64,000 bases of DNA from Lepidodermella squamata (Eukaryota; Animalia; Gastrotricha). Under the pieces are notes generated by a model. It ran no database searches. It was given only the letters and a program-made list of their open reading frames with translations, and was not told the origin of the DNA. Position numbers and translations under genes: made by a program. The first letter of the stretch is position 1. Each line of letters starts with the position of its first letter. Below are positions 1 through 64,000 of the stretch, piece by piece. The stretch lies in the NCBI GenBank assembly GCA_047495785.1, contig JBLDXI010000015.1:5022001-5086000 (forward strand), written 5' to 3'.

Positions 1-2011
1 TCCTTTCAAATGTCTTCGTCTGTTTTGCCTTTTTATTTGCGCTGTTTTCGGTTAAGTCTGAAAGTATTTCTCGGTGATTTAAGTTGCAGGTGATGGAAAC
101 AATGCCTTCGAATCTGCGTCATTTTAATTTCCCCCCTGTTGTTCCCTGACTTATTTTCTTTTTGCGATTGGGTTGAATTGTAAAAATTTGTAATGTTGTC
201 TTATATTATAACGCTGTTATTATTATTATTACTATTATTATATTGTAATCCTTATTAATCTTGTACCAAGCTGAAAACGCAGAATACGGCTGAGACATGT
301 CTTATTATATGTTGTTCGTTGTTGTATTATATATTAATTGTTTATTGAAATTATATGATGATCACCTCGATATTCTATGCAAATTTTGGTCGATTATTGC
401 GATTTTGAGCGCGGCATCGCAAGGCGGATTCGCGTCTTTATTGTTAATTGACGAATGGTCGATGGATTTTGTTGCCACTCATCCCAATCGCAATTATCGG
501 CTGCTTCATCTGCTTTCGCGCTTGACTCGCGCTCACGTTGTCAGTATGATGGTAGTTGGCGGCGACTCTGTGTGCTTTTTGAAATTCTTTGTGATCTATA
601 TGACAAATTGCTTATATTCTATGATTATTGATTCTAAATTTACGCTATATTTCTTCCGGTGTAATTCGGATATTTTAGTTTTGAGGCGGACATTTATTTT
701 TGACTTTTGTGAACTGACAGTATGCAAAGTGATGTGTGTAAATAATGTCAAGTATAAGTTTCAGGTGGTTTAAATCATAAACCGTTGAAAATCTATAAAA
801 AAATCGGAAAATTTGGAATTTTATGAGTGTTAAAGTTTTCTGTTGTTATGGTTACTCTAAACCGCTCGTCGAGTATATTTCGATGTTCGTCTGTACTTTT
901 ATCAACAGCACAAGGTTAAAAATCGTCATCTTCTTCCTTAAACTCGAATGAGTAAGAAAAACCATGTCTCTGTAATTTAAGGCGGCACTGTGTCATCTTT
1001 TATTGTTTTACGAAAAAAAATCTGTGCGATGTCCAACGCATGTTATATTAAAAAAATATTACCTCTTCCTCTCTGTAAATTCTCTCTACGCTGCTGACAC
1101 ATTGCGGAAACACTCTTCACGATTGCAAATTTCTGATTTCCGTCGATGACAAAGAACCTTATGGGGTTTGGATAAAGAAGTCGAACTGAAAGATTATATT
1201 CTATTCTCAGTGATTTAAGTCCTAATCTGATGAAATATATACTATATATAATATAATATACTATATTTAAGACGTCTTATTTACTTGAAAGTGATAGTTA
1301 TTCAAATAAAACGCAACCAATAGGCATTTCGTTTGAACTTTCACAATGAAAAAGTCGCCGGTTATAATTTGATGTCCCATGTTATCAAATGCCAACAACT
1401 TGGAACGAAGTCCCCCTCCCAGGTTGTGTGACCTATATTGTTTGACTGTTCTCGGCCACAGGGTTCGAAGGAACAGGTTGTCACGGAAAATAAGCTGCCG
1501 GAAAATCATGCTTTTTTGCCGTGGCAAGTGTAACCCCATTTCCAGTCTCCTGAGGTGACGCAAAATGCCGACCGAAAATTCGCATTTACACAAACTTGAG
1601 GTACATCTACAGGTTAAAGTCGATGCCAGGATTTCCAGTCAGACGTCATTCGAGCGTTTTACAGTACGAATTAAAAAATATTTTTGGAATGGCGCAATCC
1701 CCCTATCTAAGAGTCAGTGGGATAGGAGAAAAACGTTATATTCTACGTTACCCTAACGTCAGTGGAAAAACGAAGCTGATCGTTCTACGTTCTACGACAT
1801 GCGAGGACACGCTATCGAGCGCTGTCCTAAAATATCCTCAAAACAAACTGCAAAACAGGTGTGCGAAACAATTAATAAGGGCAATTTAAACGGAGTCGAT
1901 GATTTTATTTTTTAATACAGAAATCGCATGATGGTACAAGATAACTTTTAGCAAAAAGCTCTTAACAGTTATGTGTGACAAGGAAACGTGATTTGCATTT
2001 TACAGCTTGGG

Positions 2012-2741
2012 TCACTTGGATTGAGCGAGCAACTTGTCGATGTCCTTCGTGATCGAATTCGGCTCGGTAGTCGGAGCATAGCGGCTGATCGGCTTGCCAT
2101 CTGGATCGACAAGGAACTTGGTAAAGTTCCACTTGATTCCACTGAAAAAAACATTTTGCATAGAATACAGGTTTAATGACCGCGAAATTCTTACTCTCCA
2201 AACCATCCGCCTTGTTGATTCTTCAGGTACTTGTACAAGGGCGCAGCAGTGTCCCCATTGACATCAACTTTGTCGAACATGTCGAAGGTAATTCCCTTCT
2301 TCTTGATGAATTCCTTGATATCGGTCGAGCATCCTGGTTCTTGGCCACCGAATTGGTTGCAAGGGAAGCCGAGAATCGCCAGCTTTCCGTCGTACTTGGC
2401 GTAGCTAGAAATAATTACATTCCTCTGAGAACTAAGTAATCGACAAAGTCCTTACATCTCCTGGAGCTGCTTGTAGTTATTACCAGTTAGTCCACAGTTG
2501 GATGCAACATTGACGACCAGCGCTGGCTTTCCCCTGTAAGCAAAGCACAATTAAACCCAGTTCAAAACTTCAAATGCTTCTTCGAAAGATACTTGTATTT
2601 AGCAAGAGACACGTCCTGACCATCAATATCTTTGACAGTAAAATCGTAAACTGAAGAAGGTGAGGCAGCCTGAAATAGCAAGCGAGTTTGTTGAGAAAAA
2701 TGAGCTCTTATCTGTACAAGAGAAGAGAACATACGAACCAT
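2012..2741 (-). CDS. Glutathione peroxidase, GPx4/PHGPx-like, cysteine type; 5 coding exons, the first being the ATG only (2741-2739)
   Basis: Spliced translation [43 protein letters not shown]...[15 protein letters not shown]...[12 protein letters not shown]...AQSK*. It carries the GPx motifs NVASxCG, FPCNQF and KWNFTKFL. Four GT-AG introns restore one frame. Confidence 0.95.
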
Positions 2742-4828
2742 TGTTATTTAACGAGAGCCGCTTGAGAATTAATTCCAAAAATTCTAAATGGATGATTTTA
2801 CAAAAATGTAATACGAAAATTGAAATAATTCGACACATGACTAAAAGCTCATCACCAAAGTGAGATTCAAGATTCAAGTTTTTCTCCAGCCTCAAAAGGT
2901 CGGTAAAATCGATAGGGGATAAGGGAGTATGAAGCTGTCAATGTGGAAGGTGGATTTCCCATTGGGTAGCCTCAGTCAGTTATCGAATAAATATTATTCG
3001 GTGAGATTTTTGTTTCAAGTATGACTTCCCTTACGCGAAGATGTCAATTTGACCTACAAATTCGCCCTAAATTTGTGACAAGGGAGAAAAAATCGATTAA
3101 AGAAGGACAAATTCGTTTAAGATGAAGCCTTTGATTAAAGCCTTCCTGAGTACCTGATACGGGCTTCCTCATAATTGTACTTGGAATACTTAGCAGAAGT
3201 TCGACTTTGAATATATCAATATTATAAATTCAAATCTCAAAGAATCCACAACGATTAAAGATGGGAACATGGGTTGTATTATAGTGCAAGATCATATTGT
3301 GAACGAGGAGGATATTGTAGGCAATAATTAAGTTATGAGGAATCGTTTCGCAAAATTGAAGAGTTTTATAGCACAATAATTTAGTAAATACATGAATGAG
3401 CCGGCTTTACACGCGATATATAACCACATCTGGGTCAAAATCTGAAATTGGACATGTGATATTTGATATTCTGTGTGTGTACATGTTTTTTTTGAGTCAT
3501 AAAAGCCGCAGCGTCATGCAAATCGTGTCAAAAAATGCCCGACGTCCAAAGTACAAAGGTCGTTTTTGAAGTATAAGAAATACGTAGACGGCAATATACC
3601 TTTTCAGGGAGTACGAATTTGAGCAGGTCATAATAATTGCCATCGTTATCTGAGTGACTACTGAGCTTTCTTAAATATCCCAACGTCTTATCGCACGTTA
3701 TTATCCACGTACAACAGGAAACAATAGGTTCGATAAAGCTTGAGAAGGCTCAGCCAACACATGCTGTAGGATGCTTTCTTATGGACTAGGAAATTTCGAA
3801 TAGACGGTTGCTCGCATCTAAAAAACCGCTTCAGAATTTAAGAAATTAATAAAATAAGATTAAAGGGCATAAGCCATAAGCACCTGTGGCTCTTTTCCAA
3901 CAAAAGATGGAAGTTTTCTGCTGGCCTTTTGATTCGCACTCCACGGTCGATCGGCATCAGCTTCTTCTTTGCGAGCTGCTTTTACTATCTGCTTTAACTG
4001 CACTCAACGTCGTATTGCATTTCATCACCATTGATAAAAGGAGTCTCCGCTTAATTATTGTCATCATTTATTTATACAAAGGCGTTCTTGGAGGACGCGA
4101 CCTGTTTTGCTTTTTACACCAATCAATCAATAATCAAATCTAAAATCGTACGACAGCCACATCAGTAAATAACAATAATATATATATTTATAATCATCAT
4201 TCGCGGCAATAATGACAACAACGCCGCCGGCAAAATGCCTAAAAAATTGGCTCGTTACAATAAAATTTGCGACAATAAATCCGGAATGTGATTCACACGA
4301 GGTCATCGTGGCAAGACGGCGCTGGCTTTGGCAGGCAATAGCAGAGTGAGTAGATTCGCTTCATCTTTATCGGCATTCGATGCGCTTGGACAGGACGCAG
4401 AAAACAGATACGAAACGTAAAATAATGCAACATAGATTAGGTATTCGAGGACATGCGGGCGGGTCGTCGTCATTATCACGCGCGTCGGCTTCGAAATAAG
4501 TTATCGCATCTGTTTTTGTACAATTTGATAATCGCGCCTTCATCACGATCGACTTGTCGTATAGCCACTTTTTGTCTCAAACGCATTTAAAATGTGAATG
4601 TTTTTATAAATAATAGTAGGATGAGCAGGCGCGACGCCGCTTTGCGTGGCTCATCTTCTTCTCTCTGTTTTTGTACACACATCGGACTTCATCATCAGTA
4701 AAAGTATGGGCATCTATCGGCGTAGCAGGTTACAATACAGCTGGCTATTACGGCGCTACGTACGTGTAGTAAACGGTACAGAGAATAGATTAGAATAGAA
4801 AGGAAGGGAGCGGGAGGCGTCAATCTCA

Positions 4829-7800
4829 TCAACTAGTTATTGTCGTTGTGCGTAACCGCGGAAGAACGCCGCCGGGCGCCAGCGACGGCGCCGGCTGCTT
4901 GTGGTGCTCGTTTACTAGCGCGAGGGGGCCGCACGACGATGCCGGAGTCGAGGTGTCGAGAGCCGGGTCGAGGGCGCCGCTGCCGAACCGCGACGACGTC
5001 GCCGTCCGCTGCAGCGCCAGCGCGTCGCCGCTGCTCAGCGCCGCCGACGCCAACGTCGAGAACAAGTCTTGATCATGCTTCGAGCGCCTGGTTTAAAAAC
5101 AAACAACATTAAGAATTGAATTTCGAAGCAAGTAGACAATGCTTACCTTTGGCGCTTCCGCCGCACGAGGACGACGGCGACACAGAAGACACCGCCTATG
5201 CAAATGGCGGCGAGGCTGGCCAGAACGGCTGGCAGGACTAGGGACGGGGACGAAGATGAGGCCGACTCGAGGCTCGACTCGCCTAGGTTGAGCCCGCGCT
5301 CGGCACGCTGATACTGCGGCACAATCGGGCAGCTGGTGCTATCTAAAGTAGTAACAGAGACTCAATTTAAGAAGATGCTCAATAAGAATGTCAATTAACA
5401 CTTACTGAGTTTGTAGTCTCGCGGCAGGCACTGACGCAGCTCGTCGGGCCGTGCCGTGATTTCTTCGTCGGTCGCCTCGCGGAAGTCGGGCAAGCACTTG
5501 CAAGTTGTGGACGCGGCGTCACAGTACACAGACCGGTACATGTCGTAGCAGACGTTGGTGGCGTTGTCGCAGCGTTCGTTGACCAGCGCCTGGCGCTTGA
5601 CGATCGGCGAGACAGGCCGGCAGCGCGGCGGCTGGATCGTGTCGGTGGGCTCAAAGTCGGGCATGCACACGCACACCTGCTTCTGCGGGTCGCAGTACGA
5701 GCCGAATACGGAGCAAACCGACTCAGGGTTGCCGCAAGCCTGACCGAGCGCGAGAGCTCGGACGCAGGCGGTCTTGTCGGCGTTTGGCCAGAATCCGGGT
5801 TTGCAGACGCAGACGCGGTCAAGGCACGGCCGGTACGTGCAGATCGACTGCAGCGGGCAGCGGGTGTCTTCGATGCACGGCTGGTAGACCTTCTCCTGCT
5901 GGTTGATGATGTAGGCACGCAGGGCCGGTGCGCCGATCGCGCGCTTCTGCTGCGACATGGTGCGAGCGTCGTTGGACGCCAGGTCGGTTTCGGTCAAGTG
6001 CTCGTCGTAGCCGTCGAGGATCAAATCCTCGGCGATGTTGTCCTCGGGCCTGCCGAGTGGGATGATGCGGTCTTCGAACGAGTTGTAGTGGAAGCCGATG
6101 TAGTCGCCAGGCATGACCTGGATCTGGCTGTCGGCTGGTACCGGGTGCATCTGGTAGCCGGGGCCGGTCGTCACGAACGTGTTCTTCTGCACCTGAATCA
6201 TCATGCCTGATGCAAGTTTGCGCCACACGGCAAGGTGAACTGTCTGGCCGGCGGCTGCTGTGCTGAAGAACTCCCACCGTTTGATCCAGCCCTGGCAGCC
6301 GATGGGCAGGCTGGTGAAAATCTTCAGATTGCCACTTCGCCCGCTGTACCGCTCCCACTTGTTGTTCGTGTCTTGCAAGTTGTTCCAGTCGCAGTCGTCT
6401 GTAATTAAAAATGAAAAATTAGCGGATCCAATCAAATTTTCGAGTATTTTTTACCATTTGGCTTGCAAACTGGAGGATCGGTCCACTGTCCATTCGATTG
6501 GCAAGTAACTGTATCAGACTGGCCGACCATCATGTAGTTCGGTTCACATTGGTACTGGAACTGGCCTGGGCCCGAGCCAGAAACACGGGCATTCGGGACA
6601 TTTGGCAAACGGCCACAGCTGACAGTTGTAGCTGAAATCAGGCGAATAGAAATATTAGATAATTATTTAGAAAATGATCAGACTCTATTAACTCAGATTC
6701 TACTATGAAATTATCTGGCGTGTAAGTCTAAGCTTTAGAATTCAGAGTGGATGATGGCTGCGAAAAATCTAAAACCACACGAGATTGATTCATGTTACTT
6801 TTGAACTGATTTCCGAACTGATTCAGCTCAGCAAATGAATCCGATTCTTAAGCATAGCATAGGGTAAGGAGTGATTTCATTATTTTAGGGATTGGGTTGT
6901 TTAAAGGGTATCCAATAATTGGGCTAATAGGCTTACTTTGAACAACAGCCATGACAGATGGCAGACGCCAGTTGCTGAAATGAGGTCCAGTGAACTGAAC
7001 AAGACCACCGCTACGCATGATCTCGTCGTGGCTCGTGTCCTGAGCAAAACCGAAGCTGAATGATTCCTTAGGCTCACGAGGCGAGGATAGCGGGGTAGCG
7101 AATCCGATGCCCACGTCGCGCTGTGGTAGTTTAGTTTCCCTGATTTAAGTAAAAGAAAAAAAACAAGTTATGAACCAACTGTCACAAAGAACTTCCGAAT
7201 AGAGAAAGTATCCAAAAACCGTTCAGGTTTATAGAACCAGAGTAGAAATATAGGTAGATGAATATGAATAAATATGAAGAGTGCTTGATCGTTTGATCGA
7301 TCGGTTGAAAGTGAAGTAAAATTATTCCAGCTTAAAATCGTTACCTTCCGCGCTTATAAGTAAGCGTGTGTCTGATGAACAAAGTCAAGGTTAAATGAAG
7401 CGTTGCAAGCATTAGCGGGGAGAGAACAAACAACAAAAGGCAATGCAAAAAAATCAACAAAATCAAAGCGTGGCAATGATGCACGACGTAGTGACAATAT
7501 AATGAATGGCATGCGGATGGGTGATCGATATAGGGTGAGTGACGGCGGACTTACTTGTAGTGGACGCCGATGACGTCGCCCTTGAGCACAGGAATGACCT
7601 GGTCGTCATCGACATCGTACGTCGTCCAGCCGACCTTGGACGTCGACACCTTGGTGTAGCCGACGAGCCGGTACGAGTTTAGCAGGCCGCGTTCCTTGCG
7701 CCACACGCCCAGATAAATGACAGCCGAGTAGTTGCGGCTGAAAAAGTTCCACCGCGTTACAACACCGGGGCAGTCGAATGTGTAGTTGGTGTAGATGTTC

Positions 7801-10800
7801 AGGAACGACGTCGAGAAAACCATAGGCAGGCGGCTGCCGTTGCGACCAGCCGCGCACTCGTCTGTAATTAGAAAAATAAATTATTAAGCTGGATTGAAAA
7901 AAACTAAACCAACCATTTTTAACACAGACTGGGCGTGGAGTTGACCAGGTCTTGTCGTCCTGGCAAACAGAGCTGGAAATGCCACCCGAGAGGCCAGTGC
8001 CGGCGACGCAGGTGTAGTCTGCGCGTGAGTCGATGCGAGTGCCGTCGCTGAGCGAGTAACGGCCGTACGGTGTGGGTGGTGGCAAGCCGCACCCAGCCAG
8101 ACTGTCACCTCGAGCGAAAATAGCCGGAGCGATGCGATTCTGCACATCGACAGGGTCCATTGAGAGGTACCCGAACTTGGCCATGTCTTCTTGCAACTCG
8201 GCTTCGTTGATCGATTTCGACGTGAACACCGAGAACTGATGGGGAACCAGGGTGCCCGGGTGCAGCTCGTCGAAGTAGGAAATGAATTTCGGACCGTCAG
8301 CCGAGGCGAAGTGGATGCCGAGGAATGAGTCGGCGTCAACTTCGAACTGTTCGTTTTCAGGGATCTTGTAGATGTTGAGACCACGAGTCAGCACTGGTAC
8401 TCGGTTGGAGCCGACCAGGTAGTAAAGGCGGCCGCGGAACGAGCGCCACATGCTCAGGTAGATGACGGTGGTGTTGCCGAACGGCGCATCCGCCCAGAAA
8501 TGCCACTCCTTGATGCGGGCACTGCAGTTGAACTTGAAGTCTGGGAACACGTACAGCTGGCGGGGCAGGACGAGGCGGTTCTGGTTGGACGCGAGGGCCT
8601 CGCGACGACCGGCGACGCACGGGATCGACTGGTGCAACTCGCAGGTCGGTATTTCGGTCCAGCGACCATCGCTGCCGCAAGTTGCACGGCGCGGGCCGAT
8701 GATTTCGTACTCTTCGCGGCACTTGAACTGCACGACGTAGCCGGGCTTGTCGGCGCTGGACAAGTAGTCACTCTTGCCGAACTTGATATCAGGCTGGCCA
8801 CAGAATCCGGGCTCTGCAAATTTAAATTATGGGGTGCAATCTACAAAAAATGTCAGATGAACTTACTGCGAACGATGAGTTGTACGCTGGGCAGAATTGT
8901 CATTTTGTCGCGACCGTACCACGTGAAATTGCCGCTTTCGTCCGAACTGATGAACTGAGGCACTGAGTCCATGAGGCCGGCACTGGTTGACTTGTAGAAG
9001 CAGGTGACGAGATCGGTAGCGTTGAATGGGCCGAGGTTGGTCGCATCGGCGTGCGGGATGACGGCGAGAGATGAGCCTCGCAGACCAGCCACGGCGCCTT
9101 CTGTGTACGAGTCCGAGTCGTAGTAGTGGATGCCGATGAAGTCGCCGGGCAGGACGCGGAAAGTATCGGCGATCGGCAGCACAACACGGCCGATGCGGTT
9201 CGCGTACCAGATGGTTTCGTTAACCAGCGAGTACTGCGTGTCGTTCTGGCGAAGCGCTGCGTTCCAAACCACGCCGAGCGGGCGGTAGACGCGAAGGCCT
9301 ACCTCGGTACCGTCAGCCAGCGCCGAGTAGAACACCCAAGAATCAGCGTCACCGCCGCAAGTCGCCGCCAGGGTTGGACAGGCAAGGACGGCGCGAGTCA
9401 TTTGCGCGAGTTTCGTCTGTGGGACGCTCTTGCCAATGCGGCAGTTCTCGCCGGAAACGATGGCTGGGCAGGTCGGCAGGTCGGACCACGTAGTTCCGGT
9501 CTTGCAAGTGATGACGTTAGTTCCGTTGAGTTCACGCGTCTTGTCCGTGGCGCATCGCAGCTTGAGGGACGAGCCGGATGCGTACGGTCCAACGGGGCTG
9601 GAGCCGACATCGACTTCGAGCGACGAGTCCAACAGAGGCAATTTGCTGCAGCCGGTGAGCACGCACGTGATGTTAGGCGTCGCCCAGCGCAGGTTCGGGC
9701 TGCAAGTCAGGTAGACCGGGCCGGCTTGAGCGGGCGTCATAGCGTAGCCGGGTAAGCATGTCACAAGACGCTGCGAACCGACCGTGTCCTGGCCGACGTT
9801 GATGCTGGCGCCTGGGATTTCCGGAACGCGAATCGTACAACGTTCGGTGACATCTGGAAAATTTCATCAGTTGTTTATTTATTCGTTCATTTTTTTCAAT
9901 TTTTTTCTTGAGGCCAGTCTGCCGGACTGGTCAGTTGAAGGTTTCGTTCAAGGTTTTGGTTTAAAGAATTAAGCCACTAGTTATTTAAAAGTAATTAAAG
10001 TCCGCTAGCACGAACTCGTGTCATTAGCATCGACTTCTTGCAGTCATCACGTGTTGATATTAAGCCGCTCATCACGTAATGACATTAAGCTGCCTATTAT
10101 GAAAATTGAAAAAATACTTACTGCGCAAGCAGAGCGTTTGCACGCCTGAGCTGCCTACAAATTCCCACTGGCCGTTCTCGGTACACTGCGCTTCCTGCGG
10201 GCCGACCTGGAAGAAGCCGGTGTTGCAGATGTAACGGAACTTGGTGCCGCAAGTTCTCGACGGAACTGGGGGTGTCGTAAATGAGTATTGAACAGTCGGG
10301 ATGTTGCCGCACTCGGTTTGAGTACAAACTGGCGGCCTGATAACAGTCCAAGTGCCGTCGACAGCCGAGCACGTGACTGTAGCAATACCGCTGAGTTTGA
10401 AACACGGCGAGTTGCAGGTCGCTCGCGCCGCTGAGCCGCGGCGAACCGACCGCGCGCCGGCAACGTCCGCCGTCCACTGGCCGTTGGTAATTGCCGGCAG
10501 ATCGGCGATGCGGCACTCGTTGTCGCTAGGCACGCCGATCGGGTTCTCGGCGAGGGTGCACGACGGCAGGGCCGACCAGCCGCTCGACGAACACACGATG
10601 GAGCTCGGGCCGTTGAGAGCGTACTGCGAGTCGCAGACAATGTTACGGGTGTCTCCGACGTTCGAACCGCCCGGCATGACGCGGCCGTTGATGACGCTGC
10701 GAGGTTCGCCACAGCCACTCGAGCCACCCGGGCGCGACGCAGCTCCGGCGGCATCGGTATCATCCCGTGTGCAGGTCGGGTAGTCGCTCCAGCCGTTCGG

Positions 10801-13800
10801 CGTGCATGTGATCGAGTCGACGCCGGATCGGGTGTAGCCGTCGTCGCAGCTGATGTAGCGAACGTCGCCGAAACGGGTGCCACCAGGTCGGATGAGGCCG
10901 TTCGAGATGGATCGCGGAACACCGCAGTCTTTCGGCGAGCATGAAGTCGGTGGCGTCGGTGACCAGTTGCCGTTATCCTGGCAAACGACTGACCGGACAT
11001 TAGCTTCGTAGCCGGGTATGCAGATGATTTGACGGGTTGCGCCAACTCCGCTGTCACTTCCAGCTGTGATTGCGTTGAGAACCTGGAGATCAGGGCATCG
11101 CTTTGATTCCGCCGCTGTGAAAAACAACGAAGAGATAACAAATTAGCGATGGCTCGCAAATGAAAGCTGAAAATTGTAAAGATTGAAAGTGCGACAAAGA
11201 AATGAAATGCGCCCTTTAACCCGATTGACGTCAGATTAAATAATTATAAAGAATATTCGGAAAAAAATGAGGTAGAGCAGTTGAGAAAATATAGAGATTT
11301 CGAAGAGAGGATAGAACAGGAACCTGGTTCTTCGCACTGAATAGGCGGCGCCGGGTCCCAGCGGCCGTCTTTCGAGCAAGCGATCAGCGCCCACTGTTTG
11401 CGGTCGGAGAGCGCGAAGCCCGGGTTGCAGACGACGCGCCACGCGTTGCCGCGTTCTGCGCGCGAAGCCGTCGGCAACACCCGGGCGTTGCGAACCCGCG
11501 GCGGCGGACCGCACTTATACCTTTCGGCTAATAACACCAATGAAATTACACACAAAATAGTTACGAAACGGAAAAAAATGATCCAGTGCAAAAAAAATTA
11601 AATTCTATAACGACTCCGTTGATTCATAGATGTAGGTTGATGAAATCGAGCGATTGAACATACCTCTTGAGCAGGTTCCAGGTGTAGTCCATGACGCATC
11701 GGATCTGCAGGTAATCGAGCTCGGGCCGGAGAGCTGGAAGCCGAAATTACACTGAATGCTGCGAGTTGCACCAACTTCAGAGCTACCGCTGGTAATGAAA
11801 CCATTGGAGATGATTGGCTCGGCTCCGCACTCTGTCAAAATGTTTGAAAAAGACACAAAATGAGACAACTTGAAACGCCGAATTTCCTAGCGGAATATCA
11901 TGTTCAGGAAAAACATTTAGCCATTGAATTCCAACGCCAATTATAATAGGTAAAAAGCAACGAAAAAATAACGTTAAAAACCCCGAGTGTGATGTTGAAA
12001 GTCACAGTTAACAACGGGCAAGAATACGAATTAAATAATGGTAAAAATCTCTGCAGGCACTTTCATCACTTCTGTCATCTATCAACTACAATTAACGCTC
12101 ATCAAAAGTTATATTATCGAAAATGTCCAACACAAATGAGGGTAGTTCAGCCGAACGTAAATACGCAGAGGGGTTAACAGCACGAGCTTGGGTTATTTTC
12201 TTGGGTCCTTGCTTGACTTACCGACGAACGAGGCGACGACGCACGACCCGCCCGGGCTGGTCCAGGTGCCGTTCAGGTGACAGCGAAGGAATTCGCTGCC
12301 GCTGACGGCGAACCCTGGATCACAGGCCAGGCGTGCGAGCACGGCCAAGGCCGGGTCGTGGTTTACCGGCGCCAGAATGTAGCGGCCGTTCTCGACAAAC
12401 GGCACGTCTTCGCACACTTTTTTTATCACAAGAATACATACACATTAGAATCCTTGCAATCAAAAAATTCGCACACGAAAGGTATGTATAGATTATAGGT
12501 ATATAGGAAGAGAGCGGGAACATAAACGAAGGCGATGCGGTGAGGTTGAGGGAAACGGGAAAAACTGAACACAAAAGTGCGAGGCAAAAACAGATAGAGG
12601 ACGCGAGCAGCGCACATACTGGTTTTGACGCAGAGTCCCGGCTGGGTCCAGTGGCCGGTCGACAGGCACTGGATGATGTTGTTGCCCATGACTGTGAAGC
12701 CGACGGTGCACTTCAGCACGGCGATGGAGCCGAGCCGAGTGCCCGTCAGCTCGAACGCGCCGTTCATCGTCTCGGGCGGGTCGCCGCAATCTGTGTCACA
12801 CACATCATCGATGTTTTAATTCCGTTCGAAAAAAGGTTCGATTCAACAACATCAGCAATCGCCCAACGCAAGTATACGTTAGTGGTGGAATTGTGAACAA
12901 AGGACGGGAAAGAAAATGGTTGTAATAAGGGTGCATACTAATTGGCAGGCAGCGGCCAGGGGCTGCCCAAGTGCCGTTTCGAAGGCAAATCAGGAACTGC
13001 GAGATGCCGTCCCACACGTAGCCGTCGTGGCAGGCGATTATCCAGCGGCTCTCAACCCCGGTCTCTATCAAATTGGCGTTGCTGACGGTCGGCAGTTGAT
13101 CCGGCGAGCATTCTACGATGAATGGGGAAAATCAGCGTATTTTTCGTTAAAACACGAAGACAGCAACCAACTCCACAGCACGGCGTGACAGCGAACGTAA
13201 ACATAGAAAAACCAGCCAAAAAAGCGCCGATTTGTAACACAAACCACAGAAATAATAAATTGGACGCGCCGAAGCAGTTTGAAAAATAATAAAGCGCGGG
13301 CGAGATAAAGTGGCACCGACATTTTTCTCCACCAAAGCATTCGCGACGTAGTAAGAAAGAACGAAAATAGAATGAAGGAAATAGGCAAAGGTACCGTAAA
13401 ATAAAATATTTCAGGCGACAACGAAAATCCACAAAGCAAAGCGCTTCATAGGTATATATATATATATGATACATACGTAGGGAGGCGGCTTGGCACGAGC
13501 CATAGCTCAGCCAGTTGCCGTCGGCCTCGCAAACGACGCGGTTCGAGCCGCGCATCTCGAAGCCGGCGTTGCATATCAGAACGCCAACGTCGCCGACATT
13601 GAGGCCCTGCGTCATGACGACGCCGTTCTCAACGTACGGCTGATTCGTGTAGCAACCTGTTGATTGTTTTTTTTCACATCAAATCATCATTAAATTGAAT
13701 TTAACCCAGAAATTTAGGGTATTATTATACGATTAATTTTTGTCACACGGTAATTAAGCTAATGGCTCGTGTGGCATATTAAGAACAACGTACCAGCTTG

Positions 13801-16800
13801 TTGACAGTAAGAGGTGACGGACCACTGGCCATCAGCGCCGCACACAACACCGTCGCTGGGGCCGATGAGAATGTAGCCGGTGTCGCAGGTAATGCGGCCG
13901 CGTGCGCCAACGGTGTTGCCGGCGACGGAGATCGAGCCGCGCTGGATCGTAGGTGAGCCGCTGCATTTGAGACCAGAAGCGCGGCACGTTGCAGCAGGCG
14001 GCGTCCACGAGCCGTCCAACACGCACTTGATGGTGGCGTCGGCGCCCGACACGTCGTAGCCGTTTTCACACTGCAGGCGAGCAGTCGCGCCCGGATAGGC
14101 ACGGTCGCCGTCAAACACGTATCGCCCGTATGACACGGTTGGAATCTCGGCGCAAGCTGCACATATTGAAAACAAAACCGCAAATTAGTCATCAACACAT
14201 CGTTATCACACCATCTAATCTTCAAGCGCTACTAATTAAGTACGAAATAGATTTACAAAATAAAAACAAAAGACAAAAGCTGAGGAAGTTGTAACTCAAA
14301 ACACGCAAGACACCATTAATGAACGGAAGCGAGGCGGGTTTACGGACGGTGACAACACAGTCAACAAACTTGGAAGTTGCTCGCAATAGCCGGGATAGGC
14401 CGGCTGCCACTGACCGCGGTCGGTGCAAGTGATGACGATAGGCTCGCGGGCTGTGAAGCCGACGTCGCACTCGAGACTGGCGACGGCGCCGGGGACGACG
14501 CCATCGTCGGTGAGAGCACGGCGCCGAACGGCCGAGCCCGGGCTTTTCCACAACCCGATGACCGTGTAACGGCCATTCGAGATGTTCGGAAGCCCACTAC
14601 AACGAGCTTGGCCTGGTGAAGGATCATTAACCATTGCAATAATGAAATTAAGGTGACGTTTCGATTGAATCATTTTCAAGTGAGGAAGTGGTGATAAACA
14701 AGCAAAAAAATACGAGAGAATTTGTGACATACCTGCGACGCAGATTCCAGGCTGTTCCCAGTTGCCGGTCGAGTCGCACTTGATTGTCGTAGCATTGAAA
14801 GGCCGAAGACCAACTTGGCAGATAAGCGTAGCCGTCGTATCGACAGTGTATGGCTCGTCCGATGAGGGGCGGTAATAACCCTTGTTGACCTGGGGCAAGT
14901 TGTAGCATCCTAAAATTTGAGCAAAATGCCAACTAGTATCGGAAATGGATTCTGTGAATTTCGCTAACTTGTCCGCTGGCAAAGGCCTTGAGCTCCGTCC
15001 CAAGTGCCCTCATCGGTGCAAATCAAGGTCGCAGGTACTAGAAGTTTGTAGCCGTACTTGCAGTCGAAAGTTGCCCGGGTGCTGACAGGGTAAACGCCCG
15101 TGTCGCCAACAGCCAGGTTGTACGAATACTGAGCGCCAATATTTGTCGGTGGTTCTTGGCAGCCTGTAATTGAATTAAAAATACCCGTTAACAAATTGCA
15201 AGAGGGTAGCCGCCACACAAAAGCAAAAATCAAAACAGTTGGTTAGGCCCTATCAGCGGGATTATTTTTTTCACCACCAAGTGGAGGCGCATGCGTGGTG
15301 GTAGTATTAGGACTGACAACAAAAAAGGCAACACAAAAACGAAACGAAAAAATGCCGATTAAAAGCGTATTAAAAGCTACGAAGCTTCGCGATCAAAGAA
15401 ACGCGATTTTGAACTAGGCGTGTGCGAGCGGTTATTCTTGGTAGGTGATGTTGTGCGCCGTCACGGCACACGAGTAAAAGGCACAACACGCAACGACGAG
15501 GAGGGTCGACGTTTCTTACCGGCAGGCGTGCAATCTGGCGGGCGCGTCCACGTTCCGTCAGACTGACAGAAGACGACGCGGGGGCCTGTGTCAATGCGGA
15601 AGCCCGGCGCACACGTCACCGTGCGCTGGGCGCTGATGTAAGACTCGCCGCTTTCGATTCGGCCATTGCGAATCGCCGGCACAGGACCGCAGGAACCTGA
15701 TTTTTCAGTTTCATTCACATTTCACATGATTGTTGATTAGGCAGATTAGGGTTATAAGGCGGAGCGATTAATAAAGATTCTATCTACTATCAACTATACC
15801 CCAACTAAAAGGTCAGTCGGGATCAGTATTTAGGTTTAGAATTAAATTGTCGACTTGTTAAAATCATTAGTTGCATTTAAAAGTGGTTTTTTCGAGGTTC
15901 ATCGAGACGGTGGGGGTGAAACTGACCTCGCGATCCGCCAGCAGCGCCTACAACACAACGTGGCGGCGGGCTGCTCCAGTAAGAGTCCGACTGGCACGTG
16001 ATTGTCGAGCCGCCGCTTCGAACGTAGCCGGGATTGCAAACCACGGTTCGAGTGCTGTTGCAAGTTGACAAACCGTCGCTGATCGCACCGTTTTCGATCG
16101 TTGGCAAACCGTCAGCGCCGCACTCTACAACCAATATTTAGGACGATCCCAGGTGGAATTAGACAAAGGAACTTACCGACGATCTTGCAGTAGAGCTGGG
16201 TCGTTGTCCACAGCAGCTGACGACCGCATCGAATGAACGGTGTTGATTGTCCAGCGCGTTCGTAGCAGTCATTGCAGCGCATTTCCAACACGGCGCCGAC
16301 GCTGCGGTTCGTCGCAGCACCCTCGCCAGTCGGCAGTTTGTTCACCACCCAGTAGCCATTGCCGATGATCGGAGGATCGGGGCAGGCAGCTGTAGTAAAA
16401 TAAGCAAATATCTCAAAGTTTCTGGAAAAATCGGAAATAACTCACATGACTCTTCGGCTTCTTGTTCGTTACCACACAGGCAGGTCGGCGGTTTCGGCTG
16501 CCACTGGCCTGACTCACTGCAGCGAAGTTCGGCAACGCCGAGCATGACGCAGTCGGGCCGTGTGCACTTGTAAGTTGCGATCGAGTTGAATAGGCGAGAC
16601 GAGAATTGGCGCGTTGCCATGTTCACCTGGGGAGGGTGTGGGCAGACGAGCGGCAGGCAAGATGGCGGTGTCGACCACTGGCCGTCCGATTGGCAAACGA
16701 TGCGTGGGAAGTTCTGCATAACGTAGCCGTCCATACAGTCGTACCACCGCTCCGTGCCTTCCTTCGTGCCCTGGCCGCGGAGCAGAGCGTTCTCGACAGC

Positions 16801-19464
16801 AGTCGGTTCGCCACAGTCAACGGTCGAGGCGTGTTCGCTCGGTTGGATGGGGTTGCACACTGGCGGACGGGTCCACTGGCCGGAGTCGAGACACACGATC
16901 ACGCTGTTTCCGGTCATGACGAAGCCAGAATCGCACTTGTATTGCCGGGTATCGCCGTACTGTTGGCCGCCACTGCCGCCGCTCAGATGGCCACCAGCAA
17001 CATCTGGCGGCTTGCCACACCTGCTCGCCGACGCCTGGGTAGTTTTCGGCGCTTCCGTCGTCGCCGTTGTAGTGGTCGACGGTTCAGCGGTTGTCGTAGT
17101 CGTTGGCTTGGGGATTGGCAAGCAGCGAGCAGGCAGGCTCCAAATGCCACCCTTCTCGCAAGTAACGGTCGGAATAGCGGTATCAAGCAGACGGTAGCCG
17201 TCATGGCAGCGAACGTTGCGAGTGGCACCGATTTCGCTCGAGCCTCCGCCGACATGTCCGTTCTCCACCGATGGAACGTCGCCGCAGGTGGACTTGACGC
17301 AACGCGGGGTGCGAGACCATTCGCCTTCGCGGCACGTCACTGTAGCACGGCCATCCTCCATCTCGTAGCCGGCCTGGCAAGCGTAGGTAATCGTCTGTTC
17401 GACAATCTTCAACACACGAGCGTTGTGAACAATTGGTGGCGGTGGGCAAGCATCAGCAGCCGTGCTTTCGATCACCGCAGACATGAGCACCAATCGCTGT
17501 TGCATGGTCTCGCCAAAGTCCTGAACAGGCTGGCTGTCGGCGTCTTGTTTGGAAATGCGAGCTCGGAAGCAGTTGGTGAAGTCTTCTGGTGCGAAGCCCT
17601 CGCTCTCGTCCTGATCGGCAAAGCCAACCGAACCAGCCCGAGCGGATGAGTCGTACATAACACCGATGAGATCGCCAGGCTGCACGGCGATTCGCTCAGT
17701 CTCGGCAACATCGAAGCTCTTAAGGCCAAGAATGTTCGGATAGACCTGGTTGTAGCCGACAAGGCGATACTTCCGCTTGCCGCCGCTGACCGCACGCCAA
17801 ACGCTCAGGTAGGTTGGGGTGCTGTCGTCGGCAGCTGACATGATCTGCCAGCGCTTGATGCGGCCAGCGCATGGCGCCATGACGTTCGGGCAGACATTAA
17901 GCCAGACGCCGGGGCGGCGGCTCGGAACTCGGTTCGAGAGGTTCGGTCCGATTTGACACGAGTCACCTGCGGCAGAAGCTTGAACAGGCGAGTGGGCCAT
18001 CGCCATTTCAGCGAGTTGGCTTGGTGGCAGCGCAGCAGGCCGGGCGTTGTTAGAGCGCTGGTTCGCAATACGAGCCGATCCGCCCTGCACGTGAGCTCTG
18101 ATCAACACGAGGCGTTTAGTCTGAGTATCGCCAAAGTCAAGCGCGTTGGACGAAGAGCGGACATCCTCGACGAAAATGCGCTTTTTGACGCAGATCTGCA
18201 GGTCAGAAACGCGGTAGCCGTCGAGGACACGCTCATCGACGAATGGCACAACGCCGATAGAGGTTGCCGAGTCGTAAAGTACACCGAGCACATCGCCGGT
18301 TTGCACGGCGAAACGCTCAGCTGGTGGCACGTCGTAAGAAGCCGGGCCGAAGTGTGTTGCGATAACGCGAGTCATACCCACAAGGTTGAATTTGGTGCGC
18401 GAACCGGCGGCAGGCCGGAAGACGGCTAGATAGGCGGGGGTGCCGTCTTCGAGCGCACTGAAAAACTCCCAGCGGAATAACTGGCCGTCACAGGCGATAG
18501 TCATAGTCGGGCAAACGTTGAGGAAGTTTCCAGGGATGCGGCTGATCGGCTCTGCCTGGATCGGAACGCCGGTCGTGCAAGTTCCACCGGGACGTGCGAC
18601 CGAGGTCGCGAAGTCCTGTGACGAGTCGCCGTAGGTTGACTGTTGTATCGGCGCATCGGTAGCACGGCGTGGCGACGGCGGGGGCTGCGGAGAGTACGAC
18701 GAATCGGAAACTTCAGCAATGGCCTGCATCATGAGAATGCGGTCGACGTAAGCTTCGCCCAGTGAGAAAATCTTTCCGGGTACATCGAGATCTTGGCCGA
18801 AGACAGCGACCGTGACGCAGTTGTCACGCTCGCGGTCTGTGTAGCCAAGCGTCGCCCATGGTACGACGCCGCCGTAAGAGCGCGGGTCGTAAGCGACTCC
18901 GACGAAATCGCCCGGTAGCACACGGATTTGCTCCTCTGGATCTGTCAGTACGATCTCAACGTAGCCTTTTTGGTTCATCTGGCGCGAGACCTTGCCGACG
19001 AAGGTGTAAACGCCGGCCTCGCCAGTCGGTCGCCACACGATAAGGTGGGCCGACATTCCGTTGTCTTTTATGCTCAGCATGCGCCAGCGAACCAAAAAAC
19101 CGGCACACTTGAACGTCATGGTGGGGCACGCGACCATTGCCACACCGGGGATGCGCGGCGCTACACCTTTCCTTAAGTCTTTTCCAGCAGCACATTGATC
19201 TATTGACAAAAAATCATGAGGCTATTAATAGATGTGGTACATAGGCAAGAAAAAAAACTGACTCGATTCGAGAGCGGGAGGTAGCGAAGTGTTTTCCTCG
19301 TAGAATAGGGCGTTTTCAACGGGTCCGTGATCATCAGCGAGAGACGCGTGCGCGGCAGGCGCGGCACGGTCGAACAGCAGTAACGCAAGGACGGCGTAAA
19401 CGACGGCGCCAGCGTGGCGCCACTTGGTCGTCGACGGCCGCCGTTGCAGCGAAAATCGGCGCAT
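4829..19464 (-). CDS. Giant type I transmembrane protein (~3550 aa): signal peptide, ~29 Sushi/CCP modules, 7 copies of an unnamed ~150-aa domain, 3 EB-like Cys-rich repeats, TM helix and Ser/Thr-rich tail
   Basis: Exons (minus strand): 19464-19263, 19199-16446, 16389-16177, 16124-15927, 15696-15520, 15163-14969, 14909-14733, 14612-14370, 14156-13794, 13656-13477, 13112-12939, 12790-12620, 12416-12222, 11831-11664, 11527-11324, 11114-10122, 9853-8867, 8813-7914, 7861-7555, 7371-7345, 7139-6937, 6631-6455, 6398-5406, 5342-5147, 5087-4829. All introns are GT-AG and phase-compatible. The CCP pattern C..P...NG...C..G[YF]...C...G.W...P.C recurs. TM segment LVLPAVLASLAAICIGGVFCVAVVLV is followed by RRKR. 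Confidence 0.9.
7345..7371 (-). CDS. 27-nt frame-preserving microexon of the Sushi gene (encodes HTLTYKRG)
   Basis: ttgttcatcag|ACACACGCTTACTTATAAGCGCGGAAG|gtaacg. It is phase 2 at both ends, matching the flanking exons, and has no stop. Confidence 0.6.
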
Positions 19465-22400
19465 GGTCGTAGGTAAGCAGCAGCGAGCCTCACTCGTTTC
19501 AGGTTAACTCGTGCTCGATAGTGAGGCTTGGTTGATGGTTGCCTATCGTTTTATCTGCTTTAATGCACGCAGGTAGAAGTGTTGCGTCTAACAAGAACGC
19601 CACTAATTCTGAGCAGCGTTTTTCTCAATAAATAAAAAAGAGAACCTATCAAATGGGGTAAAAAGACCAAAAAAATGAGCTCGAAATACAATTGTCTTCA
19701 TATCAAATGCCGGTTAGTGCCGTGTCAAACGCGGTTGGTAGATGGATTGACGAGAAAAAACTCTAGAAGAAAGCGATATGTCACCGCGGTTCTTGAGCAG
19801 ATGAGCGCTCATCAGGACACGCTGGCCACCGCGGCTGTCAATGAGCGGGTCATCGGCGAGTGCGCTGGGCGCTGAATGCCGGCTATCCGTGGGCGTGCGA
19901 GGCACTCGACTGGGGAGCGTCAATGGCGCCGCGCAGCAGAAAACACGGCGCTCGCGTTGAAAGGCGCTGGGAATTCGCCGACGACGAGAAAAGTCGACTC
20001 GTCAGTGAGTGATGGATGGCGTTAATTTGAAAGTCTACTCGACATTACGACAACGTGCGCGAAAAGACAGCGCGCGATGAATATTTTATGAATTTTGTTT
20101 ACGGGCGTCGCGGCCCTTGGCTGAAAGACGACAGCGAAGATGACGACGATGACGACAACGGCGAAACAGCAGAAGCAGTTGTTTTGCGGCGAAAAAGGCG
20201 CGCCTTTGGTTGTTTGTATTTTGGGCAGGCCGGTGCGCCGGCATGTCAATTTCCTTTTTGTCAATGCCGATGGCACATACGTGAATGAGATAGCCGGCCT
20301 GCGACTAAAGCGAGCATATTAAAGGCGATGCAAGACGACGACTGTGTCGCAGCAGATACTTGTGTTTATTGTTATTATTTTGGTTTGATAACGAGCAGCC
20401 GATCTGCCTTAATAAACGTAAACCGAGCGATATTGGCCGGACAGCAGCAGGTAATATTCCTTAGAAAAACAATAACAAAGCGCAATAATACAAGTCGCTC
20501 CCACGTAAAAACAATGCTACACCTATAACGATCGGCTAGTTGGCCCGAAAAACAGAGTAAAAAATAAACACGGACAAGCTGTGAAAGCGCATTCAAAGCA
20601 AGTACCTACCCATTCATGGGGCTAAACGGCTTATAATAGCATGAAAGAGAATCTACTGTCGATGGCAAGATCAAGGCCAGAGATCAAGACGCGCTTAAAA
20701 CAAGCCTTAAAACACATTCTGCTTCTGATTGCGGCTAGCGTAATTATTGTTGACGTTTGACGTTGCCTACATCGAGCTGCTTGTGATGCGCGTATAAGTA
20801 ATAAATATTAAATGCCGGTTAGTTTTTTTCGCTCTTCGCCTTGGTGTTCGCAGCACTTGACATGGGGCCGAACGAGCGGCACACGCGAGATTATTACAGG
20901 AGCAATAAGGAACGAGAGCCACGAAATGTGTGTCACGGCAGCGCGAGATGATGTAGTAGAGGTAAGAAGGGGCGGTGGTCGGTGCTGGTAGCAGCACTGG
21001 GCAATGTCGCGCCATAATTCGACAGTAAAGTTGAAATTAGCATTTTGTTATCTAACTACAATGGGTAGTAGGCGGCAGTAGAGGGAGCGTAGTAAAAAAC
21101 AAACTCGTCGCAGAGATAGTTACCAACACATAAGACAACAACGCTCGCAGCCGGCCGGTGAATAGCTCTATTCAGGAATTTCATGGAAGAATTTGGAGCT
21201 GACAACGACAGCACAGATGAAGAAAGCCAGATAGGCATCGGCTAGGTGATATTATTATACATAATTTCGGTGTTTTTATTGTTTGTTATAGAGACGAAAT
21301 AATAAAAATTGTTGAACTGCGGCTGTGCGCACAATAGCGAAGCATTTTAATAAACACAGCTAGCCGAGCTTCGACGTCGTGGCACAAAGGCGCCAAAAAC
21401 GACGTTCATTGTAGGAAGTGCGCGGCGTTGACGCCGTTTGACGACGGCCCATTACACCGCATGATGCGTTAGAGAAGCGTTAAAGAAACGCGCTCATTAG
21501 CAATGCGCTTGTGGGCCGATTTCTTTCTCTCTTCTTCCACGCAAAAACAAATAAACTCGTGCGAGCGCGCGCGCGCAGAAAGGACCCGCGCCAGGAAGCC
21601 AGCAACTGCGCTTGATCTCTATCTTGAAGAAGAAACAAAGAAAGAGAGAAAGAAAGAGAGAAAGACCGAAAATAATGAATTGCAAGAGTTAATTTTGGGT
21701 AGCGCAGTTTACTAATTTACTAGTTGTATTACCGCTACAGTGTACGCGCGGTGACAAGCGCGCTATGTGAGGGCGCTCGAGCGTTGAAATTCGAGTGCAA
21801 CAAAACGAGAACGCGAAGTTGCCCGGCGTGAGTTCATTTATTGCCGTGGCAGTGTAGCTGTTACAATTTCAGCGGCACTGCGCGTCGACGCACGGGCCCA
21901 AAAGCACTGCTGCTGCTCTTTCCCGTGCGACTGCCGCTGCGCTTCGCCGCAGCCGCAACACAACCACCACCACCACCACCACAACCAGGTAAATTGGCGA
22001 TGAGCTATCACAAGCCGCTAGCTACGCAGCTGCTGAGTACCTTCTTCAGCTGAGATAGCCTCTTTAGCAGGACTGACTAGGCAATTAAAAACAATGCAGC
22101 AAGGTAACAATGGAGATGACTAGTATCAAAACCTAAAAAGTTTTGAGAAGGTTCTCCTTACTTCAAAACCGTAATGGCTTTTCTCACGGTTGAGAGCAGC
22201 AAAAACAATGGAAGAGCCTAAAACCATGTCAACTGGGGTCTGGAACACGGCGGAAATGCAGAGACTTGAGAACTTGAATCTGGAAACGCCTAGAACTGCC
22301 AAAACTTCAAAATTCAAAATATCGAAAACTTATAACCTTGCAGAACCGATTGTCCCGCATTTAAGTGTAGAAAGTAATTGAAGCTCATGATCACGCGAAA

Positions 22401-25400
22401 TGGAAAATGGAAAATATTCAAAATATGTGTTACTTCAAACTATGCCTAAAATTACAAATTTCTTATTGAGACGATGTTTGCAAAATTCTGAGCTGGAAAT
22501 TAACCGAGTTTCTGATGCTATAGGTGACTATAAAGTAACTTGCTGCGATGATGACTTGGAATCGGTGGTTCGAAGTTTGATCCTTCGCTAATTTCCAAGT
22601 TAATAAAATAGGTATATCAAACTTCTACCTAGAAAAAGAATAAACTAAAAATTAACTGACAGTTAGGAATATAATATTAAACACTGTTTACTCTAAAGTT
22701 GCTTTCTAAAAGATTTGGTTAATATGCTTGACAGCTGAAGCGCGAGTAATGTCAGCTGGTAATGGTTTTGAACGTGCAAAGGAACGACTGAAAGTGAAAG
22801 TTGTCACGTGCAAGGTCTTAAATAGGTGACTGGCGTCAACGCTGGTTTGGTCAATAGCTGACCTCATAAGCGCTGACGAACGGGAGGACAGTCGCACTGA
22901 TGGCACTGCTATATTAGGCTGTTTGAGGACTGCTTAATTGACTGCGCAAGTTAATTGCCCGCGCGAATAATAGGCCTGAGGTCAGCTGCGGATCGCTTTC
23001 ACGGCGCCGGCGTGTGTGGCTCAAACGTCAACGCTCAAACGCTCATCGCCAGAGATTGCGTCACGGCCGAGCGCGATGGCAATTCGAGATGAAGCCGCGA
23101 TGGAGTCCCCGCATACCTGCGCAGGGGCCAAGCGCGGCGAGTGGGTGTCATCGCACGGTTATGACGAACAACGCGGAAAGAGCAATAAACTTGTTGTCTG
23201 CGGCCGCCGTCACCGTCGGCGTGCTGATGTGCATCGGCCGGAGAATTTATGCGCGGCCAGCCGTGTCGACGAGGACACGCCGCGGCGTCGACGGGCCGCC
23301 AGCGAGCGAGCGAACGAAAGAGCGCGCGCGATGACAAGTCAATAAAAGGCCAAACAACGGTTACGGGCGATGAGCAGCGCGATAACAGCCGTTGTCATCA
23401 GGTGAGCGGCTAACAAAGGTGCAGCAGCATCGTGCAAAATAATCAACTGCCGCCGCTGTTCGAAGACTTGATTAGCGCACGTTAATGACAGGTCAGCCGG
23501 TGGTTACGCCGAAAAATCGCTGCCTTCATTAGCAGCGTGCGCAACAAAAGCGCATCAACAACAAGAAGTGTTGGGTTAGCGCACGGACACTGAACAAGAC
23601 AACGAGCGATTCGGTTACAGCTCATCGTGCCGCGCTTTGATGACAATGGTCTCGCTTCCAGCCGCCGCTCGTTTCCAGTCGCTTCCATCCATTCGATTGA
23701 CGCGCGCGCTTCACGCCGGTGCAATGCGACACTTTTGGCGCGTCGTAGCATTTCGCAACCGAACAACGGAAAAATCACGTCGCACGCATAACCGCTATTT
23801 TCAGCAGTGTTGGTAGGTTCAAGTAGTAACAATAATCATCCATCGCCGTTTGCATCACCTAGAAAGAGGAAAGTTCGAGAAAAAAGTGGGCGCATGGAAT
23901 TCATTGAAGTTAAGTATACAGTACATAGGTATCCAATTTACGGTAAGCGGAAACCGCAGACATAACAGGTTGCCGTTGTTTTCAAGCCCCGCGCCATCAT
24001 CGTTGAATGTTATATTTAGCAACAGAAAAATTAACGCGCCAGGCAAATAAATTGATGGCAAACATGATCGCCGTCGACGTGGCTTTTCTGACAAGCCGCG
24101 GCTGTTTGTTGAAAAATAGGCAAAGCCAACAACGACGTCGTCGACTTGACGCAGCAGGCAAATAGCTGACAATGGGCTTCGCGCTCTCAGGCACGTCATC
24201 ACCGGCTATTGTTGTCAGTTTTTTGTGACTAAATGCGCGCTAATCGTGAAAATAATGTCGCCCAGGTTGTTGGACACCTCTCTCTCTTTCTCGCTCGCTG
24301 CGTGTTATTTGCGCTTCCTGTGTATAAGAGCAGTAATGTGCAGAGCCTAGTTGTGGCGGTGGTGGTGGTGGTGAGGATGGCAGACATAATCATGCGCGAG
24401 AGAAAAAAAGTGCTGCCGAAACGCGCGCTCGTTCGCCGTCGAGCTGTGCGCCAAGCGTTGTCGCTCTTGTCGAGTGTCAAACGATTATCGGAAAAAGAGG
24501 CGCGCTCGCTTATTTACACCTTTGAGCGCCTGAATGGTTCATCGGCGCACCACGTGGTCGCGTGATTGACGAGACGACTTAGCAGCCCGTGTAGTTAGTA
24601 GTTAGTGAGCGAGGCCTGAAGTGGCCGTGCACTTGGCCATGGGCCATGAAATATGGATGCACTTGCCAAGGACGCTAAGGCGCGCGAATTTATTTTTCCG
24701 ATTCGCGCGCGCGCGCTCGATCGCTCGCGTTAATGTTTAATCGTGTTGTTTCGCCGTCTTCGGCGCCCGCGCGCGCGTCGCAGCAGGTAGAAGTGCCGAC
24801 GTCCTCATCGTCCTCATCCTCGCTGTTGTTGATGTTGACGTCGTTGTTGCGTTGTTGTGGCACATCGATCGATCGGCAATGTGACGCGCGCCAACTTCTT
24901 CCGATCGCAACAGCGCCGAACATCCGCCCGCTCGTCTTTTGGCCAGCGCTCGTCGGCTGCCGACGATGTAACAATTAGCCAGCGCGTGCTATTGTTCCAC
25001 TCGGCGCCGAGAATATTTTATTAGAGTGAGACGATGCCGAGTTAGTTTACGTCAACAGTATCAAGCGCGAGTTTATTGCTTTATTGGCTTTCACCGCCCG
25101 GTCTTCGCTAATAGCTTCACTTCACCTAGGCTGCCTGCCTGACTGCATGGCACCAGCGCACAACATCGACAGGGCGTTTTCTGCTCGCGACGAGATGAGT
25201 GTGCATAAATAACGCACCGAGGGCTGTGCGAGTAAACTTTATGACACCCATCGTAATAATAATATCCTAATCTCGCCAGCGGTTTTCCTGCGCTAGCGCG
25301 TTCGAGTGCAACAAGGCTTCATTCGCGCGTTCCACTTGAACTCACAAATCACGGCCTGGCGATGAAAAAAGCGACTCTGACACGGCGCTGCGTTATAGTA

Positions 25401-26128
25401 GATGGCGCCGTAACTGCGTCGTACCTGTCGCAGCGTAGTCATCGCCAAGCAAAACAACACGGGTGGAAAGCGCATTAGCGATTTTCATTGTTTATCATTT
25501 ATTTTACTTTATAAATTATTCTGTAGCAGTTCACTGTGAGCATACAAACATTTCACAGTCTCTGAAAGCAGGGCAGCAGCAACAACCTTCATTGGATAGG
25601 TAATTAGACGAAAGCCAACAACAATTGATTTTGCACGCGGGATAAAGTGCTTACGCCGCGCGCTCAATCAGGACACTTGGCGCGTAGTTATAGTGCCGAC
25701 CGAGAATGGAATTCTCGATGAGACACGCTTCTCGGCGACAACAGCCCGCCCATCGCCCATCAGGAGCTATAAAATGATGAGCCACTAATGCGGCCTGCTG
25801 AAAATAGGACATCCGCGTATGAAAGTGTTTTTTTGGGAAAACAACGGAATAAACACAGGATTATAGATCCTTGCAGCAGACTCCGAAAGATTCTGTTTTC
25901 GTGAAAGAGCAGCCAAAGTCGCAAAGGTGCGATATTTACCTACAAAAAATTATCAACATCTCACACAGAAACAAACAAAAAAATATCGCAGCGGTTATCA
26001 AAACTTTTAATGCGGACGTGGCAATCACGATTAAGATGACAACATTTCTTATTTTCGGTCAGCTGAAATAAGATCACCACGTTTGTTATTATTATCGTTC
26101 CACGATTTTCTGACGTCGTGTAATTGTC

Positions 26129-27504
26129 TCAAGATTCAAGAGGATCATACTTCGCTAGAGCTGCCAAATATTCGTCGTACGGACAAAATTCAGAGGAAGA
26201 ACCCGGTAATATCAGCGGCTTGTCGAGATAGGTGACTCTAATTTTGTAGGATTTGTCAGCAGTGGCTCGACCTTCGTGAGGTGAATAATAAAGCTCAAAG
26301 TTGATGTTGGCTAGAAATGGCGGCCATTCATAGTTTGACTGTCCCAGTGCAGCAAGTAGAACAGCGATCGATGCGTCGTGAGAACCGTAAATGAACAATT
26401 TGGTAGAATCGTTGCCTCCAATATAATCATCAAACTTATCTCGAATTTTCCGAAGCATCGGGCCAGCAATCAGCTTTAGCATGCTTTCGGTATCTTCGTT
26501 GCCGTAACCGTAGTGTTCGCGTTTGAATAACAGAGTTGCATGCTTCTCAATAATTTCCAGATGAGGCATCAAGAGTTCGGGCATGTCCAATTTATGGGCT
26601 AAACGGCAAGCGACGTCGTCGCGAATATATTTGAAATCCAAGGATTCGATGCCTAGCGAGCATTCAATTAGCGACAAGTCACGCTTGATTTCTTCAGCGG
26701 ATGGCTCGAATTGTTTCCAATCTCGGAGGGCAAGAGTCTTAACTATCTGCTGGGACTCCCAATTCGGATAAAAAATTTCGTCGATGGAGTTTGTTGTGAA
26801 AATAGGAAAAGGCTCGTCAAGCTCATATTTATCAAAGAGCCCAGCCATAATGCATCTAACAGTTTCAATGGTTCGCCTGATGTTGGTAGAGCGCAAGCTG
26901 AGAAATCGATGGGATTATAATTTAAACGCCATTTTGTTAGCAAACGGAATAAACTCACTAAACGTCCTTCGCTGTAAGCTTTGAATAGCCAGTTTCGGTT
27001 AGTTCTTGAAACCTTTCGCGAAGCCGCCGACCAAAATCGTGCGCTTGCTTTCGGCCCAGATCAGTTAGCTGGCCAGGTTGGCTGCCACACTGGATGAAAG
27101 AGTATAGGGTATCCAATTTCAGGTAATTTATAAAAAAAAATCAGACACAATCTTACCTTGAGCTTTACCAGTTTGTATATGTCCACAGCTTCTCCATGAT
27201 GCTTCAGTGGCTTATCGTCTACTTCTTTCAGAGTGTATCTTGCGTGTAAGTATTCATTCAACAAGGTATCTGCCTTGCTGTTATATAGAGCCTACACAAG
27301 AATCAAAGGAATCATATGACATATAGATTACTATCGATAATACTCATATACCTCATCGATTCCTGGAATGACGTATATCGGCGTTCTTGCACCGTGACGA
27401 CAGATGGCGTGGACTTGGCACAACTGCAATCCGCTCGGAACTTCTGGAGAACTCATATTTTCGTTTCCATTACCAGGAAAGCTTTTCAGTGAGAAGGATT
27501 CCAT
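26129..27504 (-). CDS. ACP6: Histidine acid phosphatase, lysophosphatidic acid phosphatase type 6-like
   Basis: RHGARTP catalytic motif, GQLTDLG, RSTNIRRTIET, the HD motif (SHDASI) and EWPPFLA. Three GT-AG introns join the ORF pieces. The start Met (27504 or the next in-frame Met) is uncertain. Confidence 0.85.
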
Positions 27505-28373
27505 GTTCGACAAATTCAGCTGGTCCCTGGTATGTGCTTTCTGATATGACTGCCAGTGACGAAAATTAGGTAGTTACCTGTTAGTTGCGCAGAAATTATC
27601 GTTGATTATTTAAATCGAAGTGAGAAGTCCAATGTGATGCGGAAAAATGGGGCAGATTGTGCGTGTGAATTGTGAGCATTGAGTGTCCGTAGGGCAACAT
27701 GTGTTTTTCATCATTATGAGCATGAGTATAATCGAAAGCTAATAGTACCTGACGTAAGGATTGCGTAATGGCAATGACGTGATGTGATGTGAGCAATATT
27801 TTTTCAATTCTTTATAAGAAAAGTGGTTTACTGTTATCTGAGAAGTTTTAATGTCTGAGCACTATTTGGCACTCGTGTCGCCGTGACAATGAAAAAGCTA
27901 GTTTTTTAAAGACGCTATTGGAAACTCCAGTTTTACGTGTTATCTATCGCTAAAACGCGAACCAGGCTCCATTGCAACATTGATTTTTGAGAATTTTGCC
28001 TAGAACAACAAACTGCCGTGAAAACCGCTGTGAGTCAGGTAAAATCTAATGCGAAGAAATGACCGGTTGTAGACAAATGGCGAAATTTACCTTTTGGTTC
28101 ATATCAAGGGGTGTTTCTGTTTCTGTTTACATAATGGGGTGCGGACATTATGTCGCTGCTGATTGCTTAGAAGTCTATGTCACATTCCAAGTTCCATAAA
28201 TTTCTCGAACGTTTACTCGCTGTAAAAGCATTGGGCCTATTGTTGGCCTCATGATATTGGTGATATCGTTAGCGTCGTTGAATTACTCGGATTTAGAGTG
28301 TTACGTCCGTTTCAAGGTGAAGTGTGAAAAGTAAAACGTGTCTCTTTTTACCGCCGCATTTACCGAAATATAA

Positions 28374-30114
28374 CCCGGATAGAAATTTTTGCTGCATTTC
28401 TGAAGGCCTGGTCACAAAGTCCCCCTCTGTTCATGAACATTTTCAAATGTTGACGATATTTCCCAAATGTTCATGAATTTTCTGAAATGTTCATGTATTT
28501 TTCTCCCACGATTTGAATGCGTAACATGTAATCAAAATGGCGCAATTTCATATTCAATTTCATATAAAGGGCTATTTTTGTGTTTCCATTCACAAAGAGC
28601 AGCAGTCGAACATCACCATGGGTTGCTCGTGATTGGCGCGTTTCCATGGTAGCGCTCATGTTCATGAACATTTTCGCTCCGCGCCCATGTTCACGTACCG
28701 TGGGAACGGTAAATCTGAACAAAATTCATGAACAAATGTGCGCGCATGTTCGCGATATTGCGCAACCTCGTTTGATCGCAAGCCGCGCACACTCGCGCAT
28801 TTGTGAATGAAATTTGAACAAGTCGAAAATGTTCATAAACATCAAAAAATGTTCATGAACATGGGTCGTGATGTTCATGAACATTTTCGAATGTTCATGA
28901 ACTTTTTGCAATGTTCATGAACATTTGGAAATGTTCACGAACATTTCTGTTTTTAGGACTTTGTGAACCAGCCTTGATGCGGGAACGTGATTTTCCTGAG
29001 CTCTACCTGTGCCACACTGATTGGCGATGAAATCGCATGATTTCTTGTCATGAGCGCATTGCAGCCAGTGCGGCGCAGTGATAAAAGTGACAAGTCATAA
29101 TTTATTGCCCATCATTTCTGGTGGGAGTGGTCGCGTTTATCATGCGCCGTAATGCAGCTCCCTCATATCACGAGTTCTCATCTCCCGCACAAAAATTAGG
29201 GTAAAAGGCGCGAGTTTAAAAATTTGAATCTCTTAGCCGTCATAGTCAACCGTTGTAAGTTGTAGCCTTTCGGTTACGTCCGATTTCCTATTCCCCAAGG
29301 TTACGTCGCTGTTACTGTAACAGCAATGCGGTCCAGCGCGGCTCTAATCTCCTACGCGGTTTTACGATAGCCGATTTATGGTCAAATTATATAAAAATGA
29401 TTTGCATAGCCGGCATTACCCGGGATGACGTTCAATCCGCCACCAATTTCGACGTTTGTTGTAGTCTGCTACTGATTTTGGCGTTTGTTAACCTGCATCT
29501 CTGTTGTAAACCTGTATGGTAGCCCTCATCAAATCCTTTCCCCTTTCCCGCCAATCGCGATAAAAGGTATGGGAACATTGAAGCGCGGAGAAGCGCCCTC
29601 TTCTTTTCCTAATGCAGCAGCCGCTGAGACTTCAAATCAATCCTCCCATCTTCCATGGTCAACCAAGGGGAAGTTTTCGAGAATGCGGGCCTGCCGGACG
29701 GATTAATCAACTCATCTACAACTACATGATACTACATGATACTACAACTTGTCTCCAGTCTTTTTAATTACGGTTTGAAAAAGTGGCGGTTATTTTGTCT
29801 TCCAGTGAAGGGTGATGAGAGTGATGCTAAGTGATTGAGGTTGATGCAGACAGGTGATCGTAATCAGGAATAAAAAGATCTCAATTTATCATGATTGCAA
29901 GTGAGAATTTAAAGCTACGGCGCATGCGCCGTTTTATGACAATTTCTGATCGCAAGTGAGATCTCATTTTCAGCGCGCATGCGCGGTAATGATAAATTGT
30001 TTTATTGCTACGTGCGTTCGCATGATTTTAGGGTAGCCCAAATTCACATGCGCGCGCATTATCAGTGAGAAATTCAAATTTATCAGTGAGAATCATGAAA
30101 AATTTCTATCCGGG
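28374..30114. mobile_element. Non-autonomous DNA transposon (~1.74 kb), CMC/EnSpm-like termini
   Basis: Perfect 17-bp TIRs: cccggatagaaattttt (28374-28390) and aaaaatttctatccggg (30098-30114). 2-bp AA duplication at 28372-28373 and 30115-30116. Subterminal imperfect repeats (gtgaga, gcgcatgcgc) at about 29900-30095. No transposase ORF. The superfamily is inferred from the CCC...GGG ends and 2-bp TSD. Confidence 0.85.
28404..28974. mobile_element. PIF/Harbinger-type MITE (571 bp) with palindromic subterminal arrays
   Basis: Imperfect 19-bp TIRs aggcctggtcacaaagtcc and ggactttgtgaaccagcct. 3-bp TGA duplication at 28401-28403 and 28975-28977. About 14 exact or degenerate copies of the palindrome atgttcatgaacat. 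Confidence 0.8.
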
Positions 30115-30559
30115 AAGCCCCCACTCGTTTAAAAGCCTGTCTCGATTAGAAGCCTAGGTATTTTGAAATTCGTCGATGCTTAGCCCCATCTCGAATAGTA
30201 GCCTAGGCTACTACGGCACCTGTGCTCTGCTGAGCTAAACGGTATTTAAAAACGAAAAATTCGTGAAGCTGTGTAAAAATATGCGACTTACGATGATTTT
30301 AGTTGAAGCTTTCCTTATTATATTCTTAATTTTCAGCTATTAAACGACCTAGCTAATGACTAATAATGAAAACTTTGATGAGTTTTGAGACTGAAAGGCG
30401 GAAAGTGAAGTCAGGTCTCCGTTGCATAAGCCTATCTTAAATAGAAGCCTACTTTTCCCCATTTTTCGAGGTATCATTTTTGTATAAGCCCGGGTTAGTA
30501 TTTCGGTAACTACGGTAATTGAATGATGAAGCGCCAAATTATTGTTACTTGCCACGAGT

Positions 30560-30910
30560 TACCCTGCGAAACCTGGAATTTATCCACAGCTCATGAAAAT
30601 TCTCTAAATGTTATAGAAATGCGTTGGCTACGAACTATCTTAGGTATATGTCGTATTTAAAGTTAGATTGCATTCCAAATTACGACATCCGCTTGATCTG
30701 CGGGGTTGTGGGGGAAGTGCGTAGACTAATCTAGAAACAAAGACTTCGATATCTGGGTCACGTTTTTAGGGAAGACGAATACAACGCATCAAACCTTACA
30801 AATGTTATTCTAACTTAGGATAACCCCAAAAATTGGAATAAACCTCGAGGCGCGCCCAAAACCCGGTGGCGAGACGCAGTAAGCCAGGAACTTGAAAAAA
30901 ATTCGGCATG
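30560..30910 (+). mobile_element. Degenerate RTE-clade LINE fragment (C-terminal part of the RT ORF)
   Basis: Translates as CETWNL...IEMRWLRTILGI...IPNYDIR...RLRYLGHVFR...KPRGAPKTRWRDAVSQEL, with in-frame stops and a frameshift. This matches the RTE C-terminal pattern (CETW, RLRWxGHVxR, RPRGRPxxRWxD). Confidence 0.85.
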
Positions 30911-32343
30911 ACTAAAATTGACAGGCGTGTCAGATATAGGTCGATTATTCTTGACATCGCTATTCACATGCCATTGGATTTTGCATGTCTCGGGTTTACC
31001 ATCGGTTATATAAGTAAGCATAAAATCTTGTCCTCCCACAACTTCTGTAATTATGAGCAATATGAGTGATGCATGCTAGAAGTGAAATATTGCTTGAAGC
31101 CATCATATAGAAAATATCGGAAATTAAACATTAGACTTTCTGGAAGCGCCTTGTTCGCCTACTCAGTAGCCCGATAATGCATTTCTTTTAATTGCAAGCT
31201 ATCAATTTGTGGAAATTCCAAGAGACAACGTTGATATCGCAGATGGTTCAGAGATTGACAGCTCATTAGCAGCCCATATGGGGGCGCCTAGCTTGTTCGC
31301 AGCTGCGGTCGCCATCGACAACGCGATGCCAAAACATGCCGAGCCAAAAAGGTAGCAGATACATTTTTAAGACACAGATACGCATCAGTTCTCGCGAGAT
31401 TACTATCAAAAGGAATCATCGTCATTCCAAGCACCTTTTCTGGGCGTTTCTTAAAATTCAATTTGAGCATGAACGAAAAGCCGAAAGCCGAAAAGTCTTG
31501 AAAGATCGAAAAGATGGCGATTTCTGCAAAAATCGCCGAAATTAAATATGCCTTGGCTAAAGTAACGCGTTTTACACAATTTGCATTTTAAATATGTTGT
31601 ATTTTTCTAACTTTTATTTGAATTTGAATGAATATTTTTTATGACTTTGAACTGGATTTTACCGGGAAATTCTCTCTCGTTCATCCTCGCCCTGTTTTTT
31701 GGTTTTCTGTGGACTTCGAGGTGTCTCTTTGACGGAGTTCTGCCGACGATGTCCAAGTTTAAGTTGCTTAAGTGGGTCCCAGCGGTAAATTTTCAGAAAG
31801 CCTAGTCTACATTTAAGGACTCCCATCTCCACTTCCCAGCTCTTCCTCCCCTTTGCACCACATCTTTTACATGGGCGATCCCAATGCCATCAAACTGAAG
31901 GTTAGGGTACTACTTCTTTAGAAAGTGTCAGTATGCCCAGTCTCTTTCAAAGTTTGGATCTCGATGGAGTCTTCAGTTCATAATTTCAAATTAAACAAAA
32001 GTCAACGTGAATCGGTCAACTTCGGTCAAATTCGAACTTGCAAAACACCCGCGTTGATGTTATCGAAATCATTGACCTGTTCTAATAGCCTAGTATTGAT
32101 AATGCTTTGTTCCGCAATCGCGCGAATTTTTAATTTTCCGTTCGTTACCGTTCTGCAAGTGTCGATGAGTTGCTAGTTAAACGCTGGTCCCTTGAATTTT
32201 GCTAATAAATGAGACGATTATTTAACATTGTGGCTATGTTTGTTGTTGATATAGGCTCAATTTTAAATTTAGCTGCGACCATGAAAAGTTGACAGCATTC
32301 AACATTTGTGGTTGTCCATCATTATAGCTTCTTCTTCTTATCA

Positions 32344-34876
32344 ATGGATTCATTAAACCCTGTTGAACTGCAAGATGTCGCCTATTTAAGCCTTCGAAAT
32401 TGCTGTGTTACAACCGTGATACAACTTCAAATTCACCCCTCTATGGGGCTCCTTTCTCAAGTTCGCCGTGGCGATACTGGGTTTGTTTTAATTTCACCAG
32501 TTCCCTGAGCTCTTTTTCATTCCTGTTTATGATTGGATCTAGCTTTCAATTCCGCCTGCAACCTCAGGATTTCAGCTCTTTTAACATGGCAGAGATGTCT
32601 GTGTCGGAAGTAGAGGTATAATAATGACTTGCAGATGGTGCCGTTGACATGCCTTCGAATTTAGGGATCCAGTGGCGGTGGCGGTGAAGATGTAACTGTC
32701 AATGTTCTGCATTTGGAATTATCCAGCAATGCCGCCCAAACATTACAAGAGCAATTCTCTGGGGCATTGAGAATATTCAATTTATCTGAGCCTATTCAGT
32801 TTTGCGATGGCAACGCCGACGGTCAATCTAATGGTGTTCGAATAAGTCCCCACCACGCCGTTGTTATTATATTGAACGCTACTATCGCTGGAAAGAAAGC
32901 CTTTCAGGAGATCATGAACTCTTTTGCAATTGCGCGGCAATGCATTGACCCCTCTCAGCTGCATCCCAACTTTTCACCTCGACTACTCGCTGCTTCCGAT
33001 ATGGAATCATATCTCCGTCAATGCGGTGAAATGCATGAAGTTATTGGTGCCATGAAATTGCTGCGAATGTTTGCTAAAACGAGCTTGAATGGACTGTTCA
33101 TTGGCGGAGGTACAGCTAATAGCAAACCAGCCCCTAATCAAACTCCGGTGAACCGACACGCGGGAACAATCTCATTATCCGCAGCGCTCTCCTCTGTCGC
33201 ATCGCGGACAAGGAACGCCGTTGCATCAGCTACAGGAAATAAACCGACTTCATCGACTCCAAACAATGCGTCCTCCCGGAAGCACAAAATCGAAACAACC
33301 GACCTAACTGTTTCGGTTGACGATGCGTGCGAAAGCAACGTGAGTAGTCAATCCGCTGCTAATAGTGACGACGATCCCGGTTCGCCGCTTCTCACGCATC
33401 CGCTTCCGATATATCAGCGAGACCTGGAGTGCTTGAAGCCTGGCTACTATGTTAATGATACTATCGTAGATTTTTACCTCAAATATCTGATAGAAAAGTA
33501 TGAAAGCACAAATGGGTCCGGAAAGGCGTTTGCATTCTCCAGCTTATTCTATCCTCAGCTGACTAGACCACCGCCTCATAGCTCAAGAATCGGTGGCATT
33601 GAAGACAATGCTCTGTCGCCGGCCGATAGGAGGTACGAAAACGTGCGAAACTGGGTTCGAAAGATGCACAATCTCTATGATCATGACTACATCTTCATTC
33701 CGGTCAACGTCAATCAGCATTGGGTAAGCGCTCAAATAGTTTCCACGACAATTAGAAAACAACACGGAAGAAAATAAACCAGGGATCGGACTAACGTGCG
33801 ATCATAGGTCTGAACGCCAATAAATTCCTCCCTCCATCTTCTCCGGTTTTGCCAACATTGTCGGCAGCGTTGTAAAGCCTGACTTTCCTTTCCATAGAGA
33901 CCTCAGCCTGTAATTCAAAGCATTACCATACCCTTTAAAGTGTCTCTTGCATTGAAGCTGGATATGACGATATAGAAATCTAAACCTGTCAGATAAAAAT
34001 CCCAATATCCACGCCGATATTTGTTATATATTATTTCACTAAATTTTACACCTGTTTCTGAACTAGAAAAAATGTCGTTTTTTATTTCAGCTCATGGTGA
34101 TAGTTCAACATGTATCTCTCGCATTGGTGAAGCCCAGCGAATCTAACGGCAGCGGAACATCTCCGCAAGTGCCTAAAGCTAACATCGACACAGAATCTCC
34201 GCCAGCTAAGTCACCGGCGATCGTTGTCCTGGACTCGATGGCGACGGCGAACCCGATCGCAAATGCTCACTACCACATCGCCCGCTACGTGCGGCAGTTT
34301 CTCGAATGCGACGCGCGACATCGCGGTCTCGTGCTCGAGTCGATTCGCCTACGTGATGTCCGGCCACGAGTTCCGCAGCAGAACAACGCGACCGACTGTG
34401 CGCTCTATGTGTGTCAGTACGTCGAGTGCTTCCTAGAAAACCCGCCGGTTTTCCAGTTGGTCAAACCCTCGCCAATCAAGCAGGCCAATCCAACGCCCAG
34501 CAGCGTCGAACAACAACCCCCACCGCCACCACCACCCGCAATATCTCACGTGCAATCTGCTCTCTTGAACACCACGCCTGGACCTCAAACGCTCAAACGG
34601 TCCAGCTCTTCCGTTGTTTTATTGGTGCGAGACCCGTCCGACTCTTCGACGCGGCGCATAGTCGCCCGTGTGGACCCCACCCCTTCATCAGCCGGCGCGA
34701 GTGCAACACCAGCAAGCCCCGTGACCCCGGCTGCGCCCTCTTGGCAACCTGTGCCGAATCTGCTCTCCTGGTTCCCGATCGAACGGGTGGCAAAGAAACG
34801 GCAGGAAATACTGCAGCTGATAGAACGGTTGATAGACGAAGCGGCTTCGAAAAAAGCGAAGCTAGAATCTTCTTGA
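32344..34876 (+). CDS. Sentrin/SUMO-specific protease (Ulp1/C48 family), SENP6/7-like
   Basis: DLECLKPGYYVNDTIVDFYLKYL, FSSLFYPQL, VRNWVRK, YIFIPVNVNQHW (His), VVLDS (Asp) and PQQNNATDCALYV (Cys). The catalytic domain is split by low-complexity insertions, as in SENP6/7. Introns at about 32481-32542, 32616-32664 and 33724-34090. Confidence 0.88.
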
Positions 34877-35014
34877 GAAATCACTTAGAATTTTACTTGC
34901 CCTGATATTGTTTGAAGTTTTCTTTCAAAATTGAAAATACTGTGAATTTAATAAAAAGTTGGTTGACTGGTGATAGATGAAAAAACGCGTTTGTTGGTTC
35001 ATTTTTCAATTAGT

Positions 35015-37941
35015 TATTTTATTTCGAGAAGCTATTTTCCATAGTGTTGTTATAGCGCCAAGTTGTTGGATGCCAGCTTCCTCCATTTTTATCCTCAATC
35101 ATAATAACAGCCGATAATGTTGATATAATAATAAAATTTAGCACAAATCGGGCCGATTTGCTATAAATAATTGTTTGTGATGAGAAGGTAAATAAGATGT
35201 AATAAATTATGGAGTAATATACGTTAAATAGACGCAGGTGAAATGGTATAATATAAAGATTCGCAGATGTTATAAATGATGATGGTAGAATAATATGAAG
35301 TGATCGCGAACCCACCGATGGACTCGATTCGCCGTTTAGATCGTGTTCTTCTCGTTGTGTCGTGTTCGTTCGTTGTAGGCGTACGTGTGGATATAGATGT
35401 TCAAACAAGTTTTTCCATTCGATGTTGTCTCATGTGTGTTCAACGTCGAGATTCTTCACCGCTTAACAGGCTAATAAGTCAATGAGTAATAGTCTCTTGC
35501 TGGCAGAGGAAACTACACGCGCGGATGATCGAAGAAGAAGAAGTAAGTTTAGAAGACGAGAATCCGCAGTCCTTGTGTATCTGGACTTATTTTTACACCG
35601 CTATATCATCTGTATAATAGTTATTGTTATCGTTAATTTCTGTAAGAAGAGCAAATTGCGAAAGCGTTTAGGAAGTGATTGATCGCATTTTCAGCCGATA
35701 GTGGCGAACATGCCTGGTTAAAATCGATTGTGCGCGGCAGAGGAGCTCAGCGAGCGCAGGAAAGCACGCGAGATTTTTCAACCGAGACGAGCTTCGTCAA
35801 TTTCCCGCCGCGTGGCCCGAAATCGTTCTCCAACACTGCCAATCCCGTAAAAGCAGTCATCGCAATCGTCAAGAACAAAATCCACGCCACTTCCAAGTCC
35901 TCTGTCGGCCGCATCAGCACAACAACTCACAGCCCACCAATAAACGCGTCCCCCGACCCGTCCAATTACTACAATTCAGCAACGTCCTCCATGAGAAGTG
36001 ACCAGCGCGGTATAGGGGAAAGATTGGAAGCTCGTCGCGATGACCAAGTATTCGATGGTGAATAAAGAAAAGATGGTTTTACGAATACGATATGACTGAA
36101 GATAAACCAGCATAACGACCGCACACGGACTACCAGAGATGATGATTAGAACGCAGGCTATAGCAATGAACTTGCAAATGACAATGGACCTCGCCAGGAT
36201 AACTACTATTATCAGCATTGAAATACGAGAGACGCTACTATATGATTATTGGCCGTTGATACAGAAAAGAATTTCACGATGTTGATAGAAGATGATGAAG
36301 AACTTGTGACAGTCAATCAATCAATTAATCAAGTCGATAAAATGTTAGCTCGCACCCGAACTGGTTAGCGCAATAAAACCAAAACCAAAAATTGTGACGA
36401 CGACTTAGAAAAATCAAAGTAATTTTCTTTTGTTGATAAGAAGATGAAGATGCAGCAGATTCGAAGAGGGAGGCTATTGGCCGATGCACTCTCTTATTTG
36501 TAAAATTTCAATAGAATAATAATAAGAATAAGAATAATATAAATCGGCACCAGCTTTTGGCCGGATCTTAAGTCATCAGTCGATCGATCGGTCAAAATTG
36601 TACACTATCATTGAAGCGGAACGTTTACCACCGGCCGCCAAACGGCACACTTTGATATCGCAATATAATAATATTATTAGTGTCGAATTATTAGAATCGT
36701 AGATGAACAAGCTCTACAAGGACAACTTATTTACGGCCGACCAGAGAATTAATAGGTAATGAATAGCGCAAGATAGCTGATAGCTGATGACATCAACTGT
36801 TATATCGCCAGACCCAAAATTAATATGAAGAAGACTTGACAATGGATGTTTTATCATGATGATTATGACACGTACGAGACTTGTTTTCAAAATTCAGATT
36901 ACCATAACCAACCAATCAGAGACCACGTGTGCTTGTAGCGCCAATACTTGAACGACAACAACGCCATATTAGTATTATAGGTAGATGATAAAGGTTATTT
37001 TCACATTGCCGTAGCTTTTTGTTCGACTTTGCTGCGACTCGTGATGATTGCGGTGATGGTGTGCGCAGGGTGATAAAATATAACAATCAAGTATCGAATA
37101 TAAATTATCCGGGTGTACAAAGCGTGCAGGTAGTGGATAAATAAGATCGCATATAGGTATAGGCAGGTGTCGATAGTAGGTATAAATTTTATGAGTGACG
37201 TGTGCCTTTTCGAAAAGATAGATATTTCGGATAATCATTCAAGAGGTGTTGATATAACGATAATTGATTATATCGATATAATAATAATAGGATCATAATA
37301 TAATAATAATAAGAAAGGTAATAAGGAAAATTACTTGAAATCATTATTATATTATTAGCTACGTGTCATTATTATACGATATAATGCAATAACAAACGAG
37401 ATCTTTCTTGTGATAAGATTTTGATAAGCTGGTATTTTTTGTTCGTTTTTTGTACATAGCGATTTGACTAGATATCCACATGATCAGATCATCGTTAGCG
37501 TCATCCGGCAAGTAGAGTGACTAGCTGCCTGAATAATATGATAATAAATACGAGCCATTTCTTCTCATTCAACGCCAAGTATATATAATATATATATAAA
37601 TCGCATAAATGCGCTTTGTTTGAGATCACTTTGTGTTGAAAACTGGCGAATTCAATCGTCGACTGCAGCCGTCGTATAAATAGAGAGGGTGAATATATAG
37701 TAATTAGAGCATAATTTAGCGATAAATGCCGTTGGTGCGACGATAAATAGTAGAACTATTTTACGCATGTGTGTGATGAAAAAGGTAAAATATTCCGATG
37801 TCAATAATAAAATTATTATCGAACTCAAATAGGATGTTAGTGAATTGGATATAAATATATAGATATATATAGATACGGTTTAGGTAACTGAAGGTAAACG
37901 ATTCAAGTCAATGCTCGATCAAGACCGTTCGACGATGACTT
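35015..37941 (-). other. Probable long (~2.9 kb) 3' UTR of the CELF gene
   Basis: No credible ORF. U/AU-rich on the minus strand. A minus-strand AATAAA at about 35018-35023 faces the SENP polyA signal at about 34950. Confidence 0.55.
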
Positions 37942-40900
37942 TTAGACCGCAGCGTTGCCGTAGTCGGTCGGGCTAAGGAATTCTGGGGGCCAGCTATCGA
38001 GACTGAAAAATTTCAAGAAATTCAATTATTATTGGTTCCCGGTTTCAAGTTTCAACTTACGGCTTGCTCGAGTCCTTGGGGCGCTTCAGCTGAACTTTGA
38101 GGCGCTTCATGCCGATCTGAAAGCCGTTCATGGCCTGAATAGCGGCCGAAGCGGACTGCGGGTTGTCGAACGACACGAAGCCTGCAACGAAGTCAAGTTA
38201 GTAAGTCATGAGTTGTAGTAGTAGGGTGAGTTGTGCTTACCGAAGCACTTGCTCTGACCGGTGGCACGGTCAACGTAGACCTTAGCCGAGAGCACGCTGC
38301 CGAAAGGCATGAACATTTGTGCCAGCTCAGCGTCGCCAAACTCCTGCGGAAGGTGGTAGATGAACAGGTTGCAGCCGTCTGGGCCTTCCTTCTGCGCCGT
38401 GGTCGCCGCAGAGATGGCCGACATCGAATTGGCCGCCTGTTGGACAAGCGCGTGCTGCAGCAGCGGGTTGTAGGCCGCAGCCGCAAGAGCGTTCGAAGCA
38501 GCCGCCGCGGCCTGCGCCGGGTAGCTAGCGATGCCATATTGCGGCAGGCACGCGGATAGCATTTGCGCATCAGTCGTCGTCGACGACGTTCCCGCCGAAG
38601 ACGAAGACATCGCAACTTGCATACCCTGCGCGCTCGGGCTCAGAACCTGCGACTGTGAGCCGCCGTTCATGCCCGCCGCCACGGCCGCCGCTGCCGCCGA
38701 AGTCAACCTGCTCAGATCGTACTGCGGTTGTTGGTTGGGCGCACCTAGAGCGGTCAACGTCGCAATTTGCGCCGCGTTCGGAATCTGCATCGTCGCGAAA
38801 GGCGAGCCGCTTCCCAACACGGCTTGCTGCTGCACGAGCTGCGCATAAGTTCCCAACGTTGGAACAGTCGCGGTCTGGGGGCTGAGAGTCGCCGCCGCAG
38901 CAGCCGCAGCTGCAGCCGCCGCCGAGTTGTTGGTCATCAGGCCCATTTGCTGCGCCATTTGCTGGAGGCGGCGCAGTTGGCGCTCGCGTTCCGTGTCAGC
39001 GAACTTGACGACGAGGCTGCTCGACGCGCCGCTCATTTTCTGCGAGCCGTGCAGCGACGCAATCGCCGCCTGGCATTCACTGTGGCTCGACAGCTTGACG
39101 AAGGCGCAGCCTCGGGAGTTACCGTTCTGATCGCGCAGCACCGTGCACTCTTCGATAGTACCAAACGCCTCGAACATTTTACGCACGTCTTCCTCGTTCT
39201 GCTGCTTGCTCAACATCCCGACAAACAGTTTGCGGTCATTGCCCGATTTACTCTCCTGATCAGCTGGCTTGACTTGAATGGGTCGGTTCATCTGAAAATA
39301 TGCAAAAATGGTTAGAGGCCAAATAGTATAGATGGATTTAATCAGCATTTTGAAAATAAAATTTTGTTTACCAAACTTACCAAGATGACAGGGAAATAAG
39401 ACATGATTCAGCCGATTCCAATGAAATAGCGAGACACGAAAATGTAAATTGAAGTGAAGACAATGAAAATGACCACACTAATGCGACAGGGGACGAACGA
39501 AGTTAAATGAGCCTATAAATTTTGAGGCAATGAGGTTGATGATGATGATGATGTTGTTGATGAGTCAACAGGGCAATGAAAAGTCGCCGACGGGCGGCAG
39601 GTAGTTTGATAACGGCGGGCGGGACATGAAAGTGGGAGGCTGTAAAAACAGAGACTGCGCGGCGTGGTTTTGGTCTGCGAGGTGCGGTGGATGCGCGGTG
39701 GAAATCAAAATAGTATCGAGAGGGCGCAAACGCGAATGAGCGTGCGAGCGAGTGACTACTGCGAGCGATGAGCGATGATGAGCGAGGCAGATGACACAGC
39801 GCGAGGTCGCCTGCTGTGTTATTAGGTAGATTTATGTGGCAATAATTTTTGTAATAACACGTTGTCGAGGCGGCGCGGCGGGCGCGGAAGGATGCGAGCG
39901 AGCGAACGCGCACAGTGCACATCATCGCTCTCTCGCCGGCGAAAAATCACAGGCAATAAGCTGATGCTGCGCGTCGTGGTCGTCGTCGTATTTCAGCAGA
40001 GCGAGTGAGCGCCGCCTCATCTTCGATTTTAGCTTATTATTGCGTTTCGCAGGGTGGCGAACACGCCGCTGCGTGCGTGTGACTGTTTGATGGCTGAGTG
40101 CGCGCGTCTTTCGATAATAATCATCATCTGCCTGTGCCGCACGCGCCCCGTGTGCTTACATAAGCAGCAGCCTCATCACTCGCCGGCTCGACTCATCAGT
40201 CAAACTCGCTATCACTGTCATTCGATCGTGCGCCGAACCTGCTGCTGCTGCTGCCGCCGCCCGGCGCGATCGATACAGGTACTCGCTCATTAAGCCTCAG
40301 AAGCGCGCACGCTGATGGCCGTAGGGAAACGACACAACGGCCGCCGATGCTGCGCTTCACCTCGCCGGCGATTCGATTTGCGCGCGACCGACGACAACGC
40401 GACGACAACGGCGACGCCGGCGCTGACTGACTACTGCTACTGCTGCTGATTTCTCAGTAGCAGCGCCGATGAGTCGGTGTGTTTGCGCTGTATGCACAAA
40501 CAGAGCGGCAGGCGCGCGCGCATCCGGCTCCGACGCGCGCATCTGCTTCGCTTTTCACGCGCATCTGCCCACCGCCGTGTCTCTTATTGCATTTCAAGCG
40601 AATAAATACAAATAATAATGCGGTTGCGGCCTGGCGATGGCTTCGATATCCATCTATCTATCAGTTGTTACTACCTCGCCGACTCATGAGCATCATCTGC
40701 AATTCAATCACGCCGCATGAGCGCCATTCGCTCGACTACTCAGCGCCAGCAGCTTATTGCACTTCGCCACTGTCCTTGCCATCGCCATTATCACCATGAT
40801 AGGAGCGCTTCGACTTTCGACGGTGAATAATTAGGTTCCGCGCGCATCGTTTGGCGTCGGCCCACGGCTTAGCCAGCATAAATGAGACGCAGGGCCATAA

Positions 40901-43900
40901 GCCCCGTCGACGACATTTAATACGATAATTACACCGCTCTTATATGGCGCTTCTTGAGCCATCGGCGCCGATGAGGGGCTGCTTTTCACGCGGAAAATAG
41001 ACAGAGTCCCGCAGCAGCCTCTTGCTTGTTCGCAGCCGCAAATTTTCGCCTATATTTTTACCGCATTCTAGGTCATTTTGTGCCCTCACTCAGCGCAGCC
41101 AAATATTTGAGGGAAGGACATGAGATTTCAGTGTGGATAAATGTTTAGCTACCGATATGAACCGCGTGGAAGTCAAATATTTAGCATGTAACAAGAAGAA
41201 TATCGATCGGATGACAGACAGAGAAAGTTGGATATTTCTCCCATGTCAATGCAAGATATTTTTGGCGAAAAGTCAACAGTTCGTGCAATGAAATCAGCTG
41301 ATTCGACTACTTTTTCCCGTTGTCAATTATTTACGAAATGATACTAGCTATTTTGCAAGCAAAAGTGCAGATACTCACCCCAGGTAGAGTTTTCTGTTCG
41401 TGAAGGGCATTTTGAGCTCTGAAAGCGCTGTCTCTCGTGCAGTACGTCAAAAAGGCGCAACCTGTTATAAAGAAAAAGGTAATCAATAGGCGAAAAAATA
41501 ACATTGCATGGGTGATTTTTGGTCGAATCAATTTACTCAGCTATTATCTACCCCGTTGTTTTGGCCTTGGTGCTTGAATTATTCATGTCGACACTAGCGG
41601 TCAAGTATAATGAGGTCTAATTATGCTTTCAAGCTAGCAGCAGACACCTACTACTCCGTAAATCAAGCCTAAAATTTTGTCGATGATCGGCAGATCAGTT
41701 GGTTAATGTCGGATATGGAGTTTTCTCAGCTTGTACTGTCTAATATTATTCTCCAATGCATGATAAGGCATAATCTGACTGTTCTCGATGTTCGAGCACG
41801 AATGCGATGTTGATTTGACCACAAGGATTATTTGGAGCCTCAAAGCGCCCAATATGGTTATGCGCAATCGCCTGGAAGGGCTGGGGTACTCGTAGAATAA
41901 ATACCAGCTTAACATATAACCTATATGGGCGACTAGGTGCCGGGAAGCACTGCTGTCACTGCGATTATTAGGTGTAAATCGGAATCAGCTTCATGAAGTT
42001 ACCACAAATCGACAAGCTACTAAAATATATACTAACCCGGCTGTTTTCCTAATTGAGCCCTCAAACGAATCAGCTACTAAAAACCATTAAGCAAAGCTAC
42101 AGTGAAATCTGAGTGAGAAGGCACTGTCAAATATATTTACCAATCAAGACCGAAACAGCGTCTTATGAGCGAGCCCCGTCCTTTATTTTGGCCCAGCCTA
42201 AATTGTTGCATTCTATTCTTGTATATTCTTGTGTTGTAAAGAGCTTTCTCCAGCAAACCGTCCCTTAAACTTCATGTTAGTATGAACATGTTATAAACGA
42301 GTAATTTTGAAATTGAAATTAGAAGCTTTATTTCACTTCCCCGCGACTAAGCGTCTGTACCCTTTCGGGTTTTGGGGAAGGCGAAGGCAAGGCAAACCAC
42401 GAAATGTAAAAAACCGAAAAAACCGACACGAAAAAACCACGCCCCCACGTCCGAGAGTATCTTGCTTTTGTTACAAACGAGACTGCCTTCTATGTAGGTT
42501 CTGCCTTCTAATTCGGGTTCGAATATGTTGGAAATTTGCCATGGCTTTTATTCTCTTACTCGACTGATGATAATCAGATCGTTTTTCAAGAAAACCGATG
42601 ACCAATTTTCATTTGATGCTGTGATTTTTGTGAGATCTGAATATCTGATTTGTGGAGATATAATGTTCGATGGCTTATGACTCGGAGAGGTCGAAACTAT
42701 TCGATATGCTGGATTCAAGGTTTTCCTCCTAATGCCCCTATTCCATGAAAAGATATAATATCTTCTGATAAAATATAATTTTACTAGAAGTCAAGCCGTT
42801 CCAAGGCAAAAACGAATTTGAACTTGAACTAGATTTTCGAACTTTTACTGAATTAGCTTCCCAAGATCTGTTCCTCGAAGAGACACGTGGATCGGTTAAA
42901 TTTCCAAATTTACGGTGCCAATTATTCAGGCATTCAACTACTTCGAACTTCGAATAGTTACCTCGGTTAGCGATAGCCACAGTGCTTAGCCGTAGCTCGC
43001 CTTCACTTAGCCATCGACTAATCAGATATAATTAGCAACTATTTAATGCTCTGCTACTTCCGTCAAAATCGATCCATCTCATTGGGAGTAAGATTCTATG
43101 ATACTAATTTCGAAGCTCAGTTTCAAAGCTTTGGAGCTTGTCTTAAAACTAGCAAATATCGATTTCATGGAAATATACAGTTAATGGCTGACGATAGCCA
43201 GTGTCTGTCGAAACCCTGATCAGGACGTTTTACCCAAGCTGGCATTTAAAGTCCCATTTGCAACCCACGGGCTAGTTTGATTTGTCAGAGCAGAAAATGT
43301 TAAATCTTGCATGTCGCAGCCATTTATGAATAATATGGCTTTTCGCGCTGATTGCATTGCTTTCCGTGGGAAGGCAACCCATATGTGCTCCACTTGGTGC
43401 GGTTGTTCAAATCAAAGCCCTACATCATGGGTGCTCGAGCCTCGTGCTCGAATTCGTTGCCATGCAACATCCTTAACATTGTATGCTCGTTATTTGAAGC
43501 AAACCCACTGCGGACTACAATTGAAACTAGGAGATTAATATTGCCGTTCATACTTTGGAGAATTTCGAATCGTAACATTTTTGACAATCCCGCCCAACAC
43601 TAAAGCTTAATTTATTTACTTATTAACGTTAACCGTGCTCAGATGAGTGATTGATTCGATTTGAAATCAGTGAAGCGGTAAATTACTTACCCTTGTGCAT
43701 GCCGGTCATCTTGTCCCGCAAGACGGTCAGCTCGTAGATTTGGCCGAATTCTTCGAAACTAAGAAAATGAAGTGAATTTTAAAATCGATATATCAATTAG
43801 GATCGATGAAATAGCTTACATGGGTCTCAGATCGTTCTCGTCGAGATGGCGCGGAATCTGGCCGATGAACAGCTTCACAGCGTCGGCGTCCTTCATCGGC

Positions 43901-44217
43901 ACCAAATTGGGCTGCTTCATCGCCGCCGCGTTCGACGCCGACGAAAGCAGCGGCTGTTGCGCCTGAGCCTGTTGCTGCGCCTGCTGCATCATCGCCAGTT
44001 GCTGCTGTTGCGCCAACATCGACGACTGCGCCTGCGCCTGTTGTTGCTGTGCGGCCGCGTGTTGCTGCTGCTGTTGGTGGTGGTGCGCCGCGGCGACGTT
44101 CAGCGGCGTCAACAGACTTGCGGCCGCCGACGAGCCCATGAGGTGCTCCTTGAGGGACGGCCCCGACGCCATGGGCAGCGCGAACGTCGGCATACGAATC
44201 AAAGTGGCCATTGTCAT
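37942..44217 (-). CDS. CELF/Bruno-like RNA-binding protein, CELF3-6 (unc-75/bru3) type, 3 RRMs
   Basis: KLFIGQIPR (RRM1), [28 protein letters not shown] (RRM2), [26 protein letters not shown] (RRM3), [15 protein letters not shown]. Exons 44217-43820, 43758-43691, 41461-41379, 39291-38241, 38181-38061, 38002-37942. N-terminal polyQ/A tract and a linker poly-Ala run. Confidence 0.95.
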
Positions 44218-47200
44218 GGTTTTACTTCAACAGACACTGTACGTTGATCAACCACACAGACGGAGATGAATAATAACGATGCGTTACTTAGTAGAAGTAA
44301 AGAAGATAAAACAATCGACGGTGTCACGTGACAACACAAAATCTAGACCGAAAACAGAAACAATAAGTATAAATCGTTGACTAAATGCGAGGAGCGAAAT
44401 CGATGAAATGCCGCTGCTGGTCGCTGGTCGCCGGGCCGGCAGCGGGCGCCAATCTGCGCGCGTATGCTATGCGCGTCCGGGTGTGCAATTGTAACAATAA
44501 TTGTCAATATTATAGGGTCGTTAAGTAGTTTGTTCAATCTAAAGACGCGCGCAGCTGTTCGATGCGAGGTGACGGGGCAAGACGCTGCTGGCGTAATGAC
44601 AGCAATAACAAGGCGTTGAACAGATGATGCGCGCGCGCGCGTGTGCGCCCAACCCACCCGAACAGATGAGCGCACCAATAACAGCTGATCGAATGGGCAA
44701 ATACTAATTGTCAGGTAATAAACGCGTACGCGCAGATGATGGTGACGACAAGCGTACACGCGCGCGGATCATCTTCACCCTAACCAAACACCATCGGGGT
44801 GGTGATATCCTGATAGGTGAGCAAACATCCCCTGACAAGAGCGCTGATGACTATTATATGGCGGATTCGCAAATATATGCCTAGTGTCACAGAACCCAAT
44901 CAAACCGGGTTTAACTAATTAGTTGCCATTAGTTGTTTTGTCGATTGCGCGAAAGAATCTGCTCTACGTTGAAAATGCTATTTGTGATACGATGGCGATT
45001 CGTGGGAAACAGTTTGTTCCGCCATAACATTTAGTGAGTTGAAGAATGGTAAGTCGAACAATGATCGACCGCACGAAATTCGAAAACTGCGCGACCAACA
45101 TTTCGGCGAAATGCCAAATAAGTTTTTGCTCATACACGAGATATGGCGAATCACGGTTTGGAGCTGTTGCGACCAAGTTAATGGACGGATGAGAAATAAT
45201 TTTAAAATTGGTTACATGGCGGCCACTCGTCGCTGTCGCGTTTTTGGGCGTCGCGGCGCTCGAGAGGCGGCGAAAAAGACGCGCGGCGCGCAGAGTATCG
45301 AAGCGCTAATGAAATGTGCTGTAGGTGACGTAGTGGGGCGCGTGGCCGTGCTGTAATCCGACAGCTGTTGCTGGCCTACGCGCCTGTGCGTTTTGGCACC
45401 ATTTTCCCGGCGACAAGTGAGAGGGCGCGTGCGCCCAGCCCAAACCAGGCTGTTCTTCTTAACTTCTTACTGCTATGGCAATAACAGTAATAAGTGTGCA
45501 ATTATTTCGCGAACAAATTTATCGCCGATTGGTCTTCGCGTCTGCACGCGGCTGGGAATGGTGCGCGCAGATGGCCGCGCGCGGCCTCGATATAGCCGCG
45601 CCACCATATGCGCGCGCGCGCATTTGTATCGAAGACGCGCAGCAACGGCCGCCGCCGCCACAACGACGGCTGTCAAGAAGACGACGACGGGAAAGAAGAA
45701 GATGGGAGTGTGCCCACAGAAATAAGACGACATGCACAGCAAGCAAAATAATTTAAACTAATAGTAATGCCAATGGGGCTGTAATATGTTTGTACATTTA
45801 TTACAAATAATAGTTATACCATACAAATATAGGCGCGCCCTTCGATCGCACTGGCTGGCCAAGGGCGCGTGCGCGCATACATCGCTGGCACCGAAATTTG
45901 ATGGTTCGCGATGTATGCGCTTATAACGCTCCCCAATCAGCCATCGCGCCGTCGTCGTCATCATCGTCGTCGTCTTATTCGCATTTTAAAAACACACAAG
46001 GCGCGCGCTATAATGCCGCGCGGCTCGGGGTCGCGCATCGCAAGCGGACGTTGATTGCCATTGCTGTGTATTGCTTCGCCGAGCCAGCAGCGCTCGTCGG
46101 CAGCTGCCGCCGCCGTCATCGTCGTCTATTGAGCGATCGAAATCCAAGTTCCCTCAAGTCCAATTCCGGCCAGTCAATCGCGAATGGTGACGCGCGCGGC
46201 TGACGGCGCGCGGTCGAATCGATGCGACGGCTCCGGATGCCGATTGCGATGGAGGGGAGATGAACGCAGTAAGCAGCTAAGACGGCGGAACCGCGCTCGC
46301 TCGTAATGAAAGCCCGCCCAATTGTGCCGCTGAGCATACATGCAGCGATGCTGCTGCTGCTGCTGCGTTATTATCGCAAGCACATTTAAATAAATTGCGA
46401 TGTTCAACATTTTGGCATCGGCGCTCTTGCTGAGGCTAAGTGGCACTATACGGGAGAGGCAGGGCGACATTATCGAGTCAATTGATGGCTTCGGCCCGGC
46501 CGGAGGAAGTCGCTCAGGCCTGGTGGCTTGCTGGCGCCACAGCGGTTGGTCGTCGCGCCGAAATCTGTGGCTTAGCAAAACAAACTTGTTGAGCGCGCCG
46601 GCCGCAAATTGGCCGCCATTAAATCGCCGATAATTCCAATTTCCGAAGTAAATGAAAAAGGCTATTGATTACGCTAAACTTCCGCCACTCCAGCAACGAG
46701 ACAATCACTTAGCTATTGATAATATATTTTCTTGCCAAGTAACGAATAACCCTGTTGCATTTAATAATCGCGTCACCACCAAAGCTTCAAACATAACAGA
46801 GTAGGTATACAGAGTCGAATTCGAATCATGCATCGCTGGTGTAATTGAAGAAAACTGAAAATGGAAAAAAGTCATGTCAACAGTTAGCTGGAGAAAGTAG
46901 CAGCATGCAATCAGGGTCAGCGATTCGACCGTTCATATGTGTGTCAATTGGAAGCGTTTTCAGAAGTATTATTCGGAACTGGCTTTAACTGCATGCCGGA
47001 TCTTTTTCGAACATTGAGAATGTGTAATTTTGTTGCATAATTAGTTATTAGACAGATGTGATGTTGGAACGAACATTCAGAACGTTCAGAAAGTGGCTAC
47101 TGATGGCTTTTCTGCTGGAACTGTGAATAGGATTTTCATGTTGGTGTATTTGCGCTATAGTGAACGCGCACTAGCTGCTGTTGTTTTCATAAAAATAACC

Positions 47201-47648
47201 GACAATTCAATTGTGAACCTATTTCGAGTAGTCTATAGCCTGAAATTGTGCGTACCTATTTGCCAAACGTATTAAACGTCCAACAACTTCGCCTGCGATT
47301 ATTTAGAATCCTGGGCAATCCAACCTATCAATGATTTATTGCTAGCCATTGTATAGTTTTTTGGGTTTGCATGTACCCAGCTTTCGACGCTTTCGATCGC
47401 TATCCCGCAAAATTCAAAGGGCTGCTCCAATTATAGCAATGCGGAATTCACTTCTCTCCTCAAATCCTCGGTACCTTTGTCGCCATTTGGTCTTCAGGAA
47501 TTGGCCTTAGCGGCATTACAGTTCTATCTCAAACCGACGTCGAGTCAGCGAAATCAGTTGTCCCAACATCCTTAGTTAGATTTCATTCGCTTCCGCTACA
47601 TATTCTGAATCAGCGCAAAAAAAGAAGAGGTCTCCGAGCATATTTTAT

Positions 47649-49160
47649 TCATTTCGATTTCAATGTCGCAGATTGTGTCAAAATAAAAAGAGTCACTATC
47701 ATAGCGTTGCTAGCGAGTAGGGCTAGGCCGGAGATCCAGACGAATAGGTAAGTATTTACACCAGCGAATTCGAGAAAGTAAGCTGACGCCAACCAAGATG
47801 CCTGAAATTGGAAAAATTTATCAATGATTTGTTAATAAATAATAAAAAATATCAAATACCTGAGATGCTACCCATAATAGAAGTGAGGCATAGGCGATGA
47901 TGTGAAGTTTTGATCGAAAAAGCGAGATTCTACTATTAAGCTCGTGAATTCGCTTGTAAATTAGCTTCAAATCAAGTAGTGGCAGCAAACATAAGTACCA
48001 TGTATAATACTGAAAAACATTTAATATTGAGTAGTTTTCCATGAAAATACCAAAAACTTACTTGTACAGTGTAAACCTTGTTAAAAACAACGAACACCAA
48101 TGTTATGAGGAACAACGCAAAATTCAGGCTTGCAAGATTTGATTGCTGAACGCATGCGACCGCTATGAGACCGATGAGAAGAATCTGAATGCCAAAGACG
48201 AGCCCAGTGCCAATTATAGGGGGTAGTGTCTCCGGAGCTTGCAAATATATCGCGTAAAAGTAAGGCGAAAAATTGTGCTTGATATCCTGACGCCCGAGGT
48301 GATACAAAAGCGAACTGTGAAGATACTCGTAGCCATATCTAAAATTGTCACACTTTCATAATGAGAAACGAAAATTGACGTCAAATTGAACTCACAAAAG
48401 ATAAAAAACGCAGGTGGCGGCAGCTACCGCGAATGTCGCCGAACAGACAAAGATTGCATTGTCCGTTGTCAACAAGGAGCGAATAAGATTCAATACACCT
48501 TTGACAGAGAATAAACTACATCGACCGCCATTTCTTGCTCTCCGGAAGAACATGAGAAAAGCTGGTAAGAATATGACCGGGTAAATGCGAACATGTATTG
48601 CGAGTCCGTACATAAGGCCACAAAGTGCTGACTTTTCTCGAGATGCGAAGAACAACGTGACAAGTAGGATTATGGAAATGAGCGAATCACAGTTTCCTCG
48701 TGTGGAAATAACGCAAACTATAGGGTTAAACAGCCAAATGGCGGCCCCGAAAACCAAACGCTGCTCCACATCGTTGTCTAGCTTGCTTGTTTTACCGCTT
48801 GTAAGAATTTGATAAATTAAGTAGGCGCATAATATGTCGAAAATTGAGAAGACCAGCTTCCCGAAGTTGACGAAAATTGAGCCGAAACAAGTTGGCAACA
48901 GCAGGTAAGCCACCACTGGTGAATATCGATAGTCTCGTCTAGTATAAGGTGAATCACCCTAACATAATGCTCATTGAAGTACGATCTTTGTTCCGTGAAT
49001 CACATACCTCGCATATTGCTTTTGCTGCTGACGAGAAGACGGTATAATCTATATCTGTGTACTTTACTTTGAGCAGCGAATCATGGATAGAGCCATAAAT
49101 TATCAAAAGGCCCCGAATTACAGCGCCAGATACCAATACAGTAGACAAATTCCACCTCAT
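47649..49160 (-). CDS. PIGM: GPI mannosyltransferase 1
   Basis: VKYTDIDY (DXD motif), SPY...YRYSP, WLFNP...ISTRGN, YHLGRQDIKHNFSPYFY, FNKVYTVQYF.WY and WL..AY.LEF. Multi-TM protein. The stop TGA overlaps AATAAA. Confidence 0.95.
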
Positions 49161-49235
49161 TAAACTTAAAATGCCTGCAACAAGCAACATTTATTTCATC
49201 AAAAAAATAAGAACAATGTTGGTGTCAAAATCTGA

Positions 49236-50039
49236 TTATTCTATTTCATCATCATCGTCTTCGCCTTCTTCCAATAAAACTTTTTGAAATACATAGTATT
49301 CAGGCAACGACAATCGTGCGACCTGCGTTACGAACTCTTTATCGGAAGTATCCAAAATATCCTTTAATGCAGGATTTTTCCCCAAGCGATGTACCCGAGC
49401 TTTCGCGTCCGGAAACTCGAATCTTCCACTGCGTAAGAGAAATAAGTGTCGACATCTTATTCGATCAACAGAGTGACTCAAAGCCCCAGAGAGAGCTACT
49501 TCTCGGGCAATAACCCGCATTCTGGCAAACAGGTAATTCGCGCGTTGAATTAGAGTATCTTTTTCCACTGTTAACACCTGGGGGCGTAACAGAACCATCT
49601 GATGAGCTTGCCGGTCTGTGAATGTTTGACGCATCCACCAGTATGAATCAGCTATAATCAGCTGAGGCGAAACAAAAATATTGGGACAACCAGAGATGAT
49701 ACGGATTCGGTCTTCGAAGCTAAATCCGAGTCTTGATAGACTATTGAATGCTTCTTTAATCGAATTTGGAGGTATCTTTAGAGTTTCAAGTCCCGATGGG
49801 GAAGTTAGGAATTTAATCAAGCTCCAATCGCTTAAGCCGCTTGATGCAAGGGCGTCAATAGAAGATTTAGCATCTTCAAGTCTTTCGTGGCCGTCTTTGT
49901 TGAAAATTGCTTCCAAGCTCGCAGATATGGAAGGCAAGTTGGATCTTTTTGAACATTGTTCCAACCATTTGACAGCCGAATCTTTTGAGCAATAGCCCGC
50001 ATCAACTAAAATCGATGATAGTTGCCTCAGAGAAGACAT
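49236..50039 (-). CDS. MTERF4: Mitochondrial transcription termination factor 4-like (single exon)
   Basis: MTERF-type repeats (PQVL...YLF.RM), RIRCRHLFLLRSGRF..PD, NP.LKDILDTSDKEF...VA, and an acidic C-terminus, all typical of MTERF4. Confidence 0.8.
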   Translation of the reverse strand: MSSLRQLSSILVDAGYCSKDSAVKWLEQCSKRSNLPSISASLEAIFNKDGHERLEDAKSSIDALASSGLSDWSLIKFLTSPSGLETLKIPPNSIKEAFNSLSRLGFSFEDRIRIISGCPNIFVSPQLIIADSYWWMRQTFTDRQAHQMVLLRPQVLTVEKDTLIQRANYLFARMRVIAREVALSGALSHSVDRIRCRHLFLLRSGRFEFPDAKARVHRLGKNPALKDILDTSDKEFVTQVARLSLPEYYVFQKVLLEEGEDDDDEIE

Positions 50040-50097
50040 ACAAGTTTCTAAAAAAAATGCATATTTAAATTAACAAAATTAAATGATTCCCCCATAA

Positions 50098-50311
50098 GGC
50101 CGGTGGCTATAGATGGTAGATGGTCAGGGCGAACGCTAGACTGAAGCTGGCTCACCCAATTTCTAGCTGACTGGCGAGGAGATTTTAGGGTAGAGTAGGC
50201 AGGGTAAGGTAATGACTAAGCTAACGACTTAACGACATGACCTTAAGGTCAACGTATTGGCTAGTCCGACTAGCATGAGGGCTGTACTAGCTGCACATCC
50301 TTTCTTCTGAA
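50098..50311 (+). mobile_element. 214-bp insertion with a 9-bp target-site duplication, SINE-like
   Basis: Direct repeat cccccataa at 50089-50097 and 50312-50320. The 5' end ggccggtggctatagatggtaga resembles a tRNA head with an A box. No TIRs and no clear B box. Confidence 0.5.
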
Positions 50312-50597
50312 CCCCCATAATTGACTTGACTGAGGATTTACGCATCAAAAGAAAATACTTATGGCTACGCGTATCACAGTTTGATTTTTTACAGCGAAGA
50401 AACACTTCATATCGACAAAATTATTTTTTCAACATATCATTAGTTATTAGTATTAGTTACACATATATCTCTTACTAGGTGACGCTGAATGATAGTTGAG
50501 CGGCTAAGTTTTGAAGGTCTATTCGGACCGAAGCCTGAAGGAGCACTTTCAACTTGGACCCTAGACATTTCGGCGGAATCGCTCCGTACACACCTAA

Positions 50598-50650
50598 CAG
50601 GATCAGGATCAGGATCAGGATCAGGATCAGGATCAGGATCAGGATCAGGA
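50598..50650. repeat. (CAGGAT)n perfect hexamer microsatellite, ~8.8 units; the LINE 3' tail
   Basis: Read directly from the sequence. Confidence 0.95.
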
Positions 50651-51495
50651 ATTACGATTTCTCCTCGCCCTGACGGACTCAAGCTTTCGCCATAAGGCGG
50701 AGCTTGTGAGAAAATCGCGAGCTTACGCTCTAGAAAAGTTTGAACTGGTTTACTAACTACTTGATTGAAATCCCTACCCCTGGTACTCCAGTTATTGCTG
50801 ACTGTTTCTCCAGGGCCCAGGCATTAGTGCCCAGGTGGCTTTTCCACTCACTCAGCGAAGCCTACAAACGCCGTCGTAGCAAGAAAGCTACCAAAAGACT
50901 AGTTGGAGAATTATTTACAAGAGTAGAGATAATTTACAAGAGGTAATTCCACGGAGCTAAAATATAGATAATTTAATGACGGAGCTATAAAAGAAAATAA
51001 AGTATATTACATTTGGTTGAGTATAGGCTTTGAAAAATATAAATAGAAATTTGGAAAACTCATTTAGTTTGGCACGTAGTTGTAGACGAAGGCGGCTTTG
51101 GAGTACGGATTGAACGCGACCTGCGGCTGCAGAGAGGCGTTGAGTTCCCTCTTCTTTCGCTCGCTCTTCACCTTGATGATGGCGTCGTGTTTGGCCTGTT
51201 CGCGTAGGAATTCGAGCGTGGCTTGCCGGCACGCCTTTGTGGAAGCGGACAGCCTGATCTTCGCTGGCAGCTGGTTCCACCACTGGATGGCCTTGGTTGG
51301 GAACGAGCGCTGGCCTGTGGCGAGCTTGCACGATGGTTTGACGTACTTCCCGGTGGCGGCGCCTCGAGTGTTGTGGTCATGCTGTTGGTTCATCGGCTTG
51401 ACTAGCGACGAGAGTGCCTCGGGGGTCTCAGGATCCCTGCTGCACTTCCACGCCGAGAACGTCGAGCTGCTTTCAAGGAAACCCGTGGCGCCCCT
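50598..51495 (-). mobile_element. 5'-truncated non-LTR retrotransposon (L2/Crack/CR1 group): ORF2 C-terminus, 3' UTR and hexamer tail
   Basis: The peptide H.HNTRGA...P......QRSF...AI.WWNQLP..IR matches the post-RT C-terminal motif of CR1/L2-group LINEs. Stop at 51064, ~410-nt 3' UTR, ending in (TCCTGA)n. Confidence 0.8.
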
Positions 51496-51957
51496 GTTTT
51501 GAAAATTTCCCGCGTAAATTATGAATTTTGTATCGATTTCTTTTAATTCATTAATTTTAATATGTTTGACATCAAAATATATTTGTTGCACTGATGATCA
51601 ATTGAGATGAAGCGCCCGCGTGAACATCCAAGTCTTGAGTCTGAGTCGGTGAGGAACTTGGTTCTGAAAGGTTGCGCTGCTCTCCAGGGTGGCTGACGGC
51701 ACTCTTGGTTACCGCTGCGTGCTGCATCCGTTAAAGTCCGGATCAATGTTTAAATGCTGTTGCCGCTGTCATCTCGGACCGAGTCCACCTTTCTCTATAT
51801 TTATCACCCATTTTCAACGGTTTCAACTATTTGCACTATCATGTCATTTCTTATTTCGTGAATTAATTGGTTTAGTAGAAGAAAAGATACGAGAAAGCTA
51901 AACGCTAAATGACCAACCTTCATAAATTGCATAGGGTAACGATTATTTCATATTAAA

Positions 51958-53316
<1,359 letters not shown>

Positions 53317-53541
53317 ATTCTAACTGACGAATCAAGGATTTGATTTAAATATGATTAAATAGCCATCCCCGTGACAACTTGTTGTGGTCTTTTAGCAAGG
53401 CTTGCGTTGATATTACTGATTTAGATTTGCACTTCGGAAAATGAGATCTGTATTTATTTTTTGACCCTAGATCATCTCAATGAATGAGTGATTCAATATC
53501 AAAAATATTTTTATTTTAATTAGGTTTGACATTAAATAAAA

Positions 53542-54045
53542 ATGGTCAACACCAAGGGTTACCGCCGCGGCACCCGGTCGATGTTCGCCCGCGACTTCCG
53601 TCGCCATGGCCCCCTCGCCCTATCAACCTACATGCGCGTCTACAAGTTCGGCGATCTCGTTGACATCAAGGGCAACGGTTCCATCCAGAAGGGCATGCCT
53701 CACAAGGTCTACCACGGCCGAACTGGTCGCGTCTTCAACGTCACTAAGCACGCTGTTGGCGTTCTTGTGAATAAGCGCGTTCGCGGTCGCATTATGCAGA
53801 AGCGTATCTGCGTTCGCATCGAGCACGTCAAGCCCTCCCGTTCTCGCGAACAGCATCTGAAGCGCGTTCACGATAACGAGCAGAAGAAACGCGAAGCTGC
53901 CGCGGCCCTCAAGGCGGACAAGACCAAGAAGGTTACCTTGACTCTGAAGCGCCAGCCTGTCGGACCTCGCAAGGCTCACTTCGTTAAAGCCAGCAAGCAC
54001 AAGCCCGTGGAGCTCACGCCTGTTTCGATGGAGAAGGTGCTGTAA
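53542..54045 (+). CDS. RPL21: 60S ribosomal protein L21 (eL21)
   Basis: [49 protein letters not shown] and LKRQP. Strongly biased codon usage. Confidence 0.98.
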
Positions 54046-54186
54046 ATGGTTGCTTTAGATTGATTTAATTATCATCAGTGTTGAGTGAGAAGTGGTCACA
54101 AACAGAAGAAAATTTAAATAAAAGAATAGATATCCAGCTGCATTTCGCTTTATTTTGAAATTGTGTAATAGACCATTAGCCATAAC

Positions 54187-54657
54187 ATGGTGACTTTTGG
54201 CAAATCGATAGCAAGCGAATTTTTGCTGGAAGAAGGAGCAGTATTTTGCAACCATGGCTCATACGGCGCCGTTCCGAAATCTGTTTTCAGCCAGTTGGCG
54301 AAGTGAGACATTCTAAGTTGAAATAATCGGCAACTAAATGACCTTCAACTAGATATAATTAGAAAGGAATCCAGACCTATGGATGCGCCGAACAAGCATT
54401 GATTTATGGTTGAAAAACAGGCAAGCCTTGGCTCCGATGTTCAACACAAGCTCCGCGAACCTGGCCTTTGTGGCGAATACAAAGAGCGGTAAATATGAAT
54501 GAATTGAACTTCAGACAGAATAACCAACTTGAATTGTTAGCCGCGAACGCCGTTCTGTCGAGCATTATTTGGCATCCAGGCGATGTCATAATGATTCATA
54601 ATTTCACGTATGGAGCTGTTAAACAAGCTTCCAAAGATACTGTTTTACGTCATCCAG
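54187..54657 (+). pseudogene. Partial tandem duplicate (exons 1-3) of the PLP C-S lyase gene, frameshifted
   Basis: Collinear with 56288-56766, including both introns. Exon 2 lacks 7 nt (TATAATTAGAAAGG vs TATAATGAGGAAACTGAACGG), which gives an immediate TAG. Similarity stops at the third donor site. Confidence 0.75.
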
Positions 54658-55475
54658 GTAAAAATAGTTACAAAATTTTCGACAGTACCGAGGGGTGTTA
54701 ATTCTGTTAATTCTGAAATTTATGAAATTTACATAAAAGGTGTGTTAGATTATTCCTGAGCAAACTCCTGGCTTCGCTGATTTTACGATTTTTGCTTGAT
54801 TTTTGGCGATCGAAAACATTTTTGCATCAAGTCTGAAAACTAGTGAATAATTCACGCACTCATTTGCATAAGGAATGGAATTGTGAGTTTTCAGTTTTAT
54901 CGACCCTTGCGGCAAGCACGTCAGAAAATTTCCGCAAAAACTTACTTTTCGAAACACCAAATTGTTACTTGCAAGGTGACAGCGAATTTTTTCGGGTCAT
55001 CCTAGTAACCTAGTAACCCATTTGAACTAGTGACCTAGTCCAAAATAATTCCAAATTATGTTCGTAAAAACGGAGGACGACATATTCAGTGGACTTTTCT
55101 TGATGCCAAGTTCTCAAAATCCAATATTAATCGGTAATTAACGTTTTGAAACACTTCAAATGTCATCGAATAATAGTCATCGAGATCTTTCTTCACTGTC
55201 ACAGTATGTTTATCCAAACTCTGCTTCAGATGACTCTTCAGATATAACCCGAATGTTTATTCATTTTTTTGTATCGTGGTATGACGCACTGTCCTGACCT
55301 GGTGCAAAAACGACAATCTTCGAACCACCGCCTCTTTCTCGTGCTGCTCGTGGACTAGGTTGGACTGAACCAGCCTGCGGTATTGTTCTCTGGCCAGGAC
55401 GCCAGCCCGCCCGCTGAGTTGCTGTTTTTCACCAAGTTCTACATCATTACATCTAGGCTCTCTCTTGAACTCAGT

Positions 55476-55934
55476 TACCGTATTTTACGAATTATAAGAC
55501 CCTGCCCTGTATTTTTTTACACGACGTTCAAGCCCTGCCCTGTATTTAAGGTCTGCCATTTTTATTTCGGCTCTGCCCTTTAATTTTTCGAACCTAATCA
55601 GTCACCTGAAGAGTACCTAGATCAACAGCTAAAACCGCCGAATAATCACTATAGCTACTGCCTTCCACCTGTGACTACACGCGTGAAGTGTTTGCTCAAG
55701 TGGATTAAGGTGGATAAAGGACGATTAGTGCACTTACTGACGAAAAATTGCAACCTATCCGACTTTAACCACTTACCCAGCAGGCGCTCATGTAAGCCAC
55801 TTCATAGAAGGCCCTGCCTATTAATACGGTTCTGCCCTTTATTATTTCAATTGAGCATTACCCTCTGCCCTTTATTCCGGTTTTGCCCTATATTTGGGTC
55901 TTGCCTCTTGCCTAATAATTCGTAAAATACGGTA
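55476..55934. mobile_element. Tc1/mariner-type MITE (455 bp plus TA TSD)
   Basis: Perfect 20-bp inverted ends taccgtattttacgaattat and ataattcgtaaaatacggta, including the TA duplication. Subterminal ctgccctgtattt/ctgccctttatt repeats. No ORF. Confidence 0.9.
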
Positions 55935-56287
55935 TGTTGGGGCCGTCAGGCAAGCGATCTCGGACTCCGCTGCTCCAAATTCAGAAGACCAGATTGATAG
56001 GCTTCTTTCTGGTACTAGCTGCCTGTAAAATAAGAGCCAGCTCTATCGGTTGATCGGCGATTTCCAGTTTGATCTCAGAGAAAGAATCACTGAATTTATT
56101 TGCGGAAAATACTGAATTAGGATTAACCTTATAAGCACGCTTTGGCGATTTTGCAAAAAATCTTTTTTGAATTTTTGGCTGATGTTGAGCAGTTCGGCCA
56201 ATTCCTTCATCGAACCACTCGTTCTAACTGGTCTGAAATTGATTTTTGTGCTATTTTGCAATTGTGTAATAGACCATTAGCCATAAC

Positions 56288-57713
56288 ATGGTGACTTTTG
56301 GCAAATCGATAGCTAGCGAATTTTTGCTGGAAGAAGGCGCAGTATTTTGCAATCATGGCTCATACGGCGCCGTTCCGAAATCTGTTTTCAGCCAGTTGGC
56401 GAAGTGAGAAATTCAACGTTGAAGTAATCGGTAACTAAATGACCTTCACCTAGATATAATGAGGAAACTGAACGGAATCCAGATTTGTGGATGCGCCGGA
56501 CAAGCATTGCTTTATGGCTGAAAAACAGGCAAGCCTTGGCTCCGATGTTCAACACAAGTCCTTCGAACCTGGCCTTTGTGCCGAATACCACGAGCGGTAA
56601 ATATGAATGAATTGAACTTCAGGCAGAATAACCAATTTGAATTGCTAGGCGCGAACGCTGTTCTGTCGAGCATTATTTGGCAACCAGGCGATGTAATCAT
56701 GGTTCATAATATGACGTATCCAGCTGTACGACAAGCTTGCAATGATACCGCCATACGTCATCCAGGTATAGTTTCGAAGATCTCTCAAGATCGCTTTGCT
56801 ACCATTCTTATTAAGGCGTCGAAGTCAGTGAGATGGAAATTCCATATCCGGTCGAGAGCGAAACACAGCTGATCAATGCATTTGCTTCTCACGCCGATAA
56901 CATTTTAAAGGCTGGCAAGATTCCGAAGCTTGCTATAGTTGACGCTATCACTAGCATGCCTGCTATTCGATTTCCTTTTGAAAAAATTGTCAAAGCCCTG
57001 AAAGATCGAGGCGTGCAAGTTTTTGTGGATGGGGCTCATTCCCCGGGTCAAATCATTGATCTTAATTTCGACGCCCTTGGTGCGGACTATTATGCTGGAA
57101 ATATTCATAAGTGGCTCTTCGGACCAAAAGGAACGGCAATTTTCTACGTTGCGCCGGAACATCAGTCTTCCATTCGAAGTCCGGTCGTGTCTCTTAACTT
57201 CAGTGCTGCTTTTCCGAAGGAGTTCCCGGATCCACTAAGTGGTAAATTTTATTGGCAGGGAACGAATTTGAACACTGCTGTTTGCTGTATCACTGACGTC
57301 TTGAAGTTTGTTGACAGGATTGGTGGCTTGGTTAGTTTTGCTATTTGACTTGAAGCCTGCTGATTGTATTTTAATTACCTAATATTTAGAGCACCATGCA
57401 TGATTACAACAAAACGATGGTGCGAAAAGGCTTGGAGATAGTCCTAGCTGAAGTCGAAGGTTCAAATTCGTTCTCGCTACCCGAAAGCTGCATGGCCCCG
57501 TACATGGCGAATTTCTTTGCTCCTAAAACGCTGCAGCCTAAAACCGAAAAGGATATGATAGTTGAGATGTATGACGAAGAAAGGGTTTGGGTTGCTTTCG
57601 GCCGAGACCGTTGTGACCGAATTTACTTGCGCCTGAGTGGTCAGATTTACAACTCAGAGGACGATTATTATAAACTTGCAAAGGCTGTCAACCGGTTTTC
57701 ATCCCGAGTGTGA
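56288..57713 (+). CDS. PLP-dependent aminotransferase class V enzyme, Egt2 / L-cysteine desulfhydrase / isopenicillin N epimerase-like C-S lyase
   Basis: FG...EFLL...FCNHGSYGAVP, AFVPNTTSG.NAVL, VDAITS.P, VDGAHSPGQ, YAGNIHKWLFGPKG (PLP lysine), FYWQGT and YLRLSGQIYN. Four GT-AG introns give a continuous frame. Confidence 0.9.
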
Positions 57714-57854
57714 AGTGATGTATCTTCGCTAATAACTAATAACCAAATGAGAGTTACCTTGTTTTTGATTGAATTTATTTTGAATCATTGATTTCGTGAT
57801 TTATTTATGAATTTTGTTGCAAATTTTAATCCCCCGTGCTGTTTTTCATTGTAG

Positions 57855-58562
57855 ATGGAAAATTATAAAAAGGCTGTAATTCGTGAGCTGGAAACTCACC
57901 TACCTCTTCCCGACTCTATCAAAACCGAGAATGGCGGAAATGCAGTGACTATCAGCGTGAAAACCGGCACAAAAATGCGAAATGTTCTTTCATTCGGGTT
58001 TAAACAGTTGGAAAAGCCTGAAATACGGCATGTTGTTTGGCTGGGAGAGGCTGAAGCTATCGGCAAAACGGTTAGTTGCGCCGAAATCATGAAGCGGGGC
58101 CAGGCTCCAGCCGAGGAAGAGCCACCTAGTAAGAGCTCTGCGAAAAAGAAGAGCATGAGTGCAAATTCAAGTCTAGTCGAACCCTCGAAGAATGGAGCTA
58201 AAAAATCAAATATCGCACTGTCTCAAATGAACGTTTTAGGCTATCGCCGAACCGAAGAGATCTGGGAACCAGTTGTTCAGGGTCTGGATAAGCTCAAAGT
58301 GAACAAGGATGTGCCCATTTTGGCCATCATTCTATCGAAAGATCCACCTCAAACGAAAGACATACCGGCGAATGGAGTCGCTGTGACTGCGATTCAGCAG
58401 CAGCAACCGACGATCAATGCTGATTTCGATGTATTTTGGCATACTAGGATCAACACGGCATTAAGTGGTGCGGGTACCACGACATCTTCTGCTCCCATGG
58501 AAATCAAGTCGAGGCAGCAGGCGCCTTCTATCGGTCTATCCGGAAGAACACCTCCTTTTTGA
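57855..58562 (+). CDS. Ribonuclease P/MRP subunit p25-like (Alba domain)
   Basis: MENYKK start, VKTGTKMRNVL, HVVW.G...AIGKTVSCAEIMKR and EEIWEP...GLD.LKV..DVP..AIILSKDP match RPP25/RPP25L. Confidence 0.9.
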   Translation: MENYKKAVIRELETHLPLPDSIKTENGGNAVTISVKTGTKMRNVLSFGFKQLEKPEIRHVVWLGEAEAIGKTVSCAEIMKRGQAPAEEEPPSKSSAKKKSMSANSSLVEPSKNGAKKSNIALSQMNVLGYRRTEEIWEPVVQGLDKLKVNKDVPILAIILSKDPPQTKDIPANGVAVTAIQQQQPTINADFDVFWHTRINTALSGAGTTTSSAPMEIKSRQQAPSIGLSGRTPPF

Positions 58563-59108
58563 GGACTTGGTGGTTTTTTAATGTCCTGATGTTTATTATA
58601 TATACATTTCTGAGAATAAAATTGCTCATCGGTAGAATGAAAATTGCCATTTTTGATTTCCGTTTGCTGAACTGTTTTACGACTACCATAGCGAGGTGAA
58701 ATTTTGGACAGACCAGACAACTTTATATACATAGAATGGAGATCACCGTGGAATATTCGTAGCAATTAAGGATGATGGAAACCAAATGTCTTTGATCGCT
58801 TTCAACAACGAAATCAGCAAAAACTTAAGAATTCCAGATTCCAGCCATTTTAGAAAAAGGAACTTCCAACTTCCAAGGCTTATCCAGAACGCAAACATTT
58901 GGGCTGTAGACGTGATTGCACCGATGTCGGTTCAAAAAATCGAACAAATGGAATTTATTCTATAAGTAACTGCCACCTCTTGCAGGCGTTATTCTAGCCG
59001 ATGGGTTTGTTTTGCCAGCAAAATCGTGGGGTTTCCGATTTTGCGAATTTGAGTTTCATCCTGCTTTTAGGCAGCTGCCGCTGCGTAGAGGGCTTTCTTA
59101 GCATTTTT

Positions 59109-59327
59109 TATCAGTGGTGGAGCATGGAGCAACCATTCGATATTGGAGGACAAACTACTCCCTAGTTCGCTGTTGCTTGGCCAAGTAAAAACCTCACTTA
59201 GCCGAGCCTTGACGTTTGTTCGGCGTCAAGTCGCTTTTTGGACTTACCCGGCTGGCCACTTGTCCGAAAACCTCCGTCGGCACGACGTAAATCCTAGCCA
59301 ACGCCTGGCGTTAGGTTCCCACTGATA
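59109..59327. repeat. ~215-bp segment bounded by 9-bp inverted repeats, with internal hairpins (possible small MITE)
   Basis: tatcagtgg (59109-59117) and ccactgata (59319-59327). Internal stems cttgacg/cgtcaag and aacgcc/ggcgtt. Confidence 0.3.
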
Positions 59328-59671
59328 TAACGCCTAACAATGGCTCAAAAATGAAGAGGCAGTTTTATATCGCCTCGTTAACGCTTGATAAATGCCTGGT
59401 TTAACGGCTGTACTCTGGATGACTGACAAGTTGCAAATCCGCTACAACAAGAACAACAATTGTGGAAAAGAATCAAGTTTTATTTACTTTTTTGAATCAG
59501 TAGGCGTTGTCGCAAAAACCTGGAGCACAAAATAAGCACTGGAATTTTCGAAGTTTCAAAAACTTGATTATTTTAGAAGCAATCAAAATAACTTGATAGT
59601 TGCAAGCAATTGCTGCAAATACTTATAGCCACGTCAATAGATTAGTCAGTCTCTTAACTGAAATTGGTTAT

Positions 59672-61418
59672 TCAAAGGTGGCCGGCCTTAGCCCTGATCT
59701 GCTGACGCCACTGTGCCAGAACCTCTTCAATGCCTTTGCCGTAATCAGGATGACATTTGCTGAACTCCGCGACTGCTCGCTTTTGAATAAACTCCTGCGC
59801 GTCCTTAAGGTGGTTGCCAATATTTTGCACCAATCGCTTTCGCTCTTCCGGCTTCAGCACCTTAGTCCAAAATGCGCCGACCTGCGAGTAGTTATCTTCA
59901 TCGCCAGTTTCGTAGCGCGCAACGTCGCCCGTCGTCGTGAAGCGATGTTCCGTAAACCGGGCAGGGTCGTGATTAGGACCAGAAAATGAATTCGGAAAAT
60001 AATTCGGCGCTCCGCCTTGGTTATCGGTGACACAAGCCGGTCCATCGCGTTGATAATTGCGGACCGGGCATGCGAACGGCTTGTTGACCGGGATTTGTTG
60101 GTAGTTAGTACCCAAGCGGTGGCGATGGGTGTCCGAGTAGGAATACAGACGACCTTGAAGCATCTTGTCCGGTGAGGCCTCAATGCCAGGCACCTGTGAA
60201 AACGAAAAATTGCGAAAACCTTTTTCACGACTCACTCGCCACCTACCAAGTGCGCAGGGCTAAACGCGATTTGCTCCACTTCAGCGAAATAATTCGCAGG
60301 GTTGCGATTCAAAACCAGCTGCCCAACAGGGATCAGAGGGAATTGCGAATGTGGCCAAACCTTGGTCAAATCAAACGGGTTCCAGGGCAGCTTTTCAGCC
60401 TCAGCGAAAGTCATAATTTGGATAAAGCACGACCATGATGGGTGATTTTCGCCGGCAATTGCGTTGAACAAATCCCGAATACCGTAGTCGGGATCTTTCA
60501 TCGCCGTCTCAGCAGCTTCCTTCGCATGCAAGCACTTGATACCTTGGTTGGTCTGAAAATCGGTGTGAAAGTTACGGACCTTCTTATGTCCTATCAATCA
60601 AACCTATACCTTGAAATGAAACTTGGTATAAAAAGCCTGGCCGTTAGCATTGACCAACTTGAAAGTGTGGGAGCCGTAGCCATTCATGTGCCGGTATCCA
60701 TCGGGAACACCGCGGTCGGAGAACAAAAAGGAGACCTGGTGCAAGCTTTCAGGTCTCAGCGTAATGAAATCCCAAAACATGTCAGCGTCTTTCAAATGCG
60801 TCACAGGATTTCGCTTTTGAGTGTGGATAAAGCTGGGGAAGAACATAGGATCGCGGATGAAGAAAATGGGCTGAAATAGGAATCATAAGATGGCATTGAC
60901 AGCAAGTATTCTCAACCTACCGTGTTGTTTCCAACCAAATCCCAATTTCCTTCTTCGGTGTAAAACTTCATGGCAAAACCTCGCGGATCAAACACGGTGT
61001 CAGCTGAACCACTTTCACCTCCAACCGTTGAAAAGCGAACAGCCACGGGGGTGCGCTTGCCGACGCGATTGAATATATTCGCCTTGCAGTACTTCGAGAT
61101 GTCATGAGTCACTTCAAAGTAGCCGAATGCGCCAGCACCTTTAGCATGAACCACTCGCTCAGGAATCCGCTCGCGTCCGAAATGGGACATTTCATCCTGG
61201 CAAAAAACACAGTATTTCGAAGATTATTTGACGTTCAATTAACTCACCACAAATACGAAATCTTGCATCAATAGGGGCCCACGGGGCCCGGCGGTTTGTA
61301 TGGCCAACTTATTGCCTATGGGGGCACCATTCGCTGTCGTCAACAGTTCACCCGGAGCATTCTTCTTCGAATCTTTGTGCTCCTTCAACTGATCAGCGGC
61401 CTTGTCACGCTGGGCCAT
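59672..61418 (-). CDS. CAT: Catalase (monofunctional heme catalase)
   Basis: [54 protein letters not shown] and [18 protein letters not shown] (proximal heme motif). Four GT-AG introns. Confidence 0.98.
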
Positions 61419-61902
61419 TGCTCTCGCAGTAAATCAACGATTAAATTCTAAATTTGAAATTCAGATGTAACATAAAATGTGTTCCGAGTTTAATAAGACA
61501 AGGACACGATAAAAATAATCGATTATCAAGCGCGGGCACTTCCTTTAAAGCTTCTTCTTTTGAGTTCACAACGTGACGCACTGACATTTTTTCTCGAAAA
61601 TCAAGGCTGGCACTTGAAAGATTTGGTTATAAATTACTAGACATACAACAAGCTTCTCTGATCGTCTAAACAGTTTTAACAAATCATTGACGCATAAATC
61701 GAGCAAGCATAATTTTGAGCGCCTCAGTAGACGCGAATAGTGGGAAGCAGAAAAATAATATCGCACCGAAATCGAATATTGGCGTAAATTGAAAGAGCTG
61801 ACTATAATCGGGTTGAAACTGGGAACTACCCTGGTTTATAACACTCATCACATTTAAGGGATACAAAAATCATCACATAATACTACGCAGCCGGCCGTCA
61901 AA

Positions 61903-64000
61903 TCATATGACGGAAGTATTCAATTCACGAGCAATTGAAACGAGCTGAAAACAGAAAAAGACCTTGAAATTTAATTTTTTGTTTAGCAATTTTTTTGCAA
62001 ACCTGAGGGAATGAAACCGTGTCAAACAGAGTATGGACGAACAGACGGCTCAGCCGAGGCAATGCCAACTTAGCCATCAAAGCGACAACTTCGCTATATA
62101 GGCAGCCATCACTTGCCAAGTGGCGATTGTTCGCGAAATGACTAAACAAAAGCACTGAAATTCAGCAAAACAAAACACATGAGCTTCTATGTTACCTCTG
62201 AAGCAACTTAGGCGTTCGGTTCGCCCAAACTTGAAGGGAAACAATCAACCATAAAACTTGCTGCCAGTCATCCTTAACCGCTACTTTCGCTTCATTGTTA
62301 GTGATGCAACAAATCAAGCATTGCGAAGAATTATGTTCTTTAATGATATTGGCGCCCTGACCAGGAGGAAACGACTGCTCATCGCTCGCCATTTTCGCCA
62401 AACTAGCCGAGAGTGCCATCGACATTTTTCGAGGCAATGGAGCGGCATCAGTCAAGCTGGGCTGAAATCCGGGAATATTGCTCAGGGTGTCTTGAAGCAG
62501 GTCGGACACGCTGGGAGGCAAGAAAACCCCAACAGCAGCTTTGCCTATAACCGACAGGTCCTCCATTGGTAAGTAAAAGGTTGATGCTGGTAGGGCGAAA
62601 TCGTCAAGCTCAGAAGTAGCGTGGAAAAACGACTTTTCCAAGACCGGTTGAAACTCCTCAGAGTTGAGTTTCCCTCTGAATGAGGAAGCCCTTAACATAA
62701 GGGGTATGTTTGGATCGCCATTGTCACTCAATTGGCTCAAACTGGGAGCAGTTGGCAAGCCCAGATGCGGAGAGCCGTGTTTGAATGGCGAACCAGAGAC
62801 AGAGTTACCAGAACTTGCTCTGGAACCGGAACGACCATCGCCCAGCTCTATACTCTTCGATTTATCTCTCGAAACAGGTAAAGAAGCCATAGGAGTTTGC
62901 GCGTGGTCTTTAATCGACCCTTCGGTCGAGGTTCTCGCTTTCGAATCAGACGGAAAAAATGCATTATCATCGCTTTGGTCGTACGTAACACTCGTCGTTT
63001 TAAAACGCGAAGGTTTGAACATACTACTCAGTCGGCTGCCAATCGACGATATTGAACTCATTTGACGTCGAACGATTGGTCGGGCAACTTTCGATTCCTC
63101 AACAGTAGAATTGCCTCTTGTTACTGGGAGAGACGGTCGCTGGCCCAGCATAGGCCGAGCTGGCGCGGAGTGACCGTTATTTCTTGCGAGTTCCGAGGCG
63201 ATATCTATGCTTTCAGCTGAAGATGTCGAAGAGGAGGAGTATGTATCAAAGAGGACAGGTGGCAGCTCGTTTGTGCTAAACCTGCGCATTTTAGTTGAAG
63301 ACATCGAACTGCGGCTTTCGTGCGGAGAGTCGACGATGTTGATGTCGGGAATAGCGGAAGCGACTCTGTGAATACCAGGCGATCCATCCACGTCAATCAC
63401 AGGCAATGACAAGGCGCTATGATTGGCTCTATTCAAGGTCGACTTTCGCCTTCGATCAACCCATTCGCATTCTTTCAACATGTCGGGATCGACGGAATTA
63501 GCAACACTGCTGAGAGCGATCAAAGCTGTTCCTCGAATCGAAAAAACCGGTGAAGATCGCGACAACGAATGAAAAGCTGCGATCATGTTGAACCCGTTGA
63601 AATGGGGGCTTGAAGTTAGCCAATCCGATCCCAAAGGGGATGAGCCTATATTCGCCAATATGCAAATTGAGCTGCGAATGGAAGCAACAACCGAACTGCT
63701 GTAAGGTGACTGGTCAACTTTCAAATCGCAGAAAGCGTAATAGGTAACGATTTCACAGCATCGGCGAACGAATTCAACTGTGTTTTGATTAAGCAGCATA
63801 ATGCCCAGCTGCGAACGAGCCATCATGCTGAAAATGGAAGACGGGAAGTGGCGTCCGGGTAATTTCAGCCGTTGATGACTTCGCACGTTTGAATAGTGCT
63901 CAGCTGTACCGGGCTGGCGTGAAAACGAGCTCGAAAACGACTCCGTGAAAATTTCATCGTAAAATTGCGAATACGTTACTTGCAATGATTCGTTAGCCCA
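61903..64000 (-). CDS. RICTOR: Rapamycin-insensitive companion of mTOR, 3' part (gene continues beyond the window)
   Basis: ANIGSSPLG..WL and S.VFSIRGT (Rictor domain 5), a long Ser-rich region, the Zn-ligand motif HNSSQCLIC and the C-terminal CLYSEV..L......R.FV..LF. Two short terminal exons end at TGA 61905-61903. Confidence 0.85.

What the first reader, a model, noticed from the sequence alone, without database searches (positions are those of the whole stretch)
4829..19464. Giant receptor with an unfamiliar architecture: ~29 CCPs interleaved with 7 copies of an unnamed ~150-aa domain
Seen: seven copies (about 19195-18720, 18580-18090, 17960-17470, 9445-8870, 8625-8110, 7860-6940 and 6395-5905) share C..G...P....C.G.I.RW.F.S...[YH]L.VWR...Y.LVG...VP..E.I.V..GD.IG..Y. 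They are arranged as 3 at the N-terminus, then 26 CCPs, then alternating with single CCPs. Three EB-like repeats, a TM helix and a ~90-aa tail follow. Established: known long CCP proteins such as CSMD (CUB) and SVEP1 (vWA/EGF/pentraxin) use other partner domains. Inference: the repeat is a beta-rich ligand- or glycan-binding module held on a long CCP stalk, i.e. an undescribed adhesion or recognition receptor family.
Basis: partly seen in the sequence, partly recalled or inferred. Interest (0 to 1): 0.75.

Follow-up and report, generated by a model that had tools for sequence, protein, structure and literature searches.

The report
Giant Sushi-stalk surface protein, unnamed domain
This is a real, conserved animal gene for a roughly 3,500-residue membrane-anchored surface protein that carries seven copies of a sugar-binder-shaped domain with no Pfam name; the domain occurs in about 2,000 protein clusters from many invertebrate phyla, and its function is untested.

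Summary
On the minus strand, 19464-4829, a 24-exon gene (about 3,533 aa) encodes:
- a signal peptide
- three copies of a ~165-aa domain ("D")
- 26 Sushi/CCP units
- D-CCP-D-CCP-D-CCP-D
- EB modules, one membrane helix and a ~90-aa tail

D matches no Pfam family and no solved structure by sequence. Its AlphaFold model (pLDDT 83.5) is a jelly-roll beta-sandwich. It resembles carbohydrate-binding modules, F-type lectins and phage tail-fibre tips only at fold level (Z up to 8.8).

D is not peculiar to this gene:
- The genome holds at least 151 copies, mostly in D-CCP arrays.
- A profile search found 2,171 protein clusters, in hemichordate polycystin-1-like proteins, a starfish, molluscs, annelids, nemerteans and one choanoflagellate record. 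Most named ones are called "uncharacterized"; the others carry automatic names.

A related species keeps the same seven copies one-to-one at 66-85% identity.

So the domain is unnamed and the architecture is undescribed. "Receptor" and "glycan-binding" remain inference.

The scan met the same domain before in the neighbouring gene (s1-430978).

Verdict: a real mosaic adhesion/recognition-type protein, and a new variant of a known kind. Interest is moderate.

The parts
19345..19464 (-). Start codon and ~40-aa signal peptide, within exon 1 (19464-19263, phase-1 donor)
   Evidence: Translation and DNA: a hydrophobic core followed by A-H-A. The donor GA|GTCAGT pairs with the acceptor at 19199.
18709..19200 (-). 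D1, unnamed jelly-roll domain, 4-Cys type
   Evidence: E 4e-58; pairs with the orthologue copy at 85% identity.
18085..18588 (-). D2, 4-Cys type
   Evidence: E 1.5e-66; 77% identical to the orthologue copy.
17467..17967 (-). D3, 4-Cys type; this is the copy that was modelled
   Evidence: AF2 gives pLDDT 83.5 and pTM 0.82, all-beta.
16480..17448 (-). CCP1-5, in the same exon as D1-D3, with a Thr/Pro-rich mucin-like linker at 17118-17020
   Evidence: Pfam Sushi, 5 stretches, E 4.7e-41; pattern count; translation.
10129..16384 (-). CCP6-24 in 14 exons, all with lengths that are multiples of three (phase 1-1)
   Evidence: Pattern count; splice sites.
9468..9839 (-). CCP25-26
   Evidence: covered by orthologue P0003.
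8868..9452 (-). D4, 4-Cys type, with two loop insertions
   Evidence: (E 2.5e-54).
8641..8802 (-). CCP27
8107..8628 (-). D5, 2-Cys type
   Evidence: (E 2.7e-55).
7924..8091 (-). CCP28
7555..7865 (-). D6, first part (2-Cys type); the exon ends in a phase-2 donor at 7555
   Evidence: (E 5e-41).
6938..7139 (-). D6, second part, after a 415-nt intron
   Evidence: Translation; the acceptor at 7139 fits the phase.
6465..6617 (-). CCP29
   Evidence: orthologue P0045 is 77% identical here.
5905..6402 (-). D7, 2-Cys type
   Evidence: (E 1.3e-49).
5410..5859 (-). Three Cys-rich repeats, EB modules (EGF-like)
   Evidence: Pfam EB: 33.6 bits against a cut-off of 24.3, two stretches. The orthologue P0045 also scores as EB.
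5164..5241 (-). Single membrane-spanning helix (26 hydrophobic residues, then RRKRQR)
   Evidence: Translation and DNA.
4829..5163 (-). Cytoplasmic tail of ~92 aa (5163-5147 and 5087-4832, split by an intron) and the stop codon at 4831-4829; no recognised domain
   Evidence: Splice sites read; no Pfam hit.

Best explanation
The gene encodes a type-I membrane protein of about 3,533 residues that stands far out from the cell surface.

Shown:
- A signal peptide is followed by three heads of an unnamed jelly-roll domain (D).
- Next comes a stalk of 26 Sushi/CCP beads with one mucin-like linker.
- A membrane-near block of D alternating with single CCPs follows, then EB modules, one membrane helix and a short tail without a known domain.
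- D is a disulfide-braced beta-sandwich.
- Each of the seven copies is old, distinct and separately conserved.
- D is a widespread extracellular module whose commonest partner is Sushi.

Inferred:
- The D heads bind an outside ligand, most likely a glycan or a glycoprotein on another cell, a microbe or the matrix.
- The CCP stalk serves as a spacer, so the protein acts in adhesion or recognition.
- It belongs to a family of D-CCP proteins that has expanded in this lineage.
For: Anatomy and intact frames:
- Sushi and EB are confirmed by Pfam.

Fold of D:
- The AF2 model has pLDDT 83.5 and pTM 0.82 and is all-beta.
- Its best structural neighbours are lectin-like and sugar-binding jelly rolls and phage tail tips: Cwp84 lectin-like domain Z 8.6, CBM6/35/36/32 and F-lectins Z 5-6, and a BFVD hit at E 3e-5 with TM 0.63.
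- Cys26 and Cys133 are both present in 13 copies, both absent in 9, and never alone, as expected of a disulfide.

Conservation:
- Orthologue fragments cover the N-terminal, middle and C-terminal parts at 62-78% identity.
- Each copy pairs one-to-one with an orthologue copy, SH-aLRT 84-100.

Family and partners:
- The genome holds at least 151 copies, in D-CCP arrays.
- The profile search found 2,171 clusters.
- Partner domains are all extracellular: Sushi in 24 of 76 proteins, then EB, PAN, C-lectin, ApeC, CUB, Kringle, F5/8C and SUEL lectin.
Against: - No binding was tested.
- Fold matches at Z under 9 are in the range the tool itself calls common for models without a clear relative.
- The near-invariant residues (W40, R58, D99, G102, Y105) lie in strands and may be only structural.
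- No expression data could be reached.
- The tail has no signalling motif that I could recognise, and the alignment to the orthologue model stops at the membrane helix.
- The organism is not identified.
Confidence: 0.55

Rival explanations
1. It is an innate-immune or self/non-self recognition molecule. The expanded D-CCP family would be a variable repertoire, the D heads would act as pattern-recognition lectins, and the CCP arrays would work as in complement-control proteins.
For: - The genome holds at least 151 copies, in tandem arrays on several contigs.
- The seven copies within the gene are only 26-40% identical to one another.
- In other animals D sits beside lectin-type modules: C-lectin, ApeC, SUEL and F5/8C.
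Against: - Each copy is well conserved between two species (66-85%). That fits fixed partners better than fast-evolving specificity.
- There are no polymorphism data.
- No complement or death/TIR-type signalling part is present.
Confidence: 0.2
2. It is a structural surface-coat or matrix-anchoring protein. D would be a protein-protein packing module, not a lectin, and the molecule would tether mucus, cuticle or matrix to the cell.
For: - The protein is very long and has a mucin-like Thr/Pro linker.
- EB modules are known, from general knowledge, in nematode surface and matrix proteins.
- D also occurs in a perlecan-like mollusc protein and in a VWD/C8 mucin-type starfish protein.
Against: The fold neighbours are mostly sugar binders. 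There is no direct evidence for either role.
Confidence: 0.15
3. D is only a diverged member of an already named family, such as DUF4082, SPRY or another galactose-binding-like domain. "Unnamed" would then be a sensitivity artefact.
For: - DUF4082 scores E 0.001 with one of 28 copies, and SPRY scores E 0.0017 (two of 28 copies match SPRY).
- In the Atlas, DUF4082, Lectin_like and PHR are the nearest named clusters, at 0.85-0.87.
- PHR domains and the Cwp84 lectin-like domain appear among the fold matches.
Against: - The DUF4082 model touches only one of at least 151 genomic copies, at 19.1 bits against a cut-off of 28.4.
- Atlas scores under 0.9 are leads only.
- The Foldseek PDB search gave no match at E 0.001 or better.
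- The profile search of PDB sequences gave only chance hits.
Confidence: 0.1

Closest known systems
Long CCP mosaic proteins of vertebrates (CSMD1-3, SVEP1/polydom)
   Same: Very long type-I or secreted proteins. They are built from dozens of Sushi/CCP units interleaved with a second globular beta-sandwich module, and their exons are phase-1 symmetric.
   Different: The partner here is not CUB, vWA, HYR, EGF or pentraxin; Pfam finds none of these. It is the unnamed D domain, plus EB modules next to the membrane.
Neighbouring paralogue in the same genome
   Same: It has the same two building blocks and lies on the same strand, starting about 16 kb beyond the window's start. Its D copies fall in the same 4-Cys clade.
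   Different: It is larger, with a different number and order of units. I did not re-derive its gene model.
Polycystin-1-like proteins of hemichordates (XP_070579640 Ptychodera flava, XP_077979562 Glandiceps talaboti)
   Same: They carry four D copies at the far N-terminus, next to a WSC domain.
   Different: The rest is PKD/REJ/GPS/PLAT plus an ion channel. The window gene has none of these and only one membrane helix.
Jelly-roll sugar-binding modules and phage tail-tip domains (Cwp84 lectin-like domain, CBM6/35/36/32, F-type lectins, PHR, DUF4082)
   Same: They share the overall beta-sandwich shape: Z 5-8.8 over 100-150 residues, and a BFVD hit at E 3e-5.
   Different: No sequence relationship reaches any family's threshold. 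Identity in the structural alignments is 4-11%. D's conserved motifs (C..G, W.F, VWR, GD.(I/V)G..Y) and its one or two disulfides are its own.
Wreath domain of sponge aggregation factors
   Same: It is also an unnamed, lineage-expanded beta-sandwich domain of giant adhesion proteins.
   Different: The Wreath domain is about 300 aa, vWFD-like with an Asp-Pro cleavage motif, and restricted to demosponges (PMC11670116). D is about 165 aa and gave no vWFD match. This genome is not a sponge's.

Membership tests
Sushi/CCP (PF00084) | Match to the Pfam model above the gathering score; four Cys and a conserved Trp in about 60 residues | tested here: met
   139.4 bits against a cut-off of 20.7 for the first five units. 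There are 29 units with the C..C..C..W..C pattern.
EB module (PF01683) | Match to the Pfam model above the gathering score | tested here: met
   33.6 bits against a cut-off of 24.3, two stretches, in window:5398-5859:-. The orthologue P0045 scores 32 bits.
DUF4082 (PF13313) | Match to the Pfam model above the gathering score (28.4 bits) | tested here: not met
   None of the seven window copies matches. One paralogue elsewhere reaches 19.1 bits.
CSMD family | CUB domains alternating with Sushi units | tested here: not met
   No CUB hit in any exon scanned, even at E up to 10.
SVEP1/polydom | vWA, HYR, EGF/EGF_CA and pentraxin domains together with Sushi | tested here: not met
   None of these was found in the exons scanned. 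The CCP-only exons were checked by pattern only.
Polycystin-1-like | PKD repeats, REJ, GPS, PLAT and an 11-helix channel part | tested here: not met
   These are present in the hemichordate proteins that share D and absent here. The window gene has a single membrane helix.
Galactose-binding-domain-like / CBM jelly-roll fold | Structural superposition clearly above background with conserved topology | tested here: inconclusive
   The best Z is 8.5-8.8, and 5-7 for CBMs and F-lectins. The tool notes that a best Z of 7-8 is typical for models with no clear relative. Foldseek PDB found nothing at E 0.001 or better.
Sponge aggregation-factor Wreath domain | About 300 aa, vWFD-like sandwich, Asp-Pro motif between strands 1 and 2, found with Calx-beta | tested here: not met
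   D is about 165 aa, gave no vWFD among its fold matches, and has no Calx-beta partner. The Wreath definition comes from PMC11670116.

The most novel reading that the evidence does not exclude
D is an ancient extracellular domain family, possibly older than animals, that no curated library has named. In this spiralian lineage, D-CCP arrays have expanded to at least 150 copies as a recognition repertoire (adhesion, allorecognition or microbe sensing). The window gene would be one conserved long-stalk member of it.
Probability: 0.3. Interest if true: 0.7.

Novelty: new variant of a known kind. Interest (0 to 1): 0.5.

Why it matters
A compact, confidently folded domain has no Pfam name, no solved structure and no known function. 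It occurs in about 2,000 protein clusters across at least six sources: hemichordates, echinoderms, molluscs, annelids, nemerteans and one choanoflagellate record.

Defining it would annotate thousands of "uncharacterized" invertebrate proteins, including the outermost part of hemichordate polycystin-1-like channels.

The window gene has seven separately conserved copies on a CCP stalk, so it is a natural construct for testing what the domain binds.

The finding is not a new kind of system. It is the familiar mosaic-adhesin design with a new bead.

Tried and rejected
- **Pfam scan, frame error.** My first Pfam scan of the Cys-rich region (window:5398-5900) was out of frame and gave a false blank. 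One search corrected it.
- **Sponge origin and Wreath domain.** The Atlas pointed to Porifera clusters. The Wreath domain is a different size and fold, and the genome has at least 166 Cys-loop channel matches, so it is not a sponge's.
- **DUF4082.** It touches one copy, below the cut-off.
- **PDB by sequence.** Only chance hits to bL19m and AbrB.
- **Word-index protein search with the first exon.** One hit only, the orthologue P0001.
- **Literature search on Sushi + EB + uncharacterized domain.** Nothing relevant.
- **Spliced protein.** All searches were exon by exon, by reference, and the length comes from adding exon lengths.
- **Organism.** Not identified.
Full report
**What is in the sequence**

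The minus strand between 19464 and 4829 holds a string of open segments with GT/AG borders.

- Exon 1 starts at the ATG at 19464. It encodes a basic N-terminus, a hydrophobic core and an A-H-A site, which is a signal peptide. It ends in a phase-1 donor after 19263, and the next acceptor is at 19199.
- I read 24 exons. Their lengths add up to 10,602 nt, that is 3,533 codons plus a stop, and the total is a multiple of three.
- Every CCP-only exon is a multiple of three with phase-1 borders.
Everything was searched exon by exon, by reference.

- The seven copies of the ~165-aa domain (here "D") sit at the stated places.
- They align at 26-40% identity with the motif C..G...C.G...W.F...YL.VWR...Y.LVG...GD.IG..Y.
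- Against their own profile they score E 5e-41 to 7e-68.
- A pattern count gives 29 CCP units: 26 after D3, then one between D4/D5, D5/D6 and D6/D7. Pfam confirms Sushi.
- D6 is the only copy split by an intron (7555 | 7139).
- The three Cys-rich repeats after D7 are EB modules, at 33.6 bits against a cut-off of 24.3. An earlier blank was my own frame error.
- A 26-residue hydrophobic helix followed by RRKRQR (5241-5164) comes next. A ~92-aa tail without any Pfam match ends the protein at the stop at 4831-4829.
- A Thr/Pro-rich, mucin-like linker lies between CCP2 and CCP3.

**What D is**

- No Pfam family matches any of the seven copies at E up to 10, apart from a chance-level SPRY score.
- Profiles of 7 and of 28 copies find nothing real among all PDB sequences.
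- AlphaFold2 on the seven-copy alignment gives a confident all-beta model: pLDDT 83.5, pTM 0.82, about 11 strands.
- Foldseek against the PDB gives no match at E 0.001 or better.
- The exhaustive structural scan gives best Z values of 8.5-8.8. These are a cyanophage capsid protein, the lectin-like domain of Cwp84, a mycobacteriophage tail tip and a PBCV-1 capsid protein.
- Below them comes a long run of carbohydrate-binding modules (CBM6/35/36/32), F-type lectins and PHR domains at Z 5-7.
- Against predicted viral structures, the best hit has E 3e-5 and TM 0.63. Phage tail-fibre and collagen-like tail proteins follow.
- The protein-language-model Atlas independently gave Lectin_like, DUF4082 and PHR as the nearest named clusters. 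All were under 0.9, which is a lead only.

D is therefore a jelly-roll sandwich of the general sugar-binder shape, and it cannot be assigned to any named family. The DUF4082 model touches just one of the genome's copies, at 19.1 bits against a cut-off of 28.4.

**An internal check on the fold**

Two Cys positions (4 and 33 of D3) are in all copies that cover them. Two others (26 and 133) are both present in 13 copies, both absent in 9, and never present alone. This is what a second, optional disulfide would give. D1-D4 are of the 4-Cys type and D5-D7 are of the 2-Cys type.

**The gene is real and conserved**

Three protein fragments predicted from unnamed ENA assemblies map onto the window by tblastn:
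- P0001 covers D1-D3 and CCP1-3 at 62.5% identity.
- P0003 covers CCP25/26-D4-CCP27-D5-CCP28-D6 at 64-78%.
- P0045 covers CCP29-D7-EB-membrane helix at 69-77%.

In a tree, each window copy pairs with one copy of these fragments (SH-aLRT 84-100, 66-85% identity) on long stems. So the seven copies diverged long before the two species split, and each has been kept since. The alignment to P0045 stops at the membrane helix, so I have no evidence that the tail is conserved.

**D is not peculiar to this gene**

Within the genome:
- The window's genome (121 Mb, 151 contigs) holds at least 151 matches.
- They cluster on contigs C15, C19, C55, C13, C21, C32, C74 and C7.
- The C15 cluster starts about 16 kb beyond the window's start. 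It is the neighbouring giant gene that an earlier agent described as 46 Sushi units plus 13 copies of an "unnamed sugar-binder-shaped domain" (s1-430978). The scan has therefore met this domain before, on adjacent DNA.
- Three other arrays that I cut out are alternations of D and CCP-like units, like the membrane-near half of the window gene.

In public data:
- A profile of 28 copies, read against 1.84 billion representative proteins, finds 2,171 clusters at E 0.001 or better and 350 at 1e-10 or better.
- The members that carry names are listed here:
  - polycystin-1-like proteins of two hemichordates
  - an "uncharacterized" starfish protein
  - a perlecan-like snail protein
  - abalone and whelk proteins
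  - two nemertean proteins
  - three annelid proteins
  - one choanoflagellate single-cell record, where contamination cannot be excluded
- In the hemichordate channels, four D copies form the extreme N-terminus, ahead of WSC, PKD, REJ, PLAT and the channel.
- The starfish protein combines D with discoidin, VWD/C8, SUEL lectin and TIL domains. Another protein combines it with astacin, ApeC, CUB, Kringle and C-lectin.
- Among 76 relatives, the commonest partner is Sushi (24 proteins). cEGF, EB and PAN follow with 5 each, then Kringle, astacin, CUB and C-lectin with 4 each.
- The partners met most often are extracellular; a few single hits are not (for example a tyrosine phosphatase and a WW domain).

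**How it most likely works**

Shown: the protein is a single-pass surface protein. Its three distal D heads sit beyond a 26-bead CCP stalk, and four more D units, each flanked by CCPs, lie near the membrane.

From general knowledge, a CCP unit is roughly 3.5-4 nm long, so the stalk could hold the heads on the order of 100 nm from the membrane if extended.

Inferred: the D units are the binding parts. This rests on fold resemblance to sugar binders and on the company D keeps in other proteins, not on any assay. The near-invariant residues lie in strands and may be structural. The loops vary in length (two insertions in D4), and binding sites often sit in such loops in this kind of fold.

Nothing supports a signalling role, so I prefer "adhesion or recognition surface protein" to "receptor". 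I put about 0.55 on this reading. The immune/allorecognition and structural-coat versions are the main alternatives, and there is a small chance that D turns out to be a diverged member of a named family.

**Organism**

It is not identified.
- The Atlas hinted at sponges, but the genome has at least 166 exon-level matches to Cys-loop channel ligand-binding domains. That does not fit a sponge.
- Other agents call it an unidentified spiralian (s1-373991, s1-368383). I did not test that.
- No innexin was found, which is odd for a spiralian. This remains unexplained.

**Comparison and novelty**

The design is the known one of CSMD and SVEP1: a long CCP array interleaved with a second globular module, built from phase-1 exons. 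The second module is a domain without a name. The exact order (D3-CCP26-(D-CCP)3-D-EB-TM) matches no described family that I could find.

I rate it a new variant of a known kind. The point of wider use is the domain family itself.

Noticed in passing
G000 genome-wide (e.g. C9:5351758-5352375, C33:971-1025k): There are at least 166 exon-level matches to the Cys-loop channel ligand-binding domain (PF02931), some in tandem clusters, and no match at all to Innexin (PF00876). The first rules out a sponge. The second is odd for the spiralian that other agents take this animal to be.
   Followed up: no
G000:C19:851000-881000 (L029, L030): A long minus-strand array holds at least 20 D copies alternating with CCP-like units in large open frames of up to 767 aa. 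It is apparently one or a few further giant D-CCP genes.
   Followed up: partly
G000:C55:515530-516012 (L018): This is the only D copy in the genome that the Pfam DUF4082 model touches (19.1 bits, below the cut-off). It may be a bridge sequence for testing a distant link between D and DUF4082.
   Followed up: partly
window 17118-17020 (-): A Thr/Pro-rich linker of about 33 residues lies between CCP2 and CCP3. It is probably O-glycosylated and is the only mucin-like spacer in the stalk.
   Followed up: no
Protein Atlas result for D3: One of the three nearest unnamed clusters (score 0.95, 96 members) is 62% bacterial, mostly Actinomycetota. One relative carries bacterial-type Hexapep and another carries AbfB. 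The family may reach into bacteria, or these records may be contaminated.
   Followed up: no
window 47649-58620: Earlier first-reader notes on this window (s1-410459, s1-410460) propose near-zero-spacer gene pairs and a trans-spliced operon. I did not examine them.
   Followed up: no
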